IMG/VR virus record: IMGVR_UViG_3300043436_002205 | Direction: 5' to 3' (one strand) | From: a virus | Lineage: Duplodnaviria; Heunggongvirae; Uroviricota; Caudoviricetes | DNA length: 64,000 nt | Part shown: positions 1 to 64,000 of the stretch, piece by piece | Layout of the letters: every line of letters begins with the position of its first letter | Position numbering within the stretch: the first letter of the stretch is position 1 | Program-made: the position numbers and the translations under genes | The notes under the pieces: generated by a model | Databases searched by the model: none | Seen by the model: the letters and a program-made list of their open reading frames with translations, nothing else | Told to the model about the DNA's origin: nothing

Positions 1-50
1 GACTATGACTTCGTTATGTGGCGCTTGAAAAATCTAATAGAGGAAAGCAA

Positions 51-542
51 ATGAGCAACATGTTGAAATGGGCGGAAGCCGAACTTAAACTGGCTGGATA
101 TGATATTAATGATCCAGAAGATGGACCAAACCGTTGGCTTGCAGAAGGAACGCTTGAGCTTCTCAAAGTGTTCTCAGAACAAGGACACAGCGGTATGTCG
201 GCACCGTATGCAGTAGCTTTGTTTGAGAAGCTCGCATCATGGAAACCTATTGCTCCTTTGACTGGCGAATCTGACGAGTGGACGGAAGTCAGCGCAGATA
301 TGTGGCAGAACAAACGTAACAGTTCTGTCTTTAAGGATGAAGATGGGCGACCATACTGGATGGATGGTCGAGTGTTTTGGGAATGGTATTCATCGCCAGA
401 TATTGACGAAGGTAAACCATATAAGAGCTACTATACGGGTCGTGAAAGCCGAGTGTTTATTGAGTTTCCGTGGACACAACCAGAAAAGCCTGAGTATGTT
501 TTTGTACCAACAGAACAGTTTCCAAACGAGGTAATCGAATGA
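51..542 (+). CDS. hypothetical phage protein (an alternative start at 18 is possible)
   Basis: Long ORF. An AGGAAAG RBS sits 5 nt before the ATG at 51. No family motif recognised. Confidence 0.5.
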   Translation: MSNMLKWAEAELKLAGYDINDPEDGPNRWLAEGTLELLKVFSEQGHSGMSAPYAVALFEKLASWKPIAPLTGESDEWTEVSADMWQNKRNSSVFKDEDGRPYWMDGRVFWEWYSSPDIDEGKPYKSYYTGRESRVFIEFPWTQPEKPEYVFVPTEQFPNEVIE

Positions 543-721
543 CTGAGTTAGTATGTGAAGGGTGTAAACAGCCACTCACCGATTGTGGTCCTATCGGTTG
601 GGAATGCTGCAATAAGGATTGTACATACGACCAAGATATCTATATCAGATGGCTGCGTAAAGACAAAGAACGTAAAGAACGAGCCGAACTTGCTCGACTA
701 AAAGAAAAATACGAGGGATAA
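539..721 (+). CDS. small Cys-rich (zinc-ribbon-like) protein
   Basis: ATGA start/stop overlap with the upstream gene. CxxC...CC..C pattern (CEGCKQ...WECCNKDC). Confidence 0.4.
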   Translation: MTELVCEGCKQPLTDCGPIGWECCNKDCTYDQDIYIRWLRKDKERKERAELARLKEKYEG

Positions 722-723
722 AG

Positions 724-1383
724 ATGCGTGTATACATAGGACCTTATCGCTACCGTTGGATTTCTAAAGTCCATGATCGTTGGATGGATAGAAAGTACGC
801 CGAGACATGGTGGGATATGGATGAAGACAAGTATACTTGGATGGACAAGTTTACTTACAAACTCGAGAGTGCCCTTCAAACTCTCTATAACAAAACTATC
901 AATAAGTATCTTGACAAAGCTCAACGCAAGGTTAAGATCCACGTTGACGGATACGATGTTTGGGGTGCGGATCATACGATCGCAATGCTTGTTCATCCTT
1001 TGCTGTTGAAGCTGAAAGAGAACAAGCACGGTGCACCTTATGTTGATGATGAGGATGTTCCTGAGCATCTTCGTAGCACTGCTGCACCACCAAAAAGGGA
1101 TGAATGGGACATTGATGATAACCACGAAGCACGTTGGGACTGGGTTCTCGACGAGATGATCTGGGCATTCGAGCAATGCGCAAAGGACGACACTGGTGAC
1201 GATCAATTCTACTCTGGTGAGGTTGATTGGAAGTTTGTAAAAGAAGACGACAAATACTCTAGAATGGAATATGGCCCGAACCATACGTTCAAGGTAGACG
1301 AAGAAGGTAAGAAAGCTCACTACGATCGCATCAAGAACGGCCACCGACTTTTTGGAAAGTATTATTTTTCACTTTGGGATTAA
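724..1383 (+). CDS. hypothetical protein (acidic, Trp-rich)
   Basis: 219-aa ORF with tight spacing to the upstream gene. Confidence 0.5.
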   Translation: MRVYIGPYRYRWISKVHDRWMDRKYAETWWDMDEDKYTWMDKFTYKLESALQTLYNKTINKYLDKAQRKVKIHVDGYDVWGADHTIAMLVHPLLLKLKENKHGAPYVDDEDVPEHLRSTAAPPKRDEWDIDDNHEARWDWVLDEMIWAFEQCAKDDTGDDQFYSGEVDWKFVKEDDKYSRMEYGPNHTFKVDEEGKKAHYDRIKNGHRLFGKYYFSLWD

Positions 1384-1404
1384 TTTTACAAAAATTTATT
1401 CCAA

Positions 1405-1436
1405 CTGTTATACGATTGTTACATCTTCAATATAAT
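1405..1436 (+). promoter_or_regulatory. Pho-box-like direct repeats (CTGTTAT-acga-TTGTTAC, 11-bp periodicity) followed by a TATAAT -10 box, upstream of pstS
   Basis: Two 7-bp direct repeats match the E. coli Pho-box half-site CTGTCAT with a 4-bp spacer. A perfect TATAAT lies at 1431-1436. A hairpin (ATATCCC..GGGATAT) and an AAGGAGA RBS follow in the leader. Confidence 0.45.
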
Positions 1437-1484
1437 ATAGTAATATCCCCAATGAATAGGGATATTTAAACAAAGGAGAATTAT

Positions 1485-2450
1485 ATGAAAGCTTTACTAT
1501 CAGCGGCGGCAATTATTGCTTTGGCGTCCACGACTGCGTTTGCAAGAGATAACGTTCAAGTAACAGGATCGTCTACAGTACTACCATATGCAACCATTGT
1601 CGCAGAGGCATTTGGTGAAAATTTTGATTTTCCGTCGCCAGTAGTTGAAGGTGGTGGTTCGGGTGCAGGCCGTAAGAAGCTCTGCGAAGGTGTTGGTGAA
1701 AACACTGTTGACATCGCAAATAGTTCTTCAAAGATGAAGGATGAAGAAAGAGCCAAGTGTGAAGAAGCAATTGGTGAAGTGACTGAGGTTCGTATTGGTT
1801 ATGACGGTATCGTGTTTGCATCGAACATCGATCAACTTAATATCGATAATCTAACAGTCGAACAACTCTATAGCGCTCTACACGAGTCGAGCACTGCAAA
1901 ACTCTGGAGTGAAGTCGACTCGACTCTTCCAGAAGTAGCAATCCTTGCATACATTCCAGGTACCAAACACGGCACTCGTGAAGTGTTCGATGTAAAGGTG
2001 ATGGAAGAAGGTTGTAAAGCAGCTCTCGGTGTTGAGAAACTCGATGACGATCAAAAGAAAGCTTGTGTGAAAGTAAGAACTGACGGTGCAGCAGTTGACA
2101 TCGATGGCGACTACACAGAAACACTTGCTCGTCTTGATGCTAATAAAACATCGCTAGGTGTGTTTGGTCTTAGCTTCTATCAGAACAACACTGATAAACT
2201 AGAAGTTGCCACGGTAAGTGGCGTGGCACCAAGCGTAGAAACCATCTCAAGCGGTGACTATCCAATCAGCCGTCCACTTTACTTCTACGTGAAGAACGCT
2301 CACCTCAGCGTCATTCCTGGTCTGAAGGAATACATCGAGTTCTTCGTGAGTGATGAGATGGCAGGTCCTGATGGCGCTCTTGCACAGTATGGATTGGTTC
2401 CAGATCCAGAACTTGCAGCTACTCAGGCTGAAGTTTCTGCTCTTAAATAA
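1485..2450 (+). CDS. pstS: phosphate ABC transporter substrate-binding protein PstS, with signal peptide
   Basis: N-terminal signal peptide (AFA|RD). PstS-family motifs TGSSTVLPYA and YPISRPLYFYV. Length of 321 aa fits. Confidence 0.85.
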   Translation: MKALLSAAAIIALASTTAFARDNVQVTGSSTVLPYATIVAEAFGENFDFPSPVVEGGGSGAGRKKLCEGVGENTVDIANSSSKMKDEERAKCEEAIGEVTEVRIGYDGIVFASNIDQLNIDNLTVEQLYSALHESSTAKLWSEVDSTLPEVAILAYIPGTKHGTREVFDVKVMEEGCKAALGVEKLDDDQKKACVKVRTDGAAVDIDGDYTETLARLDANKTSLGVFGLSFYQNNTDKLEVATVSGVAPSVETISSGDYPISRPLYFYVKNAHLSVIPGLKEYIEFFVSDEMAGPDGALAQYGLVPDPELAATQAEVSALK

Positions 2451-2452
2451 GA

Positions 2453-3223
2453 ATGAAATATAAAAGCATCTTCATAAGTGATGTGCATTTAGGAACCAGA
2501 GGGTGTCAAGCAGACGCCCTCTGTGTTTTCTTAAAAAACAACACAAGCGAAAACCTATTCCTAGTTGGTGATATGCTGGATGGTTGGCGCTTAAAGAAAC
2601 GTTGGTACTTTCCACAGAGTCATGCCAATGTGATACGCAGAATACTCACGGCAGCTAAGCGTGGCACTAGAGTAGAATACATATTAGGTAATCACGATGA
2701 AGCAGGCCGTAAGTTTTTAAACTTTGATATCAGCTTCGGTAATATTAAAGTAACTAACAGACAAGACTACATAGGTTTAGACGGCAAACGTTATCTGGTT
2801 ATTCATGGTGACTTCTTTGACGTATTGATGCATGATAAAAAATGGTTGATGCACATTGGAGATACTTTGTATGACGCTATGATATATGCCAATGTTCAGT
2901 TTAATCGAGTAAGAAGTTTGTTTGGTATGGACTATTGGAGTTTAAGTAAATATCTAAAACAGAATACTAAACACGCGTTAAACTTTATCAATCGTTACGA
3001 AGAACATCTAGCTGCCTATTGTAAGCAACATGGATATGACGGAATAATTTGTGGTCACATTCATCATGCTGAAATAAAAGAAATAAATGGTGTTATATAC
3101 ATGAACGATGGCGACTGGGTCGAGAGTGCCACCGCTCTGGTAGAACACTTTGATGGAAGATGGGAGATAGTGCATTATGCCGAAGATCTTAATAGTTACA
3201 GACAACTTACCGAATCAGATTAA
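2453..3223 (+). CDS. calcineurin-like metallophosphoesterase of the LpxH/PlcP family (candidate phospholipase C PlcP-like)
   Basis: Motifs FISDVHLG, GDMLDGW, GNHDE, IHGDFFD, CGHIHH and GDW align with the LpxH-type metallophosphoesterase signature. It lies immediately upstream of, and overlaps, a GT4 gene, as in the plcP-agt lipid-remodelling pair of alphaproteobacteria. Confidence 0.7.
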   Translation: MKYKSIFISDVHLGTRGCQADALCVFLKNNTSENLFLVGDMLDGWRLKKRWYFPQSHANVIRRILTAAKRGTRVEYILGNHDEAGRKFLNFDISFGNIKVTNRQDYIGLDGKRYLVIHGDFFDVLMHDKKWLMHIGDTLYDAMIYANVQFNRVRSLFGMDYWSLSKYLKQNTKHALNFINRYEEHLAAYCKQHGYDGIICGHIHHAEIKEINGVIYMNDGDWVESATALVEHFDGRWEIVHYAEDLNSYRQLTESD

Positions 3224-4184
3224 TGGTGTGGTTACGACCTACAAAAATATTGAGACGTATGCGATTCGCGACGGTTATACTGTTGATTATATTCATCCCG
3301 GGATGTACGGCCATATTGATTGCCCAAAGTACAATGAAGTTAAGCTTGCCTGGGCACCTCCTTGGGTTGTTGGGAAAGAGATCAAGAAGATTGATCCGGA
3401 TTATATACACATCGCCACAGAAGGTCCTATGGGTATGTCTGCTAGAAGGTATCTTGCAATACGTGGGATTAAGTACAATACTGCTTACCATACTAAGTTT
3501 CCTGAAGGTGTAAGGACGTTACTAGGAATTCCTGAAGGAATTACTTGGGCAGTTGTGCGCTGGTTCCATAAGAATAGCAATAAGGTACTCACTACGACAA
3601 AATCAATGGTCGATGAACTTCATGCGCATGGATTTAATAACAATGTTATTCATTGGACTCGAGGAGTTGATAGGGATATATTCAAACCGGCAGTGAAAGA
3701 ACCATGCTCGCACATTAACCTCGTTTGCGTGAGTCGAGTAAGCAAAGAAAAAAATCTGGAAGCTTTTCTTGAGATAAACTACCCCAATGCAGTTAAAACT
3801 ATCGTAGGCGATGGTCCTATGTTAGAAACATACAAGAAGCAATATCCTTACGTGAACTTTGTAGGTGCCAAACGTGGTGCTGAACTCGCGCATTATTATC
3901 AACAGGCTGATGTTTTTGTGTTTCCTAGTCGTTGGGATACATTTGGATTGGTGATGATTGAGGCAATGGCATGCGGTACTCCGGTCGCTGCTTATCCTGT
4001 GCAAGGACCATTAGACGTAATAGATCAAGATGTAACTGGTTATATGGATGAGGATATCACTATCGCTATTAAAAAATCTCTTGACCTCGATAGAGAATCA
4101 GTATACAAATTCAGCATGAAATGGGATTGGGGAAACGCTTGGAACATTTTTCGAGACAATCTTATAAACTGTAAAACTAACTAG
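3177..4184 (+). CDS. glycosyltransferase family 4 (Agt-like glycosyl-diacylglycerol synthase candidate)
   Basis: Typical GT4 N-terminus (KILIVTDNLPNQINGVVTTY) and C-terminal EAMACGTPVAA motif. It overlaps the upstream gene by 47 nt. Confidence 0.8.
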   Translation: MPKILIVTDNLPNQINGVVTTYKNIETYAIRDGYTVDYIHPGMYGHIDCPKYNEVKLAWAPPWVVGKEIKKIDPDYIHIATEGPMGMSARRYLAIRGIKYNTAYHTKFPEGVRTLLGIPEGITWAVVRWFHKNSNKVLTTTKSMVDELHAHGFNNNVIHWTRGVDRDIFKPAVKEPCSHINLVCVSRVSKEKNLEAFLEINYPNAVKTIVGDGPMLETYKKQYPYVNFVGAKRGAELAHYYQQADVFVFPSRWDTFGLVMIEAMACGTPVAAYPVQGPLDVIDQDVTGYMDEDITIAIKKSLDLDRESVYKFSMKWDWGNAWNIFRDNLINCKTN

Positions 4185-4194
4185 AGGATAAACC

Positions 4195-4953
4195 ATGATT
4201 GTACTATTAGGATACGGCTTCGTTGGTAAAGCTCACTATAAAGCGTTTAGCCCTCATCACGAAATGTCTATCGTAGATCCGGCCTTCAGCAATATTCGTA
4301 TCAAAGACATAGAAAACATTAGTGGTGCTATCGTCTGTGTTTCGACTCCATCATCTGAAGATGGAAGCTGTGATATGAGCATAATCTATAATGTAATTCA
4401 AGACATTCCAAAAGAAGCTCCAATTCTCATTAAGAGCACGATATCGATGGAGGGATGGGAAACTCTCGAAAGAAACTTTCCTGAACACTCCATCACATTT
4501 AGTCCAGAATTTCTTCGAGCTGCAAGCGCAGACGACGACCTTAAGAACCTCACTCATGCGTTCTTGGCTGGCGGTAACGTTCAATACTGGTTAGATTTTT
4601 ACACGACGGTGTATCCAGACATCAGCATAACTGTATGTAAGCCAAAGCACGCAATTGCCATCAAGTATTTTCGAAACTCGTTTCTTGCGGCAAAGTGTAG
4701 CTTCTTCAACGAGATCTACGATTTCTGTGAAACGCTCGGATTGGATTACGAGTCGGTTCGCTCTGGTGTCACGTTAGACTCTCGTATCGGTGAGAGCCAT
4801 ACTTTTGTAAATGAGAACGATAGAGGCTGGGGCGGAGCGTGTTTTCCAAAGGATACCGCGGCGATTCTGCAGACGGCAAAGAACTCAGGCGTCGAGCTAC
4901 AGACGCTAGAAGCTGCCGTAAAATATAATGAGTCTGTTCGAAAAAAAGTTTAA
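4195..4953 (+). CDS. truncated UDP-glucose/GDP-mannose 6-dehydrogenase family protein (Ugd-like, lacks the C-terminal UDP-binding domain)
   Basis: Rossmann N-terminus GYGFVGKA. Catalytic-Cys motif GWGGACFPKD. The ORF ends about 30 aa after that Cys, at 252 aa against roughly 390-440 aa for Ugd. Confidence 0.6.
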   Translation: MIVLLGYGFVGKAHYKAFSPHHEMSIVDPAFSNIRIKDIENISGAIVCVSTPSSEDGSCDMSIIYNVIQDIPKEAPILIKSTISMEGWETLERNFPEHSITFSPEFLRAASADDDLKNLTHAFLAGGNVQYWLDFYTTVYPDISITVCKPKHAIAIKYFRNSFLAAKCSFFNEIYDFCETLGLDYESVRSGVTLDSRIGESHTFVNENDRGWGGACFPKDTAAILQTAKNSGVELQTLEAAVKYNESVRKKV

Positions 4954-5016
4954 GAAAGCCATTGACATTTGCTTCTACATTGATTATATCTATATTGTAA
5001 GCAATGGAGAACAACT

Positions 5017-5295
5017 ATGGCTATCGCAATCGTGACCCCCGAAGAAGTTGAAGTCGACGTCTGCTACGGCAACTTTGACGGTTCCTATACCAAAACTATG
5101 TATGTAGTTGACTTCTTTAGAACTGAAGTAGGTATGTTGCACGGCGATCTCGACACATCGATGTATATCAAGACTGAACACGATGCAAAGATGATGGCCC
5201 GACTTTATGAACTCGGCATGACCGGCCGTGGCGAATACAACGAGATTACCTTTAACAAGATTTTTGAAGATGCAGAGGTTGGCGAAGATGCCTAA
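5017..5295 (+). CDS. hypothetical protein
   Basis: 92-aa ORF whose stop overlaps the start of the next gene. Confidence 0.4.
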   Translation: MAIAIVTPEEVEVDVCYGNFDGSYTKTMYVVDFFRTEVGMLHGDLDTSMYIKTEHDAKMMARLYELGMTGRGEYNEITFNKIFEDAEVGEDA

Positions 5296-5812
5296 GGTTG
5301 AAGTTCTCGTAGGTCTGCCTGGTTCAGGTAAGTCGACTCGATTGTCGTTTGTTGACGATCCGGAGTTTGGTGGAGACGTCTTTGTGTATAGCACTGATGC
5401 ATATATCGAAGCTCGAGCCAAAGAAGCTGGTAAGTCTTACGACGACGTGTTCGGTGATCACATCAACGAAGCAACTAAGCATATGAATAATGTGCTTGCA
5501 ATTGCTATCAGCGCAGGGATTGATGTGTACTGGGATCAGACTAATATGTCTTCGAAGAAGCGTAAGAGCATCTTGTCGAAGTTCCCTAAGAACTATCACA
5601 AGGAATGTTGGTGCGTTCGTGTTCCTCAGACTGCTGAAGAGTGGGCTGAACTCGATCGTCGCCTTGATTCTCGTCCTGGGAAGACTATCCCTCATCACAT
5701 CATTGAAGCTATGGCTGATTCCTATGTTGAACCTGAACTCGATGAAGGCTTCGATAAGATCACCATTGTCGACATCTTTTGCAATGTAATTATGGAGAAG
5801 AAAAATGCATGA
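5288..5812 (+). CDS. pnk: polynucleotide 5'-kinase (kinase domain of T4 Pnk, as a stand-alone gene)
   Basis: Walker A GLPGSGKST. The DQTN motif and RxxRxGKxIP match the T4 Pnk kinase domain (DTN; RNSKRGTKAVPIDVL). The start is chosen at the ATG that overlaps the upstream stop. Confidence 0.7.
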   Translation: MPKVEVLVGLPGSGKSTRLSFVDDPEFGGDVFVYSTDAYIEARAKEAGKSYDDVFGDHINEATKHMNNVLAIAISAGIDVYWDQTNMSSKKRKSILSKFPKNYHKECWCVRVPQTAEEWAELDRRLDSRPGKTIPHHIIEAMADSYVEPELDEGFDKITIVDIFCNVIMEKKNA

Positions 5813-5852
5813 TATTGCGTACTTAGTTATTAATTGGAAATTGGAGGAATAG

Positions 5853-6038
5853 ATGGCTTTTTATACTATGATTGGCTTCATTGTCGTTGCGGCTGTGATT
5901 GGTGTTGGTGCGTATTGGGTGGTGTCAAATATCACGTTTAAACGCCAGCCTGAACGCTTCACGTATACCAAAGATGAAGATGGTAATGAATACGTCCGTG
6001 ATAACACTGTAACAACGAAAGATAAACCTGATGTTTAA
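5853..6038 (+). CDS. small membrane protein (possible partner of the SPFH protein)
   Basis: Single TM helix at the N-terminus. It overlaps the start of the SPFH gene. Confidence 0.4.
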   Translation: MAFYTMIGFIVVAAVIGVGAYWVVSNITFKRQPERFTYTKDEDGNEYVRDNTVTTKDKPDV

Positions 6039-6987
6039 ACCTGATCGCTATGACTTTAACACTAAAGCTGAGTATGAAGCAGCACTAAATCAATATAATG
6101 AACGTAAAAGGAAAATGAAAATGAATGCTATCGTTGGTGGAACTATCGCTACTGTCGTCGGTCTTACTGCACTGACTGTAATTGGCGGATCGTGGTATAC
6201 TGTTGATGAAGGTTACCGTGGTGTAACTCTTCGTAACGGTGCCGTGGTTGGTACTGCAGAACCAGGTCTTGGATTTAAAATCCCTTTGATCGAAAAGGTG
6301 GTTGATATTTCTGTTCAATCACAGGCTCAGTTGTACGAGAACATCCTTGCTTACTCTCGTGATCAACAGACTGCGGGTCTAAACCTGTCTGTTAACTATC
6401 GCTTCCCTGCAGATCAAGTTGAGACGATCTATCGTGAATATGGTGGCGAAGCTGGCGTGATCTCTCGCTTGCTTGATCGTCAGGTTCTTGAAGAAGTCAA
6501 GAACGTCTTTGGTAAGTTCAACGCAGCAACCGCTATTCAGGAACGTGAACGTCTTGCTGCAGAAGTTCAGATGGCAATCCAGAAAGCTGTAATTGGTCCT
6601 ATCATCGTTGAGTCGGTTCAAATTGAGAACATCGACTTCTCTGATGCTTATGAACAATCGATTGAAGCTCGTATGCTTGCAGAAGTCGAAGTGCAAAAGG
6701 TTCGGCAGAACGCAGAACGTGAAAAGGTTCAGGCTGAGATCGTCGTGACTCAGGCACAGGCACAAGCCGACGCTCAACTAGCTCAAGCAGTTGCGGCCGC
6801 AGAAGCAACTCGTATTCAAGGTGAAGCAGAAGCAAGCGCGATTAAGGCGAAAGCAGAAGCTCTGAAGGATAACGCAGGTTTGATTGCTCTAGTTCAAGCT
6901 GAAAAGTGGAACGGTGCTCTTCCTACCACTATGATCCCAGACTCGACTGTTCCATTCATGGACGTTGTTGCTAAGCCAGCCCAGTAA
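6031..6987 (+). CDS. SPFH/band-7 (prohibitin/HflC-like) domain protein
   Basis: N-terminal TM segment, band-7 core (GYRGVTLRNGAVVG...KIPLIEKV) and a C-terminal Ala/Glu/Gln coiled-coil. Confidence 0.75.
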   Translation: MFKPDRYDFNTKAEYEAALNQYNERKRKMKMNAIVGGTIATVVGLTALTVIGGSWYTVDEGYRGVTLRNGAVVGTAEPGLGFKIPLIEKVVDISVQSQAQLYENILAYSRDQQTAGLNLSVNYRFPADQVETIYREYGGEAGVISRLLDRQVLEEVKNVFGKFNAATAIQERERLAAEVQMAIQKAVIGPIIVESVQIENIDFSDAYEQSIEARMLAEVEVQKVRQNAEREKVQAEIVVTQAQAQADAQLAQAVAAAEATRIQGEAEASAIKAKAEALKDNAGLIALVQAEKWNGALPTTMIPDSTVPFMDVVAKPAQ

Positions 6988-7004
6988 GATAAAAATATGA
7001 AGAA

Positions 7005-7030
7005 AAAGAGCGCTTCGGCGCTCTTTTTTG
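7005..7030 (+). terminator. rho-independent terminator
   Basis: AGAGCGC-ttcg-GCGCTCT stem followed by TTTTTT. Confidence 0.7.
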
Positions 7031-7090
7031 TTTACAATCTCATAAAACTAGTTTATACAGAACAAGTATGAACCAATTCGGAGAATCGTT

Positions 7091-8215
7091 ATGGAAGTTA
7101 AAACAAGCACTGAGAACCTGTATAAGGTAGATACAAAAGGTAAGACGCGAGTCTGGCGAGCAGAGACCGGCACTGATGGAACTCGATGGGGTCTACGGAC
7201 GATCTCAGGGCTTCAGGACGGAAAACAGATTACTTCTGAATGGACCTTCGTTGAACAAAAGAACGTCGGACGCTCAAACGAGACGTCTCTCGAAGCGCAA
7301 GCAAACGCTGAGATGGTATCTGAAATGCAGAAGAAAGAAGATACTGGCTATTTCTCTAACATCGATATGATCCATACCTTTGATAAGTTCAAGCCGATGT
7401 TGGCTGAGAAGTATGAAGAGGTTCCGGTTAACTGGTCAAAGGGATACATCTATAGTCAACCGAAGCTCGATGGCATTCGTTGCATCGCTCGTAAGGATGG
7501 TCTATGGACTCGCGCAGGAAAAGAAATCGTCGCTGTTCCTCACGTCTGGGAGTCGCTGCAGTCTTATTTTGAAAAGAATCCAAACTTAATTCTTGACGGC
7601 GAACTCTATAATCACGAGCTGAAGGATGACTTCAACACCATCACCTCGATGGTTCGTAAGACAAAACCGAAGCCCGAAGACATCATGAAATCGAAGGAAC
7701 TCGTGCAGTATCACGTCTATGACGTCTATGTGACTGATAGTCCGGATCTGCCGTTCCGTAAGCGTGAGCTGTTGCGCTACGAAGCTTCGAACGAATTCGT
7801 AAAGATGGTTCCGACCATGCAGGTCAACGATCCGCAGTCGATCGATACTCTGTATGAGGGTTATCTCGAACATGGATACGAAGGTCAGATGATCCGCATC
7901 GATGGTCGTTACGAGAACAAGCGTACGAAAAACTTGCTGAAGCGTAAAGAGTTCTTGACCGACGAGTTCGAAGTCAAGGAAATGATGTCTGGTATTGGAA
8001 ACTGGCAGGGATGCACTAAACATTTTGTTTTGAAACTGAATGATACTCGTGACTTCCAAGCTGGTGTTCGTGGTGACATGGACACTCTACGTGCTCTCTG
8101 GGATGCAGGCAAGAAACCCGATTGGGTTACTCTTCGCTACTTCACTCCGACTCCGGATGGCGTTCCTCGGTTTCCAGTCGTAATCGATTGGGGCTTTGGA
8201 AAAAGAGAAGATTAA
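7091..8215 (+). CDS. ATP-dependent DNA ligase
   Basis: Nucleotidyltransferase motif I KLDGIR and motif IV-like EGQMIR. Size and layout resemble T7-type ligases. Confidence 0.8.
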   Translation: MEVKTSTENLYKVDTKGKTRVWRAETGTDGTRWGLRTISGLQDGKQITSEWTFVEQKNVGRSNETSLEAQANAEMVSEMQKKEDTGYFSNIDMIHTFDKFKPMLAEKYEEVPVNWSKGYIYSQPKLDGIRCIARKDGLWTRAGKEIVAVPHVWESLQSYFEKNPNLILDGELYNHELKDDFNTITSMVRKTKPKPEDIMKSKELVQYHVYDVYVTDSPDLPFRKRELLRYEASNEFVKMVPTMQVNDPQSIDTLYEGYLEHGYEGQMIRIDGRYENKRTKNLLKRKEFLTDEFEVKEMMSGIGNWQGCTKHFVLKLNDTRDFQAGVRGDMDTLRALWDAGKKPDWVTLRYFTPTPDGVPRFPVVIDWGFGKRED

Positions 8216-8238
8216 ATGAAAAAGAGTGCACTTTCCTA

Positions 8239-8296
8239 TTTACATTCATTTAGAATCAGTATATTCTAATAATGTAAGGAACGAAAGGAACATCCG
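8239..8296 (+). promoter_or_regulatory. conserved early/middle promoter copy 1 (TTTACA-N6-TAGAAT-cagtat-ATTCTA, shared leader AATGTAAGGAACGAAAGGAA)
   Basis: One of six near-identical intergenic elements, each ending at an ATG. It contains a -35-like hexamer, a palindrome, and an RBS. Confidence 0.55.
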
Positions 8297-8482
8297 ATGT
8301 TTGTACTCACTCTTGCTGCTGACTACGAAGGTGAAACCCTTCTAGGCGTATACTCGTCTCGTGAACTCGCAGAAGCTGCTTCGCAACAGTATCTGGTTGA
8401 TGCTGAACGTGATCTGCCATCTTATGAGCAGTTCGTTGTTCGTGAAGTCGCAGTTGATGCACCTGCAGAATATCGCTTCTAA
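8297..8482 (+). CDS. hypothetical small protein
   Basis: ORF immediately downstream of promoter copy 1. Confidence 0.45.
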   Translation: MFVLTLAADYEGETLLGVYSSRELAEAASQQYLVDAERDLPSYEQFVVREVAVDAPAEYRF

Positions 8483-8492
8483 GGAGAATCAG

Positions 8493-8654
8493 ATGTACAA
8501 GGTCTACGCACACTACGAAGAGTTCGATCGTTACGGCGATCGACTCGAGTCTTACGACATGTTTAGAGCAGACACAAAAGAAGAGGTCGAAAAGATCGTT
8601 GAAGGTCTCGACAAAGAGTACTATGTTTTTATTGAAATCGCAAAGGTGATCTAA
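8493..8654 (+). CDS. hypothetical small protein
   Basis: AGGAGA RBS 5 nt upstream of the ATG. The listed ORF at 8361 has an unsupported N-extension. Confidence 0.4.
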   Translation: MYKVYAHYEEFDRYGDRLESYDMFRADTKEEVEKIVEGLDKEYYVFIEIAKVI

Positions 8655-8655
8655 G

Positions 8656-9021
8656 ATGACTTGGAACCTGTTTCTTGATGACGAACGTAACCTCGAGGAT
8701 GCCACTTGGGCACCTTGGCAGGTTCGCGAGAAGTATCGTAACGAAGAGTGGGTGATCTGCCGCAATTTTTATGAAGTTGTTATAGCTGTTAGGACGAGAG
8801 GAATGCCATCATATATTTCATTTGATCACGATCTTGGTCAAGATGAACCCACCGGTCACGATGTCGCTAAACGTATTATGTATTGGGATATGAATGATAA
8901 GCGCTACCCGCTTCCAGACAACTTTGACTTCTACGTCCACTCACAAAACCCTATCGGCAAAGCAAACATCGAAGGCTTGCTGAACAACTATCTGAGGATT
9001 ATAAATGCTAATCGTATTTGA
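8656..9021 (+). CDS. hypothetical protein
   Basis: 121-aa ORF, tightly spaced to its neighbours. Confidence 0.45.
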   Translation: MTWNLFLDDERNLEDATWAPWQVREKYRNEEWVICRNFYEVVIAVRTRGMPSYISFDHDLGQDEPTGHDVAKRIMYWDMNDKRYPLPDNFDFYVHSQNPIGKANIEGLLNNYLRIINANRI

Positions 9022-9451
9022 CTTGGACGGAACACTCGCTAACATCGAGCATCGTTTGGACTATGTTCGTAGCAAGCCTAAGAACTGGGCTGCATTTGAT
9101 GCTGGCATTCCGAATGATAAAGTGAACCGATTTGTTGCGGAAGCCTTTCACTCTCTAAGTGCTGCTAGGAACACCATTGTCCTAGCGAGCGGTCGCAACG
9201 AGCGCAGTCGTGAAGCCACAGTCGCATGGTTGACTAAGAACAACCTGCATACGTGGGACAAGCTCTACATGCGTCCCGCAGATGACTTCCGTGGTGATGA
9301 TATTGTAAAGCGTGAAATGCTGGATCAAATCATCTCTGACTTTGGTAAGAAGCCAGACATGGTGTTTGACGATCGTCCTCGCGTGGTTCGCATGTGGCGT
9401 GATGCTGGTATCTTTGTGTTTAACGTCTATCAAGGTGAGGAGGACTTCTAA
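9005..9451 (+). CDS. HAD-family polynucleotide 3'-phosphatase (phosphatase domain of T4 Pnk, as a stand-alone gene)
   Basis: HAD motif I FDLDGTL, SGR motif, and a C-terminal DDRPRVVRMWRDAG matching T4 Pnk DDRTQVVEMWRRIG. Confidence 0.7.
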   Translation: MLIVFDLDGTLANIEHRLDYVRSKPKNWAAFDAGIPNDKVNRFVAEAFHSLSAARNTIVLASGRNERSREATVAWLTKNNLHTWDKLYMRPADDFRGDDIVKREMLDQIISDFGKKPDMVFDDRPRVVRMWRDAGIFVFNVYQGEEDF

Positions 9452-9775
9452 TGGGTAAACATATCAAAACTCAACTGGACTACGATCTAATCGAAACTCT
9501 TGCACAGGAGTTGCATCGAGTGGATCCAGATAATGCTAAACTGAAACACTATCTGGCAATGGATAACTTTGAAGGTGGAGAGCTGCGTAAGGCAGTTACA
9601 AAGGTGAGCAAATGATTGACACAGCAGGCGCATATATTCTTATTCTAATCAGCTCTTATAACGGAGCTGCTATTACAACACTGGAATTCCCTAATTATGA
9701 TTCTTGCAAATCTGCTATTACACAGCTTGAGCCGGTGCGCGCCTTGGAAGGATATTGTATTGCAAAGGAAGTAAA

Positions 9776-10024
9776 ATGACTGACGAAGAACTGGTGAAGC
9801 GGCTGCGGAAGCGGCAAGAGTTTGAGTCTATTGACGGGTACAAGCGGATTGAGTGGAAAGATGAAGATGCTCTCGAAGCCGCCGACCGCATCGAAGAACT
9901 AGAGGACAATCTGGCGAAGGCCGTCGGGGGTCTTAATGCAATCTATGTTTGGGGAGAAGACACGTATGCAAGAGATATGGCCCGCACCACGCTGGGCGAG
10001 ATTGCGGGAAAGAAGACATGGTAA
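9776..10024 (+). CDS. hypothetical protein
   Basis: ORF in the 9755 frame. The ATG at 9776 (MTDEELVKR) is the preferred start. Confidence 0.35.
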   Translation: MTDEELVKRLRKRQEFESIDGYKRIEWKDEDALEAADRIEELEDNLAKAVGGLNAIYVWGEDTYARDMARTTLGEIAGKKTW

Positions 10025-10314
10025 GTAACGAAGAACTAAAATCTCCAATTAATGCCTTCCAACAGTTAATGGCAATTACAGCAGAAGAATCGGGCGAATT
10101 AACTCAAGTCTGCATGAAAATTATGCGTAAGTATGATAACATGGAAGATATGTCTAAAGACAAATATAGGTATCAACTAGTTGAAGAAGCAGGTGATGTG
10201 CTTTGTATGATTAAACTAATGGTAGAACACGGCGTCTTGACTAATGATGAATTAGATGATAGAGTAGATGTAAAGCGAAATAAACTTAAAACTTGGAGTA
10301 ATTTAATTAAATGA
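10018..10314 (+). CDS. mazG: MazG-like nucleoside triphosphate pyrophosphohydrolase
   Basis: MazG-domain signature (AITAEESGELTQ...EEAGDVLCMI). Start taken at the ATG overlapping the upstream stop (ATGGTAA). Confidence 0.75.
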   Translation: MVSNEELKSPINAFQQLMAITAEESGELTQVCMKIMRKYDNMEDMSKDKYRYQLVEEAGDVLCMIKLMVEHGVLTNDELDDRVDVKRNKLKTWSNLIK

Positions 10315-10622
10315 CCAAATATGTAATCGTAACTGCTATCTCGTCTTACCGTATGCGGTATTGTATTCCTGTAGATGAACTGCAGGAATTGAACGTTGAA
10401 GTTCCTGTCGAAGGACGTGAGATCGAATGGGCTGAAGACTGTGTTACCTGTGACGAGGTAGTAGAGTTTTCTCAGAAGCACGTTGGCGAGACTATCATCG
10501 ACTCGGAGATTCTCACCGAAGAACAGATGCTCGAGAAGTTCGACGCTGACAACGACTATCTTAAAGATTGGACTCGTGAGAAGAAGGTCGAATACGTTCG
10601 CAATTGGAAAAATATTTCCTAA
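10311..10622 (+). CDS. hypothetical acidic protein
   Basis: 103-aa ORF. Confidence 0.45.
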   Translation: MTKYVIVTAISSYRMRYCIPVDELQELNVEVPVEGREIEWAEDCVTCDEVVEFSQKHVGETIIDSEILTEEQMLEKFDADNDYLKDWTREKKVEYVRNWKNIS

Positions 10623-10648
10623 AAAATCGTGGTCAGTGCACTTTCCTA

Positions 10649-10707
10649 TTTACATTCGTTTAGAATCAGTGTATTCTAATAATGTAAGGAACGAAAGGAA
10701 ACTGACC
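10649..10707 (+). promoter_or_regulatory. conserved early/middle promoter copy 2
   Basis: TTTACA, then TAGAAT-cagtgt-ATTCTA, then the shared leader. Near-identical to copy 1, including the upstream GTGCACTTTCC. Confidence 0.55.
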
Positions 10708-10914
10708 ATGATGACCTTCAACGAACACAACGAAGCTACCAACTCCATCAAGCCGGTTATGATCCATAAGACTTTCAAAGGTTACATGGTCTTTACCCCC
10801 GAGGGTCGTCTGCTCGACAACTTCACCTCAGCCGGTCCTTTCGTGGACTTCGAAGCTGCTAAGCGTAACGCCGAAACGAATGTCGGTATGGCAATGAACT
10901 GGAGTGACTTCTAA
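10708..10914 (+). CDS. hypothetical small protein
   Basis: The ATG follows the shared leader. The listed ORF at 10483 would read through the promoter element. Confidence 0.45.
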   Translation: MMTFNEHNEATNSIKPVMIHKTFKGYMVFTPEGRLLDNFTSAGPFVDFEAAKRNAETNVGMAMNWSDF

Positions 10915-11225
10915 TGACCGCTGTAATGATCCCCGTCGTCTTTCTTATCGTACTCGTTGTGTACGGTGCAATCGAAGATCTTGTGCTAGGAAAAGCAGAA
11001 TGACTTGTTCTTCGTGTAACAGTGACTGCAACCAGGGTCGTGCCTGCCCAAGCCGAAGTAGTATTGAAAGAGTAGGCTTCCTTCGGATTAAGTGGTCCGG
11101 TTTTCATTGGTATCGTGCCGAAGATTTTGAAGAAGTCACTGATGGTTACAGCTATGCAGATGGTGCCATCGTGTTGGGTTTGTTTGTCTATCGGTATCGT
11201 GTATGGCGCAAAGCAAAGATTAAAA

Positions 11226-11417
11226 ATGACTGACGAAAAACAATACGAAGTGGCGAATGGTCTCTGGATTGGTTCTAAATTTGGAGACCTCCGCCGCGAA
11301 CGAGAGAAGCTTATGAAGAAACTCGTTCAAGATAATGACGCTTCGGTAAAGCCACGAATTCGTGAACTCACTCTTGAGATGACAGAGTATCTATCGAGTC
11401 GAAAAAGGAACACCTAA
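11226..11417 (+). CDS. hypothetical small protein
   Basis: Internal ATG (MTDEKQY...) of ORF 11115..11417. Its stop overlaps the rnlA start. Confidence 0.35.
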   Translation: MTDEKQYEVANGLWIGSKFGDLRREREKLMKKLVQDNDASVKPRIRELTLEMTEYLSSRKRNT

Positions 11418-12559
11418 TGCACTACGCCTTTCCTATCATACGCACCATCGAAGACGTCCTTCCTCACATCGAAGGTCGTCCTGAGTTCGTTGTGGCAGAA
11501 CGTGAAGGGTATACCATCGTCAACTATGTGGTGGCGATGGCTGACACCTTTGATATGACTGGCCCCGATGACCTTGGTGGCGCGATCCGCCGTGAATGCC
11601 GTGGTCTTATCTTTGATGCTGATGGTAACCTGATGAGCCGCCCGTTTCACAAGTTCTTCAACGTGAACGAACGTGAAGAGACTCAAGCACATCGGTTGGA
11701 TCTCAGTGTTTTGTTTGATCACGTGATCATGGAAAAGCTCGATGGTTCGATGATCCGTCCTATCTTGGTCGATGGTTACCTTCGTCTTGCTACCAAGATG
11801 GGCGTGACTGAAGTGGCTATGCAGGCTGAGACCTGGCTTGCTGCTCAGGACCCTTCGTTGAACGAATGGCTTCGTCAGTGTGTACACGACTCGGTGACTC
11901 CGATCTTTGAGTGGGTAAGCCCGTTCAACCAGATCGTGTTGGCATACGAAGAAGCAGACCTCGTGTATCTTGGTACTCGTGACAACGCAACCGGTGCGTA
12001 TGTAATGGATAAGTCTTGTCCGTTCTCCACTGTTCCTCGTTATGGTAGTGTAGAAGGCAACCTTGCTGACTACATTAGCCGTCAGCGCGGTGCAGAAGGT
12101 CGTGAGGGTGACATCATTCGTTTTGCTGATGGCCATATGGTTAAGGTCAAGAATGATTGGTATGTGCGTATCCACAAGACTGTGGATCGTATCGTGTTCG
12201 ACCGTAACATCGTTGCTCTTATCCTCAACGAGGAAATGGACGACGTGATGCCGATGCTACCTGTCATTCAGGCAAACCGTGTTCGTAACTTTGAGGTTCG
12301 TTTTGCAGAGCGGCTTCATGCTGTCGTAGAAATCTACGATCGCTACTGGAACACCGTGGTCGCAAGCGGTCTCGACCGCAAGCGTTACGCTTTGGAGTGG
12401 ATGCCGTCCATCAAGGACAACGACTCATTCGCTCCTAACTATGTGTTTGGGCGTTTCGCTGGCCGTGACGGTCGCGAGATGATCCTTGATCATATCGAAA
12501 AGCAATTGTCGTCTAACGTCAAGTGGGATGAATGCGCAACTTGGATGGGAATGAAGTAA
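11417..12559 (+). CDS. rnlA: RNA ligase 1 (T4 RnlA-like)
   Basis: KxDG motif EKLDGSM. Blocks ECRGLIFD, FHKFFNVNE, SPFNQIVLAYEE, EGDIIRFADGHMVKVKNDWYV parallel T4 Rnl1 ([50 protein letters not shown]). Confidence 0.75.
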   Translation: MHYAFPIIRTIEDVLPHIEGRPEFVVAEREGYTIVNYVVAMADTFDMTGPDDLGGAIRRECRGLIFDADGNLMSRPFHKFFNVNEREETQAHRLDLSVLFDHVIMEKLDGSMIRPILVDGYLRLATKMGVTEVAMQAETWLAAQDPSLNEWLRQCVHDSVTPIFEWVSPFNQIVLAYEEADLVYLGTRDNATGAYVMDKSCPFSTVPRYGSVEGNLADYISRQRGAEGREGDIIRFADGHMVKVKNDWYVRIHKTVDRIVFDRNIVALILNEEMDDVMPMLPVIQANRVRNFEVRFAERLHAVVEIYDRYWNTVVASGLDRKRYALEWMPSIKDNDSFAPNYVFGRFAGRDGREMILDHIEKQLSSNVKWDECATWMGMK

Positions 12560-12802
12560 ATGACTTATTGGGCTACACTATGGTACTCTGGTGCGGTCGT
12601 GATGCAGCTTGGCTATGAAGGTCAAACTGCCGACGAGTGTTTGTCACTCACGCGAACGATGACGTTAGACCTTGAGCAGAGTTATGCGGAACCGGAAAAT
12701 ATCGATCCGCAAACTTTGTTCATGTTTCCGACGAATGAATTCGCCGTGAGCTGCGAGATGGAAGAGCTCGGCATCGATGAAAAATACGCTAAAGAGAATT
12801 GA
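12560..12802 (+). CDS. hypothetical protein
   Basis: 80-aa ORF with an ATGA-type overlap to the upstream gene. Confidence 0.4.
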   Translation: MTYWATLWYSGAVVMQLGYEGQTADECLSLTRTMTLDLEQSYAEPENIDPQTLFMFPTNEFAVSCEMEELGIDEKYAKEN

Positions 12803-12805
12803 AAG

Positions 12806-13039
12806 ATGGTCGAATTTGTAGATGTAGCAATTAGCGACCTTGTTTCAGTTACAAAGTTCCTTCGCAGCATCAATCCATCCTTTAAGGATAAGCTCGTTGT
12901 AGGTATTGAAAAACCACAAAGCATGGACCGAAGCGTGGTGTTTCATCTGTCTTCAAAAGAAGACGTAGAAGAAGACATCATCTTTATGCTATGTGCCGAA
13001 TATATTCTTGAACATCCCTATTGGAAACAAAATAAATAG
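12806..13039 (+). CDS. hypothetical protein
   Basis: 77-aa ORF. Confidence 0.4.
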   Translation: MVEFVDVAISDLVSVTKFLRSINPSFKDKLVVGIEKPQSMDRSVVFHLSSKEDVEEDIIFMLCAEYILEHPYWKQNK

Positions 13040-13166
13040 TTCTTTAATAGGATGGGAGTGATTGCATGTCTTTGGTACAGGAACTAGAAGATCTCATAAG
13101 AAGAACTGGCTCTCATCACGACAGAGAGATCCTGACGAGAGTTTTAGAACAACTAAGTAAATCTGC

Positions 13167-13192
13167 AAAAAGCTCTTCGTGAAATTTCACGA
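13167..13192. other. perfect 13-bp inverted repeat hairpin (GCTCTTCGTGAAA/TTTCACGAAGAGC)
   Basis: Seen directly. An A-run precedes it on the plus strand, and a T-run follows it on the minus strand. Confidence 0.4.
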
Positions 13193-13699
13193 AGAGCGCA
13201 AGGTTGTAAGAAAGTAACTTTAGAATAAGAGGGCGATATGGCAACGAAGCAAGAATATGCAAAATGGTGTATGATGCTAATCGAGGGTGAGGATTTCATG
13301 GTGGATGATATCTTTGAAGCAATGCACGATGATGGTTTTATTGACGAAGCTCAAGAATGGGTATATGATGAAGACGAAGATAACTGAAGCAGAGATGCTG
13401 AATGATATTCTTTGGTTGCTTACTATCGTAAAGCAAGTATCCGACTATCGGATTGATAATGAAAAACTAAAAGAGATACGAGAAAAATATGAATGAATTT
13501 GTTGTTCTAGGCATTGTGTTATTGCTCGTAGCTACATTCATTCGTGGCGCGATCATCGTGTTTTCAAAAAATTTTTGGTTAGCGCTAGCGCTATTCTTTT
13601 TAATCCTTCCTCTCTTTGTACTATGGGCATTCGTCGAAGGATTTTTTAACTGGTCGGACTGATAAATAAGTTAGGTATTTCAATAGGATTGGAGCATAA

Positions 13700-13951
13700 A
13701 TGATTACAATATACGGTAAGGACAACTGCCACTGGTGCCAAGAAGCAAAAAAGATCGCCGAGCAATACGACTTAAAGTACGAATACAAGAATACCGGGTT
13801 TACAGATAACCGCGATGAAATGTTTGAACGTTATCCAGAAGTAAAGACGGTTCCGCAGATCTGGTGGGATGAGAGACACATCGGAGGATACTCGGAATTC
13901 GTAAAAGAGATCGAAGATACACTAGGAAATTACGGCCAGTCAGCTTTTTGA
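13700..13951 (+). CDS. nrdC: glutaredoxin (NrdC-like)
   Basis: CHWC active site. TVPQIW...IGGY glutaredoxin signature. About 83 aa. Confidence 0.8.
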   Translation: MITIYGKDNCHWCQEAKKIAEQYDLKYEYKNTGFTDNRDEMFERYPEVKTVPQIWWDERHIGGYSEFVKEIEDTLGNYGQSAF

Positions 13952-13952
13952 G

Positions 13953-13993
13953 TTGACATTCTGATAGAATCAGTATACTCTAGTAAATATCAT
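13953..13993 (+). promoter_or_regulatory. conserved early/middle promoter copy 3 (divergent: TTGACA-ttctga-TAGAAT-cagtat-ACTCTA)
   Basis: Same architecture as the other copies but with a degenerate palindrome and leader. Confidence 0.45.
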
Positions 13994-14248
13994 ATGGAGA
14001 TAGACATGGCTACCAAGACAGAAGCTTCTGACTATGAGATTCATCTTGTTACTCTTATGAGGGACTATCATCTAACTCTATCGGAAGCACTCAGCTTTGA
14101 CTTTGAAGCAGAATGCATCGATATATCAAACGTCTTTGATCCGTGCGAATTTCTTGAAGAAAAACTTGTTGACCTTGAAAAGGTCATGTACTACATGATG
14201 GTATGGACCGGCCAAGAGCTGGATATTGAACTGAAGAAGATCCAATAA
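13994..14248 (+). CDS. hypothetical acidic protein
   Basis: ORF downstream of promoter copy 3. Confidence 0.45.
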   Translation: MEIDMATKTEASDYEIHLVTLMRDYHLTLSEALSFDFEAECIDISNVFDPCEFLEEKLVDLEKVMYYMMVWTGQELDIELKKIQ

Positions 14249-14592
14249 TGACTATGCATTTGATTCGAGGGATGACTTCCCTCAACACTCGTAAGAGAAA
14301 GCCAAAGACCAAAACGAAGCGTATGATCGAAGCCGAAGCGGAACACGCTCGGTTTCTTGCTCGTGCTGGCTATAAAGGAAACTCAAAGGACTACCGTTAC
14401 GAGATTCCGGACTACAACACTGGCCCTCGAGTCACAAGCGATGTTGTTGCCGCCAACGGCGCAAAGAAAGCTAGCGTTAAGTACACAGGCAATGAGATCC
14501 TCGGCATTGCGACCACGCACAAGTCCAACATGGTTCCTATTCGTAAAGACAATAAACAGGCTGCGGTTGATGCAGCGAGTATGAGAAGATAG
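14248..14592 (+). CDS. hypothetical basic protein
   Basis: 114-aa ORF. Confidence 0.45.
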   Translation: MTMHLIRGMTSLNTRKRKPKTKTKRMIEAEAEHARFLARAGYKGNSKDYRYEIPDYNTGPRVTSDVVAANGAKKASVKYTGNEILGIATTHKSNMVPIRKDNKQAAVDAASMRR

Positions 14593-14595
14593 ATA

Positions 14596-15423
14596 TTGAA
14601 GAGATTACTGTACCAGTTTCACGTCGACTTTAAAGATAGAAGTAAGAATGTTTTCGGCGAAAGCTTTGATCGAGTTTCGGTTGGAGAATACTGGAAACAT
14701 AGCACAACTTTTGCAAAAGCATACTGTGAGAGATATGGTATCGACTATAAGTTTGAGTTCCTAAGTGAAGAGGAATATAAACCTTGGGCATTTGGCGTTG
14801 AGACCTTTGATAAGTATAGAGCAGTTCAACATCTAAAGGATTACGATCAGGTTCTATACGTAGACACCGACGTGATCATACACCAAAATGCCGATAACAT
14901 CTTTGAAGAATTTATGCATAGCGGACTCGTCGGTTACTTTGATAATGTCGCTGATAGATATATTCATAGGGATAGCAGCTCGCTCGGAAAGATAAATTCT
15001 GGTGTCATACTGTTTAATAACACAAATAGAAATTTAAAGAACGGACATGGAAAACTATATAACATGGATATATTTTCTGGTAACTATCCATGCAGAGGAA
15101 CTCCATCTGAAACTCATATACTTGAGAAATTTTCAAAGGGCAAATGGTGGGAGCATTGGGAAGAAAAGCATTCTGAAAACGTAATTTATCTAAAGAACAA
15201 AACAGCTTCAGATGAAAATTTCTTTCACTACATTGTGAACTTATATACTCTACTTCCATTCCATATCGGAAGAAAGTATAACTATCGCAGAAAATTTAGC
15301 GAAAAGCCATTCTTTAGAAGTGGATCGGAAATGATTGAGGTGTCTCCAAGCTTTATTCATTATGAAGGCGCATCTAAAAAACTAATTTATAAAGACTTCG
15401 AAGAAGGTTTATTTTTTAAATGA
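14596..15423 (+). CDS. GT8-like nucleotide-diphospho-sugar glycosyltransferase (GT-A fold)
   Basis: DxD motif in LYVDTDVIIHQ, and INSGVILFNN resembling the GT8 NSGVM motif. Confidence 0.5.
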   Translation: MKRLLYQFHVDFKDRSKNVFGESFDRVSVGEYWKHSTTFAKAYCERYGIDYKFEFLSEEEYKPWAFGVETFDKYRAVQHLKDYDQVLYVDTDVIIHQNADNIFEEFMHSGLVGYFDNVADRYIHRDSSSLGKINSGVILFNNTNRNLKNGHGKLYNMDIFSGNYPCRGTPSETHILEKFSKGKWWEHWEEKHSENVIYLKNKTASDENFFHYIVNLYTLLPFHIGRKYNYRRKFSEKPFFRSGSEMIEVSPSFIHYEGASKKLIYKDFEEGLFFK

Positions 15424-16355
15424 AAAGAGTTCTTGTAACTGGTGCAGCAGGATTTATTGGAGCTTCACTATCCGCTCGTCTTCGCGATTGCGGTTACGAG
15501 ATAATTGGTATTGACAACTATTGTGATTACTATCCAGCTACACTTAAGGTGGATAGAGTTAAGCATTTTCGCTTGCCTCCAGTACACCTAGTAGATATCA
15601 TTCATAAAGAAGCTCTATCTCGCTTTATTAAGAGTGCGAAGCCAGACATTGTTGTACACCTAGCAGCGATGGCGGGTGTAAGATATTCTATGAAGAACCC
15701 TGGTATCTACCATAAGGTAAACATAGACGGAACTCAAAACGTTATTGATGCGTGCAAAGAAAACGGCATAGAAAAAGTCGTCTATGCATCTACTTCTAGC
15801 GTCTGCGCTGGAATCGAACAACTTCCATGGAGAGAAGACGAACCGGTTCTTCATCAGATAAGTCCGTATGGATACACTAAGTTTGTTAATGAATGCCAGT
15901 TTAAGATGTCTGGCCTGAACGACATCGGTCTTCGTTTCTTCACAGTATATGGACCTTGGGGTAGACCCGACATGGCTCTCTATGACTTCACAAAGAACAT
16001 TCTCAATCGTGAAAAGATAAAGCTGTATAACTATGGAAACATGAAGCGCGATTTCACGTACATTGATGATATCGTGAAAGGTGTTCAGATAGTGATGGAA
16101 AACGACAGTATTCCTTCGAACGAGATCTTTAACATAGGTAACACTCAGCAAGTCACTCTTAAACGTTTCGTAGAAGCAATCGAAACGGCGACTGGAAAGA
16201 AAGCTGATATTGAGTATATCGAACACCAAGCAGGCGATTGTCTTGAGACTCAGTCTGACGTATCAAAACTTGTAAAGTATGGTTATCAACCTTCAGTCAA
16301 TATCGAAGAAGGTGTTGCTTCATTCGTTGATTGGTACACTTCATATCATAAGTAG
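15420..16355 (+). CDS. NAD-dependent nucleotide-sugar epimerase/dehydratase (UDP-glucuronate/UDP-glucose 4-epimerase family)
   Basis: Extended-SDR N-terminus VLVTGAAGFIGASL and catalytic YGYTK (YxxxK). About 311 aa. Confidence 0.8.
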   Translation: MKRVLVTGAAGFIGASLSARLRDCGYEIIGIDNYCDYYPATLKVDRVKHFRLPPVHLVDIIHKEALSRFIKSAKPDIVVHLAAMAGVRYSMKNPGIYHKVNIDGTQNVIDACKENGIEKVVYASTSSVCAGIEQLPWREDEPVLHQISPYGYTKFVNECQFKMSGLNDIGLRFFTVYGPWGRPDMALYDFTKNILNREKIKLYNYGNMKRDFTYIDDIVKGVQIVMENDSIPSNEIFNIGNTQQVTLKRFVEAIETATGKKADIEYIEHQAGDCLETQSDVSKLVKYGYQPSVNIEEGVASFVDWYTSYHK

Positions 16356-16391
16356 TCTAAGATAAATATCTCTACAAGATGGAGATATTTT

Positions 16392-16958
16392 ATGATAGTT
16401 GCTGGTATTGATTATAGTTTGACGAGCCCCGCTATATGCGTTCACGAGGGCGATGAATGGAACGTGAAAAACTGCCGTTTCTACTATGTCGTACATCGAG
16501 AGAAATCAGTCGTTGTCTCTGGGCAGTTCTATGGAGAGATGTATCAAGAGTATCTTTGCGACGCGCATCGATACGATAACCTCTCAAAGTGGTCACTCAA
16601 GACTCTCACATCAAACAACGTAACTAAGTGCTTCATTGAAGGATACGCCTTCAATGCTGTCGGCCGAGTCTTTCAGATAGCAGAGAACACCGGCCAACTA
16701 AAGTATCGTCTTTGGAAAGACAAGATTCCCTTTCAAGTGTTTGCGCCACCCGAGATCAAAAAGTTTGCTACCACGAAGGGAAACGCAAACAAAGAAAAGA
16801 TGTATGAAAGCTTTTTTGAAGAAACAATGGTTGACATTCGCGTAGAATTGGATATATTAAATAAGAATCAATGGAATCCGGTTTCGGACATTGTTGATTC
16901 CTACTATATCGCAAAGCTAGGCTTCATAAAGGAAAAAGAAAATGTGGATCAAGCGTAA
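16392..16958 (+). CDS. RuvC-like Holliday junction resolvase (RNase H fold), putative
   Basis: GIDYSLTSPAICV N-terminus resembles RuvC GIDPG. Internal E (IEGYAF). C-terminal DIVDSYYIA resembles RuvC DAADALAIA. Confidence 0.45.
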   Translation: MIVAGIDYSLTSPAICVHEGDEWNVKNCRFYYVVHREKSVVVSGQFYGEMYQEYLCDAHRYDNLSKWSLKTLTSNNVTKCFIEGYAFNAVGRVFQIAENTGQLKYRLWKDKIPFQVFAPPEIKKFATTKGNANKEKMYESFFEETMVDIRVELDILNKNQWNPVSDIVDSYYIAKLGFIKEKENVDQA

Positions 16959-17163
16959 GAGCATTCTGACTGGTGTTGAGCGTACTCGCAACATTCCGGT
17001 TAACCCTGACGACATGGCTGCTTGGGAAACTGGCCTAGGCAACATTCAGGAGCTGATGCCGTATCTTAACGATACCGACCGCGAGTTCATTCTTTCCGGT
17101 ATCACTGCCAAGGAGTGGGATGAAGCATTTGCAGAAGCATCGACGGAGGAGCATAGGTTTTGA
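16942..17163 (+). CDS. hypothetical protein
   Basis: 73-aa ORF overlapping its neighbours. Confidence 0.4.
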   Translation: MWIKRKSILTGVERTRNIPVNPDDMAAWETGLGNIQELMPYLNDTDREFILSGITAKEWDEAFAEASTEEHRF

Positions 17164-17795
17164 TCGTAATTTTTAATGGTCCTCCTGGATCTGGTAAAGA
17201 TGAATCTGCGGCGTATTTCGCTCGCCGCGGATTTACTCATTTAAGTTTTAAGGATGTTCTATTCGAAGAGACCATCTCTTTCTTTGGCGTTGACAAAGAA
17301 TGGTTCATGGATGGCTATAACGATAGATCCGTCAAAGAGAGAAAAGAAGAACTTCTCGAAGACATGTCGAGACGAGAAGCTATGATCTATGTATCAGAAG
17401 TGATCACGAAACCTGCCTTCGGTAAGGACGTATTTGGTGTCGCAGTGGCATCGAAGATCGAAGATGGCGTTGACTACGCGATCTCAGACGGCGGCTTCGA
17501 AGAGGAATTAGTTCCATTAATAAATAGAGTTAGAGCTGAAAATATACTATTGGTTCAGCTTACACGCAATGGGTGCGACTACTCTTCAGACTCACGCCGA
17601 TATTTCAATGGAAGATTAGAAAAAGAATACGTTATTCGCGAGACGACAGAGATCGATAGCGAACACGTGCTCTCTCACAAATTTCCAATCCGTACCTATC
17701 GTGTACATAACAATGGTTCTCTTGAGGAGTTCCATGATGTTCTCCAAGATATTTACGATAAGGAACGTGATGCAAAAACAGAAAACAAAACCTAG
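17160..17795 (+). CDS. deoxynucleoside monophosphate kinase (T4 gp1-like)
   Basis: P-loop NGPPGSGKD. C-terminal NNGSLEEFHD parallels T4 dNMP kinase NDGSLEELF. Confidence 0.6.
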   Translation: MIVIFNGPPGSGKDESAAYFARRGFTHLSFKDVLFEETISFFGVDKEWFMDGYNDRSVKERKEELLEDMSRREAMIYVSEVITKPAFGKDVFGVAVASKIEDGVDYAISDGGFEEELVPLINRVRAENILLVQLTRNGCDYSSDSRRYFNGRLEKEYVIRETTEIDSEHVLSHKFPIRTYRVHNNGSLEEFHDVLQDIYDKERDAKTENKT

Positions 17796-17991
17796 GGTTT
17801 TCTATGAAAATCCATACGACTTAGAGACATTATTCGAATCGTTATCAATTGCGTCAGAACATGATAAGGAACTTATATTCGTCGATAGACTCATCTCTCT
17901 ATTGAGATTAGACCCAGAAGTCGATCTAACAACTCTTAACTTCAAGATACTTAAAGATCTTAACCTCGTAACACTTGAAATGACCAACTAA
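17770..17991 (+). CDS. hypothetical protein
   Basis: Internal ATG of ORF 17701..17991, chosen to avoid a long overlap with the upstream gene. Confidence 0.35.
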   Translation: MQKQKTKPRVFYENPYDLETLFESLSIASEHDKELIFVDRLISLLRLDPEVDLTTLNFKILKDLNLVTLEMTN

Positions 17992-18005
17992 GGAGATACT
18001 ATATT

Positions 18006-18284
18006 ATGGCAAAGGGAAAGAGCTCGTCCGGTAAAAATTATGTTTCTAAGGGCGAAAACAAAAACGTTAACTCCAAGCTTTTGAATAGCATTCGCGCCGA
18101 AAGAACTGGCGCCGATGACATGCTCAATAAGCAGCGTGCATGGGTGAATGGATCGAACCCATGGCTGACCATCGAGAATCCAAACAAAGAACAGACGAAT
18201 AAGCGTTTCATTCGTGTTCGAATGAACGATCTGAACGGTGGACCCGCAAAAGAGCGCTCCAAAAAAATCTTTGCTATGACCTAA
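18006..18284 (+). CDS. hypothetical basic protein
   Basis: GGAGA RBS upstream. 92 aa. Confidence 0.4.
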   Translation: MAKGKSSSGKNYVSKGENKNVNSKLLNSIRAERTGADDMLNKQRAWVNGSNPWLTIENPNKEQTNKRFIRVRMNDLNGGPAKERSKKIFAMT

Positions 18285-18294
18285 GGAAACAGTT

Positions 18295-18555
18295 ATGAAT
18301 TATGATAAAGACGATATCATTAAAAAGCTAAACGAAACGATCTGCAAGGTCGTTTTCACAAAAGCAAACGGTGAGACTCGAGTGATGCACTGCACTCTAT
18401 CAAATGAGTTTCTGCCAGCTCAAGTAGATCTTGAAGAAGCAATTCAAAAGAAGATTCCAAACCACACTGTGCTTGCGGTCTGGGATGTTGAAGCAAACGG
18501 ATGGCGTTCTTTCCGTTGGGACTCTCTTAAAGAGTTCAGCACAGTAGACAAATAA
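18295..18555 (+). CDS. hypothetical protein
   Basis: 86-aa ORF. Confidence 0.4.
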   Translation: MNYDKDDIIKKLNETICKVVFTKANGETRVMHCTLSNEFLPAQVDLEEAIQKKIPNHTVLAVWDVEANGWRSFRWDSLKEFSTVDK

Positions 18556-19508
18556 TGAGCTGTATTTACAAGGGAAACATTGTAGATACAAACCTCTCTC
18601 GCAATGCTCGTGGAGGCACTGAGATGATGCGAGAGAGGCTGCTTAATAATGTTCCGCCGGAACTTCTACAGAATTTTGCAGTTCACTTCTCGAGGCCTCG
18701 TGAGATGCACAAAGATGTGAAAAACATTTTCTACTGCCATGATTTAGTTTTTGATCCAGAGAATGCTGTTCTTCGTGACGGCGGTTGGCAAAAGTTCGAT
18801 CACTTTGTTTTCGTTTCGTATTGGCAGCGTGATCAATACATGCTCATCTATCAGATTCCATACTCGAAGTGTAGCGTAATACACAATGCGATTGAGTTGG
18901 AGTATCACCCGCATCAAAAGAGAACCGATCAAATTCGTTTCATCTATCACACGACTCCGCATCGTGGATTGGAACTCGTCTATCCGATCTTTGATGCTCT
19001 CAGCAAACAATACGACAACATTCATCTGGATGTATACTCATCCTTTAAGATTTATGGTTGGGAACAACGTGATAAGCCATATGAAAACTTGTTCGAAAAA
19101 CTCAAAGCTCATCCACGAATTACATATCATGGATCAAAGAGTAACGAAGAAGTTCTCGAAGCTCTGAAGGAATCTCATATCTTCCTTTTCCCTTCAATAT
19201 GGCAGGAAACGTCTTGTATCGCGATGATAGAAGCGATACGTTCTGGTGTATTGGTGATCCATCCTAATTATGCAGCTCTGCCAGAAACGTCTTCTAACGC
19301 TACTCTAATGTATGAATATACTGAGGATAGAAACGAGCATGCGAACCGTTCTTTTTCTGCAGTAAAGAACATACTTGATGCCCAGCGTATCGACGAAAAC
19401 TTCATTAATAAGATAACGAATTCGGACGCATGTAACCTTCCACGGAATAGCATAAATACCTTTAAGAACTCTTGGATTAACTTGTTGAGGCGTTTAAGTA
19501 ATGGCTGA
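18555..19508 (+). CDS. GT-B fold glycosyltransferase (GT1/GT4-like), putative
   Basis: The C-terminal region (FLFPSIWQETSCIAMIEAIRSGVLVIHPN) resembles the GT-B E..G.P.V nucleotide-sugar-binding motif. Confidence 0.45.
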   Translation: MSCIYKGNIVDTNLSRNARGGTEMMRERLLNNVPPELLQNFAVHFSRPREMHKDVKNIFYCHDLVFDPENAVLRDGGWQKFDHFVFVSYWQRDQYMLIYQIPYSKCSVIHNAIELEYHPHQKRTDQIRFIYHTTPHRGLELVYPIFDALSKQYDNIHLDVYSSFKIYGWEQRDKPYENLFEKLKAHPRITYHGSKSNEEVLEALKESHIFLFPSIWQETSCIAMIEAIRSGVLVIHPNYAALPETSSNATLMYEYTEDRNEHANRSFSAVKNILDAQRIDENFINKITNSDACNLPRNSINTFKNSWINLLRRLSNG

Positions 19509-19842
19509 AATCATAAAATTCCCTCGAATGAAACTCGACTCACCACCACAATCACTCGAAGAGTTATCCGAAAAACTTACGGAATACAGAACGAGTTTTT
19601 CGAACGACGTCGCAGAAAGTCTTTGGAACCTTGTTCTTATCGAGATGGTAAGGTCTGGGTGCAGGTTCGAACAAGACACCGAAAGGTACTACCCGTCCAT
19701 CATTCTTCTTCTCGAATCAATTCGCTCGCTTCATTTAATGGCAAGCGACATATATCATCCTCTGCAAGACTTTGCAGATGAATTTATAGAAAATGAAGAA
19801 ATCGACAAAGAAATGATTGACATTGGTGAATTACTAGAGTAG
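19501..19842 (+). CDS. hypothetical acidic protein
   Basis: 113-aa ORF. Confidence 0.4.
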   Translation: MAEIIKFPRMKLDSPPQSLEELSEKLTEYRTSFSNDVAESLWNLVLIEMVRSGCRFEQDTERYYPSIILLLESIRSLHLMASDIYHPLQDFADEFIENEEIDKEMIDIGELLE

Positions 19843-19884
19843 TATAGACTCATAAGATCCAAATATAAGAGAAACACATACAAC

Positions 19885-20745
19885 ATGGCAATACTCATTG
19901 ACTTCAACCAAGTGATCCTAGCATCACTATTTGTCGGTATCGGCAATCACCACAACATTGACTTGGATGAAAATCTTCTTCGTCATATGTTTCTAAACTC
20001 AATCCGTTCAAACCGAAAAAAGTTTCATAAAGAGTTCGGTGAGATCGTTATCTGCGCCGACGGTAAGAACTCTTGGCGGCGAGAAACCTTTCCTTACTAC
20101 AAAGCAAACCGCAGAAAGTCTCGTGAAGAGTCTGAGCTCGATTGGAACGAACTGTTTCGAATGATCAATACCATTCGTTCTGAGCTTAAAGATCACTTCC
20201 CTTATAAGGTCATTCATATCGACCACTGTGAAGCAGACGACATCATCGGTGCTGTCGTCCATGAGCATGGAACAGAACTAAACATCGGCGCTGAGCAGTT
20301 CCTTATCCTTTCGGGTGATAAAGACTACATCCAATTGCATAAGTATGCAAACGTAAAGCAGTACGATCCGGTTCGCAAGAAATGGGTTCAGAATTCAGAT
20401 CCCGATAAATACCTCATGGAACATATCATTAAAGGCGACAGCGGTGACGGTGTACCGAACATTCTATCTCCAGACAACTGTCTTGCGATTGGTGAACGCC
20501 AAAAAATGATGACTGCGAATCGCCTGGCCAATTTTTTGAAAGGCCCTGATCACATGGATGAAAATACAGTTAGAAACTATCATCGTAATAAGATGATGAT
20601 TGATCTGACTGAGATTCCAGATGCTTATAAAAAGAAAATCCTTGAAGACTACAGCGTGGATAAAGAAGTTGGGAGATCTCAACTATTTGATTACTTTATG
20701 AAGAACAAACTTAAAAATTTAATCACTGATATACAGGACTTTTGA
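19885..20745 (+). CDS. rnh: RNase H / 5'-3' flap exonuclease (T4 rnh-like, FEN family)
   Basis: Conserved acidic clusters (CEADDIIG, SGDKDYIQL) and an N-terminus like T4 RNase H (IDFNQVILAS). Confidence 0.8.
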   Translation: MAILIDFNQVILASLFVGIGNHHNIDLDENLLRHMFLNSIRSNRKKFHKEFGEIVICADGKNSWRRETFPYYKANRRKSREESELDWNELFRMINTIRSELKDHFPYKVIHIDHCEADDIIGAVVHEHGTELNIGAEQFLILSGDKDYIQLHKYANVKQYDPVRKKWVQNSDPDKYLMEHIIKGDSGDGVPNILSPDNCLAIGERQKMMTANRLANFLKGPDHMDENTVRNYHRNKMMIDLTEIPDAYKKKILEDYSVDKEVGRSQLFDYFMKNKLKNLITDIQDF

Positions 20746-21192
20746 ATGTTACTCTCCCTATCGGAAATTGTAAATAAAGCGGCAGAACTAAAGACGAATC
20801 AAGAAAAGATCGAATGGCTTCGTAAGAATGATTCTGTTCCACTTCGAACAATACTTAAGAACACCTATGATAAGAGTGTGGAATTCCTTATTCCAAACAC
20901 TCCTCCGCCTTGGAAGAAGAACAGCTACATCGGCGTTGAAGGTATGCTTTTGAAAGAAGCAAGACGTCTTCGTATCTTTGTGAAGGGTGGCGGCTACGAT
21001 ACTCTTAATCAAGTCAAACGCGAAAACCTTTTCATCAGTCTTTTAGAAGATATTGATAATGGTGATGCAGAACTTTTGTGTAAGATGATTGCACAAAAAC
21101 CATTGACAGGTCTGCCTCGAAGTGTTATAGTACAATCGTTCCCAGGATTAATCGAAGGAGTAAAAGAGGAACAAGATGGCAAAGTCGTTTAA
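20746..21192 (+). CDS. hypothetical protein
   Basis: 148-aa ORF immediately after rnh. Confidence 0.45.
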   Translation: MLLSLSEIVNKAAELKTNQEKIEWLRKNDSVPLRTILKNTYDKSVEFLIPNTPPPWKKNSYIGVEGMLLKEARRLRIFVKGGGYDTLNQVKRENLFISLLEDIDNGDAELLCKMIAQKPLTGLPRSVIVQSFPGLIEGVKEEQDGKVV

Positions 21193-21331
21193 GAAATTCC
21201 GCGAGCAGTGGGATGATGATTGGAATGACGATTCTGATGACAAGGATCGTGAACTTCAGAAACGTCGCGATCAGCGTCGAAAAAAGACCGCTGAGAAATT
21301 TTCTCGATTTGATGAAAAGGCTGATGATTAA
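21176..21331 (+). CDS. small charged protein (51 aa), tentative
   Basis: GAAGGAG RBS upstream. Bridges a gap and overlaps its neighbours. Confidence 0.3.
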   Translation: MAKSFKKFREQWDDDWNDDSDDKDRELQKRRDQRRKKTAEKFSRFDEKADD

Positions 21332-21963
21332 TGTCTAAGGTGATACTATCTGACGTCGATGGTTGTATGGTTGTTTGGAAAAACGAATTCAACAATTTCA
21401 TGGAGAGACACGGTTTCGAAAACGTTGTCGAAAGAGATAATAATATTCATCCGTGGTTGTATCGCGACGACGTATATGAGATTGAAGATCTCTATGGTAT
21501 CAGTAAACAGCAAGCTGACTTTATGGTCGATATGTTTAACGAGAGTATCCACCTAGGCCATCTACCTCCTCTGAAAGATGCGATTAAGTACATTCGAAAG
21601 CTACACGAAGAGCACGGATATGTATTCCATTGCATCACTGCCTGTGGTACTCATCATCGCGTACATGATCTTCGCCTCAAGAATCTTAACGATCTCTTTG
21701 GTTCTAATGTGATTAAACGGCTTGTATGTACAGAGTCAAGTAGGGCAAAGAGACCAATCCTTGAAGAGTACAAAGACTCTAGACTCTACTGGGTAGAGGA
21801 TAAAGTATCGAATGCTATCATGGGGCACGAACTTGGCCTGCGATCAATTCTCATCAATCATTCATACAACCTAAATTACATTGAACATCCATTTGATGAA
21901 CCTCAGTACCTAAGAGTAAATAATTGGAAACAAATCTACGATATCGTCGTAGACTCAGAGTAG
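21331..21963 (+). CDS. HAD-like hydrolase, putative
   Basis: N-terminal LSDVDGCM resembles HAD motif I. Confidence 0.35.
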   Translation: MSKVILSDVDGCMVVWKNEFNNFMERHGFENVVERDNNIHPWLYRDDVYEIEDLYGISKQQADFMVDMFNESIHLGHLPPLKDAIKYIRKLHEEHGYVFHCITACGTHHRVHDLRLKNLNDLFGSNVIKRLVCTESSRAKRPILEEYKDSRLYWVEDKVSNAIMGHELGLRSILINHSYNLNYIEHPFDEPQYLRVNNWKQIYDIVVDSE

Positions 21964-22004
21964 TACAGGAATAAATACAATTAAGCAGATCTATATCATG
22001 ATGT

Positions 22005-22034
22005 GGCGATCTTGCGGGATCGCCCTTTGTTATT
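22005..22034 (+). terminator. rho-independent terminator
   Basis: GGCGATC-ttgcg-GGATCGCC stem followed by CTTTGTTATT. Confidence 0.6.
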
Positions 22035-22047
22035 AACAGGAGACTAA

Positions 22048-22281
22048 ATGCCGGTATATAGCTTTAGAGATACTGAAACTAAAGAAGAATACGAAGCTAC
22101 AATGCGATACTCTGAGCTTGATGAGTATCTAAAAAACAACTCCCACATAGTACAAATATTTACTCGATTCCCGGGGACAGTTGACTCGGTACGCATCGGC
22201 ATTCGCAAGCCCGATGATAATTTTCGTGATGTGTTGAAAAAAGCAAAGGTTCATAAACATAACACAATCAATGACTTTTAA
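22048..22281 (+). CDS. hypothetical protein
   Basis: AGGAGA RBS upstream. 77 aa. Confidence 0.4.
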   Translation: MPVYSFRDTETKEEYEATMRYSELDEYLKNNSHIVQIFTRFPGTVDSVRIGIRKPDDNFRDVLKKAKVHKHNTINDF

Positions 22282-22297
22282 GTCATAAGGAGGCCGC

Positions 22298-23047
22298 ATG
22301 GTAGTATCACGTCGTCTATCTCGAAAAGAAAAAAGAAGACATGAAAGAAATCTAGATAATATAGTGAACGTAGTTAATCAGAAGTTCACAATGAAAAAGA
22401 TACAACCAATTACTTCAACTCAAGAGATGCTATTCGACGATTATAAACAAGGATACAACATAGCGGCCATCGGAACAGCAGGAACAGGTAAAACAATGTG
22501 TGCTCTCTATCTCGCGTTGAACGACGTGATGGAGACAAAGAACTACGAAAAGGTCATAGTCATTCGATCTGCGGTTCAGACTCGCGATCAAGGATTTATG
22601 CCAGGTAGTCTTAAGGAAAAAATAGCATACTATGAGACGCCATATATAGATATAGTAAACGATTTGTTTGGAAGATCTGATGGCTATAGCATTATGAAAC
22701 AGCAAGGATGCATCGAATTCATGAGCTCTTCGTTTGTTCGTGGTCTTACTTTCGATAACTCAGTCATCGTAGTTGACGAATGCCAGAACATGACATACGA
22801 AGAAATAAGATCAATTATGACTCGTGTTGGCGAGTCTTCTAAGATTATTTTCTGTGGTGATACGAAGCAGGACGACCTTCGAAATTCTAAGAACCGATTG
22901 GATCGCTCTGGACTATCGAGCTTTATCAATGTGTTGAAAGAGATAAGAGAGTTTAAAACGATAGAATTCACAGTCGATGACATCGTAAGATCTGGTCTCG
23001 TGAAGTCGTTTATCCTCGCAGAAGAAAAAGTTTTAGACTACGCGTAA
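22298..23047 (+). CDS. phoH: PhoH-like ATPase
   Basis: Walker A GTAGTGKT. PhoH block VVDECQNMTYEEIRSIMTRVGESSKIIFCGDTKQDD. Confidence 0.85.
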   Translation: MVVSRRLSRKEKRRHERNLDNIVNVVNQKFTMKKIQPITSTQEMLFDDYKQGYNIAAIGTAGTGKTMCALYLALNDVMETKNYEKVIVIRSAVQTRDQGFMPGSLKEKIAYYETPYIDIVNDLFGRSDGYSIMKQQGCIEFMSSSFVRGLTFDNSVIVVDECQNMTYEEIRSIMTRVGESSKIIFCGDTKQDDLRNSKNRLDRSGLSSFINVLKEIREFKTIEFTVDDIVRSGLVKSFILAEEKVLDYA

Positions 23048-23062
23048 AGAGGAGAATTACGT

Positions 23063-23368
23063 ATGCCAGCGGTTGCCGTCTGTACTGTTGATACGATCAC
23101 CACCGGTCACGGTTGTGACGGCACCGCTCTCATACAAGGTTCTCTTCAGACAAAGGTTACGATAGGTGGAAAGAGAGTCGCTGTGCAAGGTGATGCAATT
23201 GCACCTCATACTATTAATGCGGGACCAGTTTGTGTCCCGCATTCTTCTGTTATCAATGCGGGTTCTTCAAAAGTAACGATAGCAGGAATACCGGTTGCGC
23301 GTGTAGGAGACTCGGCCGACGCTGGGTCTGTGGCAACTGGGTCAGGTAAAGTATCATGCGGAGGGTGA
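23063..23368 (+). CDS. PAAR-repeat protein (spike-tip-like)
   Basis: Repeats VTIGGKRVAVQGD and VTIAGIPVARVGD match the PAAR motif (PAARVGD). About 100 aa, as in T4 gp5.4. Confidence 0.55.
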   Translation: MPAVAVCTVDTITTGHGCDGTALIQGSLQTKVTIGGKRVAVQGDAIAPHTINAGPVCVPHSSVINAGSSKVTIAGIPVARVGDSADAGSVATGSGKVSCGG

Positions 23369-24040
23369 ATGTTTCAACACGTAGATCATGGGTTGGTGCT
23401 TCCTGTTATCACTAGGAAGACTACCGAAAGTGGAAGAAAGTATTATACGCCAGAAGGCAATGCGTATCCGTCAATCACGACGGTTTTGTCTGTTATGGAC
23501 AAAGATGGCCTAATCGAATGGCGTAAGAGAGTCGGCGAAGAAGAAGCGAACCGTATCTCTAAACAAGCCGCAGGGCGAGGTACCGCAGTACACAAGCTAG
23601 CCGAGGACTATCTCAATAACGAACCAGAATGGCAAAAAGATCATATGCCGGGGAACCTATTCTCGTTCAATCAGATCAAAAAGATACTTGATGAAAGAGT
23701 AAACAATGTATGGTTCCAAGAAACCTTTCTATACAGCGATAGCCTAAAGTGCGCAGGTCAGACTGACTGTATAGCCGAGTTCGACGGCGAACTCTCTATC
23801 ATAGATTTCAAAACATCAAGAAAAGAAAAGAAGAAGGAATGGATCCTTGGGTATTTCATTCAGGCTGCGTTCTATGCGGCTGCTTTCTACGAGATGACTG
23901 GCATACCTATCAAGCAAGCTGCCATAGTCATAATGGTTGACGACTCAGAGCCACAAGTCTTTAAAGTCAACACATACGATTACTTGCCAGAGTTCTTAAA
24001 GGTTCGAAAAAAGTACAAACTTCTTCATGAAAACGGTTGA
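23369..24040 (+). CDS. PD-(D/E)xK superfamily nuclease, putative
   Basis: Core D...E.D.K arrangement (QTDCIAEFDGELSIIDFKTS), and the YPSITTVL motif seen in phage exonuclease-like proteins. Confidence 0.5.
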   Translation: MFQHVDHGLVLPVITRKTTESGRKYYTPEGNAYPSITTVLSVMDKDGLIEWRKRVGEEEANRISKQAAGRGTAVHKLAEDYLNNEPEWQKDHMPGNLFSFNQIKKILDERVNNVWFQETFLYSDSLKCAGQTDCIAEFDGELSIIDFKTSRKEKKKEWILGYFIQAAFYAAAFYEMTGIPIKQAAIVIMVDDSEPQVFKVNTYDYLPEFLKVRKKYKLLHENG

Positions 24041-24092
24041 CATTCGTTCAGAATCAGTATAGACTGTTCTATATCAAACGAAAGGATACACC
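24037..24092 (+). promoter_or_regulatory. conserved early/middle promoter copy 4 (degenerate palindrome)
   Basis: TTGACATTCGTTCAGAATCAGTAT...AACGAAAGGATACACC then ATG. Confidence 0.45.
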
Positions 24093-24323
24093 ATGTACGT
24101 CGCCGAACTCGACATCTCCGCCGAAGCCTCGCAAGAATCCATTCATCAGTTCGCAACCGAACACGGCTGCACCGCTCTTCTTATCATGGAATACGGCCCT
24201 GCCGGCGGTAACCCTCTCTATCAGTTCTCGTCTAACAGTCAAGACTGCCTCGAGGAACTCGTCTCTCAAGTACTAGGTGACATCGACTATCAACATATCC
24301 TCGACGCAATCCGAGAAATCTAA
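24093..24323 (+). CDS. hypothetical acidic protein
   Basis: ORF downstream of promoter copy 4. Confidence 0.45.
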   Translation: MYVAELDISAEASQESIHQFATEHGCTALLIMEYGPAGGNPLYQFSSNSQDCLEELVSQVLGDIDYQHILDAIREI

Positions 24324-24330
24324 AAAGTAG

Positions 24331-24388
24331 TTGACATTCGTTTAGAATCAGTGTATTCTAATAATGTAAGGAACGAAAGGAACCTCCT
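24331..24388 (+). promoter_or_regulatory. conserved early/middle promoter copy 5 (canonical)
   Basis: TTGACATTCGTTTAGAATCAGTGTATTCTAATAATGTAAGGAACGAAAGGAACC then ATG. Confidence 0.55.
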
Positions 24389-24748
24389 ATGAAATTCTCC
24401 AAGTTTGACCGTACCAATCTGAATGCTCTTCGTGCCGAGATGGCCGTTCTTCTGAATAAGTACGGCGTTGACTCGAACCTTGAGTTTGAAGTCGGCAATA
24501 TGAAGTTCAGCGCGAACGAAGTTGAGATTAAAGTCAAAGCGAAGGTCAAAGGTGCAAAGACTCTCACCAATGTGATCCTTGAGTCTCGTGTAGCTGCTCT
24601 CGGCATCAAGCTGAAGAATAAAGCAGGTGACGAGCTCGTTGACTATAACACTCGCGCCCCGAAGATGCCGTTCGTCTATCGTAACGCTGCAGACGGTAAG
24701 CTCTATAAGTGCACCGAAATGATGACTAAGATCCGCTTCGCAGCTTAA
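24389..24748 (+). CDS. hypothetical protein
   Basis: ORF downstream of promoter copy 5. Confidence 0.45.
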   Translation: MKFSKFDRTNLNALRAEMAVLLNKYGVDSNLEFEVGNMKFSANEVEIKVKAKVKGAKTLTNVILESRVAALGIKLKNKAGDELVDYNTRAPKMPFVYRNAADGKLYKCTEMMTKIRFAA

Positions 24749-24762
24749 TCGAAAGAAACATC

Positions 24763-24963
24763 ATGAAATACGCAATCGTTCTCTTTGCTTTGACTATGTC
24801 GGCTTGCTCTTCGATGGACCCCGAGCTGAAAGCTCATCTTGAAGCCGAAGCTGACTTTGCTCGCCATCAGTATCATACTCAGCAAGCTCATGAAAAGGAT
24901 TACGATCCTGAATATGTAGACGACTGCTACTATCACGAAGAACTCGTCTGTGAATTCGAATGA
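24763..24963 (+). CDS. small lipoprotein
   Basis: Signal peptide with a lipobox (LTMSAC|SS). Confidence 0.5.
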   Translation: MKYAIVLFALTMSACSSMDPELKAHLEAEADFARHQYHTQQAHEKDYDPEYVDDCYYHEELVCEFE

Positions 24964-25163
24964 CGCTGTTTCAGTCTAAGTCAATCAATACGAATGGACA
25001 CCAGTTCATTGGATATGTCTGGAAGTTTCGTGGATGCCAAGTAGAGATGCATGCGAATGGCTTTTCTTGTAACTGCAAGAAGCGCCACTTTGCAAAGTGC
25101 AATCACGTAAAGAGCGTAGAACTTGGCATTCTAGGTGTAAATCAGATTAAGTATAAACTATAG
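24960..25163 (+). CDS. SWIM-type zinc-finger-like small protein
   Basis: CxCx(n)CxH pattern (FSCNCKKRHFAKCNH). Confidence 0.35.
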   Translation: MTLFQSKSINTNGHQFIGYVWKFRGCQVEMHANGFSCNCKKRHFAKCNHVKSVELGILGVNQIKYKL

Positions 25164-25376
25164 AGGAAATCCTATGTTCACGACTATTGTTGCATGGATC
25201 GCATTTGTTGTTGGATCTTTTTTATCTTCATTGCGCTATTGGACAGCATTTTTCAGTTTACAGTAAGTGACTTTCAGCGTAGAATGAAAATACGTAAGCA
25301 TTATTTCACTGGGCGGATGGGGTTCATTCTCATTGCCTGGTTCTTGTCAGGAATGCATCTTTTTGGATAAATCATC

Positions 25377-25934
25377 ATGAATCTTTTTATTTTGGATAAA
25401 GACCCAGTTGTCGCAGCGCAACTGCAGTGTGATAAGCACGTAGTCAAAATGATCGTGGAGTCGGCACAGATGTTGTCGACTGCGCATCGTATGCTTGATG
25501 GTGTTCTTAAACGTGCGCCATCGAAGTCGGGTAAGACGATGTCAAAGCATTGGACTCTTCCTGATGAGCGCGAACATATTCTATACAAAGCAGTTCACAT
25601 GGCGCACCCTTGTACCGTATGGACTACTCAGTCGAATAACAACTACACTTGGCACTGGGTTCACTTCGCTGCTCTCTGCGACGAGTACACCTATCGTTAT
25701 GGCAAGGTTCATTCGACTGACAAACTTCTTCGCGAAAAGCTGAAGGAACTACCACGAAACATTCCTATCGGATATCTAACTCAGCAGCCGCTCGCAATGA
25801 AAGCTAATCCTGAGTGCATGTTCCCTAACGATCCTGTTCGTTCTTATCGAGAGTTCTATCAGACGAAACAAGCAAGGTTCAAAATGGTGTGGACTAAACG
25901 TGATATCCCTGAGTGGTTTAAAGTAGCAGCTTAA
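25377..25934 (+). CDS. hypothetical protein
   Basis: 185-aa ORF. Confidence 0.45.
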   Translation: MNLFILDKDPVVAAQLQCDKHVVKMIVESAQMLSTAHRMLDGVLKRAPSKSGKTMSKHWTLPDEREHILYKAVHMAHPCTVWTTQSNNNYTWHWVHFAALCDEYTYRYGKVHSTDKLLREKLKELPRNIPIGYLTQQPLAMKANPECMFPNDPVRSYREFYQTKQARFKMVWTKRDIPEWFKVAA

Positions 25935-26233
25935 TGAGATACGCGATTGCAGAAGAAGATCTAGGTTTCTTTCTGGGCGCGTTCCAGAAGTATGGAATCT
26001 TTGCTAAGAATGATGTCATAGGTCTCTCAAAGGCAATCGCATTTGATACCGAGGATGAAGCGAATCTATACATCGACGATTTTCTCGGACGAGATCGTGG
26101 AGTCTGGAAAGTAATTCCGGTCGACACGAAAGACGAATACGTTAGTGTCGTATACCTAGTGAAGAATGGTTATGGAAAGTATACTCATAAGATGATTGAT
26201 TTCATTCCTATGACTTCTACAACTATGCACTAA
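25934..26233 (+). CDS. hypothetical protein
   Basis: 99-aa ORF with an ATGA overlap. Confidence 0.4.
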   Translation: MRYAIAEEDLGFFLGAFQKYGIFAKNDVIGLSKAIAFDTEDEANLYIDDFLGRDRGVWKVIPVDTKDEYVSVVYLVKNGYGKYTHKMIDFIPMTSTTMH

Positions 26234-26248
26234 TTTTTTCATTTAATG

Positions 26249-26314
26249 GTTGACATTCGTTTAGAATCAGTGTATTCTAATAATGTAAGGAACACAAACT
26301 GAAAGGTCTACAGA
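26249..26314 (+). promoter_or_regulatory. conserved early/middle promoter copy 6 (canonical palindrome, variant leader)
   Basis: TTGACATTCGTTTAGAATCAGTGTATTCTAATAATGTAAGGAACACAAACTGAAAGG...ATG. Confidence 0.55.
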
Positions 26315-27271
26315 ATGGCTCACATGATTGAAATGATCGACGGCGTTGCCCAGATGGCTTACCGCTCGTCGAAAGGCAAACCTTGGCATGGCCTTGGTAC
26401 TCCGGTTGGCGACGATATGACTCCTGCCGAAATGATGAAGGCCGCTGGCCTTGATTGGAATGTTCAGAAGGTTGACTCCTTCGTCGAATTCAACGGCAAG
26501 CGCATTCCGACCGGTCAGCAGTCGCTCATTCGCGAAACTGACGGTAAGATCCTGACTCAGGTCGGTCCTGGTTGGAATCCGGTTCAGAACGAAGAAGCCT
26601 TTAACTTCTTCACCGACTTTGTTTCCAAAGGCGACATGGTGATGGACACCGCTGGTTCGCTCCGCGACGGTCGTATCGTCTGGGCTCTTGCAGATGTTCG
26701 TGACGGTTTCACTCTGTTCGGTGGCGATGAAGTGAAGGGTTACTTGCTCTTCTCCAACCCGCACCAGTACGGTAAGTCGATCGACGTTCGTTTCGTACTT
26801 GAGCGCGTTGTCTGCAACAACACTCTGACTGTTGCTCTGGCTGAGAGCGGTCAGGCTGCTGTTCGTGTCAACCACCGTTCGGTCTTCGACGCTGAGCGCG
26901 TGAAAGAACTGCTCGGCATCTCGCACCGTAAGGTCGAAACCTTCAAATCGGCTGCTGAACTGCTTGGTTCGAAGCAGTACGGTCAGAAAGATCTGGAAAA
27001 GTACTTCGGTAAGATCTTCGGTGAGTCGACGAAGGAAGGTAAGCTTCTGTCGCCGACCGCTGAACGTGCCCTCGAAGTCGTCGAGACTCAGCCCGGCGCA
27101 GAGTTCAAGAAGGGTTCGTTCTGGCAGATGTTCAACGCAGTTACCTACCTGACTGACCATGAACTCGGCCGTTCGAACGACACTCGTCTTTCGTCGGCTT
27201 GGTTCGGTGCCAACGCAAAGCGCAAGGTTGACGCTCTAAACCTGGCAGTAGAAATGGCAGAGGCTGCGTGA
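26315..27271 (+). CDS. DUF932-like phage/plasmid protein (TIGR03299-like), putative
   Basis: N-terminal pattern (YRSSKGKPWHGLG...LDWNV) recalled from the DUF932 family. Uncertain. Confidence 0.4.
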   Translation: MAHMIEMIDGVAQMAYRSSKGKPWHGLGTPVGDDMTPAEMMKAAGLDWNVQKVDSFVEFNGKRIPTGQQSLIRETDGKILTQVGPGWNPVQNEEAFNFFTDFVSKGDMVMDTAGSLRDGRIVWALADVRDGFTLFGGDEVKGYLLFSNPHQYGKSIDVRFVLERVVCNNTLTVALAESGQAAVRVNHRSVFDAERVKELLGISHRKVETFKSAAELLGSKQYGQKDLEKYFGKIFGESTKEGKLLSPTAERALEVVETQPGAEFKKGSFWQMFNAVTYLTDHELGRSNDTRLSSAWFGANAKRKVDALNLAVEMAEAA

Positions 27272-27289
27272 GCAGCCTCTCTTTACTTT
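27260..27289 (+). terminator. rho-independent terminator
   Basis: GAGGCTGC-gtga-GCAGCCTC stem followed by a T-rich tail. Confidence 0.55.
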
Positions 27290-27301
27290 AGAAAGAGTAC
27301 T

Positions 27302-27721
27302 ATGAATAAGATCCTTAACGAACCGGTTCTATTTAACCGAGAACAGATCGCAAAGATCGAAGATCTGAAGCGAGCAAGATATGTATGCGCAACCGAAAGA
27401 GACGATAAGACTATCGAGATATTCTACTCAGAGGATGCGCATGTTGCTGGCGGACGATACTTTGGCCTATACTTTAGCAGTCTAGATAATCAACTCTATA
27501 TTACTAACGGCGGATTCGTTGAAGATCAAGAGATCTCTGCCGTGATCGCTGATGACGGCGAGATTGTATATAGTAGGTTTCGACACGACTATCGATCCTC
27601 ATCCGATGGTTCTGTTTTCATTGACGGCGGTCGATCCTATACAAGAGTTAGCTTGGTTGATGAATCTCGATATGCAACACTTATCGTAAAAGAGGGAGTT
27701 CTACAGGTAAAGAATGTCTGA
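27302..27721 (+). CDS. hypothetical protein
   Basis: 139-aa ORF. Confidence 0.45.
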   Translation: MNKILNEPVLFNREQIAKIEDLKRARYVCATERDDKTIEIFYSEDAHVAGGRYFGLYFSSLDNQLYITNGGFVEDQEISAVIADDGEIVYSRFRHDYRSSSDGSVFIDGGRSYTRVSLVDESRYATLIVKEGVLQVKNV

Positions 27722-27899
27722 CTTTAAGATCTCAGACTATGACTATATTGGAAGCTCGATTGGAAATGCGTTTTTCAGTGGAGTTTCCTTTGAACAACTT
27801 TGGGATTGTGTATCACTGTCCCAAACAAGAGAAGAATTGGATGCCGCAGTTACTGCAACCATTCGATTGAATGAATTAACAAAAGGAGAAGAGATATGA
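27714..27899 (+). CDS. hypothetical protein
   Basis: 61-aa ORF. Confidence 0.35.
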   Translation: MSDFKISDYDYIGSSIGNAFFSGVSFEQLWDCVSLSQTREELDAAVTATIRLNELTKGEEI

Positions 27900-28141
27900 A
27901 CGATGCATATAACGTAACCGCCGATGAACTTCGTCAGTTCATCGAACGCTACGAACAGCTTGAGTCAGAAAAGAAAGACGTCACAAATTCTCAAAAGGAA
28001 TTGATGGCAGAAGCTAAGGGTCGTGGATACGACACGAAAGTCATGAAGAAGATCATCGCCATTCGTAAACGTAAAGCAGATGCAATCGCCGAAGAAGAAG
28101 CAGTTCTTGAGATGTACAAAGCTGCATTGGGTATGATCTAA
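27896..28141 (+). CDS. GapR-like DNA-binding protein (DUF2312)
   Basis: ELRQFIERYEQLESEKKD...AEAKGRGYDTKVMKKIIAIRKRK...EEEAVLEMYKAALGM closely parallels the DUF2312/GapR consensus. Confidence 0.6.
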   Translation: MNDAYNVTADELRQFIERYEQLESEKKDVTNSQKELMAEAKGRGYDTKVMKKIIAIRKRKADAIAEEEAVLEMYKAALGMI

Positions 28142-28776
28142 TGAGTAAGGAAGAAAGTAAACGCCTTATTGAAAAGATATATCCTGACTTCGATAATCGT
28201 TTTGGCGAGTGGGGCTGGTGTTCTCTAAACAAAGCTGGGTGTATTATTGACTGTATTGATGATATCTTTACTCACGTGAAAGATCCGGTATGCGTAGAGA
28301 TTGGCGTCTATGGTGGAAAGAGTGTCATTCCTGCAGTTCTAGAACTTAAGAGAATGAACTCTGGCAAGTTCTATGCGATTGATCCATGGGATAACGTAGA
28401 GGCAACCAAGGGCTATGACGGCGACAACTACAAGTTTTGGACCAACGTCAACATGCCTTGGATCTATAATGTCTTTACTACAGTCTTGGAAGAAAACGAC
28501 TGTGGAAAGTACGTAGAGATCATTCGAAAGCCAAGCGACGATGCGCCTGTTATCTTCGATATTGATTTTCTTTATATTGATGGTCAGCATACAATCCAAG
28601 CAATTCGTGATGTAAATAAGTATGCGCGCCAAGTAAAACTTGGTGGTTACTGTATTGCGGACGATATTAACTGGGGAGATGTTTCTCTCGTTCCTGATGC
28701 TCTTAAAGAGATTGGGTTCGAAGAACAACGATGGATTGACGGCGCTATCATCTTTAAGCGGACGTCTATTAAATAA
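28141..28776 (+). CDS. class I SAM-dependent methyltransferase (Methyltransf_24/CmcI-like)
   Basis: Motif I VEIGVYGG, and FLYIDGQHT. Confidence 0.6.
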   Translation: MSKEESKRLIEKIYPDFDNRFGEWGWCSLNKAGCIIDCIDDIFTHVKDPVCVEIGVYGGKSVIPAVLELKRMNSGKFYAIDPWDNVEATKGYDGDNYKFWTNVNMPWIYNVFTTVLEENDCGKYVEIIRKPSDDAPVIFDIDFLYIDGQHTIQAIRDVNKYARQVKLGGYCIADDINWGDVSLVPDALKEIGFEEQRWIDGAIIFKRTSIK

Positions 28777-28777
28777 A

Positions 28778-28840
28778 AGGCGGATCCGAAGACCCGCCGA
28801 GTTATTAGAAGGGGCCGGTTGTTTCCGGCCTCTTTTATTA
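28778..28840. terminator. bidirectional terminator pair between the convergent plus- and minus-strand modules
   Basis: Two GC hairpins (GGCGG..CCGCC and GGCCGG-ttgttt-CCGGCC) with T-tracts on both strands. This is the strand-switch point. Confidence 0.6.
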
Positions 28841-30151
28841 TTAGAATAGGTTCGAAACGCGAACTCTACGGTAGTAGACGTTGCTGTTAGCGGTAAGAGC
28901 ACCTTCGCTACGGGTTGGGCCGAAAGCGAATGGGTTAGCAACCATACCGTAACGGGTTTTGAAGCCGATCTTTGGCTGGAAGCTGTTTTCACCAACTGCG
29001 CGGTACATCTGTAGTGGAACGTATGGGCAGTAGAAGAGACCTGCGTCGAATGCGGAGGATCCCTTATAGCCAACTACGAGGTAGTTTGCACCAGCGTATG
29101 GGTCGATGTAAACTCTGTAACGACCGTTTAGAACACCAGCGAAGGTGTTTCCGGTGTCGTCAACGTTTAGAGCGTTGCTGTTAAGAGCTGGGGTGTAATC
29201 GAGAACACCTGCCATCTGAAGAGCAGAAGCTACGTCAGAAGAACAGATAACGATGTTACCCTTGCCTCTACGAGTTGCTTTTGCAATCGCGTTGGCTTCG
29301 AGTTCGATCTGGAACATAAGACCCTTGAACTTCTCAACTGACCAACGGCCGTTTGAGTCAACGTCAAGATCGAAGATACCAGTTACAGCAGTGTTTGCAC
29401 CACCGGTTACGGCTGAGGTGTAAACAGTACGAACAACTTCACGGTTGATTTCTGCAAGGATTTCAGACTGTAGAATGTTTGCAAGTTCTGTTTCAGCGTC
29501 AAGACCGTGAACAGCGCGGAGATCCTGTGCAAGTTCACTGGTATATTCTGCTTTAAGAGCGCGGCTCTTTGCAGACACAGTAACTTTTTCGATAGCAAGA
29601 GCCATCTCTGCGAAGTTTGTTCCGTTTCCGTCGCCAAGCGCTTCAGCAGCAGCGGTTGTTAGACCAGTACCGGTTGGTGCTGTTGCAGCAGAACCAGTAA
29701 CGCCAGTCATAGAGCCAGTACCGGAGAAGTCAGTGTCAGCTTCGTTGTAGAATGCTTCAACTGCGGTGTTACCTGACATTGCGTTGTAGTTAGAACGCAT
29801 TGCGAAGATAAGACCAGTTGGGCCAGTCATTGGCTGAACACCAGCGATGTCGTATGCCATTAGGTTTGGCATAGCACGACGAACTAGGCTGATAAGGATT
29901 GGATCGTAACCAGCTTGTGGTGTGCTAGCACCAGCACCAAAACCGCCGGTTCCAGCGAAGTTGGTTGGTGTTTCCTGAAGAAGCGAAGTCATGTTGATTG
30001 ACGCGTCGCTGGTCTCAAGAAGTGCTTTCTCTGTGTTCTCTAGAAGAGTAGCAGTTACTGCTTTTCTGTGGTTGTCTGTGATTGGCGAGAAGGAAGAGTG
30101 CTCAAGAAGAGGACCCCACTTTTCGACTAAAGTTTTATTAGATTGACTCAT
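28841..30151 (-). CDS. major capsid protein (T4 gp23-like)
   Basis: N-terminus EKWGPLLE...ENTEKALLE parallels T4 gp23 NKWKPLLEGEG...ENQEK. It sits at the end of a T4-like head gene array. Confidence 0.8.
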   Translation of the reverse strand: MSQSNKTLVEKWGPLLEHSSFSPITDNHRKAVTATLLENTEKALLETSDASINMTSLLQETPTNFAGTGGFGAGASTPQAGYDPILISLVRRAMPNLMAYDIAGVQPMTGPTGLIFAMRSNYNAMSGNTAVEAFYNEADTDFSGTGSMTGVTGSAATAPTGTGLTTAAAEALGDGNGTNFAEMALAIEKVTVSAKSRALKAEYTSELAQDLRAVHGLDAETELANILQSEILAEINREVVRTVYTSAVTGGANTAVTGIFDLDVDSNGRWSVEKFKGLMFQIELEANAIAKATRRGKGNIVICSSDVASALQMAGVLDYTPALNSNALNVDDTGNTFAGVLNGRYRVYIDPYAGANYLVVGYKGSSAFDAGLFYCPYVPLQMYRAVGENSFQPKIGFKTRYGMVANPFAFGPTRSEGALTANSNVYYRRVRVSNLF

Positions 30152-30187
30152 TTTGTCTCTCCTTTGGCTGTTGTTATTGTCTGGTTG

Positions 30188-30195
30188 TATTTATA
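30188..30195 (-). promoter_or_regulatory. T4-type late promoter TATAAATA upstream of gp23
   Basis: Exact TATAAATA on the minus strand, about 37 nt upstream of the ATG. Confidence 0.5.
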
Positions 30196-30207
30196 ATTTT
30201 GTTGTTT

Positions 30208-31155
30208 TCACTTAATAGTTTTGTTATTTAGAGCTTCAACGATAGCATTAACGGTTGAGTAAGAAGATACTGGCTTTTTGGCGGTGTCTTCCTGAACAAC
30301 TTCTTCTGCTTCTTCGTTAATCACCTGAGCTTTTTTAGTCTTAAAGAATGACTCCTTAAGAGTTGCAAGATCTGACTTATAACCATCGATTTCATCTACA
30401 TCGAGCTTTTCTGAAAGAACCTTAAGTCTCTCTTTTTGAGAAACGGTAAGACCTTCTGAAACTTCTTCGAAAGCGATTTCAGCTTTTAGTGCAGCAACCT
30501 CTTTCTTAAGTTCGATGTTTTCGTTGATTATTTCGTTAGCTTGTTCTGTGATAGAAGCGTTATCTTCTTCTAGACTTGCTACAACATCGATTGTCTCATC
30601 ATCGATTTCAATGTTGTGCTCAGTGAATAGTTCTCTAAGTCCATCCATTAGGGACTCTGCCATTTCTACTTTGATACCAGCTTCAATAGCAACTTTATTC
30701 TCAGTCATCCACTCTTCGACTACGTAGTCAAGATATGAATCGAGGTTCTCTACAACTTCTGCCATCGCTTCATTGAGCGACTCATTAAGATCATTTTCGA
30801 ACTGCTCTTCAAGAGAAGCGGTAGCTTCTTCTAGACGAAGAGTAACAGCTTCGTTTACAGCTGCTTCAAATACAAGTGTTACCTTTGATCTGAACTCTTC
30901 TGAAAGATCCATTCCTTCGAACATGTTCTTAATCGATTCTTCGACAGAGATTACCTCTTCTTCGATTACTTCTTCGTCTGAAGCTTCTTCAGCTTCGGAC
31001 ATTGGTGGCTTTGCCACTGTTCCTGCCTTTGCGTCAACGACTTTGCTTACATCTGCCTTACGCTTCTTGATCTCTCCACCTACTGGTGTGACTGGACCAG
31101 GAACGGTAGATATTCCGTCGTCACTTACAAAATTTTGTTCGTCTAACCCTGACAT
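30208..31155 (-). CDS. prohead scaffold protein (gp22-like)
   Basis: Highly acidic, coiled-coil-rich. Located between gp21 and gp23. The start MSGLDEQ follows an AAAGGAGAG RBS; the listed ORF has an N-extension. Confidence 0.6.
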   Translation of the reverse strand: MSGLDEQNFVSDDGISTVPGPVTPVGGEIKKRKADVSKVVDAKAGTVAKPPMSEAEEASDEEVIEEEVISVEESIKNMFEGMDLSEEFRSKVTLVFEAAVNEAVTLRLEEATASLEEQFENDLNESLNEAMAEVVENLDSYLDYVVEEWMTENKVAIEAGIKVEMAESLMDGLRELFTEHNIEIDDETIDVVASLEEDNASITEQANEIINENIELKKEVAALKAEIAFEEVSEGLTVSQKERLKVLSEKLDVDEIDGYKSDLATLKESFFKTKKAQVINEEAEEVVQEDTAKKPVSSYSTVNAIVEALNNKTIK

Positions 31156-31193
31156 ATTTACTCTCCTTTTATTGGATTCGTGTTTCATATCCA

Positions 31194-31201
31194 TATTTAT
31201 A
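31194..31201 (-). promoter_or_regulatory. T4-type late promoter TATAAATA upstream of gp22
   Basis: Exact motif on the minus strand. Confidence 0.45.
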
Positions 31202-31205
31202 AAAC

Positions 31206-31880
31206 TTAGTTCTTCAGAGAACGAATGAAGTTTTCGAATAGACGCGCAGCATATGCTTCGTCTACCTTTCTTACAGTTCTCTTATACTCTTTTTTCACTT
31301 CTTGAACGGCCTGCTCAATCATCTGCTGAGCTCTCCAAGTTCCAGATACTATATCGTAATAGTAGTCCGTGTTTTCCATAATACCGTTCACAAAGCAGTT
31401 TGGACCCGATGGATCTGTGACGATATCGACAGTCGCAAGATGAAAGTCGTTTTGAACTTCCATGATGCCTTCTTTCGTTGCCTTTACAGATCCAAGGCCG
31501 CGAGTAGAAACACCAACCTTGACACCCTCGTCAATGAACGTCTTTACAATGTTACCCATTGGAGTACCTAGGATCTTTGCCTTACCAACGAAGTTTGAAC
31601 CGTCGCGCTTCATCTCAGTAATAAGGTGAGATACGCGATCACCGTTGATCTGAGGACCATCTGGGTGCCCAAGTTCTCCAAGAGCTCTTTTAGTCTTAAT
31701 GAACTGCTCGCCGTATCTCATCATTTCTTTTTCTAGAATCGTCGATGGATATATTCTTCCATTACGGTTCTTGATATCTCCTTGCATGAAGATACCTTCG
31801 ATGAAATACTGCTTTGGCTCGTGTTCGCTTGTTTCAGTTAGAACTCTAACTTCTTCAATTGTTTCCGTGATCAGTTTCAT
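31206..31880 (-). CDS. prohead core protease (gp21-like, peptidase U9)
   Basis: N-terminal region (ETIEEVRVLTE...FIEGIFMQGDIKNRNGRIYP) resembles T4 gp21. RBS AAAGGAGAAATCAT before the ATG at 31880. T4 synteny. Confidence 0.7.
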   Translation of the reverse strand: MKLITETIEEVRVLTETSEHEPKQYFIEGIFMQGDIKNRNGRIYPSTILEKEMMRYGEQFIKTKRALGELGHPDGPQINGDRVSHLITEMKRDGSNFVGKAKILGTPMGNIVKTFIDEGVKVGVSTRGLGSVKATKEGIMEVQNDFHLATVDIVTDPSGPNCFVNGIMENTDYYYDIVSGTWRAQQMIEQAVQEVKKEYKRTVRKVDEAYAARLFENFIRSLKN

Positions 31881-31900
31881 ATGATTTCTCCTTTGTTCTT

Positions 31901-31908
31901 TATTTATA
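31901..31908 (-). promoter_or_regulatory. T4-type late promoter TATAAATA upstream of gp21
   Basis: Exact motif, about 20 nt upstream of the ATG. Confidence 0.45.
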
Positions 31909-31911
31909 CTT

Positions 31912-32154
31912 TTAGTACTTATATGAAACTGGAGTGCAACGAAGAGTAGTGGTGCCAGCGATTGTTTCGGTTGGCAGCTTTTCCACAATTTCAACAGTTC
32001 CCTGATGCATCGTAAACGTAGTATTTGCGTGTGCTTCAGTTACAATAGTAACTACAGAATTTGCTGCGGCATAGATACGAACGAGTTTTGCATCGTATAC
32101 TGTGTTTGCAGTCGTGAATGAAATTTCTACATCAGTAGGTTTGATTATCATCAT
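31912..32154 (-). CDS. small prohead core protein (gp67 position)
   Basis: 80 aa, the same size and position as T4 gp67. No motif recognised. Confidence 0.4.
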   Translation of the reverse strand: MMIIKPTDVEISFTTANTVYDAKLVRIYAAANSVVTIVTEAHANTTFTMHQGTVEIVEKLPTETIAGTTTLRCTPVSYKY

Positions 32155-33284
32155 AGTGCTTCCCTCGCAAATCCTAGGATCTCATTAAAGCCAACTTTAT
32201 CTTTGAGTGCTACTTCTTCCATCTTTTTACGATTTGCAGAAGAAAGATCTTTAAGCATCTGGTTTAGAAGATCGGCGTCTTCTTTCTTAAGAATAACTGA
32301 ACCACCGTCCTTGAGCTTAACAATACCCTGGCTAAAAACTTCAGTTAGTTCTGCAGATTCACGGATCTTTTCTTCACCATCGTCGTCGCGTTCCACTTTA
32401 CGAATAGGAACATTTCGAGTATGAGACTTTCCGTCTGCACCTGTATAGGATACTGTTTTCTTTATTGCAGAACGAGTTACTTCACCGAGGTTTGTTTCTT
32501 CGCCATACATATCTTCGTAATCCATGGCTGACATCATACGTCTGTCACCTTCCATGTAAGCGTGTAGGCTCATCATTTCTTTATGTACGGCAGAAAGTTT
32601 ATTTTGGAACCACTCTTCTGGATCAAAATCCATACCCTCGAGATATCCCATGATTTCTTCAGCACCGTATGCGATGTAATATAGCTGATTCATCATCATT
32701 GGAATTTCTTCCATCGCGTCTTCGGCAACTAGGTCGGCTTGCTCATTCTTTGCGATTGACTTTGCAATCTTATGAGCCTTAGTGATTGTGCTTTTCTTTA
32801 GAGGTGGCTTATCTCCGGTTGCCTTCATAGCAGCAGCCATACCAATCGCGTATGGTTCTCTTACTCTTTCAGACATGGCCTTACCAATCGCTTTACGACG
32901 AGCGTGAAGGTACTTATCAGACTTGTCCGTGTCGCCGTCGTTATCAATGTCGTCATCTTCCTTGCCGACCGGGTCCATCTTCTTTGCTTCTTTCATTGTC
33001 TTAGAAGACTTGTTACTTTTTTTATACTTCTGGTGACTATCTTCTGAGTCGTATTCTCCGCCAGCTGCAGTTGGCGATTTAAAGCTATTTTCATAGACAG
33101 CTTCGTCCTCGCCCTTGTTATAATCCGCACGACGCTTAGGAGCCTTTCCGAGCTTTCCAGTGAAAGTATGATCTGTAGCTACAGGATGCTGAACCTTTGT
33201 TACGATATGCTTATCTTTGAAATCTTTTTCGTCGTCTGCTTTTGGCTGAGAGACCTCTGATATTATTTGACGTAGAGTCTTCAT
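32151..33284 (-). CDS. prohead core/internal protein (gp68 position), charged and Lys/Asp-rich
   Basis: Position between portal and gp67/gp21, with a highly charged low-complexity region. Assigned by synteny only. Confidence 0.4.
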   Translation of the reverse strand: MKTLRQIISEVSQPKADDEKDFKDKHIVTKVQHPVATDHTFTGKLGKAPKRRADYNKGEDEAVYENSFKSPTAAGGEYDSEDSHQKYKKSNKSSKTMKEAKKMDPVGKEDDDIDNDGDTDKSDKYLHARRKAIGKAMSERVREPYAIGMAAAMKATGDKPPLKKSTITKAHKIAKSIAKNEQADLVAEDAMEEIPMMMNQLYYIAYGAEEIMGYLEGMDFDPEEWFQNKLSAVHKEMMSLHAYMEGDRRMMSAMDYEDMYGEETNLGEVTRSAIKKTVSYTGADGKSHTRNVPIRKVERDDDGEEKIRESAELTEVFSQGIVKLKDGGSVILKKEDADLLNQMLKDLSSANRKKMEEVALKDKVGFNEILGFAREAL

Positions 33285-34948
33285 CTTTTAAGCCCTCTTT
33301 TGAATGGTTTTACTTTATTATTTATAACTTTTAATGATTCTTCGGCCTCTTGATCATTCTGAGGAGGCTGTTGCTGATTTTCTGGCGGCTGATCTGCTGG
33401 TGCTGGAGGTTGTTCATCATCAGGCATACCAACGTCGTACAAGCCTTCGTCAGTTTCTTTCTTGATCTGCTTTTTCATTTCACGTATGTCTTCATCTGAC
33501 ATGAATAGAACGTTTTTGATAACCCATTCTCTTGAGTAGTACTTACCGATCTGTTCCTCGATATCTCTAAGCATCGTTACTTTTTCACGAAGTATTTCCG
33601 TCTGCTTGAGTTCTTCGAAGTAGTTATCTTTCATGAAGTCATATCGTATCTTATTCTTTATGTCAGCCCATTCCTCAGGATCGAGAATACCTTTAAGAAT
33701 GAGTTGCTTTTCTAAGAAGAGATCAAATATACCAGAGAAACGTAGTCTTTGACGGCGAATGAACTTACTAAATTTGAGTTCGTCTCTTGATATCTCGGAC
33801 ACTCTGCCGAAGCTATACATAGTCTCTGGTTCTAAACGTGATATCGGAACTTTAAGGGACTTATAAAGCTTTCTTTGGAAGTACTGAAGGTTTTCGTCAC
33901 CGCTTAGAGCGGGCGCGGATCCACCAGCAAGAATGTCAACTTCTGTGGAACGCTCGCCGCCACGACGAGGGAACCAGAAGTCTTCAGTCATTGTCATAAA
34001 CTTACGACCGTCTGTAATGTCACCGCTGTCGGAGTCGTACTGTAGTTTGTTCTTATGGCGAGTCATCATATCGTGTAGATACTGCTCAGCCTTAGCCTTT
34101 GGTAACTGACCGACGTCGATATAGAAAATTCTTCTTTCCGGAGCACGGGTAATCGTATAGATAACAGTCGCATCTTCAAGCATACGCAGTTGGTTTAGAG
34201 GTTTAATACCAGGATGCAGGTGCGATAGTACAAGCGAATTCGTCTCATTCATGAGACCAGACGTTACACGAGCAACGGAATCTTTTGCGATGCGGTATCC
34301 CTGAACCGTCTGACCAGAGTTAACATTGCTCGTTGTTGACTTTGAACCAAAACCAGAATCGGAGTATAGATAGTACTCCTTCTTGATCTTCTTAAGAGGT
34401 ATACCGGAGTGCGGATCCTTTGACTTCTCGTCCATCTCTTTGACGAGACGAAGCTTACGTGGGTCAATGTAGCGTAGCTCTTTGATGCCAGCTTTCAGAT
34501 CTTCGTTATCAATAATGATATGATAATTCAATCTTCCATCTACATAGAACTTCTGAAAAATATCATAGCCGTAGTTGGAAAAGTCGAGAAGACGTAGCAC
34601 TTCTTCAAACTCTTCGACGATACGATCTTTTACTTTGTCTGGTAATTCTGTATCGTCAAGAATAATCTCTACAACATTCTCATGACTATCGACGTTAATT
34701 GCTTCGTTTACAATTTCGTCTACGGCCTGTGCAATCTCAGGCTGCATTACCATTCCACGATACTTGGTGATAAGCTCGCCTTCAGTCTTGGCGTCGCCTT
34801 CCATATTAATAGCGATACCATAGGATCCTCCTAGAGAGTTTCCTATGGTGATTGCGCCTTCGTCGTTGTTAGGTTCTACAAAAGAGACAGCTCTTTCTTC
34901 TTCGGCTCCGCCGATTTCTCTTTTGATTTCAAATCCAAATACACGCAT
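33281..34948 (-). CDS. portal protein (gp20-like)
   Basis: Block YRGMVMQPEIAQAVDEIVNEAI parallels T4 gp20. The 555-aa size and the position fit. Confidence 0.8.
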   Translation of the reverse strand: MRVFGFEIKREIGGAEEERAVSFVEPNNDEGAITIGNSLGGSYGIAINMEGDAKTEGELITKYRGMVMQPEIAQAVDEIVNEAINVDSHENVVEIILDDTELPDKVKDRIVEEFEEVLRLLDFSNYGYDIFQKFYVDGRLNYHIIIDNEDLKAGIKELRYIDPRKLRLVKEMDEKSKDPHSGIPLKKIKKEYYLYSDSGFGSKSTTSNVNSGQTVQGYRIAKDSVARVTSGLMNETNSLVLSHLHPGIKPLNQLRMLEDATVIYTITRAPERRIFYIDVGQLPKAKAEQYLHDMMTRHKNKLQYDSDSGDITDGRKFMTMTEDFWFPRRGGERSTEVDILAGGSAPALSGDENLQYFQRKLYKSLKVPISRLEPETMYSFGRVSEISRDELKFSKFIRRQRLRFSGIFDLFLEKQLILKGILDPEEWADIKNKIRYDFMKDNYFEELKQTEILREKVTMLRDIEEQIGKYYSREWVIKNVLFMSDEDIREMKKQIKKETDEGLYDVGMPDDEQPPAPADQPPENQQQPPQNDQEAEESLKVINNKVKPFKRGLKR

Positions 34949-35048
34949 TATTTCAATCTCCTTGCTTCGCCATTCTTTAGTATCTTATTGATAAAACAAT
35001 CAGCAGTGCCTAAAGAGGTCGCAGCGTCTTTCATAATATCTATCATGT

Positions 35049-35067
35049 GGCGGGATTTGATCCCGCC
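35049..35067. other. stable GC hairpin in the gp19-gp20 intergenic gap (GGCGGGA-tttga-TCCCGCC)
   Basis: Perfect 7-bp GC-rich stem inside an otherwise AT-rich 192-nt gap. Confidence 0.4.
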
Positions 35068-35140
35068 GTGAAATATATCGTTCTGTGATTTACCAAACGG
35101 TATTACAAAACAGTCCAATTAGCAATTCCTTTATCAACTA

Positions 35141-35674
35141 TTAAGTAGTGGAAATGCCAGTCGAGCCTTCAACTCTCCACATATCGTATTGGAATGTGAC
35201 ATCAAAGTTTTCAATTTGATCTGTGTTTTCCCAAGCAACCGGTATCGCACCGATACTGATAGGATAAATTCCTTCGAATACATACGTGCGAAGAGGTCTA
35301 CCATCTTTGCTGTACTGAGTTATGATTGCGTTCGACTTATAAGTCTGTGGTAGAGCTCTCGTATTTGAGTCGTGAGAGTTAATTGCGTTTGACCAAGCTT
35401 CCATCGCGTTACGAACAAGGAAGTCCTCGTCGTTGATGATTGTAGCTGTCCAGTCGGCAAACGTTCTATCTCCAGCATACTTTATGAAACGTCCAAAGTA
35501 TGGTATCTGATATGATCCTGTAGTTGACTCAGGAAGAGCAGCTGCTCTTACCATGAAAGGAACTTTAAAGTCGGCGATAGCATTGATTGGGTTTGTAATT
35601 TGGACTTGGAAGAGCGATGGTCTCGCTCCTCCTCCTACTAGTTGTGATTTGAATTCGTTTATATTGAAGGCCAT
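35141..35674 (-). CDS. tail tube protein (gp19-like)
   Basis: ARPSLFQVQI matches T4 gp19 ARPNLFQVEI. 177 aa. Confidence 0.8.
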   Translation of the reverse strand: MAFNINEFKSQLVGGGARPSLFQVQITNPINAIADFKVPFMVRAAALPESTTGSYQIPYFGRFIKYAGDRTFADWTATIINDEDFLVRNAMEAWSNAINSHDSNTRALPQTYKSNAIITQYSKDGRPLRTYVFEGIYPISIGAIPVAWENTDQIENFDVTFQYDMWRVEGSTGISTT

Positions 35675-35699
35675 GTTTATACTCCTTTTTCTTTATTTA

Positions 35700-37559
35700 T
35701 TAGAGTGGCTGACCAACGATTTCATCGAATTCTACACCGGTTCTAGTCGCAACGAATGTAAGCTCGATCACGTTGATTGAACGCGCTGGCTTAATGAAGA
35801 TGTTGCCTCTAAAGATGTTACGGTCGATTACGTCTGGTGTATTTACTGTAGCATCAGAGACGACTCTAAAGTCTATGATACCTCTTCTTCCTTGAATGTC
35901 ACGAAGGAACGGTTCGACCAAGTTCTTGAACTGTGTCTGAGTGAACTCGTCGTTGAAGTCAAAGAGGAACGAAGCAGCCACAGTGGCGATTGCTTTCTCA
36001 ACAGTGATGAAGAGTCTGCGAACATTGATGCGAGTGAACGCGCTTCCTGTCGCAGTTCCAAGAGCAGTCTTATCACCGAACAGAAGAACACCTTGCCCAA
36101 CCTGCGCGATGACTGGGTTAATGTCGCTGCCGTAAAGTTGATCTCGCTGTGCTTTGTTTGGATTGAATGCAAGCTTTACGACGTTCTTGATAACACCACG
36201 CTTGTATCCAGCCGGAGACTCCCATGACTCGATGCGAGCTGATAGACCTGCAATGTCACCGTTAAGTGGAACCCAACGATATGCATCGTTATACTTATCG
36301 TAACGATACTTGTATCCAGTGTCAATCACAAGATAGGATGACGATGTACAGCTATTTCTAAATGCAATCGCGTTGTTCATCTTATCGGTTGGATTTGCTG
36401 GTGTTACAACGTTAGCATACGTCGGAGACGCATACACAACGCAGTCTTTACGTGACTCTGCTATGTTCTGTGTTAGATAGTTAGCAAGGTTAGAACTTGA
36501 TGACTTGCCGGTTAGAAGCGCAGAGATGTCAACCTCGTTAGGATCCTTATAGAGATCGTATCCAAGAGCAACTTTTCCAAGAGAGATTGCAGCTTCACCG
36601 TCACCGTCAGAACCACCGCTTAGAGCTCCATAGATCGGGGATGTAAACGTTCCTGTGAGTGCAGCGGATGGCGTGTTATCGCCTAGCGCAGCGTCAGTCC
36701 CGATCGCTTTAATGTATGCGGAACGGTTTGCAATTACGTCAACATAGTAGTTTGTCGTTCCATCTGGAAGTTTTGCAGACGATGAAACTGATACGTTTTC
36801 GTATAGTTCAAGAACGCTTCCTACGATACCGCTGATTGTTCCTAGTTTATCAATAACAGAGATATGAACTAGAGTATTGTTAGATGGAGCAGCACCTACG
36901 CGGTCGCCGTATCCCCATCTTCTTTCTAGGCTAAGAAACGCCATATCCGTTTCCGTTAGAGTGTATCTGTTCTTAAAACTAACACTGTATGTAAACGGCG
37001 TAGTGTTTGCTTCGTTGTCCGTGAAAGCGGTGACGATTAAATCTTGATAACCAATCGTTGGATTGCCGATACGAACTATATCATCTACTTGAAGCGCAGT
37101 TGTGATCTCGTCTTCAAGAGATAGGTTTACCGTGTTAGAGTTAAAGTTAAAGATACCTGTCGCGTCTCCAACCGCAGCAAGTGTATCAGAAAACGAAGCG
37201 GAAGATACTACCGCAACCTGGAGAGAGTTACCGAGTGCACCTTCATACTTTGCTTCGAAGTATGTGCTGTTAGCAGATGCAGCAGAATCTGACGTTACTC
37301 GAGTTATATATAGAGCATTCGAGTATGACAGAAAGTCAGCTGCGGTAAAGAATGTCTCATGATTCTGCCATGTTGTGTTAGCAAACGGCTTTCCAAAACG
37401 TGAAGCAAGTTCATCTTCTGATGTGATTAGAATGCGTTCGTTGGTTGGTCCCCAGCGAAACACACCGGCAACAGCAGCAGGAGGTGTAGCTACGGCCGGT
37501 ATTACGGCAGTCGCGTCCACTTCTCTAACAATGACGGATGGGCTTACAGAAAAAACCAT
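35700..37559 (-). CDS. tail sheath protein (gp18-like)
   Basis: 619 aa at the position between gp19 and gp17. Consistent with T4 synteny. Confidence 0.75.
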   Translation of the reverse strand: MVFSVSPSVIVREVDATAVIPAVATPPAAVAGVFRWGPTNERILITSEDELASRFGKPFANTTWQNHETFFTAADFLSYSNALYITRVTSDSAASANSTYFEAKYEGALGNSLQVAVVSSASFSDTLAAVGDATGIFNFNSNTVNLSLEDEITTALQVDDIVRIGNPTIGYQDLIVTAFTDNEANTTPFTYSVSFKNRYTLTETDMAFLSLERRWGYGDRVGAAPSNNTLVHISVIDKLGTISGIVGSVLELYENVSVSSSAKLPDGTTNYYVDVIANRSAYIKAIGTDAALGDNTPSAALTGTFTSPIYGALSGGSDGDGEAAISLGKVALGYDLYKDPNEVDISALLTGKSSSSNLANYLTQNIAESRKDCVVYASPTYANVVTPANPTDKMNNAIAFRNSCTSSSYLVIDTGYKYRYDKYNDAYRWVPLNGDIAGLSARIESWESPAGYKRGVIKNVVKLAFNPNKAQRDQLYGSDINPVIAQVGQGVLLFGDKTALGTATGSAFTRINVRRLFITVEKAIATVAASFLFDFNDEFTQTQFKNLVEPFLRDIQGRRGIIDFRVVSDATVNTPDVIDRNIFRGNIFIKPARSINVIELTFVATRTGVEFDEIVGQPL

Positions 37560-37612
37560 ATTTTTCTCCTTTTTCGTAAGATTTATTTGATAAGTTTCAA
37601 TCTTTTCTTCTT

Positions 37613-37620
37613 TATTTATA
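37613..37620 (-). promoter_or_regulatory. T4-type late promoter TATAAATA upstream of gp18
   Basis: Exact motif, about 54 nt upstream of the sheath ATG. Confidence 0.45.
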
Positions 37621-37631
37621 ATAACGAGATT

Positions 37632-39245
37632 TTACATCATCCAGTTGTCTGATTTATCGGATGCCTGCTTCCAACCAGGTTTTAGGTCGTCGGCGCCTAT
37701 ATCAATAAACCCAAAGGGAAGAAGATCATCTTCGATCTGTTCTTCGGTCTTCTCTCTTAATCTGTGCAGCGTATTAATGTCAGTAATCTCTTTGAAATAC
37801 GCCTGGTTAGTCAACCAAGCAAATAATACGAGGTTCATAACTAAATCGTCGTGAGATCCCGGTTCTGCTTCGTATGAGTTCGCCTTTTTTGAAAAACGTG
37901 ATAGTTCTTGGATAGTTTGAAAATCATTAATGAGTAACTGGTTCTGTTCGATTAATAGCTTAAGCATAGAACACCCAACGGCCTTCACAGATTTTGTGGT
38001 TCTTATTCCTGTATCGGTTATTTTTCCGAAACCATTTGAAATACGCTTTCCTTCTCTTCCAGCGTTCTCAGTGTAAAGCATATTTTCATATCCAAAATCC
38101 ATGATAAGAGTATCAGACACTTGAGCTCCGATGTCGTTAATCTCAGTTAGAATCAAGGCTCCATTATATGCGGTACCTACTCTATATATTATCGAAGCGA
38201 AATCAATCGGCGATACAAAGTTATCTCTAAATGTACATACCTGTTTATATGGCATAGAAGTTATATCTATCACGCTAAAGGTAGAATAGTCTAGACCCTT
38301 TCCTCTCGATACGTCAACAGTCATCGCATACACATGATTACCGACTGGCTTTTCATATTGTGAAAGACCTTCGTTTGCGTATAGTGGTGTTGAGTATGAC
38401 AGCTCTTTGAGCTTTGAACCCGATATGAGAGTACCAGAAGATCCGAGGAACTGACAGCAGTATTCCTGATTGAACTTTTCCTCGTCGTGATCGAGCGACT
38501 CGATCGTTTCTTTTCTCCATTTCTCATCACGGCCAGGGACGTCATACCACATGACTTTAACGTATTCGTAACCGTTAGTGCCTTCTTCGGCTCCCTTACA
38601 TGTTTTCCAAAAGTGGTTCAATCCGTTTGGTGTAGAGGTCATTAGAAGCTTTGTAGACTCGCCTGATGAAATGGTTGGATATACCGATGCAAAGAATTCA
38701 TCGTATCCCTCGATGAAGGCTACCTCGTCTAGATAGAGGAACGACACCGTCTTACCACGAATAGCCGAAGAAGACGTTGTTCCGGCCAAAACGTTACATC
38801 CGTTCTCGAGAGCGATGTTTCCTTTGTTCCATTCTTCAATGCCCTGCTGTAGCCACTTAGGTAGAGCTTCATACGCAAGTTTAATACGAGCAAGAACTTC
38901 CCTCGCTGCGTCTCCCTTGTTCGCAAGGATGGCGACAGTCTTAAACTCGTTAAAGAGTATGTAGTGTAGAATCACTGCGACGGCCGTAGTCGTTTTACCA
39001 GACTGGCGAGCCGTAAGAACTGCAAGACGACGATTGTTTGTAATCTTTTCAACTATCTCTTTCTGATAGTCATACATGTCGAGAGGAATGAGACCGTGAT
39101 CAACGTGAACGATCTTAATATACTTCTTAGCGAAATATATTGGATCTTCAGAACACTTAACGTATTCCTTTATGAGTTCCGGCGTCCATTCGATTGGTTC
39201 ACCAGTTTTCTTTAAGTGTATATTACCAAGATATCCGTCACCCAT
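37632..39245 (-). CDS. terminase large subunit (gp17-like)
   Basis: Walker A LTARQSGKTT. Nuclease-domain acidic residues. N-terminal region similar to T4 gp17. Confidence 0.85.
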   Translation of the reverse strand: MGDGYLGNIHLKKTGEPIEWTPELIKEYVKCSEDPIYFAKKYIKIVHVDHGLIPLDMYDYQKEIVEKITNNRRLAVLTARQSGKTTTAVAVILHYILFNEFKTVAILANKGDAAREVLARIKLAYEALPKWLQQGIEEWNKGNIALENGCNVLAGTTSSSAIRGKTVSFLYLDEVAFIEGYDEFFASVYPTISSGESTKLLMTSTPNGLNHFWKTCKGAEEGTNGYEYVKVMWYDVPGRDEKWRKETIESLDHDEEKFNQEYCCQFLGSSGTLISGSKLKELSYSTPLYANEGLSQYEKPVGNHVYAMTVDVSRGKGLDYSTFSVIDITSMPYKQVCTFRDNFVSPIDFASIIYRVGTAYNGALILTEINDIGAQVSDTLIMDFGYENMLYTENAGREGKRISNGFGKITDTGIRTTKSVKAVGCSMLKLLIEQNQLLINDFQTIQELSRFSKKANSYEAEPGSHDDLVMNLVLFAWLTNQAYFKEITDINTLHRLREKTEEQIEDDLLPFGFIDIGADDLKPGWKQASDKSDNWMM

Positions 39246-39685
39246 TATTCACCCTTTAACATCTTAAGAAGATCTGCTGTCGAGAGTATGAGATTGTTAT
39301 TCGTTACGTTCGTCTGAGCAGCTTCCTTAGGACCATTCTTTTCTTCAATTGCGTACTTCTTCTTCGTAGAGATTTCAACGAAATCTTTGTTAGCATCGAG
39401 GAGAGTCTTCATAAGAGTTGACGCAACTTCAAACGCACGTGGAGACTCAGATTGTTTTGCAAGACTAATCATTTCCTTTAATGCGTCATCGCCTTGCTCT
39501 ATAATGTTCTTGATGTTTCCGCGAACCTGTTCGATATCTCGAATTGTTTCATCGTCTTCTACGACTGTTGCAACAGCAGTGATGACTTCCTTTTCTTCGT
39601 ATACAACCACAAGTTCTTCTGATTTTGCTTCTTCTAAAGGTCTAAGACCAAGAACCTCTGAAATTTTATCATTGTTCATTTTCAC
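39245..39685 (-). CDS. terminase small subunit (gp16 position)
   Basis: 146 aa, overlaps the gp17 start. Assigned by synteny. Confidence 0.5.
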   Translation of the reverse strand: MKMNNDKISEVLGLRPLEEAKSEELVVVYEEKEVITAVATVVEDDETIRDIEQVRGNIKNIIEQGDDALKEMISLAKQSESPRAFEVASTLMKTLLDANKDFVEISTKKKYAIEEKNGPKEAAQTNVTNNNLILSTADLLKMLKGE

Positions 39686-40497
39686 TCTTCTTCTGGGTTA
39701 CTTGTTATGACTCGTATGATTCCCCAATCATCGTCAAACTGGATTTCTTCGTATGGAATAGTTAGGTCAGGATCTGTCGTCGGCACGTTGTTTGCGGTTA
39801 GACCTGGATATACATTGACACCTTCAGAAGGATCCGAAGATGCGTCCATAGATGTCCAGATATCTGTGTCTATGAACTTAATGATCTTCTTTTCTCTTTC
39901 AGGACCAAAGTACCAGCCCTTCATAGTAAAGTTAAGAGTCCATAGGACGGATCTTCTTTCTTCAAAGCCTCCTTCGTATAGATCCTCGTTCGTAATTCCA
40001 TTCAAAATGATAGGAATATCAATAGGATCAAGGTCGTTAATCAACTTAACCGTAGCTGTCCACTCTGGTTTAAAGAATGGTATGATCTGCTCTACGATCT
40101 TTGTTGCATCTTCCGAATACTTAGTCATTATATAAAGAGAAAAGTCGAGGTTATATGGTGTCGCCGTCCACACATATGATTTTTGGCTATCTGTCTCACC
40201 TAGGTTCTTTTGAATCTTTTGCTTCGATGGTATCTTTCTCGCTCCATCGTATGTCATATTTGTGATTTCAAAAGACATACGAGGAAGAGAGATAGCAGTC
40301 TTACGAGTTAGATCTGGATCCTGCGTGATACGAGCAAGAAACTTTTGAAACGGGCCGTATGCAATTGGAACTACCATACGCTGCACTTCAGCACCATCTA
40401 AGCCGTCTCGAGTGATCGAGATCTTATTAAAGATAGTACCGAATAGCGCAACATACTTCCGCGTAGTCGCATTATAGAAGTGATTTACAAAGGCCAT
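39682..40497 (-). CDS. tail sheath stabiliser/completion protein (gp15-like)
   Basis: KIVEQIIPFFKP matches T4 gp15 QIVEQILPYFQP. 271 aa against T4's 272. Confidence 0.75.
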   Translation of the reverse strand: MAFVNHFYNATTRKYVALFGTIFNKISITRDGLDGAEVQRMVVPIAYGPFQKFLARITQDPDLTRKTAISLPRMSFEITNMTYDGARKIPSKQKIQKNLGETDSQKSYVWTATPYNLDFSLYIMTKYSEDATKIVEQIIPFFKPEWTATVKLINDLDPIDIPIILNGITNEDLYEGGFEERRSVLWTLNFTMKGWYFGPEREKKIIKFIDTDIWTSMDASSDPSEGVNVYPGLTANNVPTTDPDLTIPYEEIQFDDDWGIIRVITSNPEEE

Positions 40498-40506
40498 GTA
40501 TTTTCC

Positions 40507-42909
40507 TTACCAAGTGTCTAGTGACCAAGCAGTTCTTTTCCAGATATTAGTAGAACCATTATAGTTCGCAGTGCAATAATATATGTAAGAAGAACTAAAG
40601 GATATGTCGCCAGTCTTATCTCCTAATGCCCCAATACTACTTGATGGAACTGGCACTACCCTTCCGCCAGACCAGGCAGTATTCTGTAAGGTTTCGTCTG
40701 GAAAAATTATAGATCCATTCGCACCAAATGTCCAAACATTGTTATTTGCAGCGACTTGTAAATCAGGATTTAATCCGGACTCAACTCTAAAGTAACTGTT
40801 ATTTCCGCCTATTGTTAAATTCGACTCACTGTCATCTTCAATTCCGCCGGCACGGATACGAATATCATTCGGTCTTATTGCATCTACGATTATAAAATGG
40901 TCCTCAGAACCTGAGTCTACTGTCGGAAACAGCCCTATAGCATAGAAAGGTCCGGTGTTTGCAGCGACTGAAACCGTGTTTGCAGGAATAGCAGTGAATA
41001 GAATCGAAGAAAAGTCAGTTCTTATACTTCCAGACGTGTCATTGAACTCGTCACCTTTCATAAATATTGTATTTACATAGAGGTCGCTCCAATAGTTTGA
41101 CAGAGAACCGATGTCGTAAGTTAGATCTTCTGCCGGGATTATGTCTTCCAACTCAGTGAATGAAGCTGCTCCTGTTAAATACCCAGCTAGAGCATGATCA
41201 CCCCAAGAATAAGCTGTGTTCCAGTTAGACACATTTGTACTGGTTATAGAACCAGCCGCAGTTCTTGGGAAATCATACCCTGCATAGCTGTAAGAAACGG
41301 TGTACTCTCTATCTTCAACCCAGTTCCCTGTTACAGATAGGCCGCCAACTTCTACTTTATAACCGATTACTCCTTCAAGCTCTCCATGCGTCTTTTCTAT
41401 GTCGCCTTCGGATCCAAGTGTACCTGAGAAGTATACACTCGTTATGTCTGCATCTTTTGCAACCATAGAAAAGATAGAGTCTTTATATAGAGTTACATAG
41501 CTACTTGCCGATCCAAACGGTGTGGCTGCAGTTCCAGCAGATGGTACTCTGTTGCCATCATTATAATCTATGCCCGTTGATCGGTTCGTGTTTATAATAT
41601 TTCCGGAAGTATCGTACTGGCCAGATCCACCACCTGAAATTTCAGTAGCAGGCCATATATTCACGGCCGTTCCTGAAACTGTGTATGAGGTAATAACACC
41701 GTTTTCATCAGCACCCGAGATTAGAATACTTACATTATTGTTACTAGTTCCACCTAAGTTAGTTCCCAATATCGTTAGAGTGTCGCCGACTTCATAACCA
41801 GTCCCGCCATTAAGTAAGCTATTGTCTCTCCAAGACTCGCCTTCATATCTACCAAAAAGCAGACCGAATGCGGCGCCAGTTCCAGACCCGCCCGTAACTA
41901 TGCTCGAATTGGCAGTTATTTCGCTACCTTCGTAGAACCAAAAATCTGGATAAAGAACTGGAACTTTTGACTTAAGAGACTCAATATGTTGATAGAACCT
42001 AGTCTTTATAGTCGCAGTGCTATTCTGAGTATCTCCTGTGTATAGAACTAGATCAACGTACTCTTTAAAGAATTCCCACAGCTGTCCTCTTCCGATCGGA
42101 TCTTCAGAACCTCTAAAGATTGATATAACAGCAACCGTTGCGGAACCACTTATATTCGAAACTGCGAAATCGTCGTCCTCAGTTTGTGTAACACTTGTAT
42201 TTGGGTTTACGGCTTCTGATGTAATTACGATTTGATTTATACTTGGTATACCGGTGTTATATATTGTAGAGAACGACGCGCTAAACCCTCTATAGTTGTT
42301 TGTGTCGGTTGGTATATATGACACCGCCTTTGTAAAGAATACGTCATCGTTACCTTGGTGATCTGTAATGAACAGTTCAAAAGCTTGCTTATTAAATACC
42401 GCGCTTTCAAAAAGAGTAGAGAAAGAAGCGCCGTCCTCAGACTCTGTGCTAAAGTTTAGAACACGAGTGTCCTCAGTGTTACCTATATAGTTTTCGCTTA
42501 AGTCTTGTGGTATAAGCTCACCATTTTCAATTGCGGTCGCTGCCTTATCTTTAATAACATAGTTCTGTTTTATGATACTATATTTTCTTTCAATGATATT
42601 GGAAGTATCCGTCAAGTCTGACACGTCAGATACAATTAAATTATTCGCATCTGTAAGATCAGAAATGTCAGTTGGTATCGTTGGTTTGTTATCCAAGTCA
42701 TCATAGTCACCAGAAAAAGCGGTACTTACTAACTGATACAAGTTTAAGTTTGGCTTATTCGACAGATCGTTATAGTTTCCAGAAAAATCTGCAGCGTCAT
42801 CGTTATAGAGTTCAGTAAAGTTCTGGTTAATCTTCGTGAATGCCGTTCTTAACGGATCACCGGTTCTATCGTTCGCTGTTGTACCGATATTGATGGTTTG
42901 CTTTGCCAT
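40507..42909 (-). CDS. fibre-like structural protein (800 aa) with a conserved phage fibre N-terminus
   Basis: N-terminus MAKQTINIGTTANDRTGDPLRTAFTKINQNFTELY is a motif recalled from many phage tail-fibre proteins. The rest is Ser/Thr/Gly/Asn-rich. Inserted between gp14 and gp15 relative to T4. Confidence 0.5.
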   Translation of the reverse strand: MAKQTINIGTTANDRTGDPLRTAFTKINQNFTELYNDDAADFSGNYNDLSNKPNLNLYQLVSTAFSGDYDDLDNKPTIPTDISDLTDANNLIVSDVSDLTDTSNIIERKYSIIKQNYVIKDKAATAIENGELIPQDLSENYIGNTEDTRVLNFSTESEDGASFSTLFESAVFNKQAFELFITDHQGNDDVFFTKAVSYIPTDTNNYRGFSASFSTIYNTGIPSINQIVITSEAVNPNTSVTQTEDDDFAVSNISGSATVAVISIFRGSEDPIGRGQLWEFFKEYVDLVLYTGDTQNSTATIKTRFYQHIESLKSKVPVLYPDFWFYEGSEITANSSIVTGGSGTGAAFGLLFGRYEGESWRDNSLLNGGTGYEVGDTLTILGTNLGGTSNNNVSILISGADENGVITSYTVSGTAVNIWPATEISGGGSGQYDTSGNIINTNRSTGIDYNDGNRVPSAGTAATPFGSASSYVTLYKDSIFSMVAKDADITSVYFSGTLGSEGDIEKTHGELEGVIGYKVEVGGLSVTGNWVEDREYTVSYSYAGYDFPRTAAGSITSTNVSNWNTAYSWGDHALAGYLTGAASFTELEDIIPAEDLTYDIGSLSNYWSDLYVNTIFMKGDEFNDTSGSIRTDFSSILFTAIPANTVSVAANTGPFYAIGLFPTVDSGSEDHFIIVDAIRPNDIRIRAGGIEDDSESNLTIGGNNSYFRVESGLNPDLQVAANNNVWTFGANGSIIFPDETLQNTAWSGGRVVPVPSSSIGALGDKTGDISFSSSYIYYCTANYNGSTNIWKRTAWSLDTW

Positions 42910-42918
42910 GTCTTCCTC

Positions 42919-43665
42919 TTATACGGTGTCTGCTGTGATCTCAGTAGTGTCAGCAGTTATATTGTTACTGTCGGCGGTGATTGAATAATTCGTTGGTCTA
43001 GTAATAATCTCACTAAACGGATCTATCTCTGTAAAGTCGATGATATCTTCACCTTCTTCTTCAAAGAATATGTTCTTAGCTATCGGATCCTTGCTTAGAA
43101 GTTTATCAAGAGAATATACATGCGGATCTTCTGTATTTATGCTATCGAAGTAAGTGTCTATCTCTTGGATTCCGGTATTGAACATTTCGTTCGAGTATTC
43201 GAATAGTTCACACTTAAGATCAAAAACTTGCAGTGATCCACTCTGATAGAATACACTCTCGTGTTCAACAAACATTATCTTAAAGAACTTATCGTTCAAC
43301 GGCAGGTAGACTAGGTCGCCTTCTTTAGGACGTATTAATGTAGTGTTCAGTCTTGTCGCATATCTTTCAAACGTTCTCATAGCAACTGTGAAAGTAACTT
43401 GATCACGTATCTGAAGACCAAACTTACTAAGAAAGTCGCCTTCACCTTGGAACCCGTCAACACTCTTTACATAAACTTCCATCGAGTAAGCAGCATTAAA
43501 GATAGACAGATCGTCTTCGTTAAGTATGTGATCCGTTGCTTCTAACTTTCTAGTTAAGTAGTAAGTATCAACGCCATAGATCTGAATTGCTTCAATGACC
43601 AAGTCGTCAATGAGTTGTTGCTCATTGAAGTATCCATAGTTTTGAAAAAAGACGTTAGTCGCCAT
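42919..43665 (-). CDS. neck protein (gp14 position)
   Basis: Assigned by synteny, downstream of gp13. 248 aa. Confidence 0.45.
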   Translation of the reverse strand: MATNVFFQNYGYFNEQQLIDDLVIEAIQIYGVDTYYLTRKLEATDHILNEDDLSIFNAAYSMEVYVKSVDGFQGEGDFLSKFGLQIRDQVTFTVAMRTFERYATRLNTTLIRPKEGDLVYLPLNDKFFKIMFVEHESVFYQSGSLQVFDLKCELFEYSNEMFNTGIQEIDTYFDSINTEDPHVYSLDKLLSKDPIAKNIFFEEEGEDIIDFTEIDPFSEIITRPTNYSITADSNNITADTTEITADTV

Positions 43666-43668
43666 TTA

Positions 43669-44412
43669 TCATCCAACGAAATTGTAAACGAGTGGTTGAA
43701 GTGAAGTCTTCGCGTTTTCTTCCATCTCTTTGCGGTCTGCCTTTGCTTCCGATAGGATCTGTTCACCGTTGAACTGAACACCACCGATAAGCTGCATGTT
43801 TGTGAACTTTGTTAGGTTTACACCCCACTGCTCACGTATTAGGATAGACGCATAGTTCTGAAGAAAGCGATCGCTCCATACATCGGAATATGTGTTGCCA
43901 TCAATAATGTCGTATCCTTCTATAATGATAAACGACCCAGGATTTAAGATGTTCTTATTTACATCGAGATACAAACGATTTATGTGGCGGTTATATCTTA
44001 TAAGAGGTTTACCCACGAGAATTTCCTGAAGAAATTGTAGGTGCGATAGAGCCATGTAGTAATGCTGAATGTTATAACCGGTTATGTCTTCGAGATTATT
44101 CAAAACGAACTGATACTGAACGTTGAAGAAGCCAGTTCCGGTCGAGATCGATGAACTAAGATCAAAGATACGAGTAATGCCAAGCATGCTCTCAGGTACT
44201 TCTACATATCCCTGATCTATCTCTTCTTGAGTTAGCGCGTGTTTAAGATATATCATCTGGCTACCATCGTAGTGATAGTCTCTCCAGAATGCTATTGCCT
44301 CGTCAATACGATCTTCTATCTGTTCGTCAGAAACGTTGATCTGAATGACTGGTGCACCGATCTTTCTAAGAACATAATCTTTGAATTCGCTTCTTGTTGA
44401 AGGACGTGCCAT
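43669..44412 (-). CDS. neck protein (gp13-like)
   Basis: FKDYVLRKIGAPVIQINVSDEQIEDRIDEAIAFWRDYHYDG parallels T4 gp13 [41 protein letters not shown]. Confidence 0.75.
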   Translation of the reverse strand: MARPSTRSEFKDYVLRKIGAPVIQINVSDEQIEDRIDEAIAFWRDYHYDGSQMIYLKHALTQEEIDQGYVEVPESMLGITRIFDLSSSISTGTGFFNVQYQFVLNNLEDITGYNIQHYYMALSHLQFLQEILVGKPLIRYNRHINRLYLDVNKNILNPGSFIIIEGYDIIDGNTYSDVWSDRFLQNYASILIREQWGVNLTKFTNMQLIGGVQFNGEQILSEAKADRKEMEENAKTSLQPLVYNFVG

Positions 44413-44421
44413 GTTTGATCA

Positions 44422-44478
44422 CCTTACTTTTTGATCTATTTATAAAAAGTAAGGCGATCTATTCGACAGCCTTACTTT
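44422..44478 (-). promoter_or_regulatory. late promoter TATAAATA (44437-44444) embedded in mutually exclusive hairpins
   Basis: Arm2 AAAAAGTAAGGC can pair with arm1 CCTTACTTTTT or with arm3 GCCTTACTTT. The two loops share AATAGATC. It lies between the giant gene's stop and the gp13 start. Confidence 0.45.
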
Positions 44479-44506
44479 ATCAAAATGCAATAGATCCACT
44501 TTGTAA

Positions 44507-47500
44507 TTAAGCTTGAGATTCAGACCAACCTATTCTACCAGCAACCACGAATGGATTTGCTGCGGTAACATTACTAGGATCTTCTAAAAGCTTAACAACA
44601 AGAGTTAGAACATCTGGGCCATCTGGGAATGTTCCGTCTCCACCGAGGATAGAGTTTCCAAGTGTCGCGATTTCATCGAGAGAAACTATGATATTGTTTT
44701 GTGAACGAGCGGTTGTGCCCGATGTACCCTGCGCTCTGAACGTATACACCGTAGTTCCTTCGGTGATTCTATCCGACGAATCGTGATAGATAAGTTGACT
44801 CAAGCTCGGGTTCGCAACTCTCTTCCAGTCATAGTTATTCAACTTGCCGTTCAATTTCAGAAGAACCTCGCAGCTGTGAGTCGTCAGAATACCAACGCTA
44901 TCTAAGATCAGTTGCATACGATTTATGATCTCTCTTTCTCCAAGATTTCCTGGCGTTCCGTTGTCAACGCTAGGAGCTAGACGAATGCTAATAAGAGGTT
45001 GTTCGTACACAACGGAAGTAGTTGCAGCAGAAAGAGTTACAGTGTAGTTGTTCGCTGCTGCAGTTGCTGTTGGAGGACCGTTCAATAGAATAAGGTTTCT
45101 TGTAGCAGTAGAAGCGACGTTTCCTGGAAATTGTATTCTTGAAGAAACGCTTGGAAGGTACGCTTGGAATGGAGTAGTTCTAGTGTCCAGTGGGTTTGCG
45201 GTTAGTCTTCCAGTAATTCCGTTACCAGTTATAGACACGCCAGCAGGAATCGCGTTTAATGCTGTGCTTGGAGTCACAACTTCAATAGCATAGTTTGCTG
45301 TTCTAAATTGGCCTTGTGATAGAACATAGTATAATGAAGTATTTGCAATTGCACCGTTAGCTACGATACTCGCGGTTCCTGAAATACTTAGTGTATTCGA
45401 GCTTGCAGCAAACACGTATGCACGGTCGTTGTCATATCTTCCATCCATGATCACAGAAGTACCCCAGTGAGCTAGCGCCGGAACATATGTTGGAGCTCCA
45501 ACGTTCTCAATCTCATATCTTCCTGGTATATTACCAGATCTCATATAAGCTTCGTTTTGTTTATTATTGTGTATAAATTCATGAACGTATACGACTTTAC
45601 CTTTTTGATCTTTAAAACCAAATCTCACTTTACCGGCACCATACCAGCTGTAATCCATATAGGCCATCTGTATCTTATTAGTATTAAGATAGAAACCAGT
45701 CGAGCCGGTTCCATCGCAGGTGTCAATATTCCACTGAGACTGTGGTATTTTAGTGTCAATCGTTTTTGTAATGATTACATTCGTAGCATCCGTTCCTCTA
45801 TAACTAGGAAGTATGTAAAGAAGAGTGTTACTTGCTATCTCTGATATGACATAAGTTTGGCCTTTGATGACTATTCGACCGCCTGCGTTTAATTGAGAAA
45901 GAAACTTCGTGTTTGTTCCAACAACGTTACCCTGCTTAAACTGAACAGATACAGTACCGCTTATCTGAAGGGTACTGCTTCTTCGACAGCAATATAGTTC
46001 CGAACCGTCATATTCAAAATATAGTCCGTTTTGATCATCAAAGAGGCCGCATTTTAGAAGACTGTTAGACCACGTGTTGACATAGTACTCAGGAATACCA
46101 AGCGCAAAAGTATCGGCAGGTTGGCCGCCGATGTTGACTCTAAACGAATATGGGTCTATGATGCTATCCACCGTAAAGGACCCATTCCAATAATTTTGTC
46201 CGGCAGTAACTGTAGCTCCACTTACTGTTATACTCAAATCTTCTGTCACTCTACTTGGAAAACGAGTCGTTATTATTGCCGTGTTTCCAGTGTCATACAC
46301 CATCGAGTCAATAGTAGTGGTTGGACTAAAGTTAACAGCAAAGCTAACTTGAATACCCTTACCAGACTGATAACGGAAATATTTACGTGTCTGGCGTATC
46401 ATAGTACTGTCTGGATTTGTGCTCGGAATAAGTTCAACTCCGCCATCGTATGGTCTATGAAGAGCGAAGCCATCTGCACGAAGCAAGAGAGATGTACCAA
46501 CAGCATACTCAGAGCTCGTAAGAGTGGTGTTTGCGACACTCTCTCGTGCAATAATTTCAGTTGTACTGTTTATGCTTTCTATAGTTGCGTTGTACGTCGC
46601 ACCAATACCTATAATTTCATTTAGTATAACACTAGTTCCGCTTGATGTTATATCGATTTTATTTGTGTTTGCGGTCGCTGTGGCTGGAGTTGGGTGTAGT
46701 TGAAGAGTTGTGCTACTTAAGACATTTACGTAATAAATCCCATCTTCTGTTATTCCACCCGGCGTCGAATCAGATGACACAAATACTGCATCTTCTGTAA
46801 TATATCCATGTGAAGCAGAGGTTGTAATAACGTCTGTAGTTGTGTTTATACTGCTTACTGTTACGTTCGCTCCTATAGTTTGGCTTTCATAAACAAAGAA
46901 CTCGTTTCCTCGAGTAAACAATGAAGGAAAGTTTGTGTCCGTTCCAGTGATTGTAGTCTCGCCAGCAGTAATAGTTACTGTTCCAGGTCCTAGCACTTCA
47001 CCGGATACTGTAGAAGTTGTTATGGTGTGATCTGTACCGGTACCTTTCGAAGTTAAAGTAATTGACACACCATCAATCGCATTTTGCTCAGAAGACGCCA
47101 GTCTAAACCAGTTTTTACTCACTCTTATCACATAATAAGTAGTAGAATCTGTAAGACCGCCTATTGCAGTTCCAGTTGTGTTATATTCTACGGCAGTGCC
47201 GGTTCTGAGTCCGTGTGTTAACGAATAGAAAGCACTCTTACTTAAATCTAAAAACAGATTAGGATTTATACTAATAATTCTCAAAGGCACGCTAACGTTA
47301 GCTGTAGACACCGTAAACGTGTTAGAAGTTATATTATCCACTAACGTATACACCCCATCTGCTGCACCGGGCGTCGTAGCCGAGAAGGTATGTGTGGCTG
47401 TACCGGAGGCCGCTATATCCACCAAGTCTGCTGCGCGCAAAGATCCTGATCCACTAAGAGGGCCGCCTATATCAACACGATCTGTATTTGCATTTGCGCC

Positions 47501-49663
47501 GGCTTTTGTCCAGTGAAGAGTAAGCGTTGTTGTAGTCCCAATTCTTGCCCAATACCATGCGCCGCTTCTAAGGCCAGATATCGGCGTTGAGCTTAAGTAT
47601 TGTACGGCGTCGCCGTTTGTAAAACCGTGAGCAACAGCCGTAGTGATCACGTCAGTCGAAACGTTAACAGCAGAGGATTGTGTAAATGTTCGCTCAACGG
47701 TCTTAAATCCAGCAGTAGTGGTCGCAAGTTTAAAATTGTTCTGTGATTTTTGAAAAACATAGTAAAAGTCACCACTAGTAAGACCACTGATATTAGAATT
47801 TCCATTATTGTTGTACAATACTGAAGAACCGTCTATAAGTGTATTACTAGGAGCAAATATACTATCATTGTTTAAAATAGAATAATTTCCAGATATGCGA
47901 TACTGGCCAGCTGCGCTTCCAAACGAAGTAAGGTTAATTTGTGCGCCGTTTGAAACTGACGTAAATCTAACTCTGTTGACATTAACTTTTTCAATTCTGT
48001 AAGCCGTAGAAGATGTAATACCGCCGATGGCAGTGCCAGATTGAACAGTATATGTTGCTATGTCTCCGGTTTCAAAACCGTGATTTGAAAACCATATCGT
48101 ATCAAAATCTGGAAGAAGTGACGCAGCAATCATCACAGCACCATTCGTGGTCGTTGTCATATTTAGAGTTGCGCCCGTAGGTGTAGTTCTAATCGTCATT
48201 GTTGTTGCACCACTGACAACCGAAACATAATATGGAGTGTAAGAAGATAGAAGGTCGGTTGATACGGAAACGTTGCCTGCTCCACCTGGGCCAAAGAATA
48301 AAAGTGGAACGTTATTATCAGAGTTAGTAAGATTGTGCGGTTCAACGAACGTAACAATTTCTGTTGCAGTGGCCACGCCACTAACTCTTGTGCCTCTTAT
48401 GAAAGCGCTTCTCATAACTCCACCGTCAGTTCCTGCTCCTGACAAGTTTACTCTTGTTGTGCTTCCGCTTGTAGTGGTAAGATATATAGTTGTAGGATTT
48501 ACCACTCTTACGTAGTACCAGTTAAAGGTAGTAAGACCGCCGATTACGGTATTTCCTTCACCAGCTACATACACGTATGGAAAGTTATCCGACAATCCAT
48601 GAGCAGTTGGAAACGTAATCGTCTCAACTCCAGCTCCAGCATCAATTGTGACTGCCGAATTTCTAAAGTATAGTACAGGTGAACCTTTTGATGAGTCTCC
48701 ACTGTAGTTATATGGCTGAACTGCACCAAGAGCAAACGAACCTGTTTCTCCAGTTGCAGTATTGTTTGTGCTTGTTACCGTGCTAGTAACAAAATTATTT
48801 GCTTCTACTAGAGACGCATCAATGTCTAAGTCTACAACACCTTTACTGTTTGTTAAAAAGAAGCTGGTTCCAGGTGTAAAATTTGTCGGGTATGCCGTCG
48901 TAACAGTTAGGGCAGTATTTCCAGATCCGCTCGTTGTGATTGCGGAAATTCCAGAAATATCAAATTCGGTTCCTTGATAAAGTGATCCAGCAAAGATCTG
49001 AGTGAATGTATCAAGTATACTTCCTGTAAAGTTTTGTATTGACTTTGATTTGTATTGGAACGAAGTTGTACTTATAATATTAGTTACAACAAATCCGCCA
49101 TCGCAAGAAATACTTCTAGAACCAGAAACGATCACTGGGCTTCCGCTAATAAAGTTGTGAACTTCTCCAAGTTCAACAGTGACAAGATCGCTTCCATTAA
49201 TTGTAGACATAGAAGTAATACTAAAAGAAGTGTCACCAGTTCTTGAATAGAAAGTAGGAATATTCTTAACGAGTTCAAGAGTCTCCCATTTAGTTGACTG
49301 AAGACCGTATTCGAAGTCAGTATCGATTAGGTTTTCTGGTTGACTTATTCTTAATTTTGAAACAGGATCAACAAACGTTTCACTAGGCTCAAATGATTGA
49401 TTGTCTTTTTCAACGAAGATCTGAAGCTTATCAGATGCACTCATAGCACTGCAGTCGTATGTTAAGACGAGAGTTGTGGTTTCTGCAGTCGTGTTAATGG
49501 TGTAGTTACTTATTCCCTTTGCTGAATCAGCGAACGAAAAAATGATTTGATTATCCGTAACATTCGTGATAAGCAGGAATCTCTCTAAACGATATATTCC
49601 ATCAATGACAATTGTATCCGTTGATGGTGTAAACGTATAAGATGGGATAAGTACTTTAGCCAT
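44507..49663 (-). CDS. giant virion structural protein (1718 aa; Ser/Thr/Gly/Asn-rich; probable baseplate or fibre component)
   Basis: Uninterrupted 5.2-kb ORF in the late operon upstream of gp13, at the position of wac/gp12 in T4. Beta-rich, low-complexity composition. Confidence 0.55.
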   Translation of the reverse strand: MAKVLIPSYTFTPSTDTIVIDGIYRLERFLLITNVTDNQIIFSFADSAKGISNYTINTTAETTTLVLTYDCSAMSASDKLQIFVEKDNQSFEPSETFVDPVSKLRISQPENLIDTDFEYGLQSTKWETLELVKNIPTFYSRTGDTSFSITSMSTINGSDLVTVELGEVHNFISGSPVIVSGSRSISCDGGFVVTNIISTTSFQYKSKSIQNFTGSILDTFTQIFAGSLYQGTEFDISGISAITTSGSGNTALTVTTAYPTNFTPGTSFFLTNSKGVVDLDIDASLVEANNFVTSTVTSTNNTATGETGSFALGAVQPYNYSGDSSKGSPVLYFRNSAVTIDAGAGVETITFPTAHGLSDNFPYVYVAGEGNTVIGGLTTFNWYYVRVVNPTTIYLTTTSGSTTRVNLSGAGTDGGVMRSAFIRGTRVSGVATATEIVTFVEPHNLTNSDNNVPLLFFGPGGAGNVSVSTDLLSSYTPYYVSVVSGATTMTIRTTPTGATLNMTTTTNGAVMIAASLLPDFDTIWFSNHGFETGDIATYTVQSGTAIGGITSSTAYRIEKVNVNRVRFTSVSNGAQINLTSFGSAAGQYRISGNYSILNNDSIFAPSNTLIDGSSVLYNNNGNSNISGLTSGDFYYVFQKSQNNFKLATTTAGFKTVERTFTQSSAVNVSTDVITTAVAHGFTNGDAVQYLSSTPISGLRSGAWYWARIGTTTTLTLHWTKAGANANTDRVDIGGPLSGSGSLRAADLVDIAASGTATHTFSATTPGAADGVYTLVDNITSNTFTVSTANVSVPLRIISINPNLFLDLSKSAFYSLTHGLRTGTAVEYNTTGTAIGGLTDSTTYYVIRVSKNWFRLASSEQNAIDGVSITLTSKGTGTDHTITTSTVSGEVLGPGTVTITAGETTITGTDTNFPSLFTRGNEFFVYESQTIGANVTVSSINTTTDVITTSASHGYITEDAVFVSSDSTPGGITEDGIYYVNVLSSTTLQLHPTPATATANTNKIDITSSGTSVILNEIIGIGATYNATIESINSTTEIIARESVANTTLTSSEYAVGTSLLLRADGFALHRPYDGGVELIPSTNPDSTMIRQTRKYFRYQSGKGIQVSFAVNFSPTTTIDSMVYDTGNTAIITTRFPSRVTEDLSITVSGATVTAGQNYWNGSFTVDSIIDPYSFRVNIGGQPADTFALGIPEYYVNTWSNSLLKCGLFDDQNGLYFEYDGSELYCCRRSSTLQISGTVSVQFKQGNVVGTNTKFLSQLNAGGRIVIKGQTYVISEIASNTLLYILPSYRGTDATNVIITKTIDTKIPQSQWNIDTCDGTGSTGFYLNTNKIQMAYMDYSWYGAGKVRFGFKDQKGKVVYVHEFIHNNKQNEAYMRSGNIPGRYEIENVGAPTYVPALAHWGTSVIMDGRYDNDRAYVFAASSNTLSISGTASIVANGAIANTSLYYVLSQGQFRTANYAIEVVTPSTALNAIPAGVSITGNGITGRLTANPLDTRTTPFQAYLPSVSSRIQFPGNVASTATRNLILLNGPPTATAAANNYTVTLSAATTSVVYEQPLISIRLAPSVDNGTPGNLGEREIINRMQLILDSVGILTTHSCEVLLKLNGKLNNYDWKRVANPSLSQLIYHDSSDRITEGTTVYTFRAQGTSGTTARSQNNIIVSLDEIATLGNSILGGDGTFPDGPDVLTLVVKLLEDPSNVTAANPFVVAGRIGWSESQA

Positions 49664-49700
49664 TTATTGCTTCCTAGCTTAATGATAAGATTGTTTCTTC

Positions 49701-49708
49701 TATTTATA
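49701..49708 (-). promoter_or_regulatory. T4-type late promoter TATAAATA in a small hairpin loop upstream of the giant gene
   Basis: Exact motif flanked by TCTTCT/AGAAGA. Confidence 0.4.
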
Positions 49709-49795
49709 AAAGAAGACGAACCGCATTTTTCTATTGACATATGTGAAATTACTGATATAATTAGATTTAATATCTATCAGGCCGGTAGTATATAC

Positions 49796-50542
49796 TCACT
49801 CGATGCGTTCGATATCTTCTTCATAGCAGTTCTCTCCATACTGGATCTCAACAATCTTGAGTTCTTCAGACGAGTCGTTAATGAGTTGATGCCAGTCGGT
49901 TACGACAATGGTGACGAAGTCACCTTTCTTCAAAGGTTTTCTTATTCCATTGTGTAGGATTGCACCTGTACCATTCGTCACGTACCAAAGTTCGCTTCGA
50001 TACTTATGTCTCTGAAGACTCAGTGACTTACCTGGTTCGACGACGAGCTCCTTTACCTTCGTAGAAGGACCGTCTGAGTGAAGAACACGATAGTATCCCC
50101 ACTTTCTTTCAGTCTTTGGAGTCTTCCACTCAGTGAGGATCTTGCTACTCGAATTCATCTTATGAGTTCCACCGACGCCAAATACAAATGATAGTCTTTC
50201 ATCCTTAATACTCATTTCCGGAATATTAATATTCGTTCTATCCCCGCCATTTGCAAAGATGATTTCATCATTAGGAAACTTTCCTAGGCACAACTTAATT
50301 GCTTCTGATGCCCCGCCATCACTATCGTCAAAGATCATGACACTATCGACCATATGAAGGCTCTCAACGATTGCAACTCTTTCTGATAGACTCATGAATG
50401 GCTGGCCCTTTTTACGAGTTAACCATTCGTCACTATTGACTCCAACTATTAGAATATCGCCGAGCTCTTTTGCTTCGTTAAAATATGCGATGTGACCGCT
50501 GTGAATTGGATCAAAACCGCCGGTTACAAGTACTATCTTCAT
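49796..50542 (-). CDS. bifunctional sugar-phosphate nucleotidyltransferase (HldE domain-II-like) with a C-terminal cupin (mannose-6-phosphate isomerase type-II-like)
   Basis: N-terminus VLVTGGFDPIHSGHIAYFNEAKELGDILIVGVNSDEW matches heptose-1-phosphate adenylyltransferase (NGCFDILHAGH...GDRLIVAVNSD). The C-terminus (ELWYVTNGTG...VEIQYGENCYEEDIERIE) matches the cupin of mannose-1-P guanylyltransferase/isomerases. Confidence 0.65.
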   Translation of the reverse strand: MKIVLVTGGFDPIHSGHIAYFNEAKELGDILIVGVNSDEWLTRKKGQPFMSLSERVAIVESLHMVDSVMIFDDSDGGASEAIKLCLGKFPNDEIIFANGGDRTNINIPEMSIKDERLSFVFGVGGTHKMNSSSKILTEWKTPKTERKWGYYRVLHSDGPSTKVKELVVEPGKSLSLQRHKYRSELWYVTNGTGAILHNGIRKPLKKGDFVTIVVTDWHQLINDSSEELKIVEIQYGENCYEEDIERIE

Positions 50543-50545
50543 TTC

Positions 50546-52117
50546 TTACTCCGCATCAAAAAAGAACATTTGCCATAGACGTGAATTTTCTAAAGCATAT
50601 CCAAAGTATTCAGACGCTGCGTGTATCAACCCAGCATCAAATATAACTAGTCTATTATAAACGTTTCCAACCACATCAACTGGCTCGTATGGAGTTCTAT
50701 CCAGAGTAGTATGACCAGAGAATGTGCTCATAATTTCTGGATGCGAGTTATGACGTATACGTGTTGCTTTATGTGCAAACATAGATGTACCTGTCTGATA
50801 TGGCGCGTCTGGTGTTAGAAACAACATTCCTGCATACTTCTGTTCGTCGCAGTGATACACGAGAGGTTCGCCTGCGTAGCAGTACTGGAATCTACCGTTC
50901 ATTCCATACTGTTCCCACTTAGTAACCTTCATTCCCATGATCTTTTCGAACTCGTCTTTTAATCCGTTAAAGAGGTACTGTTTGTGAGTTCTTCTTCCAA
51001 TGTATCCTCTTCCTATGCCACCCTCGTCAAATTCTCTAGTCATAGCATACTTCCTTACTTCATCCGGATTTTGATAAAAGTCATCTACGACCCACAGTCT
51101 CTTCTTATAAGGATTTATAATCGAAGAGGGGTTTAATACTGATTTTTCGAATACATCCAAGTCTTTGTAATCAAAGTTTGGTAAGAAAAAGTTTTTAAGA
51201 TGCTCTCTTTCAAGTATCATTTTTGGCAACTCGCTTATTGGATACTTTTTCAAAACATGATCATTATTTCCAGAAGGTGGAACAGAACCTTCAGTAAGAG
51301 GAGTTTTGTTGAGAAAATCAATAAACGAGTCATCGCTAAATTTGATAGAACTGTTATCTTCTTTACGCATCCATTCAAACGAATCGTTGTAATGGGCAAA
51401 GACTTTTGCTTTTAAAACTCTATTTTCAACTCCGCCCATCCATGACAAGTGCCATCCAAGATCTTTAACGGGTTGTCCATTTTCTGTTATATAATGAACA
51501 GGAAATGGGTTACCGATATTTGATCTTATATTCGAAGGATTTATTTTTTTTAGTTGACTCTTCGTAGCAAGAAACATTCCGCCAGACCAATCTACTGGAT
51601 ACCCATTACTATAACAAACACGAAGGTCTGCTCTTCCTTCTAAGTATATCAACGGAACTTTAATAATAATATTTTGATTTTGCTTGCATACGTTAGAAAG
51701 ATATTGAATAACTTCAGGCTTTATAATTTCGTCAGCGTCACTATGTATGAACACGGTATCATCATCAAACTTATCTAGCGCAATTAAAAGAGCATCTTTC
51801 TGTAGGCGCTCTCTTACCTTTGCTCTCTTTGATTCAATTTCGTTACGACTATCGTTTTTCATATCCGCGGTGTCGATAGGAAGAATCACTAGATCTTCGT
51901 CTTCTGGAATATCGTGCTCTATATATACGATCTTATCTTCTGGTAAATTTAGTTTTTTTGCAATCTCACTAAATTTTCTCTCGACGTTCTGTCCGCTATG
52001 TGTTTTATTCGACTCTGCAATCACAAAATAGTCTACATAATCTTTAAGAAGATTTACTCTCAGCTCTAGTGTTTGCTCGCCATACGGAGCAAAAAATGGA
52101 AAAAAATCTACTATCAT
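50546..52117 (-). CDS. GT17-like glycosyltransferase (GnT-III family N-domain) with a C-terminal domain carrying an HxD...H motif (possible Fe/2OG oxygenase-like)
   Basis: N-terminus IVDFFPFFAPYGEQTLELRVNLLKDYVDYFVIAESNKTHSG matches bacterial GT17 (IYDCFTFFNELDLLELRLN...VDYFVIVES..TF.G). DADE acidic motif. C-terminal YHCDEQ...FAH. Confidence 0.5.
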   Translation of the reverse strand: MIVDFFPFFAPYGEQTLELRVNLLKDYVDYFVIAESNKTHSGQNVERKFSEIAKKLNLPEDKIVYIEHDIPEDEDLVILPIDTADMKNDSRNEIESKRAKVRERLQKDALLIALDKFDDDTVFIHSDADEIIKPEVIQYLSNVCKQNQNIIIKVPLIYLEGRADLRVCYSNGYPVDWSGGMFLATKSQLKKINPSNIRSNIGNPFPVHYITENGQPVKDLGWHLSWMGGVENRVLKAKVFAHYNDSFEWMRKEDNSSIKFSDDSFIDFLNKTPLTEGSVPPSGNNDHVLKKYPISELPKMILEREHLKNFFLPNFDYKDLDVFEKSVLNPSSIINPYKKRLWVVDDFYQNPDEVRKYAMTREFDEGGIGRGYIGRRTHKQYLFNGLKDEFEKIMGMKVTKWEQYGMNGRFQYCYAGEPLVYHCDEQKYAGMLFLTPDAPYQTGTSMFAHKATRIRHNSHPEIMSTFSGHTTLDRTPYEPVDVVGNVYNRLVIFDAGLIHAASEYFGYALENSRLWQMFFFDAE

Positions 52118-52118
52118 A

Positions 52119-53135
52119 TTATAACCTTTCTAAAACAGTTAAACCGTTGTTGTTTGTTAAGAATTTTTTGAATCTCCAGTGAGGGTTAACCATGAGAAAC
52201 TCTATTATAGCTGGAAGAAGACCTTGAGAAGTACTGTATGCTTGGCCTCCCTCGTTCTTTAGACCAAAAGTATTTGTATCGTGGAACACCATGTATTTTC
52301 TAGACTTATTTCCATGAAGTGAAAGCTCTTGTTTTAACTGCTCGTATGTATGCCAAGTATCAATGAAGAGCAGGTCTGTTTCTTCGATATCAATCTTAAG
52401 AACGTCTGCTTCGATGAATGTAGCATCCTTTCCAGCTTTCTTTGCCTCGTTGATTAGATCTACTACTTTTTGATCTGTTACGATGTCATATGAAATTAGT
52501 CTCGCATCAACTCTTAAGAATGCTCGTGTACTTATTCCGGTTCTTACACCCATCTCTATTATATGATTACAATCTTTAGCTAGTTCATATAGAACTGGAA
52601 GGTGTTCGTGAATGTCACTAGGAGACGAAGCCGCGATCGCGAACTCTTTCTCTATCATGTGTTTGAAATTTTTTTGCGGCTGGTCTTCCGAATGTCTAAT
52701 AGTACCAACCGAAGGAATATACTTTTTCATTATGTCGTTCAAATTTACCATATCATATATCTCACTCTTAGTGTTCTTTTCTTTTGCTTTAAGAAAGAAC
52801 GGATGTATGTTCATAAAATCATCTTCTTTTCCAATATATTTATATATTAGCAGTAACATATAAAACGCATCTATTCTTGACGAGTCAACGTTCAATGCAT
52901 TCTTTAAAATTTTCTCTGCCATCGCAAAACTATCGCCATGTTCTATCAATGACTTTGCAGCTGACACTAGAGAATTATAGATAAGTTCTACGTCATCTGT
53001 CCTATCTGCCGCTCTTAGAAAGTATCCACAGGCAGAAGAATACTGCTGAAGGATTTCATACTCTTTTCCAAGATCGTAGTTGTACTGAGCGTTTCCTGGA
53101 TCACTTATATAAGTGTTAATCTTTTCTTTAAGCAT
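52119..53135 (-). CDS. SAM-dependent methyltransferase (Methyltransf_24-like) with an N-terminal TPR-like module shared with the next gene
   Basis: C-terminal IIEMGVRTGIST, LLFIDTWHTYE, YMVFHDT. N-terminal ISDPGNAQYNYDLGKEYEILQQYSSACGYFLRAADRTDD is homologous to NPSDPEVSFTLGSYYEDLGQYSSAGSYYLRTAERTEN in the 53137..54753 protein. Confidence 0.55.
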   Translation of the reverse strand: MLKEKINTYISDPGNAQYNYDLGKEYEILQQYSSACGYFLRAADRTDDVELIYNSLVSAAKSLIEHGDSFAMAEKILKNALNVDSSRIDAFYMLLLIYKYIGKEDDFMNIHPFFLKAKEKNTKSEIYDMVNLNDIMKKYIPSVGTIRHSEDQPQKNFKHMIEKEFAIAASSPSDIHEHLPVLYELAKDCNHIIEMGVRTGISTRAFLRVDARLISYDIVTDQKVVDLINEAKKAGKDATFIEADVLKIDIEETDLLFIDTWHTYEQLKQELSLHGNKSRKYMVFHDTNTFGLKNEGGQAYSTSQGLLPAIIEFLMVNPHWRFKKFLTNNNGLTVLERL

Positions 53136-53136
53136 G

Positions 53137-54753
53137 TTACCCTCTCAAAATAAAATCATCAAACACGTCTCTAGGTATTCTTAGTATGTAAGAAGCATTA
53201 TCTTCATAGCCATAGGATATAAGTACGTCATTCTTATGGTAAGCAATACCAGATACAAACTCAATAGTACCACCCATCATAGTAAAGTCACGAGTAGAGC
53301 ATACGATGTTCCAGTTTCTATCCCAGACTACGATTCGCTGAAAGTATCTTCTTCCGCTATCCTTGCCGCTATATAAGCACTCGTGAGTAACACCTATGTA
53401 GTAATCGTCATTCCAAGGAAGAATATGAGAACCGCCTCTTAAGTCTCGAGGAAACCGATAAGTCTTAGACTCTTCCAAGTGAACGGTCTCGGTCTTTAGA
53501 GTTTTAGTATCAAATGAAACTATCTGAGTTGGGTTAGACCACTTCACCCATTGGAACGGTTTATCTAGAACAGGCATCCAGTTCTTTTCACAATAGGTAT
53601 CGTCGTTTCCTGGCGCAGGAATTGAAAAACGTTCTACTTCGACTACGCCATTCTCGGTTATCTCGATCTGTGAAAGATCCATACGACCCTTACCTTCTAG
53701 TATGTGGTCCCTTCTTACTCCACATAGATACTTCTTTCCATCCCACTCTACAAACCTAGCATCTTCCAATCCAATGTAGAACCAGTTAGGATTCTCATTG
53801 AGTCTCATGTCAACGCGATCTGCAGTTATAACATTAAGTCGATCGTCTAATCTGCACACGACGTTTTCGGATCTGATATTAATGTCGTTGTCGGAATATA
53901 GATATTTGAGAGGACCGTCTTTTTCTGGAAACTTATTACTGTAGTAGAGTGTGTAGTTTGTTTCTCTTAAGTTTACAAAGACTCTCTCTTTATCATCAAC
54001 AAACACGGAAGCATTTGTAGTCGCAACTCCTTTAGAAACAGAATGAGGAACTACGATAGAATGCACGGATCCTCCCTTTTCCAAAACATATTTGGAAAGA
54101 CTAGAACTATATACATCCTTTAAATCTGAAGAGTTGTGATAGTAGTTAGCTCTTTCGTTTTCTTTTTTGATCTGCATAAGATTCTTTAACGCATCTCTTT
54201 TTATGTGGTTCGGAACGTCCTTGATCTTTGTTAACGATAGTAATATCTCTCTTGCTTCTTCAATGAAACCGCTGTTAAAACCAGCATGCGCTTTTTGCAA
54301 AAGAAGTGAATACTTTCCTTCAAAAATAGTTTTAAATCTCAAGGGTTTTAAATTATCTATGTCTTTAATAGATAATGCGGTGCACACTAGAGAGTACGCG
54401 GTGAACCACTTCTCATCGTTCGTTTCGTTATTTTCTATGAACTTACTTAGAATTAAATATGCTTCGGGTCTATCAGGCATATGCGATATCGCAAAGTTTA
54501 GCATACCCTTTGTTGAATATCTACGTCTTCCTAGTGAAGCAGTACATGCTGCAAACCTTATTAGGCTCTCATATGACAGAAGACGGTTCTCTGTTCTTTC
54601 TGCTGTTCTTAAGTAATAAGAACCAGCCGAAGAATACTGCCCCAGATCCTCATAGTAAGATCCTAGAGTAAAACTTACTTCTGGATCACTAGGGTTAAGA
54701 GCAAACATCGTGATCAATTGTTTCATTTCTTCAAGCATATTAACCCTTTGCAT
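53137..54753 (-). CDS. unknown enzyme-like protein (paralogue A: TPR-like N-module plus conserved beta-rich core)
   Basis: Core shares CEKNWMPVLD and RIVVWDRNWNIV...FTMMGG with the downstream paralogue. The extra N-terminal about 190 aa is shared with the methyltransferase. Confidence 0.45.
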   Translation of the reverse strand: MQRVNMLEEMKQLITMFALNPSDPEVSFTLGSYYEDLGQYSSAGSYYLRTAERTENRLLSYESLIRFAACTASLGRRRYSTKGMLNFAISHMPDRPEAYLILSKFIENNETNDEKWFTAYSLVCTALSIKDIDNLKPLRFKTIFEGKYSLLLQKAHAGFNSGFIEEAREILLSLTKIKDVPNHIKRDALKNLMQIKKENERANYYHNSSDLKDVYSSSLSKYVLEKGGSVHSIVVPHSVSKGVATTNASVFVDDKERVFVNLRETNYTLYYSNKFPEKDGPLKYLYSDNDINIRSENVVCRLDDRLNVITADRVDMRLNENPNWFYIGLEDARFVEWDGKKYLCGVRRDHILEGKGRMDLSQIEITENGVVEVERFSIPAPGNDDTYCEKNWMPVLDKPFQWVKWSNPTQIVSFDTKTLKTETVHLEESKTYRFPRDLRGGSHILPWNDDYYIGVTHECLYSGKDSGRRYFQRIVVWDRNWNIVCSTRDFTMMGGTIEFVSGIAYHKNDVLISYGYEDNASYILRIPRDVFDDFILRG

Positions 54754-55804
54754 AATTTAAAAACTTTTCTACGGTTGCATATGGAGTTTCTAATACGTAT
54801 GCAACGTTGTCTTGAAAACCAAACGTGATGAGGATCTTTCCTTTATGGTGACACATTCCGCACGTAAACTCAGTATGTCCTCCCATAATGGTAAAGTCAT
54901 CAGAGAAACCTACTATGTCCCAGTTCCTATCCCATACTATAAAGCGATGCCGATATACTCCGTCCTTTACTCGCTTCTCTCCTTTAAACAGATCCACCTC
55001 GTGAGTAAGAGCAATATAGTGATCACCGAACGGAATGACTTGCGATCCTCCACGAGGTTCTGTAAGACCCTTAGGATTTCCATTAAACAGACGCTTCTCG
55101 CTAAGAAAGGCTGTTTCTGCTTTAGATTTTTCTATATCTACAAGAACTACTTCTGTTGGGTTGCACCACTTTATGTACGTATAGTTTTGATCTAGAACTG
55201 GCATCCAATTCTTTTCGCAATAAGACTTGTCTTCACCAGGTGCACCGATACGAGTTCTTGACACTTCTATGACTTCGTTTTCCAGAACTTCTATCTCTGA
55301 CAGTTCCATACGACCCTGTCCGTTTGTAGTCGTATCTCTACGAACTCCAGTCATATAGAGCTTTCCGCCCCATTCCACGAGTCTTGCGTCTTCAAGTCCT
55401 ACGAAGTCCCAGATTGGTTCTTTGTCCAATCTTGAAGTATCTACGTGATTGAATCTAGTAATGTTATAGTTATCATCAAGTTCGCAGTAGTAGTTTTCAG
55501 TGCGAAGCTTCATATCGTCTTCGGGGTGAAGATATGTTAGAGGCCCCCAAGGATGGACGAATTTCTTTTTCTCTGAATGATAGAATAGATAGTTGGTGCA
55601 TCTTACATTAACAATCAATTTATCATTATGAACCAAGATGGATGGGTTCATGAGACCAGTTCCACCGGTGAGTTCGACTGGAACGATAAGCGGATGAATG
55701 CTGCCGCCGTCCGTTAATGCTTGTTGTGCTAGAGTGATAGAAGTTTCATATCTGTATGTTTGCTCTACTTGATATGAATCTTTTATGTGTTCAAAAAATG
55801 ACAT
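54740..55804 (-). CDS. unknown enzyme-like protein (paralogue B of the 53137..54753 core)
   Basis: CEKNWMPVLD and RFIVWDRNWDIV...FTIMGG conserved with paralogue A. First gene of the apparent operon. Confidence 0.45.
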   Translation of the reverse strand: MSFFEHIKDSYQVEQTYRYETSITLAQQALTDGGSIHPLIVPVELTGGTGLMNPSILVHNDKLIVNVRCTNYLFYHSEKKKFVHPWGPLTYLHPEDDMKLRTENYYCELDDNYNITRFNHVDTSRLDKEPIWDFVGLEDARLVEWGGKLYMTGVRRDTTTNGQGRMELSEIEVLENEVIEVSRTRIGAPGEDKSYCEKNWMPVLDQNYTYIKWCNPTEVVLVDIEKSKAETAFLSEKRLFNGNPKGLTEPRGGSQVIPFGDHYIALTHEVDLFKGEKRVKDGVYRHRFIVWDRNWDIVGFSDDFTIMGGHTEFTCGMCHHKGKILITFGFQDNVAYVLETPYATVEKFLNYAKG

Positions 55805-55876
55805 AGTGTAATAAGTCTCCGCATAATATAGTTATCTCAACTACATTTATTTATCTGCCACGATAGCGTTGATTAT

Positions 55877-56146
55877 TTAACCCAATGCGATTGCGTATGC
55901 AACTGCGTCTGCCGTCGTTACAGGTGTATCCCAAAAGACACTGTTTGCAGAAGAGTGTAATACTTGTCCAAAAGATCCAGGTGAATTTGTGCTGTCATAT
56001 ATGGCTCCAGTTATTCTAACATTGCCTTCCACGTGCAGTTTTTGAGATGGGATTAACGTCCCAATGCCTATATTTCCTGCGCCATCAGCGGTTATTCCGC
56101 CAATACTAACATTAACTCCTACTAACGTCCTTAACGATACTGGCAT
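55877..56146 (-). CDS. small fibre-associated protein (Gly-rich beta-repeat)
   Basis: Start overlaps the stop of the collagen-like fibre gene (TAATG). Sequence GNIGIGTLIPSQKLHVEGNVRITG is fibre-like. Confidence 0.35.
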   Translation of the reverse strand: MPVSLRTLVGVNVSIGGITADGAGNIGIGTLIPSQKLHVEGNVRITGAIYDSTNSPGSFGQVLHSSANSVFWDTPVTTADAVAYAIALG

Positions 56147-59100
56147 TAGTTATCTCTCTTTATGTTTTCGATATCGGCTTTTAGTCTCTTAACTGCTTCT
56201 ATTAAGATCGCAATAAGTGGAGTATATGCAACCGTCTTCCAACCGTTTCCGTTTGTTTTCACGAGTTCTGGCATTATCTTTTCAAGTTCCTGCGCAATCA
56301 CACCGTAACTCTTAGTTTTGTTATCTTTCCAATCGAAACTATATGTATTTATTCTTTCTAGAATATCAAAGCTGTTATCAATAGACATAAAGTTTTCTTT
56401 AAACGTTTCGTCTGAAAGCGAGTTGAAGTTAGTCGCCGAGAGATCACCGGTCGAAGGATTGAAATACAGTTTAGTTGTAGAAACTTCTGCCGTTTGATTC
56501 GATCCAGCCGCTGCTACGAATACTGGGTAATGAGTCGCATTAGTGGTGGTATCGTCAGACGCGTTAATCGTAGTAGACGGTCCTGATGTACCTTGGATAC
56601 CTTGAACACCCTGTGAACCTGTTCCGCCAATACCTTGAGAGCCAACCCCTTGAATACCTTGAATGCCTTGAGTACCCTGAGTACCCTGAGTACCCTGAAG
56701 ACCTTGTGTACCCCGAGTACCCTGAAGACCCTGTGTCCCTTGAGTTCCCTGAAGACCTTGAGTACCCTGAGTACCCTGAAGACCTTGTGTACCCTGAGTA
56801 CCCTGAAGACCCTGCGTTCCTTGAGTTCCTTGAGTTCCCTGAAGACCTTGAGATCCAGTCGTACCTTGGGTTCCTTGAGTACCTTGAATACCTTGAATAC
56901 CTTGGAAACCTTGAGTTCCAGTTGTACCTTGTGTTCCCTGAGTTCCTTGAATACCTTGGAAACCTTGTCTACCTTGTAGGCCTTGAGATCCAGTCGTACC
57001 TTGGGTTCCTTGAGTACCTTGAATACCTTGAATACCTTGGAGACCTTGGGATCCAGTTGTACCCTGAGTTCCTTGGGTACCTTGAATACCTTGGAAACCT
57101 TGTCTACCTTGTAGGCCTTGAGTACCCTGCGTGCCCTGAGTCCCTTGTGTACCTTGTGTTCCCTGAGTTCCTTGAATACCTTGGAAACCTTGAGTTCCAG
57201 TTGTACCTTGAATACCTTGAATACCCTGCGGGCCATATGCATACAATGCAGCTGTAAAATATGTGCCGTTTGCACTGCTATTAATGTTCTGAGAAGTTGT
57301 ATTTCCAGTAAATGCAGTAACTTCGACATAATCTGTTGTACCGTTAAAATATGCAATAGTGGAAAATGTCATTGCATAACCAGAACCAGTCATGATTTGA
57401 TCTTGACTAATTGCTAGCTGCGTAGTTCCATTTTTTCTAAGTTGGATATTGTTTTGATTATTAGTTACTGCGCCAGCATCCCACCAAACCTGAGCAGTAA
57501 TATTGTAATAACCGGCAACAGTTGGTTGGAACCTATTTGAAGCGAACCAATTCTGTGGATCAAAATCATCTGAAAATGTAACAACTGTATCGGCGCCGTT
57601 GGTGACAGTTTGTGCTATGTCTTTAACTGCACGAACTACATAACTACCGGGTGTAAGCAAACCGCCATCAAATCCTTGTACACCCTGTCTACCCTGTAGA
57701 CCTTGAGTTCCCTGAGGACCCTGTAGACCTTGAGTTCCCTGAGTACCCTGTAGACCTTGAGTACCTTGAGTTCCCTGCGTTCCTTGTGTTCCTTGAAGAC
57801 CTTGAGTACCTTGAGTTCCCTGAAGACCTTGAGTGCCTTGAGTTCCCTGCGTTCCTTGTGTTCCTTGAAGACCTTGAGTGCCTTGAGTTCCCTGAAGACC
57901 TTGAGTGCCTTGAGTTCCCTGAAGACCTTGAGTACCTTGTCTACCTTGGAGTCCTTGAGGACCCTGTACACCTTGAGTGCCTTGAGTTCCCTGAAGACCT
58001 TGAGTACCTTGTCTACCTTGGAGTCCTTGAGGACCCTGTACACCTTGAATACCTTGAACACCAATTGCAGTAAATATTTCCCAAGTAGAGCCATCATAAG
58101 CAAATTCTACAGAGAAACCTTTCACATCCATTGCAACGTCGTCTGAAACTCCTTCGATTGTGCTTCCGTTTCTTCCAACCGTAAGGTTGGTGGCCGCCCA
58201 GTCGGCTGGATCTGCAATAATTACAAAATCGCCTGTAGAAGGAGCAGCCGGAAGATTAATTGTGAATGTTCCCCCAGAAGTGTCTGCTAGAATTCTGTCT
58301 CCGGAAACTGCGGTGTATGTAGTTGTTTTTACTAACCAATTATTAAAACCACCATCCAGACCTTGTAATCCTTGAACACCAGTTCCTTGAAGACCCTGTG
58401 TCCCTTGAGTGCCCTGAGTTCCTTGAAGACCCTGTGTCCCTTGAGTGCCCTGAGTTCCTTGAAGACCTTGGGTTCCTTGAGTACCCTGAGTACCCTGAAG
58501 ACCTTGGGTTCCTTGTGTTCCTTGAGTACCCTGAGTACCCTGAAGACCTTGGGTTCCTTGTGTTCCTTGAGTTCCTTGAGTACCCTGAAGCCCTTGGGTT
58601 CCCTGAGTTCCTTGCGTACCTTGAGTTCCCTGAGTTCCTTGCGTACCTTGTGTGCCCTGAAGACCTTGAGTGCCCTGAGTTCCTTGTATACCTTGAGTTC
58701 CTTGAGTTCCTTGAGTACCCTGAAGACCCTGTGTTCCCTGAGTTCCCTGAGTTCCTTGAGTACCTTGAGTTCCTTGAGTACCTTGAGTTCCTTGAGTACC
58801 CTGAAGACCCTGCTCGCCTTGAAGACCTTGAGTGCCTTGTGTACCCTGAGTACCCTGAGTACCTTGAGTACCCTGAAGACCCTGAGTACCTTGAGTACCT
58901 TGAGTACCTTGAGTACCCTGAAGACCCTGTGTTCCCTGAGTTCCCTGAGTACCCTGAAGACCCTGTGTTCCCTGAAGACCCTGTGTTCCCTGAGTACCTT
59001 GAGTACCCTGAGTACCTTGAGTACCCTGAAGACCCTGTGTTCCCTGAAGACCCTGTGTTCCCTGAGTACCTTGAGTACCCTGAGTACCTTGAGTACCCTG

Positions 59101-62100
59101 AAGACCCTGAGTACCCTGAAGACCCTGAGTACCCTGCGGGCCTTGTAGGTTTGTTGGAGATCCAACCCATTCACCGCTCGAATTAATTACTGGCCCAACA
59201 CTTTGGATAGTGACTCCGCTTACTACGATGTTAGCGGTGTTGTCTATAGAGAATTCTACACCATTAAGTTCTAATCCAGCCCCTGCTTTATAAATCTGAG
59301 AAGAACTTATCTGAGAGAAGTTTATACCCGTGCTTCCAAAAACGATAGTGCCTTCAGTCGTCATCACGTAAAGTTGACCAGCCCCAGTGTCACCTTCAAG
59401 AACATAGAATGCGTCACCTTTTCCTAGGTTACCAGGACTGCTTGGACTATAAGAATCCGCATCCGTTGAACGAATAAGAACCCAAGCAGTGTTCGCAGAT
59501 CCAGTGTCTGAAACTGTATATACGCCGTTATGTGCAGTATTTGCTTGTTGATATAATAAGACACGATCATCAATATCTAAAGTAATGCCATCTATGATAA
59601 GAGTTGCTTGTGTTCCGACATTCGTAAGAGTTGCACCTACACCAGAAGTACCATTATCATATGCAGCATTAAGATTTATCGGTGATTCAACTCTGACTGG
59701 ATCGTGATAGTGTATAGCTGCAGATACAAGAGTATCTACATACTGTTTTGTGACAGCTTGTAGATTTCCCGTTGGATCTTGAGCGAGAGTTAAGAAACCG
59801 CTAGTCATTGCGGTACTAACGTCCGATCTTAGGAATTGTAGACTGTCTAATCCATCGAGAGTAGCAGCATCACCTGCGGTAGAACCTTGAATACCTTGCA
59901 AGCCTTGATCACCTTGAAGCCCTTGCATGCCCTGTGGGCCTTGTGTTCCTTGGATACCTTGCTCGCCCTGAACACCCTGAAGTCCTTGTGAACCCTGGGT
60001 TCCCTGCGTACCTTGTGTTCCTTGAAGACCTTGCTCACCTTGTACCCCTTGAGTTCCCTGTGTTCCTTGAGTTCCTTGCGTACCTTGGATACCTTGCTCG
60101 CCCTGAACACCCTGAAGTCCTTGTGAACCCTGGGTTCCCTGCGTACCTTGTGTTCCTTGTGTTCCTTGTAGACCTTGTGTCCCCTGTGTACCTTGTGTTC
60201 CTTGAAGACCCTGGGTCCCTTGTGTTCCTTGAAGACCCTGAGTTCCTTGTAGAACAAACAGTTCCCATTCAGCAGTATTAACCGCAGGGTCCTGGTAAAC
60301 CGATGTGATGACTTGCTTTGATACATAAGTGTTACCATCAACTGGGCTTACAGCAACAGTATCTTTTACATAGCTAGCTTCTGTCCATAATCCAATGTAA
60401 TTTAATACGAGCTCTATGCCTTGGAGTCCCTGTAGACCCTGTGTTCCTTGCTCACCCTGAAGACCTTGAGTACCTTGGGTTCCTTGTTCACCTTGAAGAC
60501 CCTGAGTACCTTGGGTTCCTTGTTCACCTTGAAGACCTTGCGTTCCTTGAGTACCCTGTGTCCCTTGAGTTCCTTGAGTTCCCTGAAGACCCTGCTCGCC
60601 TTGAAGACCTTGAGTGCCTTGGGTTCCTTGAGTTCCCTGAAGACCTTGGGTTCCTTGTGTACCCTGTGTCCCTTGAGTTCCTTGAGTTCCTTGAGTTCCC
60701 TGAAGACCCTGCTCGCCTTGAAGACCTTGAGTGCCTTGTGTACCCTGTGTCCCTTGAGTTCCTTGAGTTCCCTGAAGACCCTGCTCGCCTTGAAGACCTT
60801 GAGTGCCTTGGGTTCCTTGAAGACCTTGAGTGCCTTGGGTTCCTTGAGTACCTTGGGTTCCCTGAAGACCCTGCTCGCCTTGAAGACCTTGAGTGCCTTG
60901 GGTTCCTTGAAGACCTTGAGTGCCTTGGGTTCCTTGAGTACCTTGGGTTCCTTGTTCACCTTGAAGACCTTGCGTTCCTTGAGTACCCTGAAGACCTTGC
61001 GTTCCTTGCGTACCCTGAAGACCTTGCGTTCCTTGCGTACCCTGAAGACCCTGTGTCCCTTGAGTTCCCTGAATACCTTGAGTTCCTTGTGTACCCGTAC
61101 CCTGCGTCCCTTGAAGACCCTGCATGCCCTGGGCGCCTTCATCCCCATCTACTGCTGCAGTACCTTGTGTACCCTGAGAACCCTGAAGACCTTGTAAGCC
61201 CTGTGGGCTCTGTGTACCTTGAGTTCCCTGCTCTCCTTGTAGACCCTGAAGACCTTGAGTACCTTGTGTTCCTTGAGTACCCTGAAGACCTTGTTCGCCT
61301 TGGAGACCTTGGGTTCCCTGAGTTCCCTGAGTTCCTTGTGTACCCTGCGTCCCTTGAGTTCCTTGCTCGCCTTGAAGACCTTGGGTGCCTTGGGTTCCCT
61401 GAGTTCCTTGCGTCCCTTGAGTTCCTTGGGTGCCTTGGGTGCCTTGCGTCCCTTGAGTTCCTTGCTCGCCTTGAAGACCTTGGGTGCCTTGCGTCCCTTG
61501 CGTCCCTTGAGTTCCCTGAAGACCTTGCGTTCCCTGCGTCCCTTGTTCGCCTTGAAGACCTTGCGTTCCCTGAGTTCCCTGAGTTCCTTGCGTTCCTTGA
61601 GTACCTTGGGTTCCCTGAAGACCCTGTGTCCCTTGAGTTCCCTGAATACCTTGAGTTCCTTGCGTACCCTGAACACCCTGAAGACCAGTGTCACCGATGT
61701 CACCTGTACGAGCAAACGTGATGATAACATCTTCATTATTATTGAATGAAGAAACAGAACCGGATACATAAGATCCGTCCACTGTGAAGTAACCAGTTTC
61801 TTCTGTTATTGAAGATATCGTGAATAACACGAAACGAGAAGAATTAGTGCGGTTTGATACTCTAAAGTGACCCTTAATAGTAGATGTAGAGTCGTCTATC
61901 GTTCTTAAGAAACTTTGTATGTCTGTACTGTTATCATCCGCGTCATCGATGTACATACTAAGAGCGGTAGTGATATCGGTGTTGCTAAATTTAAGTTTTC
62001 CAACTCCAGGATCGGTTGCATCTACAGAATTGCTAAAGGTGTAATCAAATGAAGCGCCGCCAAAGTTTCCGTCAATACCCTGAGTACCCTGTGAACCCTG

Positions 62101-62424
62101 AGTACCTTGAGAACCCTGTGCACCTTGAATACCTTGAAAACCTAGAGAACCCTGCAGACCTTGAGTTCCTTGAGAACCCTGTGTTCCTTGAAAACCCTGT
62201 AGACCTTGACGCCCTTGGAGACCTTGTGTACCTTGGATCCCTTGAACTACGCTAGTATCAAGCCAAAAACGATTACCCTCTTCGTCTGAAGCAAGCACAT
62301 AGTTATTTCCGGCTGGAACTCCAAGATCTGGTTCCGCATCAGAAAGTTTCAGATACCTGTATCTATCTGGAGACGCTTGAGTCGATGGCGTCTTTTTTAC
62401 TTTACCTGATAAAAATTCTGTCAT
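56146..62424 (-). CDS. giant collagen-like (Gly-X-Y) tail fibre protein with a C-terminal intramolecular-chaperone (peptidase S74) auto-processing domain
   Basis: 2092-aa ORF. At least six long G-T/L/E-Q-G triplet blocks are separated by globular segments. The C-terminus ...YSFDWKDNKTKSYGVIAQELEKIMPELV... matches the S74 chaperone domain of phage fibres/endosialidases. Confidence 0.8.
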   Translation of the reverse strand: MTEFLSGKVKKTPSTQASPDRYRYLKLSDAEPDLGVPAGNNYVLASDEEGNRFWLDTSVVQGIQGTQGLQGRQGLQGFQGTQGSQGTQGLQGSLGFQGIQGAQGSQGTQGSQGTQGIDGNFGGASFDYTFSNSVDATDPGVGKLKFSNTDITTALSMYIDDADDNSTDIQSFLRTIDDSTSTIKGHFRVSNRTNSSRFVLFTISSITEETGYFTVDGSYVSGSVSSFNNNEDVIITFARTGDIGDTGLQGVQGTQGTQGIQGTQGTQGLQGTQGTQGTQGTQGTQGTQGLQGEQGTQGTQGLQGTQGTQGTQGTQGLQGEQGTQGTQGTQGTQGTQGTQGTQGTQGTQGLQGEQGTQGTQGTQGTQGTQGTQGLQGEQGLQGTQGTQGTQGLQGLQGEQGTQGTQSPQGLQGLQGSQGTQGTAAVDGDEGAQGMQGLQGTQGTGTQGTQGIQGTQGTQGLQGTQGTQGLQGTQGTQGLQGTQGTQGLQGEQGTQGTQGTQGTQGLQGTQGTQGLQGEQGLQGTQGTQGTQGTQGLQGTQGTQGLQGEQGLQGTQGTQGTQGTQGTQGLQGEQGLQGTQGTQGTQGTQGTQGTQGLQGTQGTQGTQGLQGEQGLQGTQGTQGTQGTQGTQGLQGEQGTQGTQGLQGEQGTQGTQGLQGEQGTQGLQGLQGIELVLNYIGLWTEASYVKDTVAVSPVDGNTYVSKQVITSVYQDPAVNTAEWELFVLQGTQGLQGTQGTQGLQGTQGTQGTQGLQGTQGTQGTQGTQGSQGLQGVQGEQGIQGTQGTQGTQGTQGVQGEQGLQGTQGTQGTQGSQGLQGVQGEQGIQGTQGPQGMQGLQGDQGLQGIQGSTAGDAATLDGLDSLQFLRSDVSTAMTSGFLTLAQDPTGNLQAVTKQYVDTLVSAAIHYHDPVRVESPINLNAAYDNGTSGVGATLTNVGTQATLIIDGITLDIDDRVLLYQQANTAHNGVYTVSDTGSANTAWVLIRSTDADSYSPSSPGNLGKGDAFYVLEGDTGAGQLYVMTTEGTIVFGSTGINFSQISSSQIYKAGAGLELNGVEFSIDNTANIVVSGVTIQSVGPVINSSGEWVGSPTNLQGPQGTQGLQGTQGLQGTQGTQGTQGTQGTQGLQGTQGLQGTQGTQGTQGTQGTQGLQGTQGLQGTQGTQGTQGLQGTQGTQGTQGTQGLQGTQGTQGTQGTQGTQGLQGEQGLQGTQGTQGTQGTQGTQGTQGTQGTQGLQGTQGTQGTQGIQGTQGTQGLQGTQGTQGTQGTQGTQGTQGTQGLQGTQGTQGTQGTQGLQGTQGTQGTQGTQGLQGTQGTQGTQGLQGTQGTQGTQGLQGTQGTQGTQGLQGTGVQGLQGLDGGFNNWLVKTTTYTAVSGDRILADTSGGTFTINLPAAPSTGDFVIIADPADWAATNLTVGRNGSTIEGVSDDVAMDVKGFSVEFAYDGSTWEIFTAIGVQGIQGVQGPQGLQGRQGTQGLQGTQGTQGVQGPQGLQGRQGTQGLQGTQGTQGLQGTQGTQGLQGTQGTQGTQGTQGLQGTQGTQGLQGTQGTQGTQGTQGLQGTQGTQGLQGPQGTQGLQGRQGVQGFDGGLLTPGSYVVRAVKDIAQTVTNGADTVVTFSDDFDPQNWFASNRFQPTVAGYYNITAQVWWDAGAVTNNQNNIQLRKNGTTQLAISQDQIMTGSGYAMTFSTIAYFNGTTDYVEVTAFTGNTTSQNINSSANGTYFTAALYAYGPQGIQGIQGTTGTQGFQGIQGTQGTQGTQGTQGTQGTQGLQGRQGFQGIQGTQGTQGTTGSQGLQGIQGIQGTQGTQGTTGSQGLQGRQGFQGIQGTQGTQGTTGTQGFQGIQGIQGTQGTQGTTGSQGLQGTQGTQGTQGLQGTQGTQGLQGTQGTQGLQGTQGTQGLQGTRGTQGLQGTQGTQGTQGIQGIQGVGSQGIGGTGSQGVQGIQGTSGPSTTINASDDTTTNATHYPVFVAAAGSNQTAEVSTTKLYFNPSTGDLSATNFNSLSDETFKENFMSIDNSFDILERINTYSFDWKDNKTKSYGVIAQELEKIMPELVKTNGNGWKTVAYTPLIAILIEAVKRLKADIENIKRDN
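56581..62250. repeat. intragenic 9-bp-periodic nucleotide repeats encoding the Gly-X-Y blocks
   Basis: Highly repetitive ctgagtaccctgaagacc-type units. Blocks lie at roughly 56581-57240, 57661-58060, 58350-59150, 59880-60250, 60420-61700 and 62070-62250. They generate long spurious ORFs in other frames. Confidence 0.8.
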
Positions 62425-62429
62425 CTATC

Positions 62430-62897
62430 TTACACCACACCACTGTGTTCGCTCGACAGTCTTTCTTCGGCTGCCGACCAAACATCAAATATTCCATTTA
62501 TTTCGCTTCTAACTTGTAACGTATCTCCAGTTGCATTGTTAGCAACTCTTTTAAACAAACTTCTACCTTGAATAGGAATAAAAGCAGTATCACCAGCAGG
62601 AACCTCAAGTTTTCCAAGCTCTATCGTATCATTATCTTCGGTTACAAGGATGATTTCTATCCATCTATCGTTCGATGTGTCTTTATTTTTTGCAGCTAGC
62701 GGCGTAAGAAAAAAGATCTCTCCTGGTCTTATAGCACGAGCCTCGTCCGTAGGATCCCTTTCGGCAAACTTAATAGATGCGTCTGGAACAGAAAAGTCTG
62801 GAGCTTCTGCAATTACTTCAAACGTGTTTGACACACTTTCTTTTGCTATTCTTAATGGCTTACCCGTTGACGGTGTTCTGCATGTAATACGTGCCAT
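62430..62897 (-). CDS. hypothetical virion/assembly protein
   Basis: 155-aa ORF in the late operon, 5 nt upstream of the fibre gene. Confidence 0.45.
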   Translation of the reverse strand: MARITCRTPSTGKPLRIAKESVSNTFEVIAEAPDFSVPDASIKFAERDPTDEARAIRPGEIFFLTPLAAKNKDTSNDRWIEIILVTEDNDTIELGKLEVPAGDTAFIPIQGRSLFKRVANNATGDTLQVRSEINGIFDVWSAAEERLSSEHSGVV

Positions 62898-62899
62898 GA

Positions 62900-63949
62900 T
62901 TAAAAACTCCTTGCGATTGCAGCTCTAGTAGCAATTCTATTAACTGATTGTTCAAACGGAGGACCAGTAAGTTCTCCAGTATCGGCATCGATCTTCATAC
63001 CGCCAATGAAGAGCGCCGAACCCTGATCATCCTGGCCAGATGCAATAACCACTCCGTTGTTTAATTCGAGTATACTTTCTTCGATCGTCGAAAAATTTCT
63101 TGCTGGTGGTATTTTAGTAAGAGCGACTCCGGCCATAAGAGCGGTCCAAGTATGACTGATGGCAGTGATCGTAGACGGTTCCGTAACTGTTTCTGTATTT
63201 TGAATTGTATTCAATAATGCAGTGATTAGATTTGTAACTATCGTGTCAGACGCAGAGTTGACATTAGGAAGCGCAATAATAGTGTCTCTTATAAATTGAA
63301 ACATATATATAAGAGCGGCTTCTCTCGAAGGATCGTAGACTTTTTCCGATATAGTGTTAAATAAGCCCTTAGCAAAATCTAGCATCGGCTTTTCGTTCGC
63401 CGTTTGTAAAACCCATATTATGGACTGTATTAGAGTCGTAGCTTCTCTTCTAAAATATATTTCATCTTGAGAGTTCCAACCGGTTGTGTAATCTTCTGCA
63501 ACAAGATCGTCCCATGCGTCTTCTACGATAGAAGCCTTTATGGAGTTTACTGCAGTCGACGCCGTTGTTTGAACGGAAAGAGAACCCTCGGCTACTTCTG
63601 TTGGAACCACAATCTGCCTAGATCCATCTGCGACCATAGTAAAGTCGCCAAATTGCGTTGAACACGAAGACAGAATGATTTGACCGCCGTCAAGAGCAAG
63701 AAAGTGTTTATGAGACCACATACTAATCGCATTTACGGCGTTAATAAGACCACCGTTCTTTGCGACGTATCCAATACCATTGTGCGAAACAGGAGTTGCA
63801 CCCCACGCCATGATGTTTGGATATATGCTATATTTAGAACAGACGGCGCCGTCTGCGAGTATAACTCCAGCGCCACGACCAATAAGAGGGTTCTGATTCT
63901 CTCTATCGAGAGGAGGCGCAACCGTGTCCCAGAACGGAGTAGTTCTCAC
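62900..63949 (-). CDS. hypothetical structural protein
   Basis: 349-aa ORF in the late operon. No motif recognised. Confidence 0.45.
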   Translation of the reverse strand: MRTTPFWDTVAPPLDRENQNPLIGRGAGVILADGAVCSKYSIYPNIMAWGATPVSHNGIGYVAKNGGLINAVNAISMWSHKHFLALDGGQIILSSCSTQFGDFTMVADGSRQIVVPTEVAEGSLSVQTTASTAVNSIKASIVEDAWDDLVAEDYTTGWNSQDEIYFRREATTLIQSIIWVLQTANEKPMLDFAKGLFNTISEKVYDPSREAALIYMFQFIRDTIIALPNVNSASDTIVTNLITALLNTIQNTETVTEPSTITAISHTWTALMAGVALTKIPPARNFSTIEESILELNNGVVIASGQDDQGSALFIGGMKIDADTGELTGPPFEQSVNRIATRAAIARSF

Positions 63950-64000
63950 AACAACCTTATGAATATAAGGAGCTCTTCTTATTACCGCGTCTTGTCTAAA

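What the first reader, a model, noticed from the sequence alone, without database searches (positions are those of the whole stretch)
1405..4953. Phage-borne Pho-regulon cassette: pstS, a PlcP-like metallophosphoesterase, a GT4 (Agt-like) glycosyltransferase and a truncated Ugd, suggesting phage-encoded phospholipid-to-glycolipid membrane remodelling
The expected pstS auxiliary gene is present. Directly downstream in the same operon are an LpxH/PlcP-family metallophosphoesterase (all calcineurin-like motifs intact) and a GT4 glycosyltransferase overlapping it by 47 nt. A UDP-sugar-6-dehydrogenase-like remnant follows. In alphaproteobacteria (Sinorhizobium, Agrobacterium, SAR11), a PhoB-regulated plcP-agt pair replaces phospholipids with glucosyl- or glucuronosyl-diacylglycerol under phosphate starvation. 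LpxH alone would make no sense in a phage. An LpxH-like enzyme fused in an operon with GT4 and pstS behind a Pho box fits that lipid-renovation module. I do not recognise this as a standard phage auxiliary gene set. If it works, the phage would free lipid phosphorus for its own DNA synthesis during infection.
Basis: partly seen in the sequence, partly recalled or inferred. Interest (0 to 1): 0.85.

Follow-up and report, generated by a model that had tools for sequence, protein, structure and literature searches.

The report
Phage-borne phospholipid-to-glycolipid remodelling operon
A T4-like marine phage carries, behind a phosphate-starvation promoter, a phosphate-binding protein plus phage versions of the two bacterial enzymes that swap membrane phospholipids for sugar lipids, and this pair, usually mislabelled "LpxH" plus a glycosyltransferase, turns up in many viral contigs, so phages may mine host membranes for phosphorus.

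Summary
Four tightly packed same-strand genes lie at 1485-4953 in a T4-like myophage: pstS, a metallophosphoesterase, a GT4 that overlaps it by 47 nt, and a Ugd-like gene.

- The phosphoesterase is not LpxH. It is 22% identical to E. coli LpxH, scores far below the LpxH cut-offs and has GNHD where LpxH has GNRD. It is 46-55% identical to proteobacterial proteins that sit directly upstream of an Agt-like GT4 in 58 of 80 genomes, the known plcP-agt operon.
- The GT4 keeps all 15 residues shown by mutagenesis to matter in SAR11 GTcp/Agt.
- Pho-box-like repeats recur upstream of pstS or plcP in diverged phage loci.

Two corrections are needed.
- The "truncated Ugd remnant" is a conserved two-domain mini-Ugd of about 252 aa. 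All 120 best homologues are 247-290 aa. Its catalytic residues are intact and its predicted structure is confident.
- The module is not a one-off. At least 554 IMG/VR contigs encode the PlcP-like gene. Of the 80 best, 35 have the Agt-like gene directly downstream.

None of my ten literature searches found a paper describing phage PlcP-Agt. Viral copies are catalogued as "lpxH" LPS genes. Enzyme activity and any benefit to the phage are untested.

The parts
1405..1422 (+). Pho-box-like site: two 7-bp direct repeats with a 4-bp spacer (CTGTTAT ACGA TTGTTAC), placed where a -35 element would sit
   Evidence: 3 mismatches to CTGTCATNNNNCTGTCAY, not above chance window-wide; equivalent 11-bp-phased repeats lie upstream of pstS in L006 and L012 and upstream of plcP in 11 of 91 phage loci. 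The background rate is 1e-4 per position. Bacterial plcP served as positive control, with 21 of 80 loci hit.
1431..1436 (+). -10 hexamer TATAAT, 8 nt downstream of the Pho box
   Evidence: Read directly from the sequence. The generic sigma-70 scan did not call a promoter here because no -35 hexamer is present. That is expected for a PhoB-dependent promoter (inference).
1473..1478 (+). Shine-Dalgarno AAGGAG, 6 nt before the pstS ATG
   Evidence: Read from the sequence.
1485..2450 (+). pstS: periplasmic phosphate-binding protein with an N-terminal signal peptide (MKALLSAAAIIALASTTAFA)
   Evidence: Pfam PBP_like_2, 183.6 bits. TIGR02136 PstS family, 156 bits, below its 206.6 cut-off. PDB 9jwy phosphate-binding protein, E 1.5e-57. 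40-41% identical to the Pelagibacteraceae and phage Mosig PstS, and 54-66% to PstS of other phage contigs. The signal peptide was judged by eye.
2453..3223 (+). plcP-like Mn-type metallophosphoesterase (predicted phospholipase C acting on PE/PG) with a helical cap at residues 121-192
   Evidence: All metal-binding motifs are present. It is 52% identical (262 bits) to the Pelagibacteraceae plcP ortholog, against 22% (36 bits) to E. coli LpxH. The LpxH equivalog models score 46 against a cut-off of 134, and 39 against 190. The motif is GNHD, not GNRD. The closest solved folds are LpxH-lipid X complexes.
2497..2533 (+). Strong hairpin (11-bp stem) plus T-run inside the 5' end of plcP; a possible attenuator between pstS and plcP
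   Evidence: terminator-like scan.: -26.7 kcal/mol in the window, with stable equivalents in L006 (-25.2), L012 (-22.5, different stem bases) and L096 (-22.1). It is weak in L003, L009 and Mosig. Any function is inferred only.
3177..4184 (+). agt/GTcp-like GT4 diacylglycerol glycosyltransferase; its start overlaps the plcP 3' end by 47 nt
   Evidence: Pfam GT4 N and C domains. All 15 mutagenesis-tested GTcp residues are conserved, and the motifs read SRVSKEKN and FPSRWDTFG (using PMC8231724). It is 37-46% identical over its full length to the GT4 directly downstream of plcP in 58 of 80 bacterial loci. The same 47-nt overlap is kept in L003 and L006.
4195..4953 (+). mini-Ugd: a two-domain nucleotide-sugar 6-dehydrogenase homologue (shortened NAD domain plus central catalytic domain) that lacks the C-terminal UDP-binding domain
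   Evidence: GxGxxG at residues 6-11 is invariant across 37 homologues, as are T82, E105, K157, N161, C216 and D220. The 120 best homologues are 247-290 aa. AF2 gives pLDDT 93. TMq is 0.87 onto the first two domains of solved UGDHs. No C-terminal domain is found elsewhere in the window.

Best explanation
This is a phage auxiliary operon for phosphorus acquisition. It combines phosphate uptake with membrane lipid renovation.

Proposed sequence of events:
1. In a phosphate-starved proteobacterial host, host PhoB binds the Pho box at 1405-1422 and drives transcription of pstS-plcP-agt-(mini-ugd). This step is inferred from the motif, its position and its recurrence in related loci.
2. PstS is exported to the periplasm and feeds the host PstCAB transporter. 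This follows from family assignment.
3. PlcP, a cytoplasmic Mn-type metallophosphoesterase with an LpxH-like lipid-binding cap, cleaves the phospho-headgroup from phosphatidylethanolamine and phosphatidylglycerol, leaving diacylglycerol. This rests on orthology to characterised PlcP.
4. Agt glycosylates the diacylglycerol from a UDP-sugar to make glucosyl- or glucuronosyl-diacylglycerol, so the membrane stays intact until lysis. This rests on conservation of every tested GTcp residue.
5. The mini-Ugd may supply UDP-glucuronate. This is the weakest step, because the protein lacks the UDP-binding domain and also occurs in other sugar-nucleotide contexts.
6. The released phospho-headgroups would enter the nucleotide pool for phage DNA synthesis after dephosphorylation by host enzymes. 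This step is inferred.

Shown here: gene identity, orthology, residue conservation, synteny, recurrence in phages and enrichment of Pho-box-like sites. Not shown: any activity, any expression, or any benefit to the phage.
For: Identity of PlcP:
- NCBIfam LpxH equivalogs score 46.3 (cut-off 134) and 39.1 (cut-off 190).
- There is no phmmer hit to any solved LpxH at E<=0.01.
- It is 22% identical (36 bits) to E. coli LpxH, against 52% (262 bits) to a Pelagibacteraceae ortholog.
- The motif is GNHD, where E. coli LpxH has GNRD.
- The characterised OB3b PlcP and Agt are 51% and 43% identical to the HTCC7211 proteins (PMC9239053). The phage proteins lie within the same range.

Synteny:
- An Agt-like GT4 lies directly downstream in 58 of 80 bacterial loci, including Pelagibacteraceae, Labrenzia, Mesorhizobium and Pseudovibrio. 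This is the arrangement described for plcP-agt (PMC4796936).

Agt:
- 15 of 15 mutagenesis-tested GTcp residues are conserved, including Asp254, which aligns with the Asp of GTcp's catalytic dyad, and the DAG-binding residues T161, R162 and W318.

Fold:
- The best PDB matches are LpxH-lipid X complexes, and the helical cap is present.

Regulation:
- Pho-box-like repeats lie upstream of pstS in the window, L006 and L012, and upstream of plcP in 11 of 91 phage loci. About 2% would be expected by chance.

Recurrence in phages:
- At least 554 IMG/VR contigs encode a relative.
- Agt lies directly downstream in 35 of the best 80.
- The contexts hold T4-type genes.
- Phage Agt sequences form a separate clade with 100/100 bootstrap support.
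- Catalytic residues are invariant across phage homologues.
- PhoH is also present in the window.
Against: - No experimentally characterised PlcP or Agt sequence could be aligned directly. Orthology is indirect, through Pelagibacteraceae and other genome loci and through published residue numbers.
- The Pho-box match in the window has 3 mismatches and is not above chance window-wide.
- Many phage plcP genes lack both agt and pstS. One example is the very abundant P0106, which sits among baseplate genes. Another is phage Mosig. The lipase may therefore serve a purpose other than renovation.
- In L012 plcP is followed by a GT2, not a GT4.
- The mini-Ugd lacks the UDP-binding domain and elsewhere sits beside PMM and nucleotidyltransferase genes.
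- PlcP releases phospho-headgroups, not free phosphate. No phosphatase was found in the cassette.
- The host is unknown.
- Phage PlcP monophyly is weakly supported (17/100).
Confidence: 0.65

Rival explanations
1. The biochemistry is the same (phospholipid to DAG to glycolipid), but the benefit is not phosphorus supply. The phage would remodel the host envelope to block superinfection by competing phages, to reduce grazing, or to time membrane weakening and lysis. The link to pstS would then be regulatory convenience only.
For: Many phage plcP genes occur without pstS or agt, and some sit among baseplate and tail genes. Membrane lipid composition affects phage attachment in roseobacters (PMC9938194, listed). 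The pelagimyophage literature already proposes surface alteration as the role of phage glycosyltransferases (PMC7029224).
Against: In the window and in L006, L012 and Mosig the gene is physically coupled to pstS. Pho-box-like sites are enriched upstream. Both point to a phosphate-starvation role. The glycolipids would form mainly in the inner membrane, which incoming phages do not see directly (established membrane biology, inference).
Confidence: 0.17
2. This is an LPS or lipid A and surface-glycan module. A true LpxH, an RfaG-like core glycosyltransferase and a Ugd would modify host lipopolysaccharide or O-antigen. Automatic annotation and AMG catalogues imply this reading.
For: JGI, GenBank and VIBRANT/KEGG label these genes LpxH. 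HIMB59 P-island genes were read as LpxH plus RfaG (PMC10734472). The closest solved folds are LpxH. The window has a second epimerase-plus-GT sugar module at 15.4-19.5 kb.
Against: The LpxH equivalog HMMs score far below their cut-offs. No sequence hit to solved LpxH was found. The motif is GNHD, not GNRD. Identity to E. coli LpxH is 22%. The GT carries all tested DAG-binding and catalytic residues of GTcp, and its best NCBIfam hits are lipid glycosyltransferases, not LPS-core enzymes. The bacterial orthologs are the plcP-agt operon. From my own knowledge, not tested here: Alphaproteobacteria use LpxI rather than LpxH.
Confidence: 0.05
3. The genes are recently captured host DNA, drifting or non-functional, with no role in infection.
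For: The mini-Ugd lacks a domain considered necessary for UDP-sugar binding.
Against: Catalytic residues are invariant across dozens of diverged phage homologues. Gene length is conserved across 120 mini-Ugd homologues. The 47-nt overlap is conserved. GC content matches the rest of the phage. Phage Agt forms its own clade, up to 76% identical within phages against at most 46% to bacteria.
Confidence: 0.03

Closest known systems
Bacterial PlcP-Agt lipid-renovation operon (S. meliloti SMc00171; Phaeobacter MED193_17359; SAR11 HTCC7211 PB7211_983/PB7211_960 = GTcp; A. tumefaciens Agt Atu2297; P. aeruginosa PlcP with Agt1/Agt2; M. trichosporium OB3b)
   Same: The gene order is the same, plcP then agt. 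The metallophosphoesterase motifs are the same. All tested GTcp residues are kept. Identity to bacterial orthologs (46-55% and 37-46%) equals that between characterised members. Pho-box-like sites lie upstream.
   Different: It is encoded by a lytic-type T4-like phage. The genes are fused into one compact unit with pstS upstream and a mini-Ugd downstream. plcP and agt overlap by 47 nt, where the bacterial genes are separated by about 30-120 nt. Phage Agt forms its own clade (100/100). No activity data exist.
LpxH (UDP-2,3-diacylglucosamine diphosphatase of lipid A synthesis)
   Same: Both have a calcineurin-like fold with an inserted helical lipid-binding cap. LpxH-lipid X complexes are the best structural matches. 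This is the usual automatic annotation.
   Different: Identity is only 22%. Scores lie far below the family cut-offs. The motif is GNHD rather than GNRD. The genomic partner is a DAG glycosyltransferase, not lipid A genes.
Phage phosphate-stress auxiliary genes (cyanophage pstS/phoA behind Pho boxes; pelagimyophage pstS, PMC12379486)
   Same: A phage pstS sits behind a host-type Pho box and would presumably be switched on by host PhoB in P-starved cells.
   Different: pstS is co-transcribed here with lipid-remodelling enzymes. The PstS is of proteobacterial type and only weakly matches the cyanophage PstS PHROG (E 2e-7).
UDP-glucose/GDP-mannose 6-dehydrogenases (Ugd, TuaD, AlgD)
   Same: It has an NAD-binding Rossmann domain with GxGxxG. 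The central domain carries the catalytic Cys, Lys, Asn and Asp. TMq is 0.87 to solved UGDH structures.
   Different: It lacks the whole C-terminal UDP-binding domain and about 40 residues of the N domain. The ~252-aa form is itself a conserved phage family.

Membership tests
PlcP (metallophosphoesterase phospholipase C of lipid remodelling) | Calcineurin-like metallophosphoesterase with all metal-binding motifs | tested here: met
   Pfam Metallophos, 51 bits. D10, H12, D40, N80, H81, H118, H202 and H204 are invariant in phage alignments.
PlcP (metallophosphoesterase phospholipase C of lipid remodelling) | Closer to PlcP orthologs than to LpxH | tested here: met
   52% identity (262 bits) to the Pelagibacteraceae ortholog, against 22% (36 bits) to E. 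coli LpxH. The identity range equals that between characterised members (PMC9239053). No characterised sequence could be aligned directly.
PlcP (metallophosphoesterase phospholipase C of lipid remodelling) | Operon-like association with a non-phosphorus-lipid synthesis gene (agt, btaBA) | tested here: met
   An Agt-like GT4 overlaps its 3' end. The same adjacency occurs in 58 of 80 bacterial and 35 of 80 viral loci.
PlcP (metallophosphoesterase phospholipase C of lipid remodelling) | PhoB/Pho-box control | tested here: inconclusive
   A Pho-box-like site lies at 1405-1422, with 3 mismatches, and is not above chance window-wide. Such sites are enriched upstream of phage pstS and plcP and upstream of bacterial plcP. 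There are no expression data.
PlcP (metallophosphoesterase phospholipase C of lipid remodelling) | Mn-dependent hydrolysis of PE/PG/PC to diacylglycerol | not testable with these tools
   This needs an enzyme assay or lipidomics.
Agt/GTcp clade of GT4 (diacylglycerol glucosyl/glucuronosyl transferase) | GT-B fold GT4 with UDP-sugar motifs GRVAxEKN and FPSxTDTFG | tested here: met
   Pfam Glyco_transf_4 plus Glycos_transf_1. The motifs read SRVSKEKN and FPSRWDTFG, with R, K, D, T, F and G retained.
Agt/GTcp clade of GT4 (diacylglycerol glucosyl/glucuronosyl transferase) | Catalytic dyad His104-Asp256 (Asp, not Glu) and donor-site residues G16, G82, G85, R190, K195, T257, F258, G259, E264 | tested here: met
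   All are conserved: H105, D254, G17, G83, G86, R187, K192, T255, F256, G257, E262 (residue list from PMC8231724).
Agt/GTcp clade of GT4 (diacylglycerol glucosyl/glucuronosyl transferase) | DAG-binding residues Thr162, Arg163, Trp320 | tested here: met
   T161, R162 and W318 are present.
Agt/GTcp clade of GT4 (diacylglycerol glucosyl/glucuronosyl transferase) | Synthesis of MGlc-DAG / GlcA-DAG from DAG and UDP-sugars | not testable with these tools
   This needs expression and lipid analysis.
LpxH | Score above the curated equivalog cut-off | tested here: not met
   NF003743 scores 46.3 against 134. TIGR01854 scores 39.1 against 190.35. There is no phmmer hit to solved LpxH.
LpxH | GNRD variant of the third phosphoesterase motif (as in E. 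coli LpxH) | tested here: not met
   The window has GNHD, invariant in phage and bacterial PlcP-like proteins. E. coli LpxH has GNRD. That this motif is diagnostic of the LpxH family is from my own knowledge.
UDP-glucose 6-dehydrogenase (Ugd) | NAD-binding domain and central domain with the catalytic Cys/Lys/Asn/Asp | tested here: met
   GxGxxG at 6-11, T82, E105, K157, N161, C216 and D220 are invariant. TMq is 0.87. The assignment of catalytic roles is from my own knowledge of UGDH.
UDP-glucose 6-dehydrogenase (Ugd) | C-terminal UDP-binding domain, and a score above the family cut-off | tested here: not met
   There is no PF03720 hit. TIGR03026 scores 133.5 against 189.8. The model covers only about half of solved UGDHs (TMt ~0.5). 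No C-terminal domain lies elsewhere in the window.
PstS (periplasmic phosphate-binding protein) | PBP type-2 fold of the PstS family with an export signal | tested here: met
   PBP_like_2, 183.6 bits. PDB 9jwy, E 1.5e-57. TIGR02136 scores 156, below its 206.6 cut-off. The signal peptide was judged by inspection only.

The most novel reading that the evidence does not exclude
Many marine and freshwater T4-like phages may carry their own PlcP, often with Agt and sometimes with PstS. During infection of P-starved hosts they would actively convert host phospholipids into glycolipids. Three things would follow. Phages would strip membrane phosphorus to build DNA. Part of the plcP signal used as a marker of bacterial P stress in ocean metagenomes, and part of the non-phosphorus lipid pool in oligotrophic waters, would be virus-driven. 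And the co-located mini-Ugd would be a new, functional two-domain nucleotide-sugar dehydrogenase that works without the canonical UDP-binding domain.
Probability: 0.35. Interest if true: 0.85.

Novelty: new variant of a known kind. Interest (0 to 1): 0.72.

Why it matters
Known phage phosphate-stress genes (pstS, phoA, phoH) act on uptake or have unknown roles. A phage-encoded lipid-renovation pathway would be a new way for viruses to reach an internal phosphorus store, the host membrane.

It would link viral infection to the phospholipid-to-glycolipid shift that shapes phosphorus budgets in oligotrophic oceans.

It also has practical consequences. These genes are routinely annotated as LpxH and counted as LPS-biosynthesis auxiliary genes in viromes (PMC10653327). 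Bacterial P-island copies have been read the same way (PMC10734472). Metagenomic surveys of plcP found sequences that clustered with no isolate (PMC4796936, Fig. 2 legend); I speculate, without having tested it, that some of these are viral.

The hypothesis can be tested directly with two clonable genes and standard lipidomics. A cultured pelagiphage, Mosig EXVC030M, already carries the pstS/plcP pair.

Tried and rejected
- A near-identical DNA search in the phage collection found nothing, so the phage is uncultured and unrepresented.
- A direct sequence search of the phosphoesterase against solved structures gave only marginal Vps29 hits. That was useful as a negative result for LpxH.
- The Wei et al. 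2018 PlcP mutagenesis paper (PMC6052262) is not held. PlcP-specific functional residues could not be checked beyond the generic metal motifs.
- The single genome-collection scan went to the PlcP alignment. Genomes with characterised PlcP or Agt (S. meliloti, A. tumefaciens, HTCC7211, P. aeruginosa) could therefore not be fetched for direct alignment.
- The Pho-box consensus scan of the window alone is not significant. Only the comparative scan was informative.
- The 5'UTR hairpin upstream of pstS is weak, with z -0.9 to -1.6 against shuffles. I do not claim it as a feature.
- PlcP phage monophyly differed between the two distance methods I ran and had 17/100 bootstrap support. I do not claim it.
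- A search for a separately encoded Ugd C-terminal domain in the window found none.
- No tRNA genes are present to hint at the host.
- Ten literature searches combining PlcP, LpxH or lipid remodelling with phage, viral or AMG terms found no description of phage PlcP-Agt. "PLCP" mostly retrieves papain-like cysteine proteases.

Full report
**What is there.**
- The window holds four same-strand ORFs: 1485-2450, 2453-3223, 3177-4184 and 4195-4953. They are separated by 2 nt, a 47-nt overlap and 10 nt.
- Pfam assigns them to PBP_like_2, calcineurin-like Metallophos, GT4 (N and C domains), and UDPG_MGDP_dh central plus partial N domain.
- The window is a T4-like myophage. Portal, major head protein, tail sheath, large terminase, DNA ligase and RNA ligase match PHROGs.
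- The portal is 54% identical to that of the Sinorhizobium phage phiM12/phiM7 group.
- No close DNA relative exists in the phage collection.
- GC content across the cassette (0.42) matches the rest of the window.

**The phosphoesterase is PlcP-type, not LpxH.**
- NCBIfam's two LpxH equivalog models score 46.3 and 39.1 bits, against cut-offs of 134 and 190.
- A sequence search of all PDB chains finds no LpxH at E<=0.01.
- BLASTP gives 22% identity (36 bits) to E. coli LpxH.
- It gives 52% identity (262 bits) to the homologue in a Pelagibacteraceae single-cell genome.
- The third phosphoesterase motif is GNHD in the window and in every phage and bacterial relative aligned. E. coli LpxH has GNRD.
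- All metal-binding motifs are intact.
- An AlphaFold model (pLDDT 77.8) has the phosphoesterase core plus a long helical insertion at residues 121-192. Its best solved-structure matches are LpxH-lipid X complexes, with E 4.6e-11 and TMq 0.54.
- The enzyme therefore shares LpxH's lipid-handling architecture but is not a family member. No PlcP structure is available for comparison.

**Orthology to the bacterial plcP-agt operon.**
- One scan of 185,579 species genomes with a phage PlcP alignment returned relatives of 46-55% identity in Alpha- and Betaproteobacteria. They include Pelagibacteraceae, Labrenzia, Mesorhizobium, Pseudovibrio and Caulobacter.
- In 58 of the 80 loci kept, a full-length homologue of the window's GT4 (37-46% identity) lies directly downstream on the same strand.
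- That is the type 2 plcP-agt arrangement described for marine bacteria, where the SAR11 agt was shown to make MGDG and GADG (PMC4796936).
- The characterised PlcP and Agt of Methylosinus OB3b are 51% and 43% identical to the HTCC7211 proteins (PMC9239053). The phage proteins are no more distant from SAR11 orthologs than one characterised pair is from another.
- I could not fetch a characterised sequence itself, so this step remains indirect.

**The glycosyltransferase.**
- The GTcp study (PMC8231724) lists residues whose mutation abolishes or sharply reduces activity. These are the His104-Asp256 dyad, donor-site residues G16, G82, G85, R190, K195, T257, F258, G259 and E264, DAG-site residues T162, R163 and W320, and L56.
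- The Pelagibacteraceae GT in locus L062 has exactly those residues at exactly those numbers, so it serves as a proxy for GTcp.
- Aligned to it, the window protein keeps all 15: G17, L57, G83, G86, H105, T161, R162, R187, K192, D254, T255, F256, G257, E262 and W318.
- The two UDP-sugar motifs read SRVSKEKN and FPSRWDTFG.
- Its best NCBIfam hits, all below cut-off, are lipid glycosyltransferases rather than LPS-core enzymes.
- In a neighbour-joining analysis the 41 phage Agt sequences separate from the 59 bacterial ones with 100/100 bootstrap support.
- The corresponding PlcP split is weak (17/100), and I do not claim phage PlcP monophyly.

**Regulation.**
- CTGTTAT-ACGA-TTGTTAC at 1405-1422 fits the proteobacterial Pho box with three mismatches. 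That box is two CTGTCAT repeats 11 bp apart. The site lies 8 nt upstream of a TATAAT and 80 nt upstream of the pstS ATG.
- On its own this means little. The window has 6 such matches against 10.6 expected.
- Comparison changes the picture. Diverged phage loci carry two to four 11-bp-phased repeats of the same type upstream of pstS (L006, L012) and immediately upstream of plcP (L012).
- Across all fetched loci the background rate is 1e-4 per position per strand, or about 2% per 200-nt upstream window. Observed hit rates were:
  - bacterial plcP (positive control): 21 of 80;
  - phage plcP: 11 of 91, mostly YTGTAATCAWACTGTAAY at -42/-43;
  - phage pstS: 3 of 4, plus the window.
- I take PhoB control as likely but unproven.

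**The Ugd-like gene is not a remnant.**
- All 120 best database homologues are 247-290 aa, mostly 251-253, at 48-95% identity.
- In an alignment of 37 homologues the following are invariant: GxGxxG, T82, E105, K157, N161, and the catalytic Cys216 with Asp220 in GGxCFPKD.
- AlphaFold gives pLDDT 93 and pTM 0.88.
- The model superposes on the N-terminal and central domains of solved UGDHs at TMq 0.87, but covers only about half of them.
- The alignment to PDB 4a7p shows that the C-terminal UDP-binding domain and about 40 residues of the N domain are absent.
- No separate C-domain is encoded elsewhere in the window.
- The same mini-Ugd follows plcP and a GT2 in another phage contig (L012).
- In other T4-like contigs it lies next to phosphomannomutase and a nucleotidyltransferase.
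- It is therefore a conserved phage sugar-nucleotide gene of uncertain substrate. Supplying UDP-glucuronate to Agt is attractive but is the weakest link in the model.

**How common it is.**
- The protein database search returned 8,000 or more relatives. The best 120 are all at least 69% identical, are metagenomic, and where named are labelled LpxH.
- Four kinds of context were seen:
  - pstS-plcP-agt with the same 47-nt overlap (L006-L008);
  - plcP-agt without pstS on a 347-kb contig;
  - plcP alone between a TnsA-like gene and T4 gp2, baseplate and gp53 genes, in a variant indexed in 253 blocks of the contig collection;
  - two PBP genes, then plcP, GT2, mini-Ugd, PRPP synthase and a lipase.
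- The cultured Pelagibacter phage Mosig has pstS and plcP divergently arranged. Its plcP is annotated as UDP-2,3-diacylglucosamine hydrolase.
- Of the best 80 IMG/VR loci, 35 have the Agt-like gene directly downstream and 6 more have it nearby.
- 38 of those 80 share another phage protein with this window within 6 kb, against 3 of 80 bacterial loci.

**Literature.**
- Ten full-text searches found no paper describing a phage PlcP or PlcP-Agt.
- Viral "lpxH" is listed as an LPS auxiliary gene in surface viromes (PMC10653327).
- The pelagimyophage survey reads Ugd and glycosyltransferases as O-chain genes (PMC7029224).
- A 2025 study reports pelagimyophage pstS without mentioning plcP (PMC12379486).
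- Bacterial HIMB59 P-islands were described as carrying LpxH and RfaG (PMC10734472).
- The library is incomplete, so absence of a report is not proof of novelty.

**Verdict.**
- This is a phage version of the bacterial PlcP-Agt lipid-renovation pathway. It is physically and probably transcriptionally coupled to pstS behind a Pho box.
- Gene identities are well supported (about 0.85).
- The full mechanism has confidence of about 0.65: Pho-induced stripping of membrane phosphorus, with glycolipid replacement, for the benefit of phage replication.
- Compared with known systems it is a new variant of a known kind: a known bacterial pathway and a known class of phage auxiliary gene, in a combination not found in the literature I could search.

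Noticed in passing
window 18-542 (+): This ORF matches Pfam Tad3, the Type I Thoeris inhibitor, at 132.8 bits (E 6.7e-39). The phage therefore appears to carry an anti-Thoeris gene just upstream of the cassette.
   Followed up: no
window 4195-4953; loci L012 7509-8270, L175 6001-6759, L177 6001-6762: The mini-Ugd (~252 aa, no UDP-binding domain) is a large, length-conserved phage family. In other T4-like contigs it sits next to phosphomannomutase (PF03332) and a CTP_transf_like nucleotidyltransferase. Its substrate may therefore not be UDP-glucose.
   Followed up: partly
window 2497-2533; L006 ~8045-8080; L012 ~6040-6080; L096 ~6045-6080: A strong hairpin followed by a T-run lies inside the first 80 nt of the plcP ORF. 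Folding energies are -22 to -27 kcal/mol, and L012 and L096 use different stem bases. It is weak in L003, L009 and Mosig, which lack pstS directly upstream of plcP on the same strand. It might attenuate read-through from pstS into plcP-agt.
   Followed up: partly
L012 (146-kb contig) 3925-9976: This variant cassette runs: two PBP/PstS-like genes, plcP, a GT2 (not GT4), mini-Ugd, PRPP synthase and, on the opposite strand, a Lipase_3 protein. Three separate Pho-box-like sites are present.
   Followed up: partly
L009-L011 6001-6744 (protein P0106): This appears to be a very abundant phage PlcP variant, indexed in 253 blocks of the contig collection. It stands alone, with no agt and no pstS, between a TnsA-like gene and T4 gp2, tail-tube, baseplate and gp53 genes. 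The lipase may therefore have a role beyond Pho-linked renovation.
   Followed up: no
window 5228-5812 (+); L003 5524-6246; L009 1340-2008: A P-loop kinase with AAA_33 and Zeta_toxin matches lies within a few kb of plcP in three different phage contexts. The Zeta_toxin family is known to me as UDP-GlcNAc kinases, so a link to sugar-nucleotide metabolism is conceivable but untested.
   Followed up: no
window 6031-6987 (+): An SPFH/Band 7 membrane-scaffold protein with an N-terminal transmembrane segment is encoded about 1 kb downstream of the lipid cassette.
   Followed up: no
window 15420-16355, 18555-19508, 22298-23047: The window has a second sugar module: an SDR-type NAD epimerase/dehydratase and another GT1/GT4-like glycosyltransferase. 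A PhoH gene also lies further along the same strand.
   Followed up: partly
L001 (Pelagibacter phage Mosig) 5845-5994: The divergent pstS/plcP intergenic region contains TTTAACA-AAAA-CTTAACA. The 11-bp phasing is the same as in a Pho box, but the repeat differs from the CTGTCAT type. It may be the Pho box of an AT-rich SAR11 host.
   Followed up: no
L003-L005 (347-kb, 98-kb and 55-kb ENA contigs): plcP-agt with the identical 47-nt overlap sits on a contig of 347 kb, among PAAR, DUF7217 and Mtd_N-like genes. This may be a jumbo phage. Mini-Ugd homologues (P0239, P0241) also come from ~346-kb contigs.
   Followed up: no
L022 and L061 (contigs binned into Pseudomonadota/Gammaproteobacteria MAGs): Their PlcP sequences fall on the phage side of the tree, and neither locus has an agt. 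They may be phage contigs binned into MAGs.
   Followed up: no
Literature: PMC10734472, PMC10653327, PMC4796936: The plcP-agt-like pair in HIMB59 phosphate islands was interpreted as LpxH plus RfaG. Viral copies are counted as LPS "lpxH" auxiliary genes. The 2016 GOS PlcP tree contained metagenome sequences that clustered with no isolate, and I suspect some of these are viral.
   Followed up: partly

Follow-up and report, generated by a model that had tools for sequence, protein, structure and literature searches.

Organization of the pstS locus

The stretch of DNA that was analysed, referred to as the window, is 64,000 nucleotides long and encodes the major head protein, portal, sheath, terminase, and scaffold genes of a T4-like myovirus. 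Many assemblies contain the same phage, which also occurs on a contig of 205 kb. It has no close sequenced isolate, and a megablast search with positions 1–8000 against 50,697 phage records gave no match. The nearest major capsid proteins are about 66% identical and belong to the Sinorhizobium phages phiM12 and phiN3, the Stenotrophomonas phage DLP6, and the Methylophilales phage Melnitz. A heterotrophic proteobacterium of the alphaproteobacterial class is the probable host. The gene pstS, which encodes a periplasmic phosphate-binding protein, is located close to the start of the window and is accompanied by the following features:

1383–1400, plus strand: candidate remnant of a weak distal Pho box, ATTTTAC-aaaa-ATTTATT, which keeps the 11-bp phase of the main box
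1405–1422, plus strand: Pho box CTGTTAT-acga-TTGTTAC, as read from the sequence; predicted PhoB dimer site at approximately -38 to -21
1431–1436, plus strand: -10 hexamer, perfect TATAAT, 8 bp downstream of the proximal repeat
1442–1466, plus strand: leader hairpin with an 8-bp stem (AATATCCC/GGGATATT) and a 9-nt loop, -8 kcal/mol
1473–1478, plus strand: ribosome-binding site AAGGAG, 6 nt 5' of the pstS ATG (1485)
1485–2450, plus strand: pstS (Pfam PBP_like_2, E = 8e-54; NCBIfam PstS family)
2453–3223, plus strand: PlcP-like metallophosphoesterase, LpxH-related (Pfam Metallophos), starting 2 nt past the pstS stop codon
2497–2523, plus strand: hairpin within plcP that resembles a terminator; its stem of 11 bp includes 7 G-C pairs and is followed by TGTTTTCTT; -24 kcal/mol
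3177–4184, plus strand: Agt-like GT4 glycosyltransferase (Pfam Glycos_transf_1 and Glyco_transf_4), overlapping the end of plcP
4195–4953, plus strand: short UDP-glucose/nucleotide-sugar dehydrogenase-like ORF, 252 aa

The two 7-bp direct repeats, CTGTTAT (1405–1411) and TTGTTAC (1416–1422), are arranged in tandem and separated by the 4-bp spacer ACGA (1412–1415), which results in an 11-bp period. The proximal repeat is separated from TATAAT by 8 bp (ATCTTCAA), whereas the distance between a classical Pho box and the -10 element is 10 bp. An alternative -10 element, TAATAT (1433–1438), would give the 10-bp distance. The hexamer 17 bp 5' of TATAAT, TTATAC, matches TTGACA at two of six positions, and a sigma-70 scan found no -35/-10 promoter at the pstS promoter site. 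An earlier note on this DNA had described direct repeats with the 7-bp plus 4-bp architecture of a Pho box at 1405–1436, which lie upstream of a perfect TATAAT, replace the -35 element, and are followed by a short hairpin and a ribosome-binding site. Both the description and the coordinates proved to be correct.

The ORF upstream of pstS, which is annotated without a function, ends at 1383, and no terminator was found in the window between this end and the Pho box. In the candidate distal remnant, the first half-site (at 1383) scores +4.3 and the second (at 1394) -8.3, and thus only the first is good. This ATTTTAC (1383–1389) is the sole surviving upstream phased repeat in the window and a candidate third repeat. 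Two ORFs 5' of pstS is an anti-defence gene, the ORF at 51–542 on the plus strand, which matches the Pfam family Tad3 (Thoeris inhibitor) with an E-value of 5.5e-39.

The phage has early and late promoters of other types:

30188, 31194, 31901, 33319, 37613, 44437, 49701, and 52837, minus strand: eight exact copies of the T4-type late promoter TATAAATA, before structural genes
16831, 21103, 24037, 24331, and 26250, plus strand: examples of early promoters, perfect TTGACA-17-TATnnT

No TATAAATA late promoter was found on the plus strand of the window. We rejected the idea that the pstS site represents a general promoter of the phage: TGTTAC-N7-10-TAnnnT in a gene-appropriate context occurs only at pstS, and the early and late promoters differ from it.

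Proteins encoded by pstS and the downstream genes

The signal peptide of PstS ends with AFA, and the residues after the cleavage site are RD. The protein is 59–67% identical to PstS of Rhodobacterales and Rhizobiales. Neither pstC nor pstB was found in the window, and the same holds for all 81 phage loci. The contigs of "Acinetobacter phage MD-2021a" (L002, CAKLQH020000006.1) were rejected as phage DNA, as they are bacterial chromosome (pstSCAB, aroP, lrp), and were used solely as a pstC/pstB query.

The PlcP-like protein scores 39–46 bits against LpxH models, below their cut-offs of 134–190 and including 46 bits where the cut-off is 134, and is 56% identical to its homologue from the Pelagibacter phage Mosig. 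A homology search with the protein found thousands of metagenomic relatives that bear only the pipeline name "LpxH", which does not separate PlcP from LpxH. We infer the PlcP–Agt identity from the protein families and the gene pairing, in which a non-LpxH metallophosphoesterase is followed by a GT4 glycosyltransferase. No published description of a phage-borne plcP-agt pair was found in the literature searched. In the dehydrogenase-like ORF, the N-terminal and central domains are matched, and the C-terminal UDP-binding domain is missing. If active, the enzyme could provide the UDP-glucuronate needed for a glycolipid that contains glucuronic acid.

The direct repeats resemble Pho boxes of Rhodobacterales and Rhizobiales

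In rhizobia and E. coli, the PHO box consists of two CTGTCAT-type direct repeats of 7 nt with a 4-nt spacer (PMC4415409, PMC3131613). Compared with the strict E. coli sequence CTGTCAT-N4-CTGTCAT, the window site matches at 10 of 14 positions. With its four mismatches, it is missed by a search that allows up to three, a threshold at which 6.7 chance matches are expected. The degenerate pattern YTGTYAY-N4-YTGTYAY, which was fitted after the site had been seen, occurs once in 64 kb versus 0.08 expected occurrences. The E. coli criterion alone is unconvincing, and an independent comparator was therefore built from the upstream regions of bacterial pstS genes.

A search with a profile built from PstS proteins of phages and bacteria identified 80 genomic loci, the closest of which, with the identities given above, are from Rhodobacterales and Rhizobiales. 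The gene pstC is located downstream of pstS in 69 of 79 bacterial loci. The small low-GC contigs L083, L098, and L105, which were binned into Bacteroidota or Rhodobacteraceae MAGs, carry a pstS of the phage type and probably represent phage DNA; these public records appear to be mislabelled, as do those of "Acinetobacter phage MD-2021a". Gibbs sampling without a prior pattern, applied to 300 bp upstream of 73 chromosomal pstS genes of Rhodobacterales and Rhizobiales, yielded a motif of 11-bp-phased CTGT[T/C]A[C/T] repeats, typically TGTCAT-N5-TGTTAC-N5-TGTCAC. With the resulting 18-mer matrix, the segment 1405–1422 ranks first of approximately 128,000 window positions on both strands. Its score of 17.7 bits compares with 13.5 bits for the next best position and with a median of 20.1 bits for the training sites. 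In shuffled windows, 0.07 sites are expected at 17.7 bits or more, and the chance of such a site within about 100 bp before pstS on the correct strand is about 5e-5.

On these scores, the better comparator for the window site is the alphaproteobacterial form CTGTCAT-N4-CTGTTAC and not the E. coli consensus. The two-repeat architecture proposed in the earlier note stands, and its assignment of the half-sites to the E. coli type gives way to the alphaproteobacterial form, which fits better than a consensus mismatched at four of 14 positions. In the matrix scan that it had proposed, the site is the top match in the window to the matrix of the presumed host or donor clade, and the repeats match the sites upstream of pstSCAB in Rhodobacterales and Rhizobiales. 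In the Pelagibacter phage Mosig, in which pstS and plcP are divergent, intergenic GTTAA repeats seemed at first to be related to the window site, but were rejected, as they score 5 bits or less by the bacterial matrix.

The promoter is conserved in related phages

A scan of viral contigs identified 80 loci with pstS at 60–91% identity. The gene neighbourhoods of these loci vary widely, and pstS therefore moves as a cassette. When the bacterial matrix was applied to the 61 distinct upstream regions of the phage loci, 39 contained a gene-strand match between -170 and -30 that reached 12 bits or more, whereas the remainder of those loci predicts 0.003 matches per region. Examples are TTGTCAT-aaaa-CTGTTAC (L015), CTGTCAC-aaaa-CTGTTAC (L032), and CTGTCAT-aaaa-TTGTTAC (L021). 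The conservation of the motif in related phages that carry pstS, the absence of which the earlier note had named as grounds for refutation, is thus borne out. In addition, exact matches to TGTYAY-N5-TGTYAY in 163 loci are nearly all positioned just 5' of pstS, on the pstS strand. The second strict match in L035 (at 2797) lies inside an ordinary TTGACA promoter of an unrelated gene and is probably a chance occurrence.

The layout that recurs before phage pstS genes consists of a half-site, 4 bp, YTGTTAC, 8–10 bp, and the -10 element. The relatives retain a -10-like element, often TGnTATAAT, and fall into two classes, in which it is located 8 or 10 bp past YTGTTAC. De novo Gibbs sampling on the phage upstream regions, with the window left out, gave the consensus ntgTnATAaaacTGTTACAAtanTgTgaTAtAnT, composed of the distal repeat, an A-rich spacer, the proximal YTGTTAC, and a -10 element, often TG-extended, 8 or 10 bp further on. 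The information content of this phage matrix is high in the repeats and the -10 element and low between them. The site at 1405 is its top match in the window, with 18.8 bits versus 9.2 bits for the next one. The leader and the flanking intergenic DNA cannot be aligned between lineages, unlike the box.

When half-site scores are profiled over 48 phage sites, weaker maxima appear at -22 and -33, counted from the proximal repeat. In L015 and L028, there are four phased repeats, ATTTTAC-aaaa-ATTTCAC-aaaa-TTGTCAT-aaaa-CTGTTAC. In the closest relatives of the window locus, L003, L008, and L012, the TTGTTAC repeat and the -10 element are kept together with a degenerate distal repeat that reads ATTTAAC or GCTTAAT, and the scores are 6–14 bits; the window's box is better than theirs. 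The window spacer ACGA is less A/T-rich than AAAA, which is typical among the relatives. A terminator is located just 5' of the box in 15 of 47 relatives, and pstS in those relatives therefore depends on the Pho-box promoter.

The same box precedes a gene for a PiT-like membrane protein

Exact occurrences of TGTCAYAAAAYTGTTACA among 2.9 million viral contigs are confined to 15 stretches, of which ten are positioned upstream of pstS. Three others precede a gene for a 319-aa multi-pass membrane protein:

L164, 5071–5088, minus strand: motif before the 319-aa protein gene
L171, 2100–2117, minus strand: motif before the 319-aa protein gene
L175, 9427–9444, plus strand: motif before the 319-aa protein gene

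The protein has no match in Pfam, NCBIfam, or PHROGs. In the PDB, its profile matches a single entry, 6L85 (E = 3.6e-4), which is a PiT phosphate transporter, and the alignment spans both signature motifs. In L066–L074, the gene is located directly downstream of pstS (for example, at 5291–6259 in L066 and 5053–6015 in L069), and its leader sequence is shared with the pstS genes of these loci. The 319-aa protein is probably a divergent, unannotated phosphate permease carried by phages. The box precedes both pstS and the PiT-like gene, and therefore the motif tracks the phosphate-uptake function and not one coding sequence. The 319-aa protein is very abundant in metagenomes, with more than 7,800 relatives, including some from Tara samples.

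The leader forms a hairpin in most lineages

The leader hairpin of the window starts at the predicted 5' end of the transcript (approximately 1443) and leaves the ribosome-binding site uncovered. The hairpin is real, yet statistically unremarkable on its own (z = -1.09; 24 of 200 shuffled sequences fold equally well). The leaders of 45 phage lineages, the sequences of which are unrelated, fold better than shuffled sequences, with a mean z of -2.1. A hairpin between the -10 element and the ribosome-binding site, approximately 30–120 nt before the ATG, is present in almost every lineage among L003–L082. In several lineages (L053, L054–56, L072, and L041), the hairpin is followed by a T-run and resembles a terminator. 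A search of Rfam with window positions 1200–2700 found no family above the threshold. With low confidence, we propose that the leader hairpin is a stabiliser of the 5' end.

Possible transcription into the genes downstream of pstS

The gaps between pstS, plcP, agt, and the ugd-like ORF range from a 47-nt overlap to 10 nt. The hairpin inside plcP begins 45 nt into the gene, is followed by a T-run, and may act as an intragenic attenuator of transcription downstream of pstS. It is kept through synonymous differences in L047 (-23 kcal/mol) and L028 (-18 kcal/mol), weak in L005, and absent in Mosig. The order pstS-plcP-agt is limited to this phage among the related loci compared; in L005, L028, and L047, plcP-agt is located apart from pstS and lacks a Pho box. 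In L005 (approximately 4440–4460) and L028 (approximately 4450–4470), TATAAATA is positioned a few bases 5' of the plcP ATG, which suggests that the expression of plcP in these two phages is late rather than Pho-dependent.

In view of the hairpin within plcP, the gene order found only in this phage, and the unlinked plcP-agt pairs of the relatives, a co-regulation of the lipid genes with pstS is plausible but would be limited to this phage. Of the operon under PhoB control put forward in the earlier note, the part concerning the pstS promoter is retained as probable, and the extension to the whole of pstS-plcP-agt is weakened by the same hairpin and gene order. The statement in that note that the operon is expressed only when the host is phosphate-starved is an overstatement, as no terminator shields pstS from upstream transcription, and read-through can therefore give basal, PhoB-independent expression of pstS.

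In the most far-reaching version, a single transcript from the Pho box would cover pstS, plcP, agt, and the ugd-like ORF, so that a lytic phage would exploit the starvation sensor of its host to switch on both phosphate uptake and the removal of phosphate from the membrane phospholipids of the host, with glycolipids taking their place. We regard this version as a doubtful possibility. If true, it would imply virus-driven lipid renovation, in which membrane phosphate feeds phage DNA synthesis. In a broader form of this version, a small phage Pho regulon would comprise pstS, the divergent PiT-like transporter, and the lipid-remodelling genes, and would be built from a portable Pho-box-plus-leader cassette in uncultured T4-like phages.

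Proposed mechanism of pstS activation and alternative explanations

It is likely that the segment 1405–1436 is a PhoB-dependent promoter of the proteobacterial type that precedes the pstS gene of a T4-like phage. The repeats are probably a genuine proteobacterial-type Pho box, through which host PhoB would activate pstS. We infer the binding of PhoB, phosphate-dependent induction, the start site, the role of the hairpin, and downstream co-transcription from the sequence features described above.

In a phosphate-starved infected cell, a dimer of phosphorylated host PhoB would bind head-to-tail to the 11-bp-phased repeats CTGTTAT and TTGTTAC. The repeats occupy the place of the missing -35 element, and bound PhoB, as in an activated promoter of class II type, would recruit the host sigma-70 RNA polymerase to TATAAT at 1431–1436, with transcription starting near 1443. 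The stem-loop at the 5' end of the transcript (1442–1466) would probably protect the end and leave AAGGAG free. PstS would be exported to the periplasm and, as pstC and pstB are both missing from the phage, would deliver phosphate to the PstCAB permease of the host, which would increase the uptake of phosphate for phage DNA synthesis. Transcription could run on through the three genes that follow (plcP, agt, and the ugd-like ORF), although probably at a reduced level, and this run-on would couple lipid renovation from phospholipid to glycolipid to the same starvation signal. The activation of transcription by PhoB involves contact with region 4 of sigma-70. If the phage remodels this region, as T4 does with AsiA, activation by PhoB could be limited to early infection.

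Three other explanations of the repeats were weighed against a functional PhoB promoter. A chance resemblance in A/T-rich intergenic DNA might be argued from the four mismatches to the E. coli consensus and from the design of the degenerate pattern with the site already in view. The independent matrix does not share these weaknesses: the numbers of sites that it predicts by chance, both for the window and for the correct strand just before pstS, are far below one, and the site is kept in dozens of phage lineages. Chance resemblance is thus effectively refuted. Alternatively, the repeats might be used by another activator, either a middle-gene activator of the phage similar to MotA or a different host regulator of the OmpR family. 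The phage is T4-like in its major head, portal, sheath, and terminase genes and in its TATAAATA late promoters, and middle promoters of T4 are known to have an activator box at the -35 position as well. However, the motif occurs once in 64 kb and, in the related loci, almost only before pstS instead of before many middle genes, and the site is indistinguishable from those upstream of bacterial pstSCAB operons, which makes a different activator very unlikely.

The repeats could also be a relic that arrived together with pstS from an alphaproteobacterial donor, with pstS now expressed independently of PhoB, either by read-through or from the perfect -10 element and its A/T-rich upstream sequence. 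The nearest proteins to the phage PstS are from Rhodobacterales and Rhizobiales, the promoters of which bear the same motif; furthermore, the window lacks a terminator between the upstream ORF and pstS, and the nearest relatives have a degenerate distal repeat. Nevertheless, we consider a relic unlikely. The repeats, their 11-bp phase, and the distance to the -10 element persist in at least 39 of the 61 lineages despite flanks that cannot be aligned. The -10 element is A/T-rich and phage-like and not that of the donor, so the promoter was rebuilt around the box. Moreover, the same box precedes the unrelated PiT-like phosphate-uptake gene, and in the 15 of 47 relatives with a terminator just upstream of the box, pstS depends on the Pho-box promoter.

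The PhoB-dependent promoter that we favour is strongly supported by the comparisons and extends host-regulator control to uncultured T4-like phages that form a large, widespread group and have a pstS and a Pho box of alphaproteobacterial type. The analysis yields a matrix for finding phage genes that are wired into the phosphate sensing of the host, and the window offers a natural case in which lipid-remodelling genes have possibly been brought under the control of a phosphate sensor. If PhoB control is confirmed, the phosphate-acquisition genes of phages in metagenomes would have to be regarded as conditionally expressed and not constitutive, which would change biogeochemical modelling.

Comparison with known PhoB-controlled and phage promoters

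The window site shares its tandem repeats, their orientation, and the replacement of the -35 element before pstS, about one helical turn from a good -10 element, with the PhoB promoters of proteobacteria, such as those of E. coli pstS and phoA and of pstS in Sinorhizobium and Rhodobacterales. The half-site form YTGTTAC is common to the phage site and the sampled alphaproteobacterial pstSCAB promoters. In contrast to the proteobacterial promoters, the phage site is part of a lytic T4-like genome and serves a pstS gene that is not accompanied by pstCAB; TATAAT is closer by 2 bp, and the site is set in an A/T-rich context with a leader hairpin. Bacterial pstS promoters commonly have three to four phased repeats, whereas the window has one clear box.

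To our knowledge, the control of phage metabolic genes by a host regulator has been demonstrated only in cyanophages. In the cyanophages P-SSM2 and S-PM2d, pstS responds to the PhoBR two-component system of the host (PMC10976474, citing Zeng and Chisholm 2012). In these cases, too, a T4-like phage carries a lone, host-derived pstS under a host response regulator, which for the window is predicted from the sequence. The cyanobacterial Pho box is composed of 8-bp PyTTAAPyPy(T/A) repeats with a 3-bp spacer, whereas the window site is of the CTGTCAT/CTGTTAC type. The PstS of the window belongs to a different lineage, and cyanophage pstS genes were not matched at E ≤ 1e-5. According to experimental work with one cyanophage, Pho boxes identified in silico in phage genomes are unreliable and often fail experimentally (PMC10976474).

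In marine heterotrophic bacteria, plcP-agt clusters are located behind Pho boxes (Sebastian et al. 2016, PMC4796936), with the same order of an LpxH-like metallophosphoesterase and a GT4 glycosyltransferase. The pair in the window differs from these clusters in that it is carried by a phage and would borrow the pstS promoter, and in related phages it is not linked to a Pho box. The binding of PhoB to the stx2 promoter region of prophage BP-933W (PMC3978041) likewise places host PhoB on a phage-borne promoter in a proteobacterium, but there the target is a virulence gene of a temperate prophage and is not involved in phosphate acquisition. Middle promoters of T4 resemble the window site in that the MotA box replaces the -35 element upstream of a sigma-70 -10 element; however, both the sequence and the activator differ. 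The MotA box precedes many genes, whereas the window motif is specific to phosphate-uptake genes and does not belong to the MotA family. Judged by its sequence, the pstS locus would work on the same principle as that of the cyanophages and is an extension of a known phenomenon, from which it differs in its proteobacterial box.

What the first reader, a model, noticed from the sequence alone, without database searches (positions are those of the whole stretch)
5288..12559. T4-type RNA repair system with polynucleotide kinase split into separate kinase and phosphatase genes, plus an RnlA-like RNA ligase
5288..5812 matches only the kinase half of T4 Pnk (P-loop, DTN, RxxRxGK.IP). 9005..9451 matches only the HAD 3'-phosphatase half, including DDRxxVVxMWRxxG. 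11417..12559 is an Rnl1 homologue with KLDG. In T4 these enzymes heal and seal tRNA cleaved by host anticodon nucleases (PrrC-type defence). Their presence implies the host population carries tRNA-targeting defence or toxin systems. The domain-split Pnk is an unusual arrangement. Three genes lie between the two halves.
Basis: partly seen in the sequence, partly recalled or inferred. Interest (0 to 1): 0.7.

Follow-up and report, generated by a model that had tools for sequence, protein, structure and literature searches.

The report
Phage RNA repair genes, split Pnk
An uncultured T4-like phage carries the usual phage toolkit for mending cut tRNA, with the kinase and the phosphatase as separate genes plus a fourth, untested partner gene (cREC); this layout proves common among environmental and cultured phages, so the finding is real but ordinary.

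Summary
[quoted passage not shown] 9005-9451 is a stand-alone PNK-type HAD 3'-phosphatase with every T4 catalytic residue. 11417-12559 is a full-length Rnl1 (T4 RnlA) ligase with every essential residue.

Two points are wrong or missed.
- Six ORFs, not three, separate the kinase from the phosphatase.
- The ORF just upstream of the phosphatase, overlapping it by 17 nt (8656-9021), is a cREC domain. cREC is a predicted but untested cyclic-phosphate-processing receiver domain, and it is a recurrent fourth member of this module.

The "unusual split Pnk" claim fails.
- 129 of the 150 best cluster representatives of the phosphatase are stand-alone.
- At least 22 of 27 related viral contigs carry separate HAD and kinase ORFs, usually in the order HAD, kinase, Rnl1.
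- Cultured phages hold the same split set. Ochrobactrum phage vB_OspM_OC has a tight HAD-cREC-Rnl1-kinase cluster. DSS3P8, Cr30 and the Bacillus Tsamsa/Thrax phages are further examples.

The window is a dispersed version, in a region cut up by repeated early-promoter cassettes. [quoted passage not shown] This is a new member of a known kind. The only open element is the role of cREC.

The parts
5288..5812 (+). Stand-alone P-loop kinase (174 aa) of the polynucleotide-kinase / PSTK clade; the predicted RNA 5'-OH kinase
   Evidence: Family and profile hits:
- AAA_33 7.7e-12 and PHROG 505 (Pnk, kinase half) 7.9e-09.
- A family profile against the PDB hits PSTK 2e-06, the stand-alone fungal RNA kinase RazKIN 5e-06, Pnkp1 2.4e-05 and T4 Pnk 7.9e-05.
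- hhalign against T4 PseT residues 1-173: probability 95.8%, E 8e-09.

Structure: AF2 pLDDT 91. The best TM-scores and rmsd are to CthPnk and T4 Pnk (TM 0.62-0.70, rmsd 3.2-3.3), but the best Foldseek E-values go to zeta toxins.

Residues: K15/S16, D37 (T4 D35), R125/R129 (T4 R122/R126) and I134/P135/I138 (T4 V131/P132/V135) are conserved. The T4 Arg38 equivalent is Ile.

Context: family members abut Rnl1 genes in many phages.
   Evidence: - PF20274 E 1.8e-21 and PHROG 1479.
- Invariant D8, D57-H58-D59, H95-S96 and N98 across 42 homologues.
- AF2 pLDDT 95.6, a four-stranded alpha/beta fold. The only PDB neighbours are receiver domains, and weakly (E 1e-3 and above, TM about 0.5).
- It overlaps the HAD start by 17 nt.
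- cREC directly precedes the HAD in L007/L008, L009/L010, L013 and L046.
- It lies between the HAD and Rnl1 in Ochrobactrum phage vB_OspM_OC.
- The function is a published prediction only (PMC7824862).
9005..9451 (+). Stand-alone PNK-type HAD 3'-phosphatase (148 aa)
   Evidence: - PF25109 HAD_PNKP 102.8 bits against a cut-off of 27.6.
- PDB sequence hits: Pnkp1 1.4e-09, T4 Pnk phosphatase domain 8.3e-07.
- The equivalents of T4 D165, D167, R176, R213, D254, K258, D277 and D278 are all invariant in the alignment.
11417..12559 (+). Rnl1-family (T4 RnlA) ATP-dependent RNA ligase, 380 aa, predicted adenylylation lysine K107
   Evidence: - PF09511 89.3 bits against a cut-off of 28.3, and PHROG 562 E 3.3e-72 over the full length.
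- T4 Rnl1 structures E 6e-30 over residues 59-369.
- The equivalents of T4 R54, K75, F77, K99, G102, K119, E159, E227, G228, K240 and K242 are all invariant.
8225..8290 (+). Repeated early-promoter-like cassette upstream of the unit that contains cREC and the HAD
   Evidence: A 66-nt element, 97% identical to 10635-10700. Its core, TTGACATTC-N7-GAATCAGTrTAyTCT, recurs at least 7 times on the + strand. This is a consensus match and a repeat only. Promoter activity is inferred.
10635..10700 (+). Second copy of the same promoter-like cassette, upstream of the unit that contains Rnl1
   Evidence: Promoter activity is inferred.
7003..7028 (.). Palindromic GC-rich hairpin flanked by A and T runs. 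It looks like a terminator and separates the kinase/Band 7 unit from the DNA ligase and the units downstream
   Evidence: This is a pattern match only.

Best explanation
The region of this roughly 205-kb uncultured T4-like myovirus encodes a dispersed, four-gene RNA end-healing and end-sealing module of the T4 PseT/RnlA type. All four genes lie on the + strand among early-type genes.

Proposed pathway:
1. [quoted passage not shown]
2. The HAD phosphatase (nucleophile D6, general acid D8) restores a 3'-OH. It may be helped by, or act after, the translationally coupled cREC protein, which would open the cyclic phosphate.
3. The stand-alone P-loop kinase (K15, D37, R125, R129) phosphorylates the 5'-OH.
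4. Rnl1 (K107) adenylylates the 5'-phosphate and seals the nick.

Shown here: family membership, conservation of active-site residues, and recurrent gene linkage of the four families.

Inferred: the substrates, the order of steps, the contribution of cREC, and the biological target (a host tRNA-cleaving defence).
For: Sequence and structure:
- The HAD and Rnl1 exceed the curated Pfam cut-offs by a wide margin and keep all T4 catalytic residues.
- The kinase family aligns with T4 PseT 1-173 at 95.8% hhalign probability.
- Besides PSTK, its best PDB sequence matches are polynucleotide 5'-kinases: RazKIN, Pnkp1, T4 Pnk, LcoKIN, mammalian PNKP and CthPnk (RazKIN activity in PMC11571804).

Linkage in viral contigs anchored on Rnl1 (27 contigs):
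- 22 have a separate kinase ORF and 22 a separate HAD ORF within 10 kb. Two more show kinase fragments at a contig edge.
- The commonest order is HAD, kinase, Rnl1 on one strand.
- 8 also have cREC next to the HAD or after Rnl1.

Linkage in cultured phages:
- Ochrobactrum phage vB_OspM_OC has overlapping genes p110 HAD, p109 cREC, p108 Rnl1 and p107 kinase.
- The kinase lies immediately downstream of Rnl1 in DSS3P8, V10, MD18, RcXuper, Cr30 and RHph_I1_18. It lies next to an RNA ligase in Bacillus Tsamsa/Thrax-type phages.

Precedent in T4:
- rnlA and pseT are likewise separated by four small genes on one strand.
- T4 Pnkp and Rnl1 repair PrrC-cut tRNA-Lys. This is established knowledge and is also stated in the T4 record notes.
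Against: - The kinase assignment is the weakest link. Single-sequence similarity to T4 Pnk is insignificant (E 0.43).
- The top profile hit is PSTK, and the top Foldseek E-values go to zeta toxins.
- In the window the four genes are not one operon. They lie in at least three promoter-delimited units spread over 7.3 kb.
- The window's kinase is only 36-44% identical to the Rnl1-adjacent kinases of otherwise close relatives. Its closest orthologues (L003, L006) sit near NAD-salvage genes rather than next to Rnl1.
- cREC is not generally tied to these genes: only 14 of 80 cREC loci have a HAD, kinase or Rnl1 within 6 kb, using my own narrow profiles.
- The T4 phosphatase opens cyclic phosphates by itself (PMC3592404), so cREC may be dispensable for this pathway.
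- No host or target nuclease is known.
Confidence: 0.78

Rival explanations
1. The kinase at 5288-5812 is not a polynucleotide 5'-kinase. It would phosphorylate something else: an aminoacyl-tRNA or other tRNA-linked group (PSTK/Kti12-like), a sugar nucleotide (zeta-toxin-like), or an NAD-related metabolite. In that case only the HAD and Rnl1 belong to RNA repair.
For: - The best profile hit in the PDB is PSTK (E 2e-06), and NCBIfam's best hit is PSTK (1.4e-04).
- Source annotations call close homologues 'Kti12', and PF08433 is precomputed on some of them.
- The best Foldseek E-values go to zeta/PezT toxins.
- The T4 Arg38 equivalent is absent.
- Orthologues in L003 and L006 lie near NadM-Nudix and NAMPT genes.
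Against: - The protein has no C-terminal tRNA-binding domain such as PSTK and Kti12 carry (174 aa in all).
- Zeta toxins are about 100 aa longer and align with rmsd above 5 A, against 3.2-3.3 A for T4 Pnk and CthPnk.
- The nucleobase pocket of the T4 acceptor site (V131/P132/V135) is kept as I/P/I (PMC2831316).
- Family members lie directly beside Rnl1 genes in phages of Alphaproteobacteria, Bacillus and cyanobacteria, and in most related contigs.
- A separate AAA_28 (NadR-type) kinase is present in L003 for the NAD pathway.
Confidence: 0.13
2. The kinase and the HAD phosphatase mainly heal DNA breaks (5'-OH, 3'-phosphate) for the ATP-dependent DNA ligase encoded between them at 7091-8215. This would resemble mammalian PNKP working with DNA ligases.
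For: - The DNA ligase (PF01068 E 2.2e-17, PHROG 114 E 5.6e-62) lies between the kinase and the HAD.
- A DNA ligase homologue is also near the HAD or Rnl1 in L003, L013 and L041/L042.
- T4 Pnkp acts on DNA ends in vitro (established knowledge).
Against: - In most related contigs the DNA ligase is not within 10 kb, while Rnl1 is adjacent to the kinase and the HAD.
- T4-like phages need a DNA ligase for replication in any case.
- In the window the ligase follows a terminator-like hairpin and its own promoter-like site.
Confidence: 0.06
3. cREC (8656-9021) is not part of RNA repair. It would degrade a soluble cyclic-phosphate or ADP-ribose-derived immune signal (counter-defence against Thoeris- or CBASS-type systems). 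Its position next to the HAD would be an accident of a shuffled early region. This rival concerns the fourth component only.
For: - PMC7824862 proposes cADPR or 2',3'-cyclic nucleotide processing as alternatives and reports linkage to NAD/ADPr-processing genes.
- 66 of 80 cREC loci have no HAD, kinase or Rnl1 within 6 kb.
- The window also carries the anti-Thoeris gene Tad3 at 18-542, and the contig carries YAcAr upstream.
- The T4 phosphatase needs no helper for cyclic ends (PMC3592404).
Against: - The start/stop overlap with the HAD is conserved in the window's clade.
- A cREC of a different subfamily sits right after Rnl1 in L018, L020-L022 and L035/L037.
- cREC sits between the HAD and Rnl1 in a distant cultured phage.
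- My profiles did not cover Rnl2, RtcB or other repair genes, so the count of 66 overstates the lack of linkage.
Confidence: 0.3

Closest known systems
Bacteriophage T4 PseT (Pnkp) plus RnlA (Rnl1), the tRNA-Lys repair pathway that counters the PrrC anticodon nuclease
   Same: - The same three catalytic modules are present, with the same active-site residues.
- The Rnl1 homology is full length.
- The genes are loosely linked on one strand among early genes, as with T4 rnlA-alc-pseT.3-pseT.2-pseT.1-pseT.
- The carrier is a T4-type myovirus.
   Different: - The kinase and the phosphatase are separate proteins encoded 3.2 kb apart.
- The kinase belongs to a divergent subfamily that lacks the T4 Arg38 equivalent and has WDQTN in place of SDTN.
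- An extra cREC gene is coupled to the phosphatase.
- Identity to the T4 proteins is only 22-31%.
Split sets already in cultured phage genomes: Ochrobactrum phage vB_OspM_OC p107-p110; Roseobacter phage DSS3P8 gp099/gp105/gp106 and relatives (V10, MD18, RcXuper); Caulobacter phage Cr30; Rhizobium phage RHph_I1_18
   Same: - The stand-alone HAD, the stand-alone kinase of the same family (34-47% identity) and Rnl1 (36-40% identity) are all present.
- vB_OspM_OC also has cREC, giving the same four families.
   Different: - In those phages the genes are compact. In vB_OspM_OC all four overlap or abut, and elsewhere the kinase directly follows Rnl1.
- In the window they are spread over three transcription-unit-like blocks.
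- None of these sets has, to my knowledge, been tested biochemically.
Bacillus Tsamsa/Thrax ('Tyrovirus') phages: polynucleotide kinase gp100 plus RNA ligase gp101
   Same: A stand-alone kinase of the same family (about 30% identity) lies beside an RNA ligase. The authors interpret the pair as T4-like RNA repair (PMC9703825).
   Different: They are siphoviruses of Firmicutes. I did not check them for a PNK-type HAD or for cREC.
Bacterial Pnkp1-Rnl-Hen1 RNA repair complex (Capnocytophaga gingivalis, PDB 4xrp)
   Same: It is the best solved-structure sequence match for the HAD (E 1.4e-09) and a top match for the kinase profile (2.4e-05). It heals and seals ribotoxin-cut RNA (PMC4411300).
   Different: Pnkp1 is a fused kinase-HAD protein. 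Its ligase is a different protein, and Hen1 adds a 2'-O-methyl mark. I did not look for a Hen1 homologue in the window.
Mucorales stand-alone tRNA-splicing enzymes (KIN, LIG) as against trifunctional fungal Trl1
   Same: It is a precedent that healing and sealing domains fused in one lineage work as separate proteins in another. RazKIN (176 aa) is a verified stand-alone RNA 5'-OH kinase and a top profile hit (E 5e-06) (PMC11571804).
   Different: It is a eukaryotic tRNA-splicing pathway with a GTP-dependent kinase, a 2H-type CPDase and a 2'-phosphate junction. It has no HAD phosphatase.
cRec-containing systems predicted by Iyer et al. 2021 (Viruses 13:63)
   Same: The same Pfam family (PF20274), with the reported operonic linkage to RNA ligases in phages (PMC7824862).
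   Different: That paper describes linkage to RNA ligases and to NAD/ADPr enzymes. The text passages I read do not mention the start/stop-overlapped cREC-to-HAD pair seen here. I could not see its Figure 6.

Membership tests
T4-type polynucleotide 5'-kinase (Pnkp kinase domain clade of P-loop kinases) | P-loop GxxGxGK(S/T) with the catalytic Lys and Ser | tested here: met
   GLPGSGKST. K15, S16 and T17 are invariant and align with T4 K15/S16.
T4-type polynucleotide 5'-kinase (Pnkp kinase domain clade of P-loop kinases) | General-base Asp that contacts the 5'-OH (T4 D35) | tested here: met
   D37 in YSTDAY is invariant in 43 family members and aligns with T4 D35. The role of D35 is from PMC2831316.
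T4-type polynucleotide 5'-kinase (Pnkp kinase domain clade of P-loop kinases) | [quoted passage not shown] | tested here: not met
   The position is Ile40, nearly invariant in the family. It is Ile or Val in the Rnl1-adjacent kinases too.
T4-type polynucleotide 5'-kinase (Pnkp kinase domain clade of P-loop kinases) | RxxxR lid motif (T4 R122, R126) and the aliphatic nucleobase pocket (T4 V131, P132, V135) | tested here: met
   R125, R129, I134, P135 and I138 in RRLDSRPGKTIPHHII. The pocket residues are from PMC2831316.
T4-type polynucleotide 5'-kinase (Pnkp kinase domain clade of P-loop kinases) | Significant profile or fold similarity that separates Pnk from other P-loop kinases | tested here: inconclusive
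   - hhalign to T4 PseT gives 95.8% probability, and the best TM-score and rmsd are to CthPnk and T4 Pnk.
- However, PSTK scores slightly better by sequence profile, and zeta toxins score better by Foldseek E-value.
T4-type polynucleotide 5'-kinase (Pnkp kinase domain clade of P-loop kinases) | 5'-OH polynucleotide kinase activity | not testable with these tools
   This needs an enzyme assay.
Bifunctional T4 Pnkp architecture (kinase fused to HAD) | Kinase and phosphatase in one polypeptide, kinase at the N-terminus | tested here: not met
   They are separate ORFs 3.2 kb apart with six ORFs between them. The window is therefore not a member of the fused architecture, although it has the same two modules.
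PNK-type HAD 3'-phosphatase (Pfam PF25109 HAD_PNKP) | Score above Pfam's gathering threshold over the whole domain | tested here: met
   102.8 bits against 27.6, matching profile positions 4-142 of 143.
PNK-type HAD 3'-phosphatase (Pfam PF25109 HAD_PNKP) | DxDxT nucleophile and general-acid motif, plus the T4 essential residues R176, R213, D254, K258, D277 and D278 | tested here: met
   All are invariant in the alignment with T4 PseT. D6 and D8 form the DLDGT motif. The list of essential residues comes from my knowledge of Shuman-lab mutagenesis. The Asp165 nucleophile is in PMC3592404.
PNK-type HAD 3'-phosphatase (Pfam PF25109 HAD_PNKP) | 3'-phosphatase / 2',3'-cyclic phosphodiesterase activity on polynucleotide ends, rather than 5'-nucleotidase activity | not testable with these tools
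   This needs an enzyme assay.
Rnl1 (T4 RnlA) RNA ligase family | Nucleotidyltransferase domain above the Pfam threshold (PF09511) | tested here: met
   89.3 bits against 28.3.
Rnl1 (T4 RnlA) RNA ligase family | Motif I KxDG lysine and the other residues essential in T4 Rnl1 (R54, K75, F77, G102, K119, E159, E227, G228, K240, K242) | tested here: met
   All are invariant in the four-sequence alignment. The window lysine is K107. The list of essential residues comes from my knowledge of Wang, Ho & Shuman 2003.
Rnl1 (T4 RnlA) RNA ligase family | Rnl1-specific C-terminal (tRNA-specificity) domain | tested here: inconclusive
   PF20819 scores 21.9 bits, below its cut-off of 27. Even so, the phmmer alignment to T4 Rnl1 runs through residue 369, and PHROG 562 matches positions 29-369 of 377.
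Rnl1 (T4 RnlA) RNA ligase family | NCBIfam equivalog threshold (TIGR02308) | tested here: not met
   150.1 bits against a cut-off of 242.25. It is a clear homologue over positions 31-366 of 373, but too divergent for automatic equivalog naming.
cREC (Pfam PF20274) | Score above the gathering threshold, conserved acidic residues at the receiver-type active site, and a receiver-like fold | tested here: met
   - 77 bits against 27.
- D8, D57, H58, D59, H95, S96 and N98 are invariant.
- The only PDB fold neighbours are receiver domains, and weakly (E 1e-3 and above, TM about 0.5).
cREC (Pfam PF20274) | Cyclic-phosphate-processing activity | not testable with these tools
   This is a prediction only (PMC7824862). 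A full-text search found no experimental paper.

The most novel reading that the evidence does not exclude
cREC is a real 2',3'-cyclic phosphodiesterase that forms, with the stand-alone PNK-type HAD, a two-protein 3'-end-healing unit (cREC opens the cyclic phosphate, the HAD removes the phosphate). The Arg38-less stand-alone kinase family would have an acceptor specificity different from T4 Pnk. The four-gene set would then be a distinct, modular RNA repair system, widespread in aquatic T4-like phages, rather than a mere split copy of PseT/RnlA.
Probability: 0.3. Interest if true: 0.5.

Novelty: new member of a known kind. Interest (0 to 1): 0.28.

Why it matters
It adds one more example, from an abundant uncultured phage. 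The exact kinase protein is indexed in 132 blocks of the public assembly collection. The example shows that T4-style RNA heal-and-seal enzymes are standard equipment of environmental T4-like phages, which implies that RNA-cleaving defences are common in their hosts.

The useful corrections are these:
- The fused T4 Pnkp is only one of three common architectures: stand-alone, kinase-HAD and HAD-kinase.
- The untested cREC domain is a recurrent fourth partner.

A simple biochemical test of cREC with the HAD would settle a published prediction. Nothing here changes current understanding.

Tried and rejected
- Near-identity DNA search of 5000-13000 against cultured phages found no match. The phage is uncultured. 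Its major capsid protein is only 64-68% identical to those of Sinorhizobium phiM12-like phages, Methylophilales Melnitz phages and cyanophages.
- Single-sequence PDB search with the kinase was uninformative (best E 0.1, guanylate kinase; T4 Pnk 0.43). A family profile was needed.
- The promoter/terminator consensus scan gave no more sites than shuffled sequence. The repeated cassette was found by eye and by repeat search instead.
- I considered that cREC might be universally tied to RNA repair. This is rejected as a general statement: only 14 of 80 cREC loci show a HAD, kinase or Rnl1 within 6 kb, and no dominant neighbour family emerged. My profiles did not cover Rnl2, RtcB, 2H or Macro families.
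- I considered a second kinase paralogue in the window. None was found with five divergent family members as queries.
- I considered simple fission of a pseT-like gene. This is rejected because the prevailing order in relatives is HAD before kinase, and HAD-kinase fusions exist alongside kinase-HAD fusions.
- No tRNA genes were found in the window.
- The Burroughs & Aravind 2016 NAR survey of RNA repair systems is not held in the library. I could not check what it says about stand-alone PNK kinases and HADs.

Full report
**What the window is.** The minus-strand half of the window encodes T4-type structural proteins. These are portal (PHROG 213, E 1.7e-182), major head protein (PHROG 138, E 2.7e-156), tail sheath, large terminase and scaffold. 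The plus-strand half encodes small early-type genes plus RNase H, PhoH, PstS and sugar-modifying enzymes. There is no near-identical DNA in cultured phages. The capsid protein is 64-68% identical to those of Sinorhizobium phiM12-like phages, Methylophilales Melnitz phages and cyanophages. The exact kinase protein is found on a 205-kb ENA metagenome contig with the same gene order, and it is indexed in 132 blocks of the assembly collection. The source is therefore an abundant, uncultured, distant T4-like myovirus of unknown host.

**Checking the observation.** All three ORFs are at the stated coordinates.

- **Phosphatase, 9005-9451.** This is an unambiguous PNK-type HAD.
  - PF25109 scores 102.8 bits against a cut-off of 27.6.
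  - The best solved relatives are Pnkp1 and the T4 Pnk phosphatase domain.
  - T4 D165, D167, R176, R213, D254, K258, D277 and D278 are all conserved.
- **Ligase, 11417-12559.** This is a full-length Rnl1.
  - PF09511 scores 89.3 bits and PHROG 562 gives E 3.3e-72.
  - T4 Rnl1 structures match at E 6e-30 over residues 59-369.
  - Every residue I know to be essential in T4 Rnl1 is conserved. The adenylylation lysine is K107 in EKLDGS.
- **Kinase, 5288-5812.** This is the least certain of the three.
  - Pfam sees only AAA_33 and Zeta_toxin. PHROG 505 (polynucleotide kinase) matches at 7.9e-09 on the kinase half.
  - A profile of 43 homologues hits, in order, PSTK, the verified stand-alone RNA kinase RazKIN, Pnkp1, T4 Pnk, LcoKIN, mammalian PNKP and CthPnk (PMC11571804).
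  - hhalign to T4 PseT residues 1-173 gives 95.8% probability.
  - The AF2 model (pLDDT 91) superposes best by TM-score and rmsd on CthPnk and T4 Pnk, although zeta toxins have slightly better Foldseek E-values.
  - The P-loop, the general-base Asp (D37), the RxxxR lid and the aliphatic nucleobase pocket are conserved.
  - The Arg38 equivalent is Ile in the whole family, and the Walker-B-like motif is WDQTN rather than SDTN (PMC2831316).

Six ORFs, not three, lie between the kinase and the phosphatase. They are a 61-aa membrane protein, a Band 7/SPFH protein, an ATP-dependent DNA ligase (which also contains KLDG), two small ORFs, and a 121-aa protein at 8656-9021.

That last ORF is a cREC domain (PF20274, E 1.8e-21). 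Its stop codon lies 17 nt inside the phosphatase gene. cREC was defined by Iyer et al. (PMC7824862) as a divergent receiver domain. They predicted that it processes 2',3'-cyclic RNA ends or cyclic ADP-ribose, and they found it linked to RNA ligases. I found no experimental work on it. Its AF2 model is confident (pLDDT 95.6). It is a four-stranded alpha/beta fold whose only PDB neighbours, and weak ones, are receiver domains. D8, D57-H58-D59, H95-S96 and N98 are invariant.

**Is it a system? Evidence from viral contigs.** I anchored on Rnl1 and recovered 27 viral contigs (several nearly identical to each other).
- 22 have a separate kinase ORF and 22 a separate HAD ORF within 10 kb. Two more show kinase fragments at a contig edge.
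- The commonest arrangement is HAD, kinase, Rnl1 on one strand, often within 2.5 kb.
- 8 contigs also carry cREC, either directly before the HAD or directly after Rnl1.
- No contig has a fused kinase-HAD gene.

**Is it a system? Evidence from cultured phages.**
- The Kyanoviridae member Ochrobactrum phage vB_OspM_OC has four abutting or overlapping genes, in transcription order p110 HAD, p109 cREC, p108 Rnl1 and p107 kinase. I confirmed these assignments with my own profiles.
- Roseobacter phage DSS3P8 has the HAD at gp099, Rnl1 at gp105 and the kinase at gp106.
- The kinase directly follows Rnl1 in V10, MD18, RcXuper, Cr30 and RHph_I1_18. It lies beside an RNA ligase in Bacillus Tsamsa/Thrax phages, where the pair was already read as T4-like RNA repair (PMC9703825).
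- This recurrent linkage across unrelated phage groups is the strongest argument that the kinase family works with Rnl1 and the HAD. It also supports cREC as a frequent fourth member.
- T4 itself keeps rnlA and pseT four small genes apart on one strand.

**Why the window's copy is dispersed.** A 41-66-nt promoter-like cassette recurs at least seven times on the plus strand. Its core is TTGACATTC-N7-GAATCAGTrTAyTCT, followed by a shared ribosome-binding region. Copies lie at 8225-8290 and 10635-10700 (97% identical). A strong hairpin follows the Band 7 gene at 7003-7028.

The four genes therefore seem to sit in three units:
- a weaker cassette match at about 4074-4105, which may head the first unit, then the UGDH-like gene, a hypothetical gene, the kinase, the membrane protein and Band 7, ending at the hairpin;
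- a promoter near 8238, then two small genes, cREC, the HAD and others including a MazG-like gene;
- a promoter near 10648, then small genes, Rnl1 and others.

Promoter and terminator activity are inferred from pattern only. The consensus scan as such was no better than chance. Repeated regulatory cassettes of this kind are known in T4-type phages as shuffling points (my recollection of Arbiol et al. 2010, not checked). That would fit the many gene orders seen among relatives.

The window's kinase is only 36-44% identical to the Rnl1-adjacent kinases of relatives, whereas those relatives' HAD and Rnl1 are 65-85% identical to the window's. Its closest orthologues (63-69%) sit in roughly 195-kb phages near cREC, YAcAr, ClpP, NadM-Nudix, NAMPT and, in one case, Thg1. 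Only one kinase of the family is present in the window.

**Is the split unusual? No.** An exhaustive HMMER search with the HAD found 9,019 cluster representatives at E up to 1e-3 (3,480 at E up to 1e-10). Of the best 150:
- 109 are 170 aa or shorter, and 20 more are 171-230 aa with the HAD only;
- of the 21 longer ones, 8 are kinase-HAD (T4 order), 8 are HAD-kinase (reverse order), and 5 showed no kinase match.

The 120 closest kinase homologues are all stand-alone. PMC7824862 says the PNK-type HAD is 'usually' fused in jumbo phages. In the environmental relatives of this protein the stand-alone form prevails. Stand-alone PNK-family kinases linked to Thg1 and RNA ligases were described in 2010 (PMC2904730).

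**Mechanism.** I commit to T4-style healing and sealing.
1. The HAD, possibly after cREC opens the cyclic phosphate, makes a 3'-OH.
2. The kinase makes a 5'-phosphate.
3. Rnl1 seals the nick.

Homology, catalytic residues and linkage are shown here. Substrates, the order of steps, cREC's contribution and the host nuclease are inferred. The T4 phosphatase can open cyclic ends unaided (PMC3592404; T4 record note), so cREC may be an accessory or may act on soluble signals instead. The latter would fit the neighbouring anti-Thoeris Tad3 gene.

**Rivals.**
- The kinase has another substrate (0.13).
- The healing enzymes serve the DNA ligase (0.06).
- For cREC alone, a counter-signalling role (0.3).

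**Verdict.** This is a new member of a known kind of phage RNA repair set, in an arrangement already present and partly annotated in cultured phages. The one item worth an experiment is the cREC-HAD pair.

Noticed in passing
window 18-542 (+): The ORF matches Pfam Tad3, the Type I Thoeris inhibitor (E 6.7e-39). It is an anti-defence gene about 5 kb upstream of the kinase. The same gene is on the 205-kb contig, with a YAcAr (SLOG) gene further upstream.
   Followed up: partly
window 8225-8290, 10635-10700, 13952-13992, 16830-16870, 24036-24076, 24317-24382, 26236-26301 (+); weaker copy at 4074-4105: A repeated promoter-like cassette, TTGACATTC-N7-GAATCAGTrTAyTCT, often followed by AATAATGTAAGGAACGAAAGGAA. 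It lies in front of small early-type gene blocks and is probably the phage's early promoter and a shuffling point.
   Followed up: partly
window 7091-8215 (+) and 6031-6987 (+): An ATP-dependent DNA ligase (PF01068; PKLDGIR motif) and a Band 7/SPFH protein sit between the kinase and the phosphatase. Both are conserved in relatives but are not consistently linked to the repair genes.
   Followed up: partly
window 2453-4953 and 14596-19508 (+): Sugar-related genes: an LpxH-like metallophosphoesterase, a GT4 glycosyltransferase (also hits 'GT4-conflict'), a truncated UDP-glucose dehydrogenase-like protein, an NAD-dependent epimerase and a second GT1. A PstS phosphate-binding protein lies at 1485-2450. 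They may serve surface or DNA modification. I did not examine them further.
   Followed up: no
window 10024-10314 (+) (gene call 10069-10314): A small MazG-like nucleoside triphosphate pyrophosphohydrolase (PHROG 4856 E 4.8e-18; Pfam MazG is weak, below its cut-off) lies between the phosphatase and Rnl1. It is also near the module in L008/L028 and L031/L039/L040.
   Followed up: no
L041 1108-3058 and L042 10001-11951: In these two viral contigs the Rnl1 homologue is split into two pieces about 0.8 kb apart on the same strand. This suggests an inserted element (intron or homing endonuclease) or a disrupted gene.
   Followed up: no
L003 and L006 (ENA contigs of about 195 kb): Orthologues of the window's kinase sit in a block with cREC followed by a 376-aa weak-AAA protein, then YAcAr, ClpP, an AAA_28 kinase, NadM-Nudix, NAMPT and (in L006) Thg1. 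This is an NAD-salvage and RNA-repair neighbourhood that differs from the window's.
   Followed up: partly
window 44507-49663 (-) and 56146-62424 (-): Two very long ORFs (1718 and 2092 aa) lie in the structural region. The second is in a stretch of raised GC (0.47-0.50) with many overlapping spurious ORFs. I did not analyse them.
   Followed up: no
window 26315-27271 (+), 20746-21192 (+), 23369-24040 (+): DUF932, DUF6433 and a PD-(D/E)XK nuclease-like protein among the early genes. I did not examine them.
   Followed up: no
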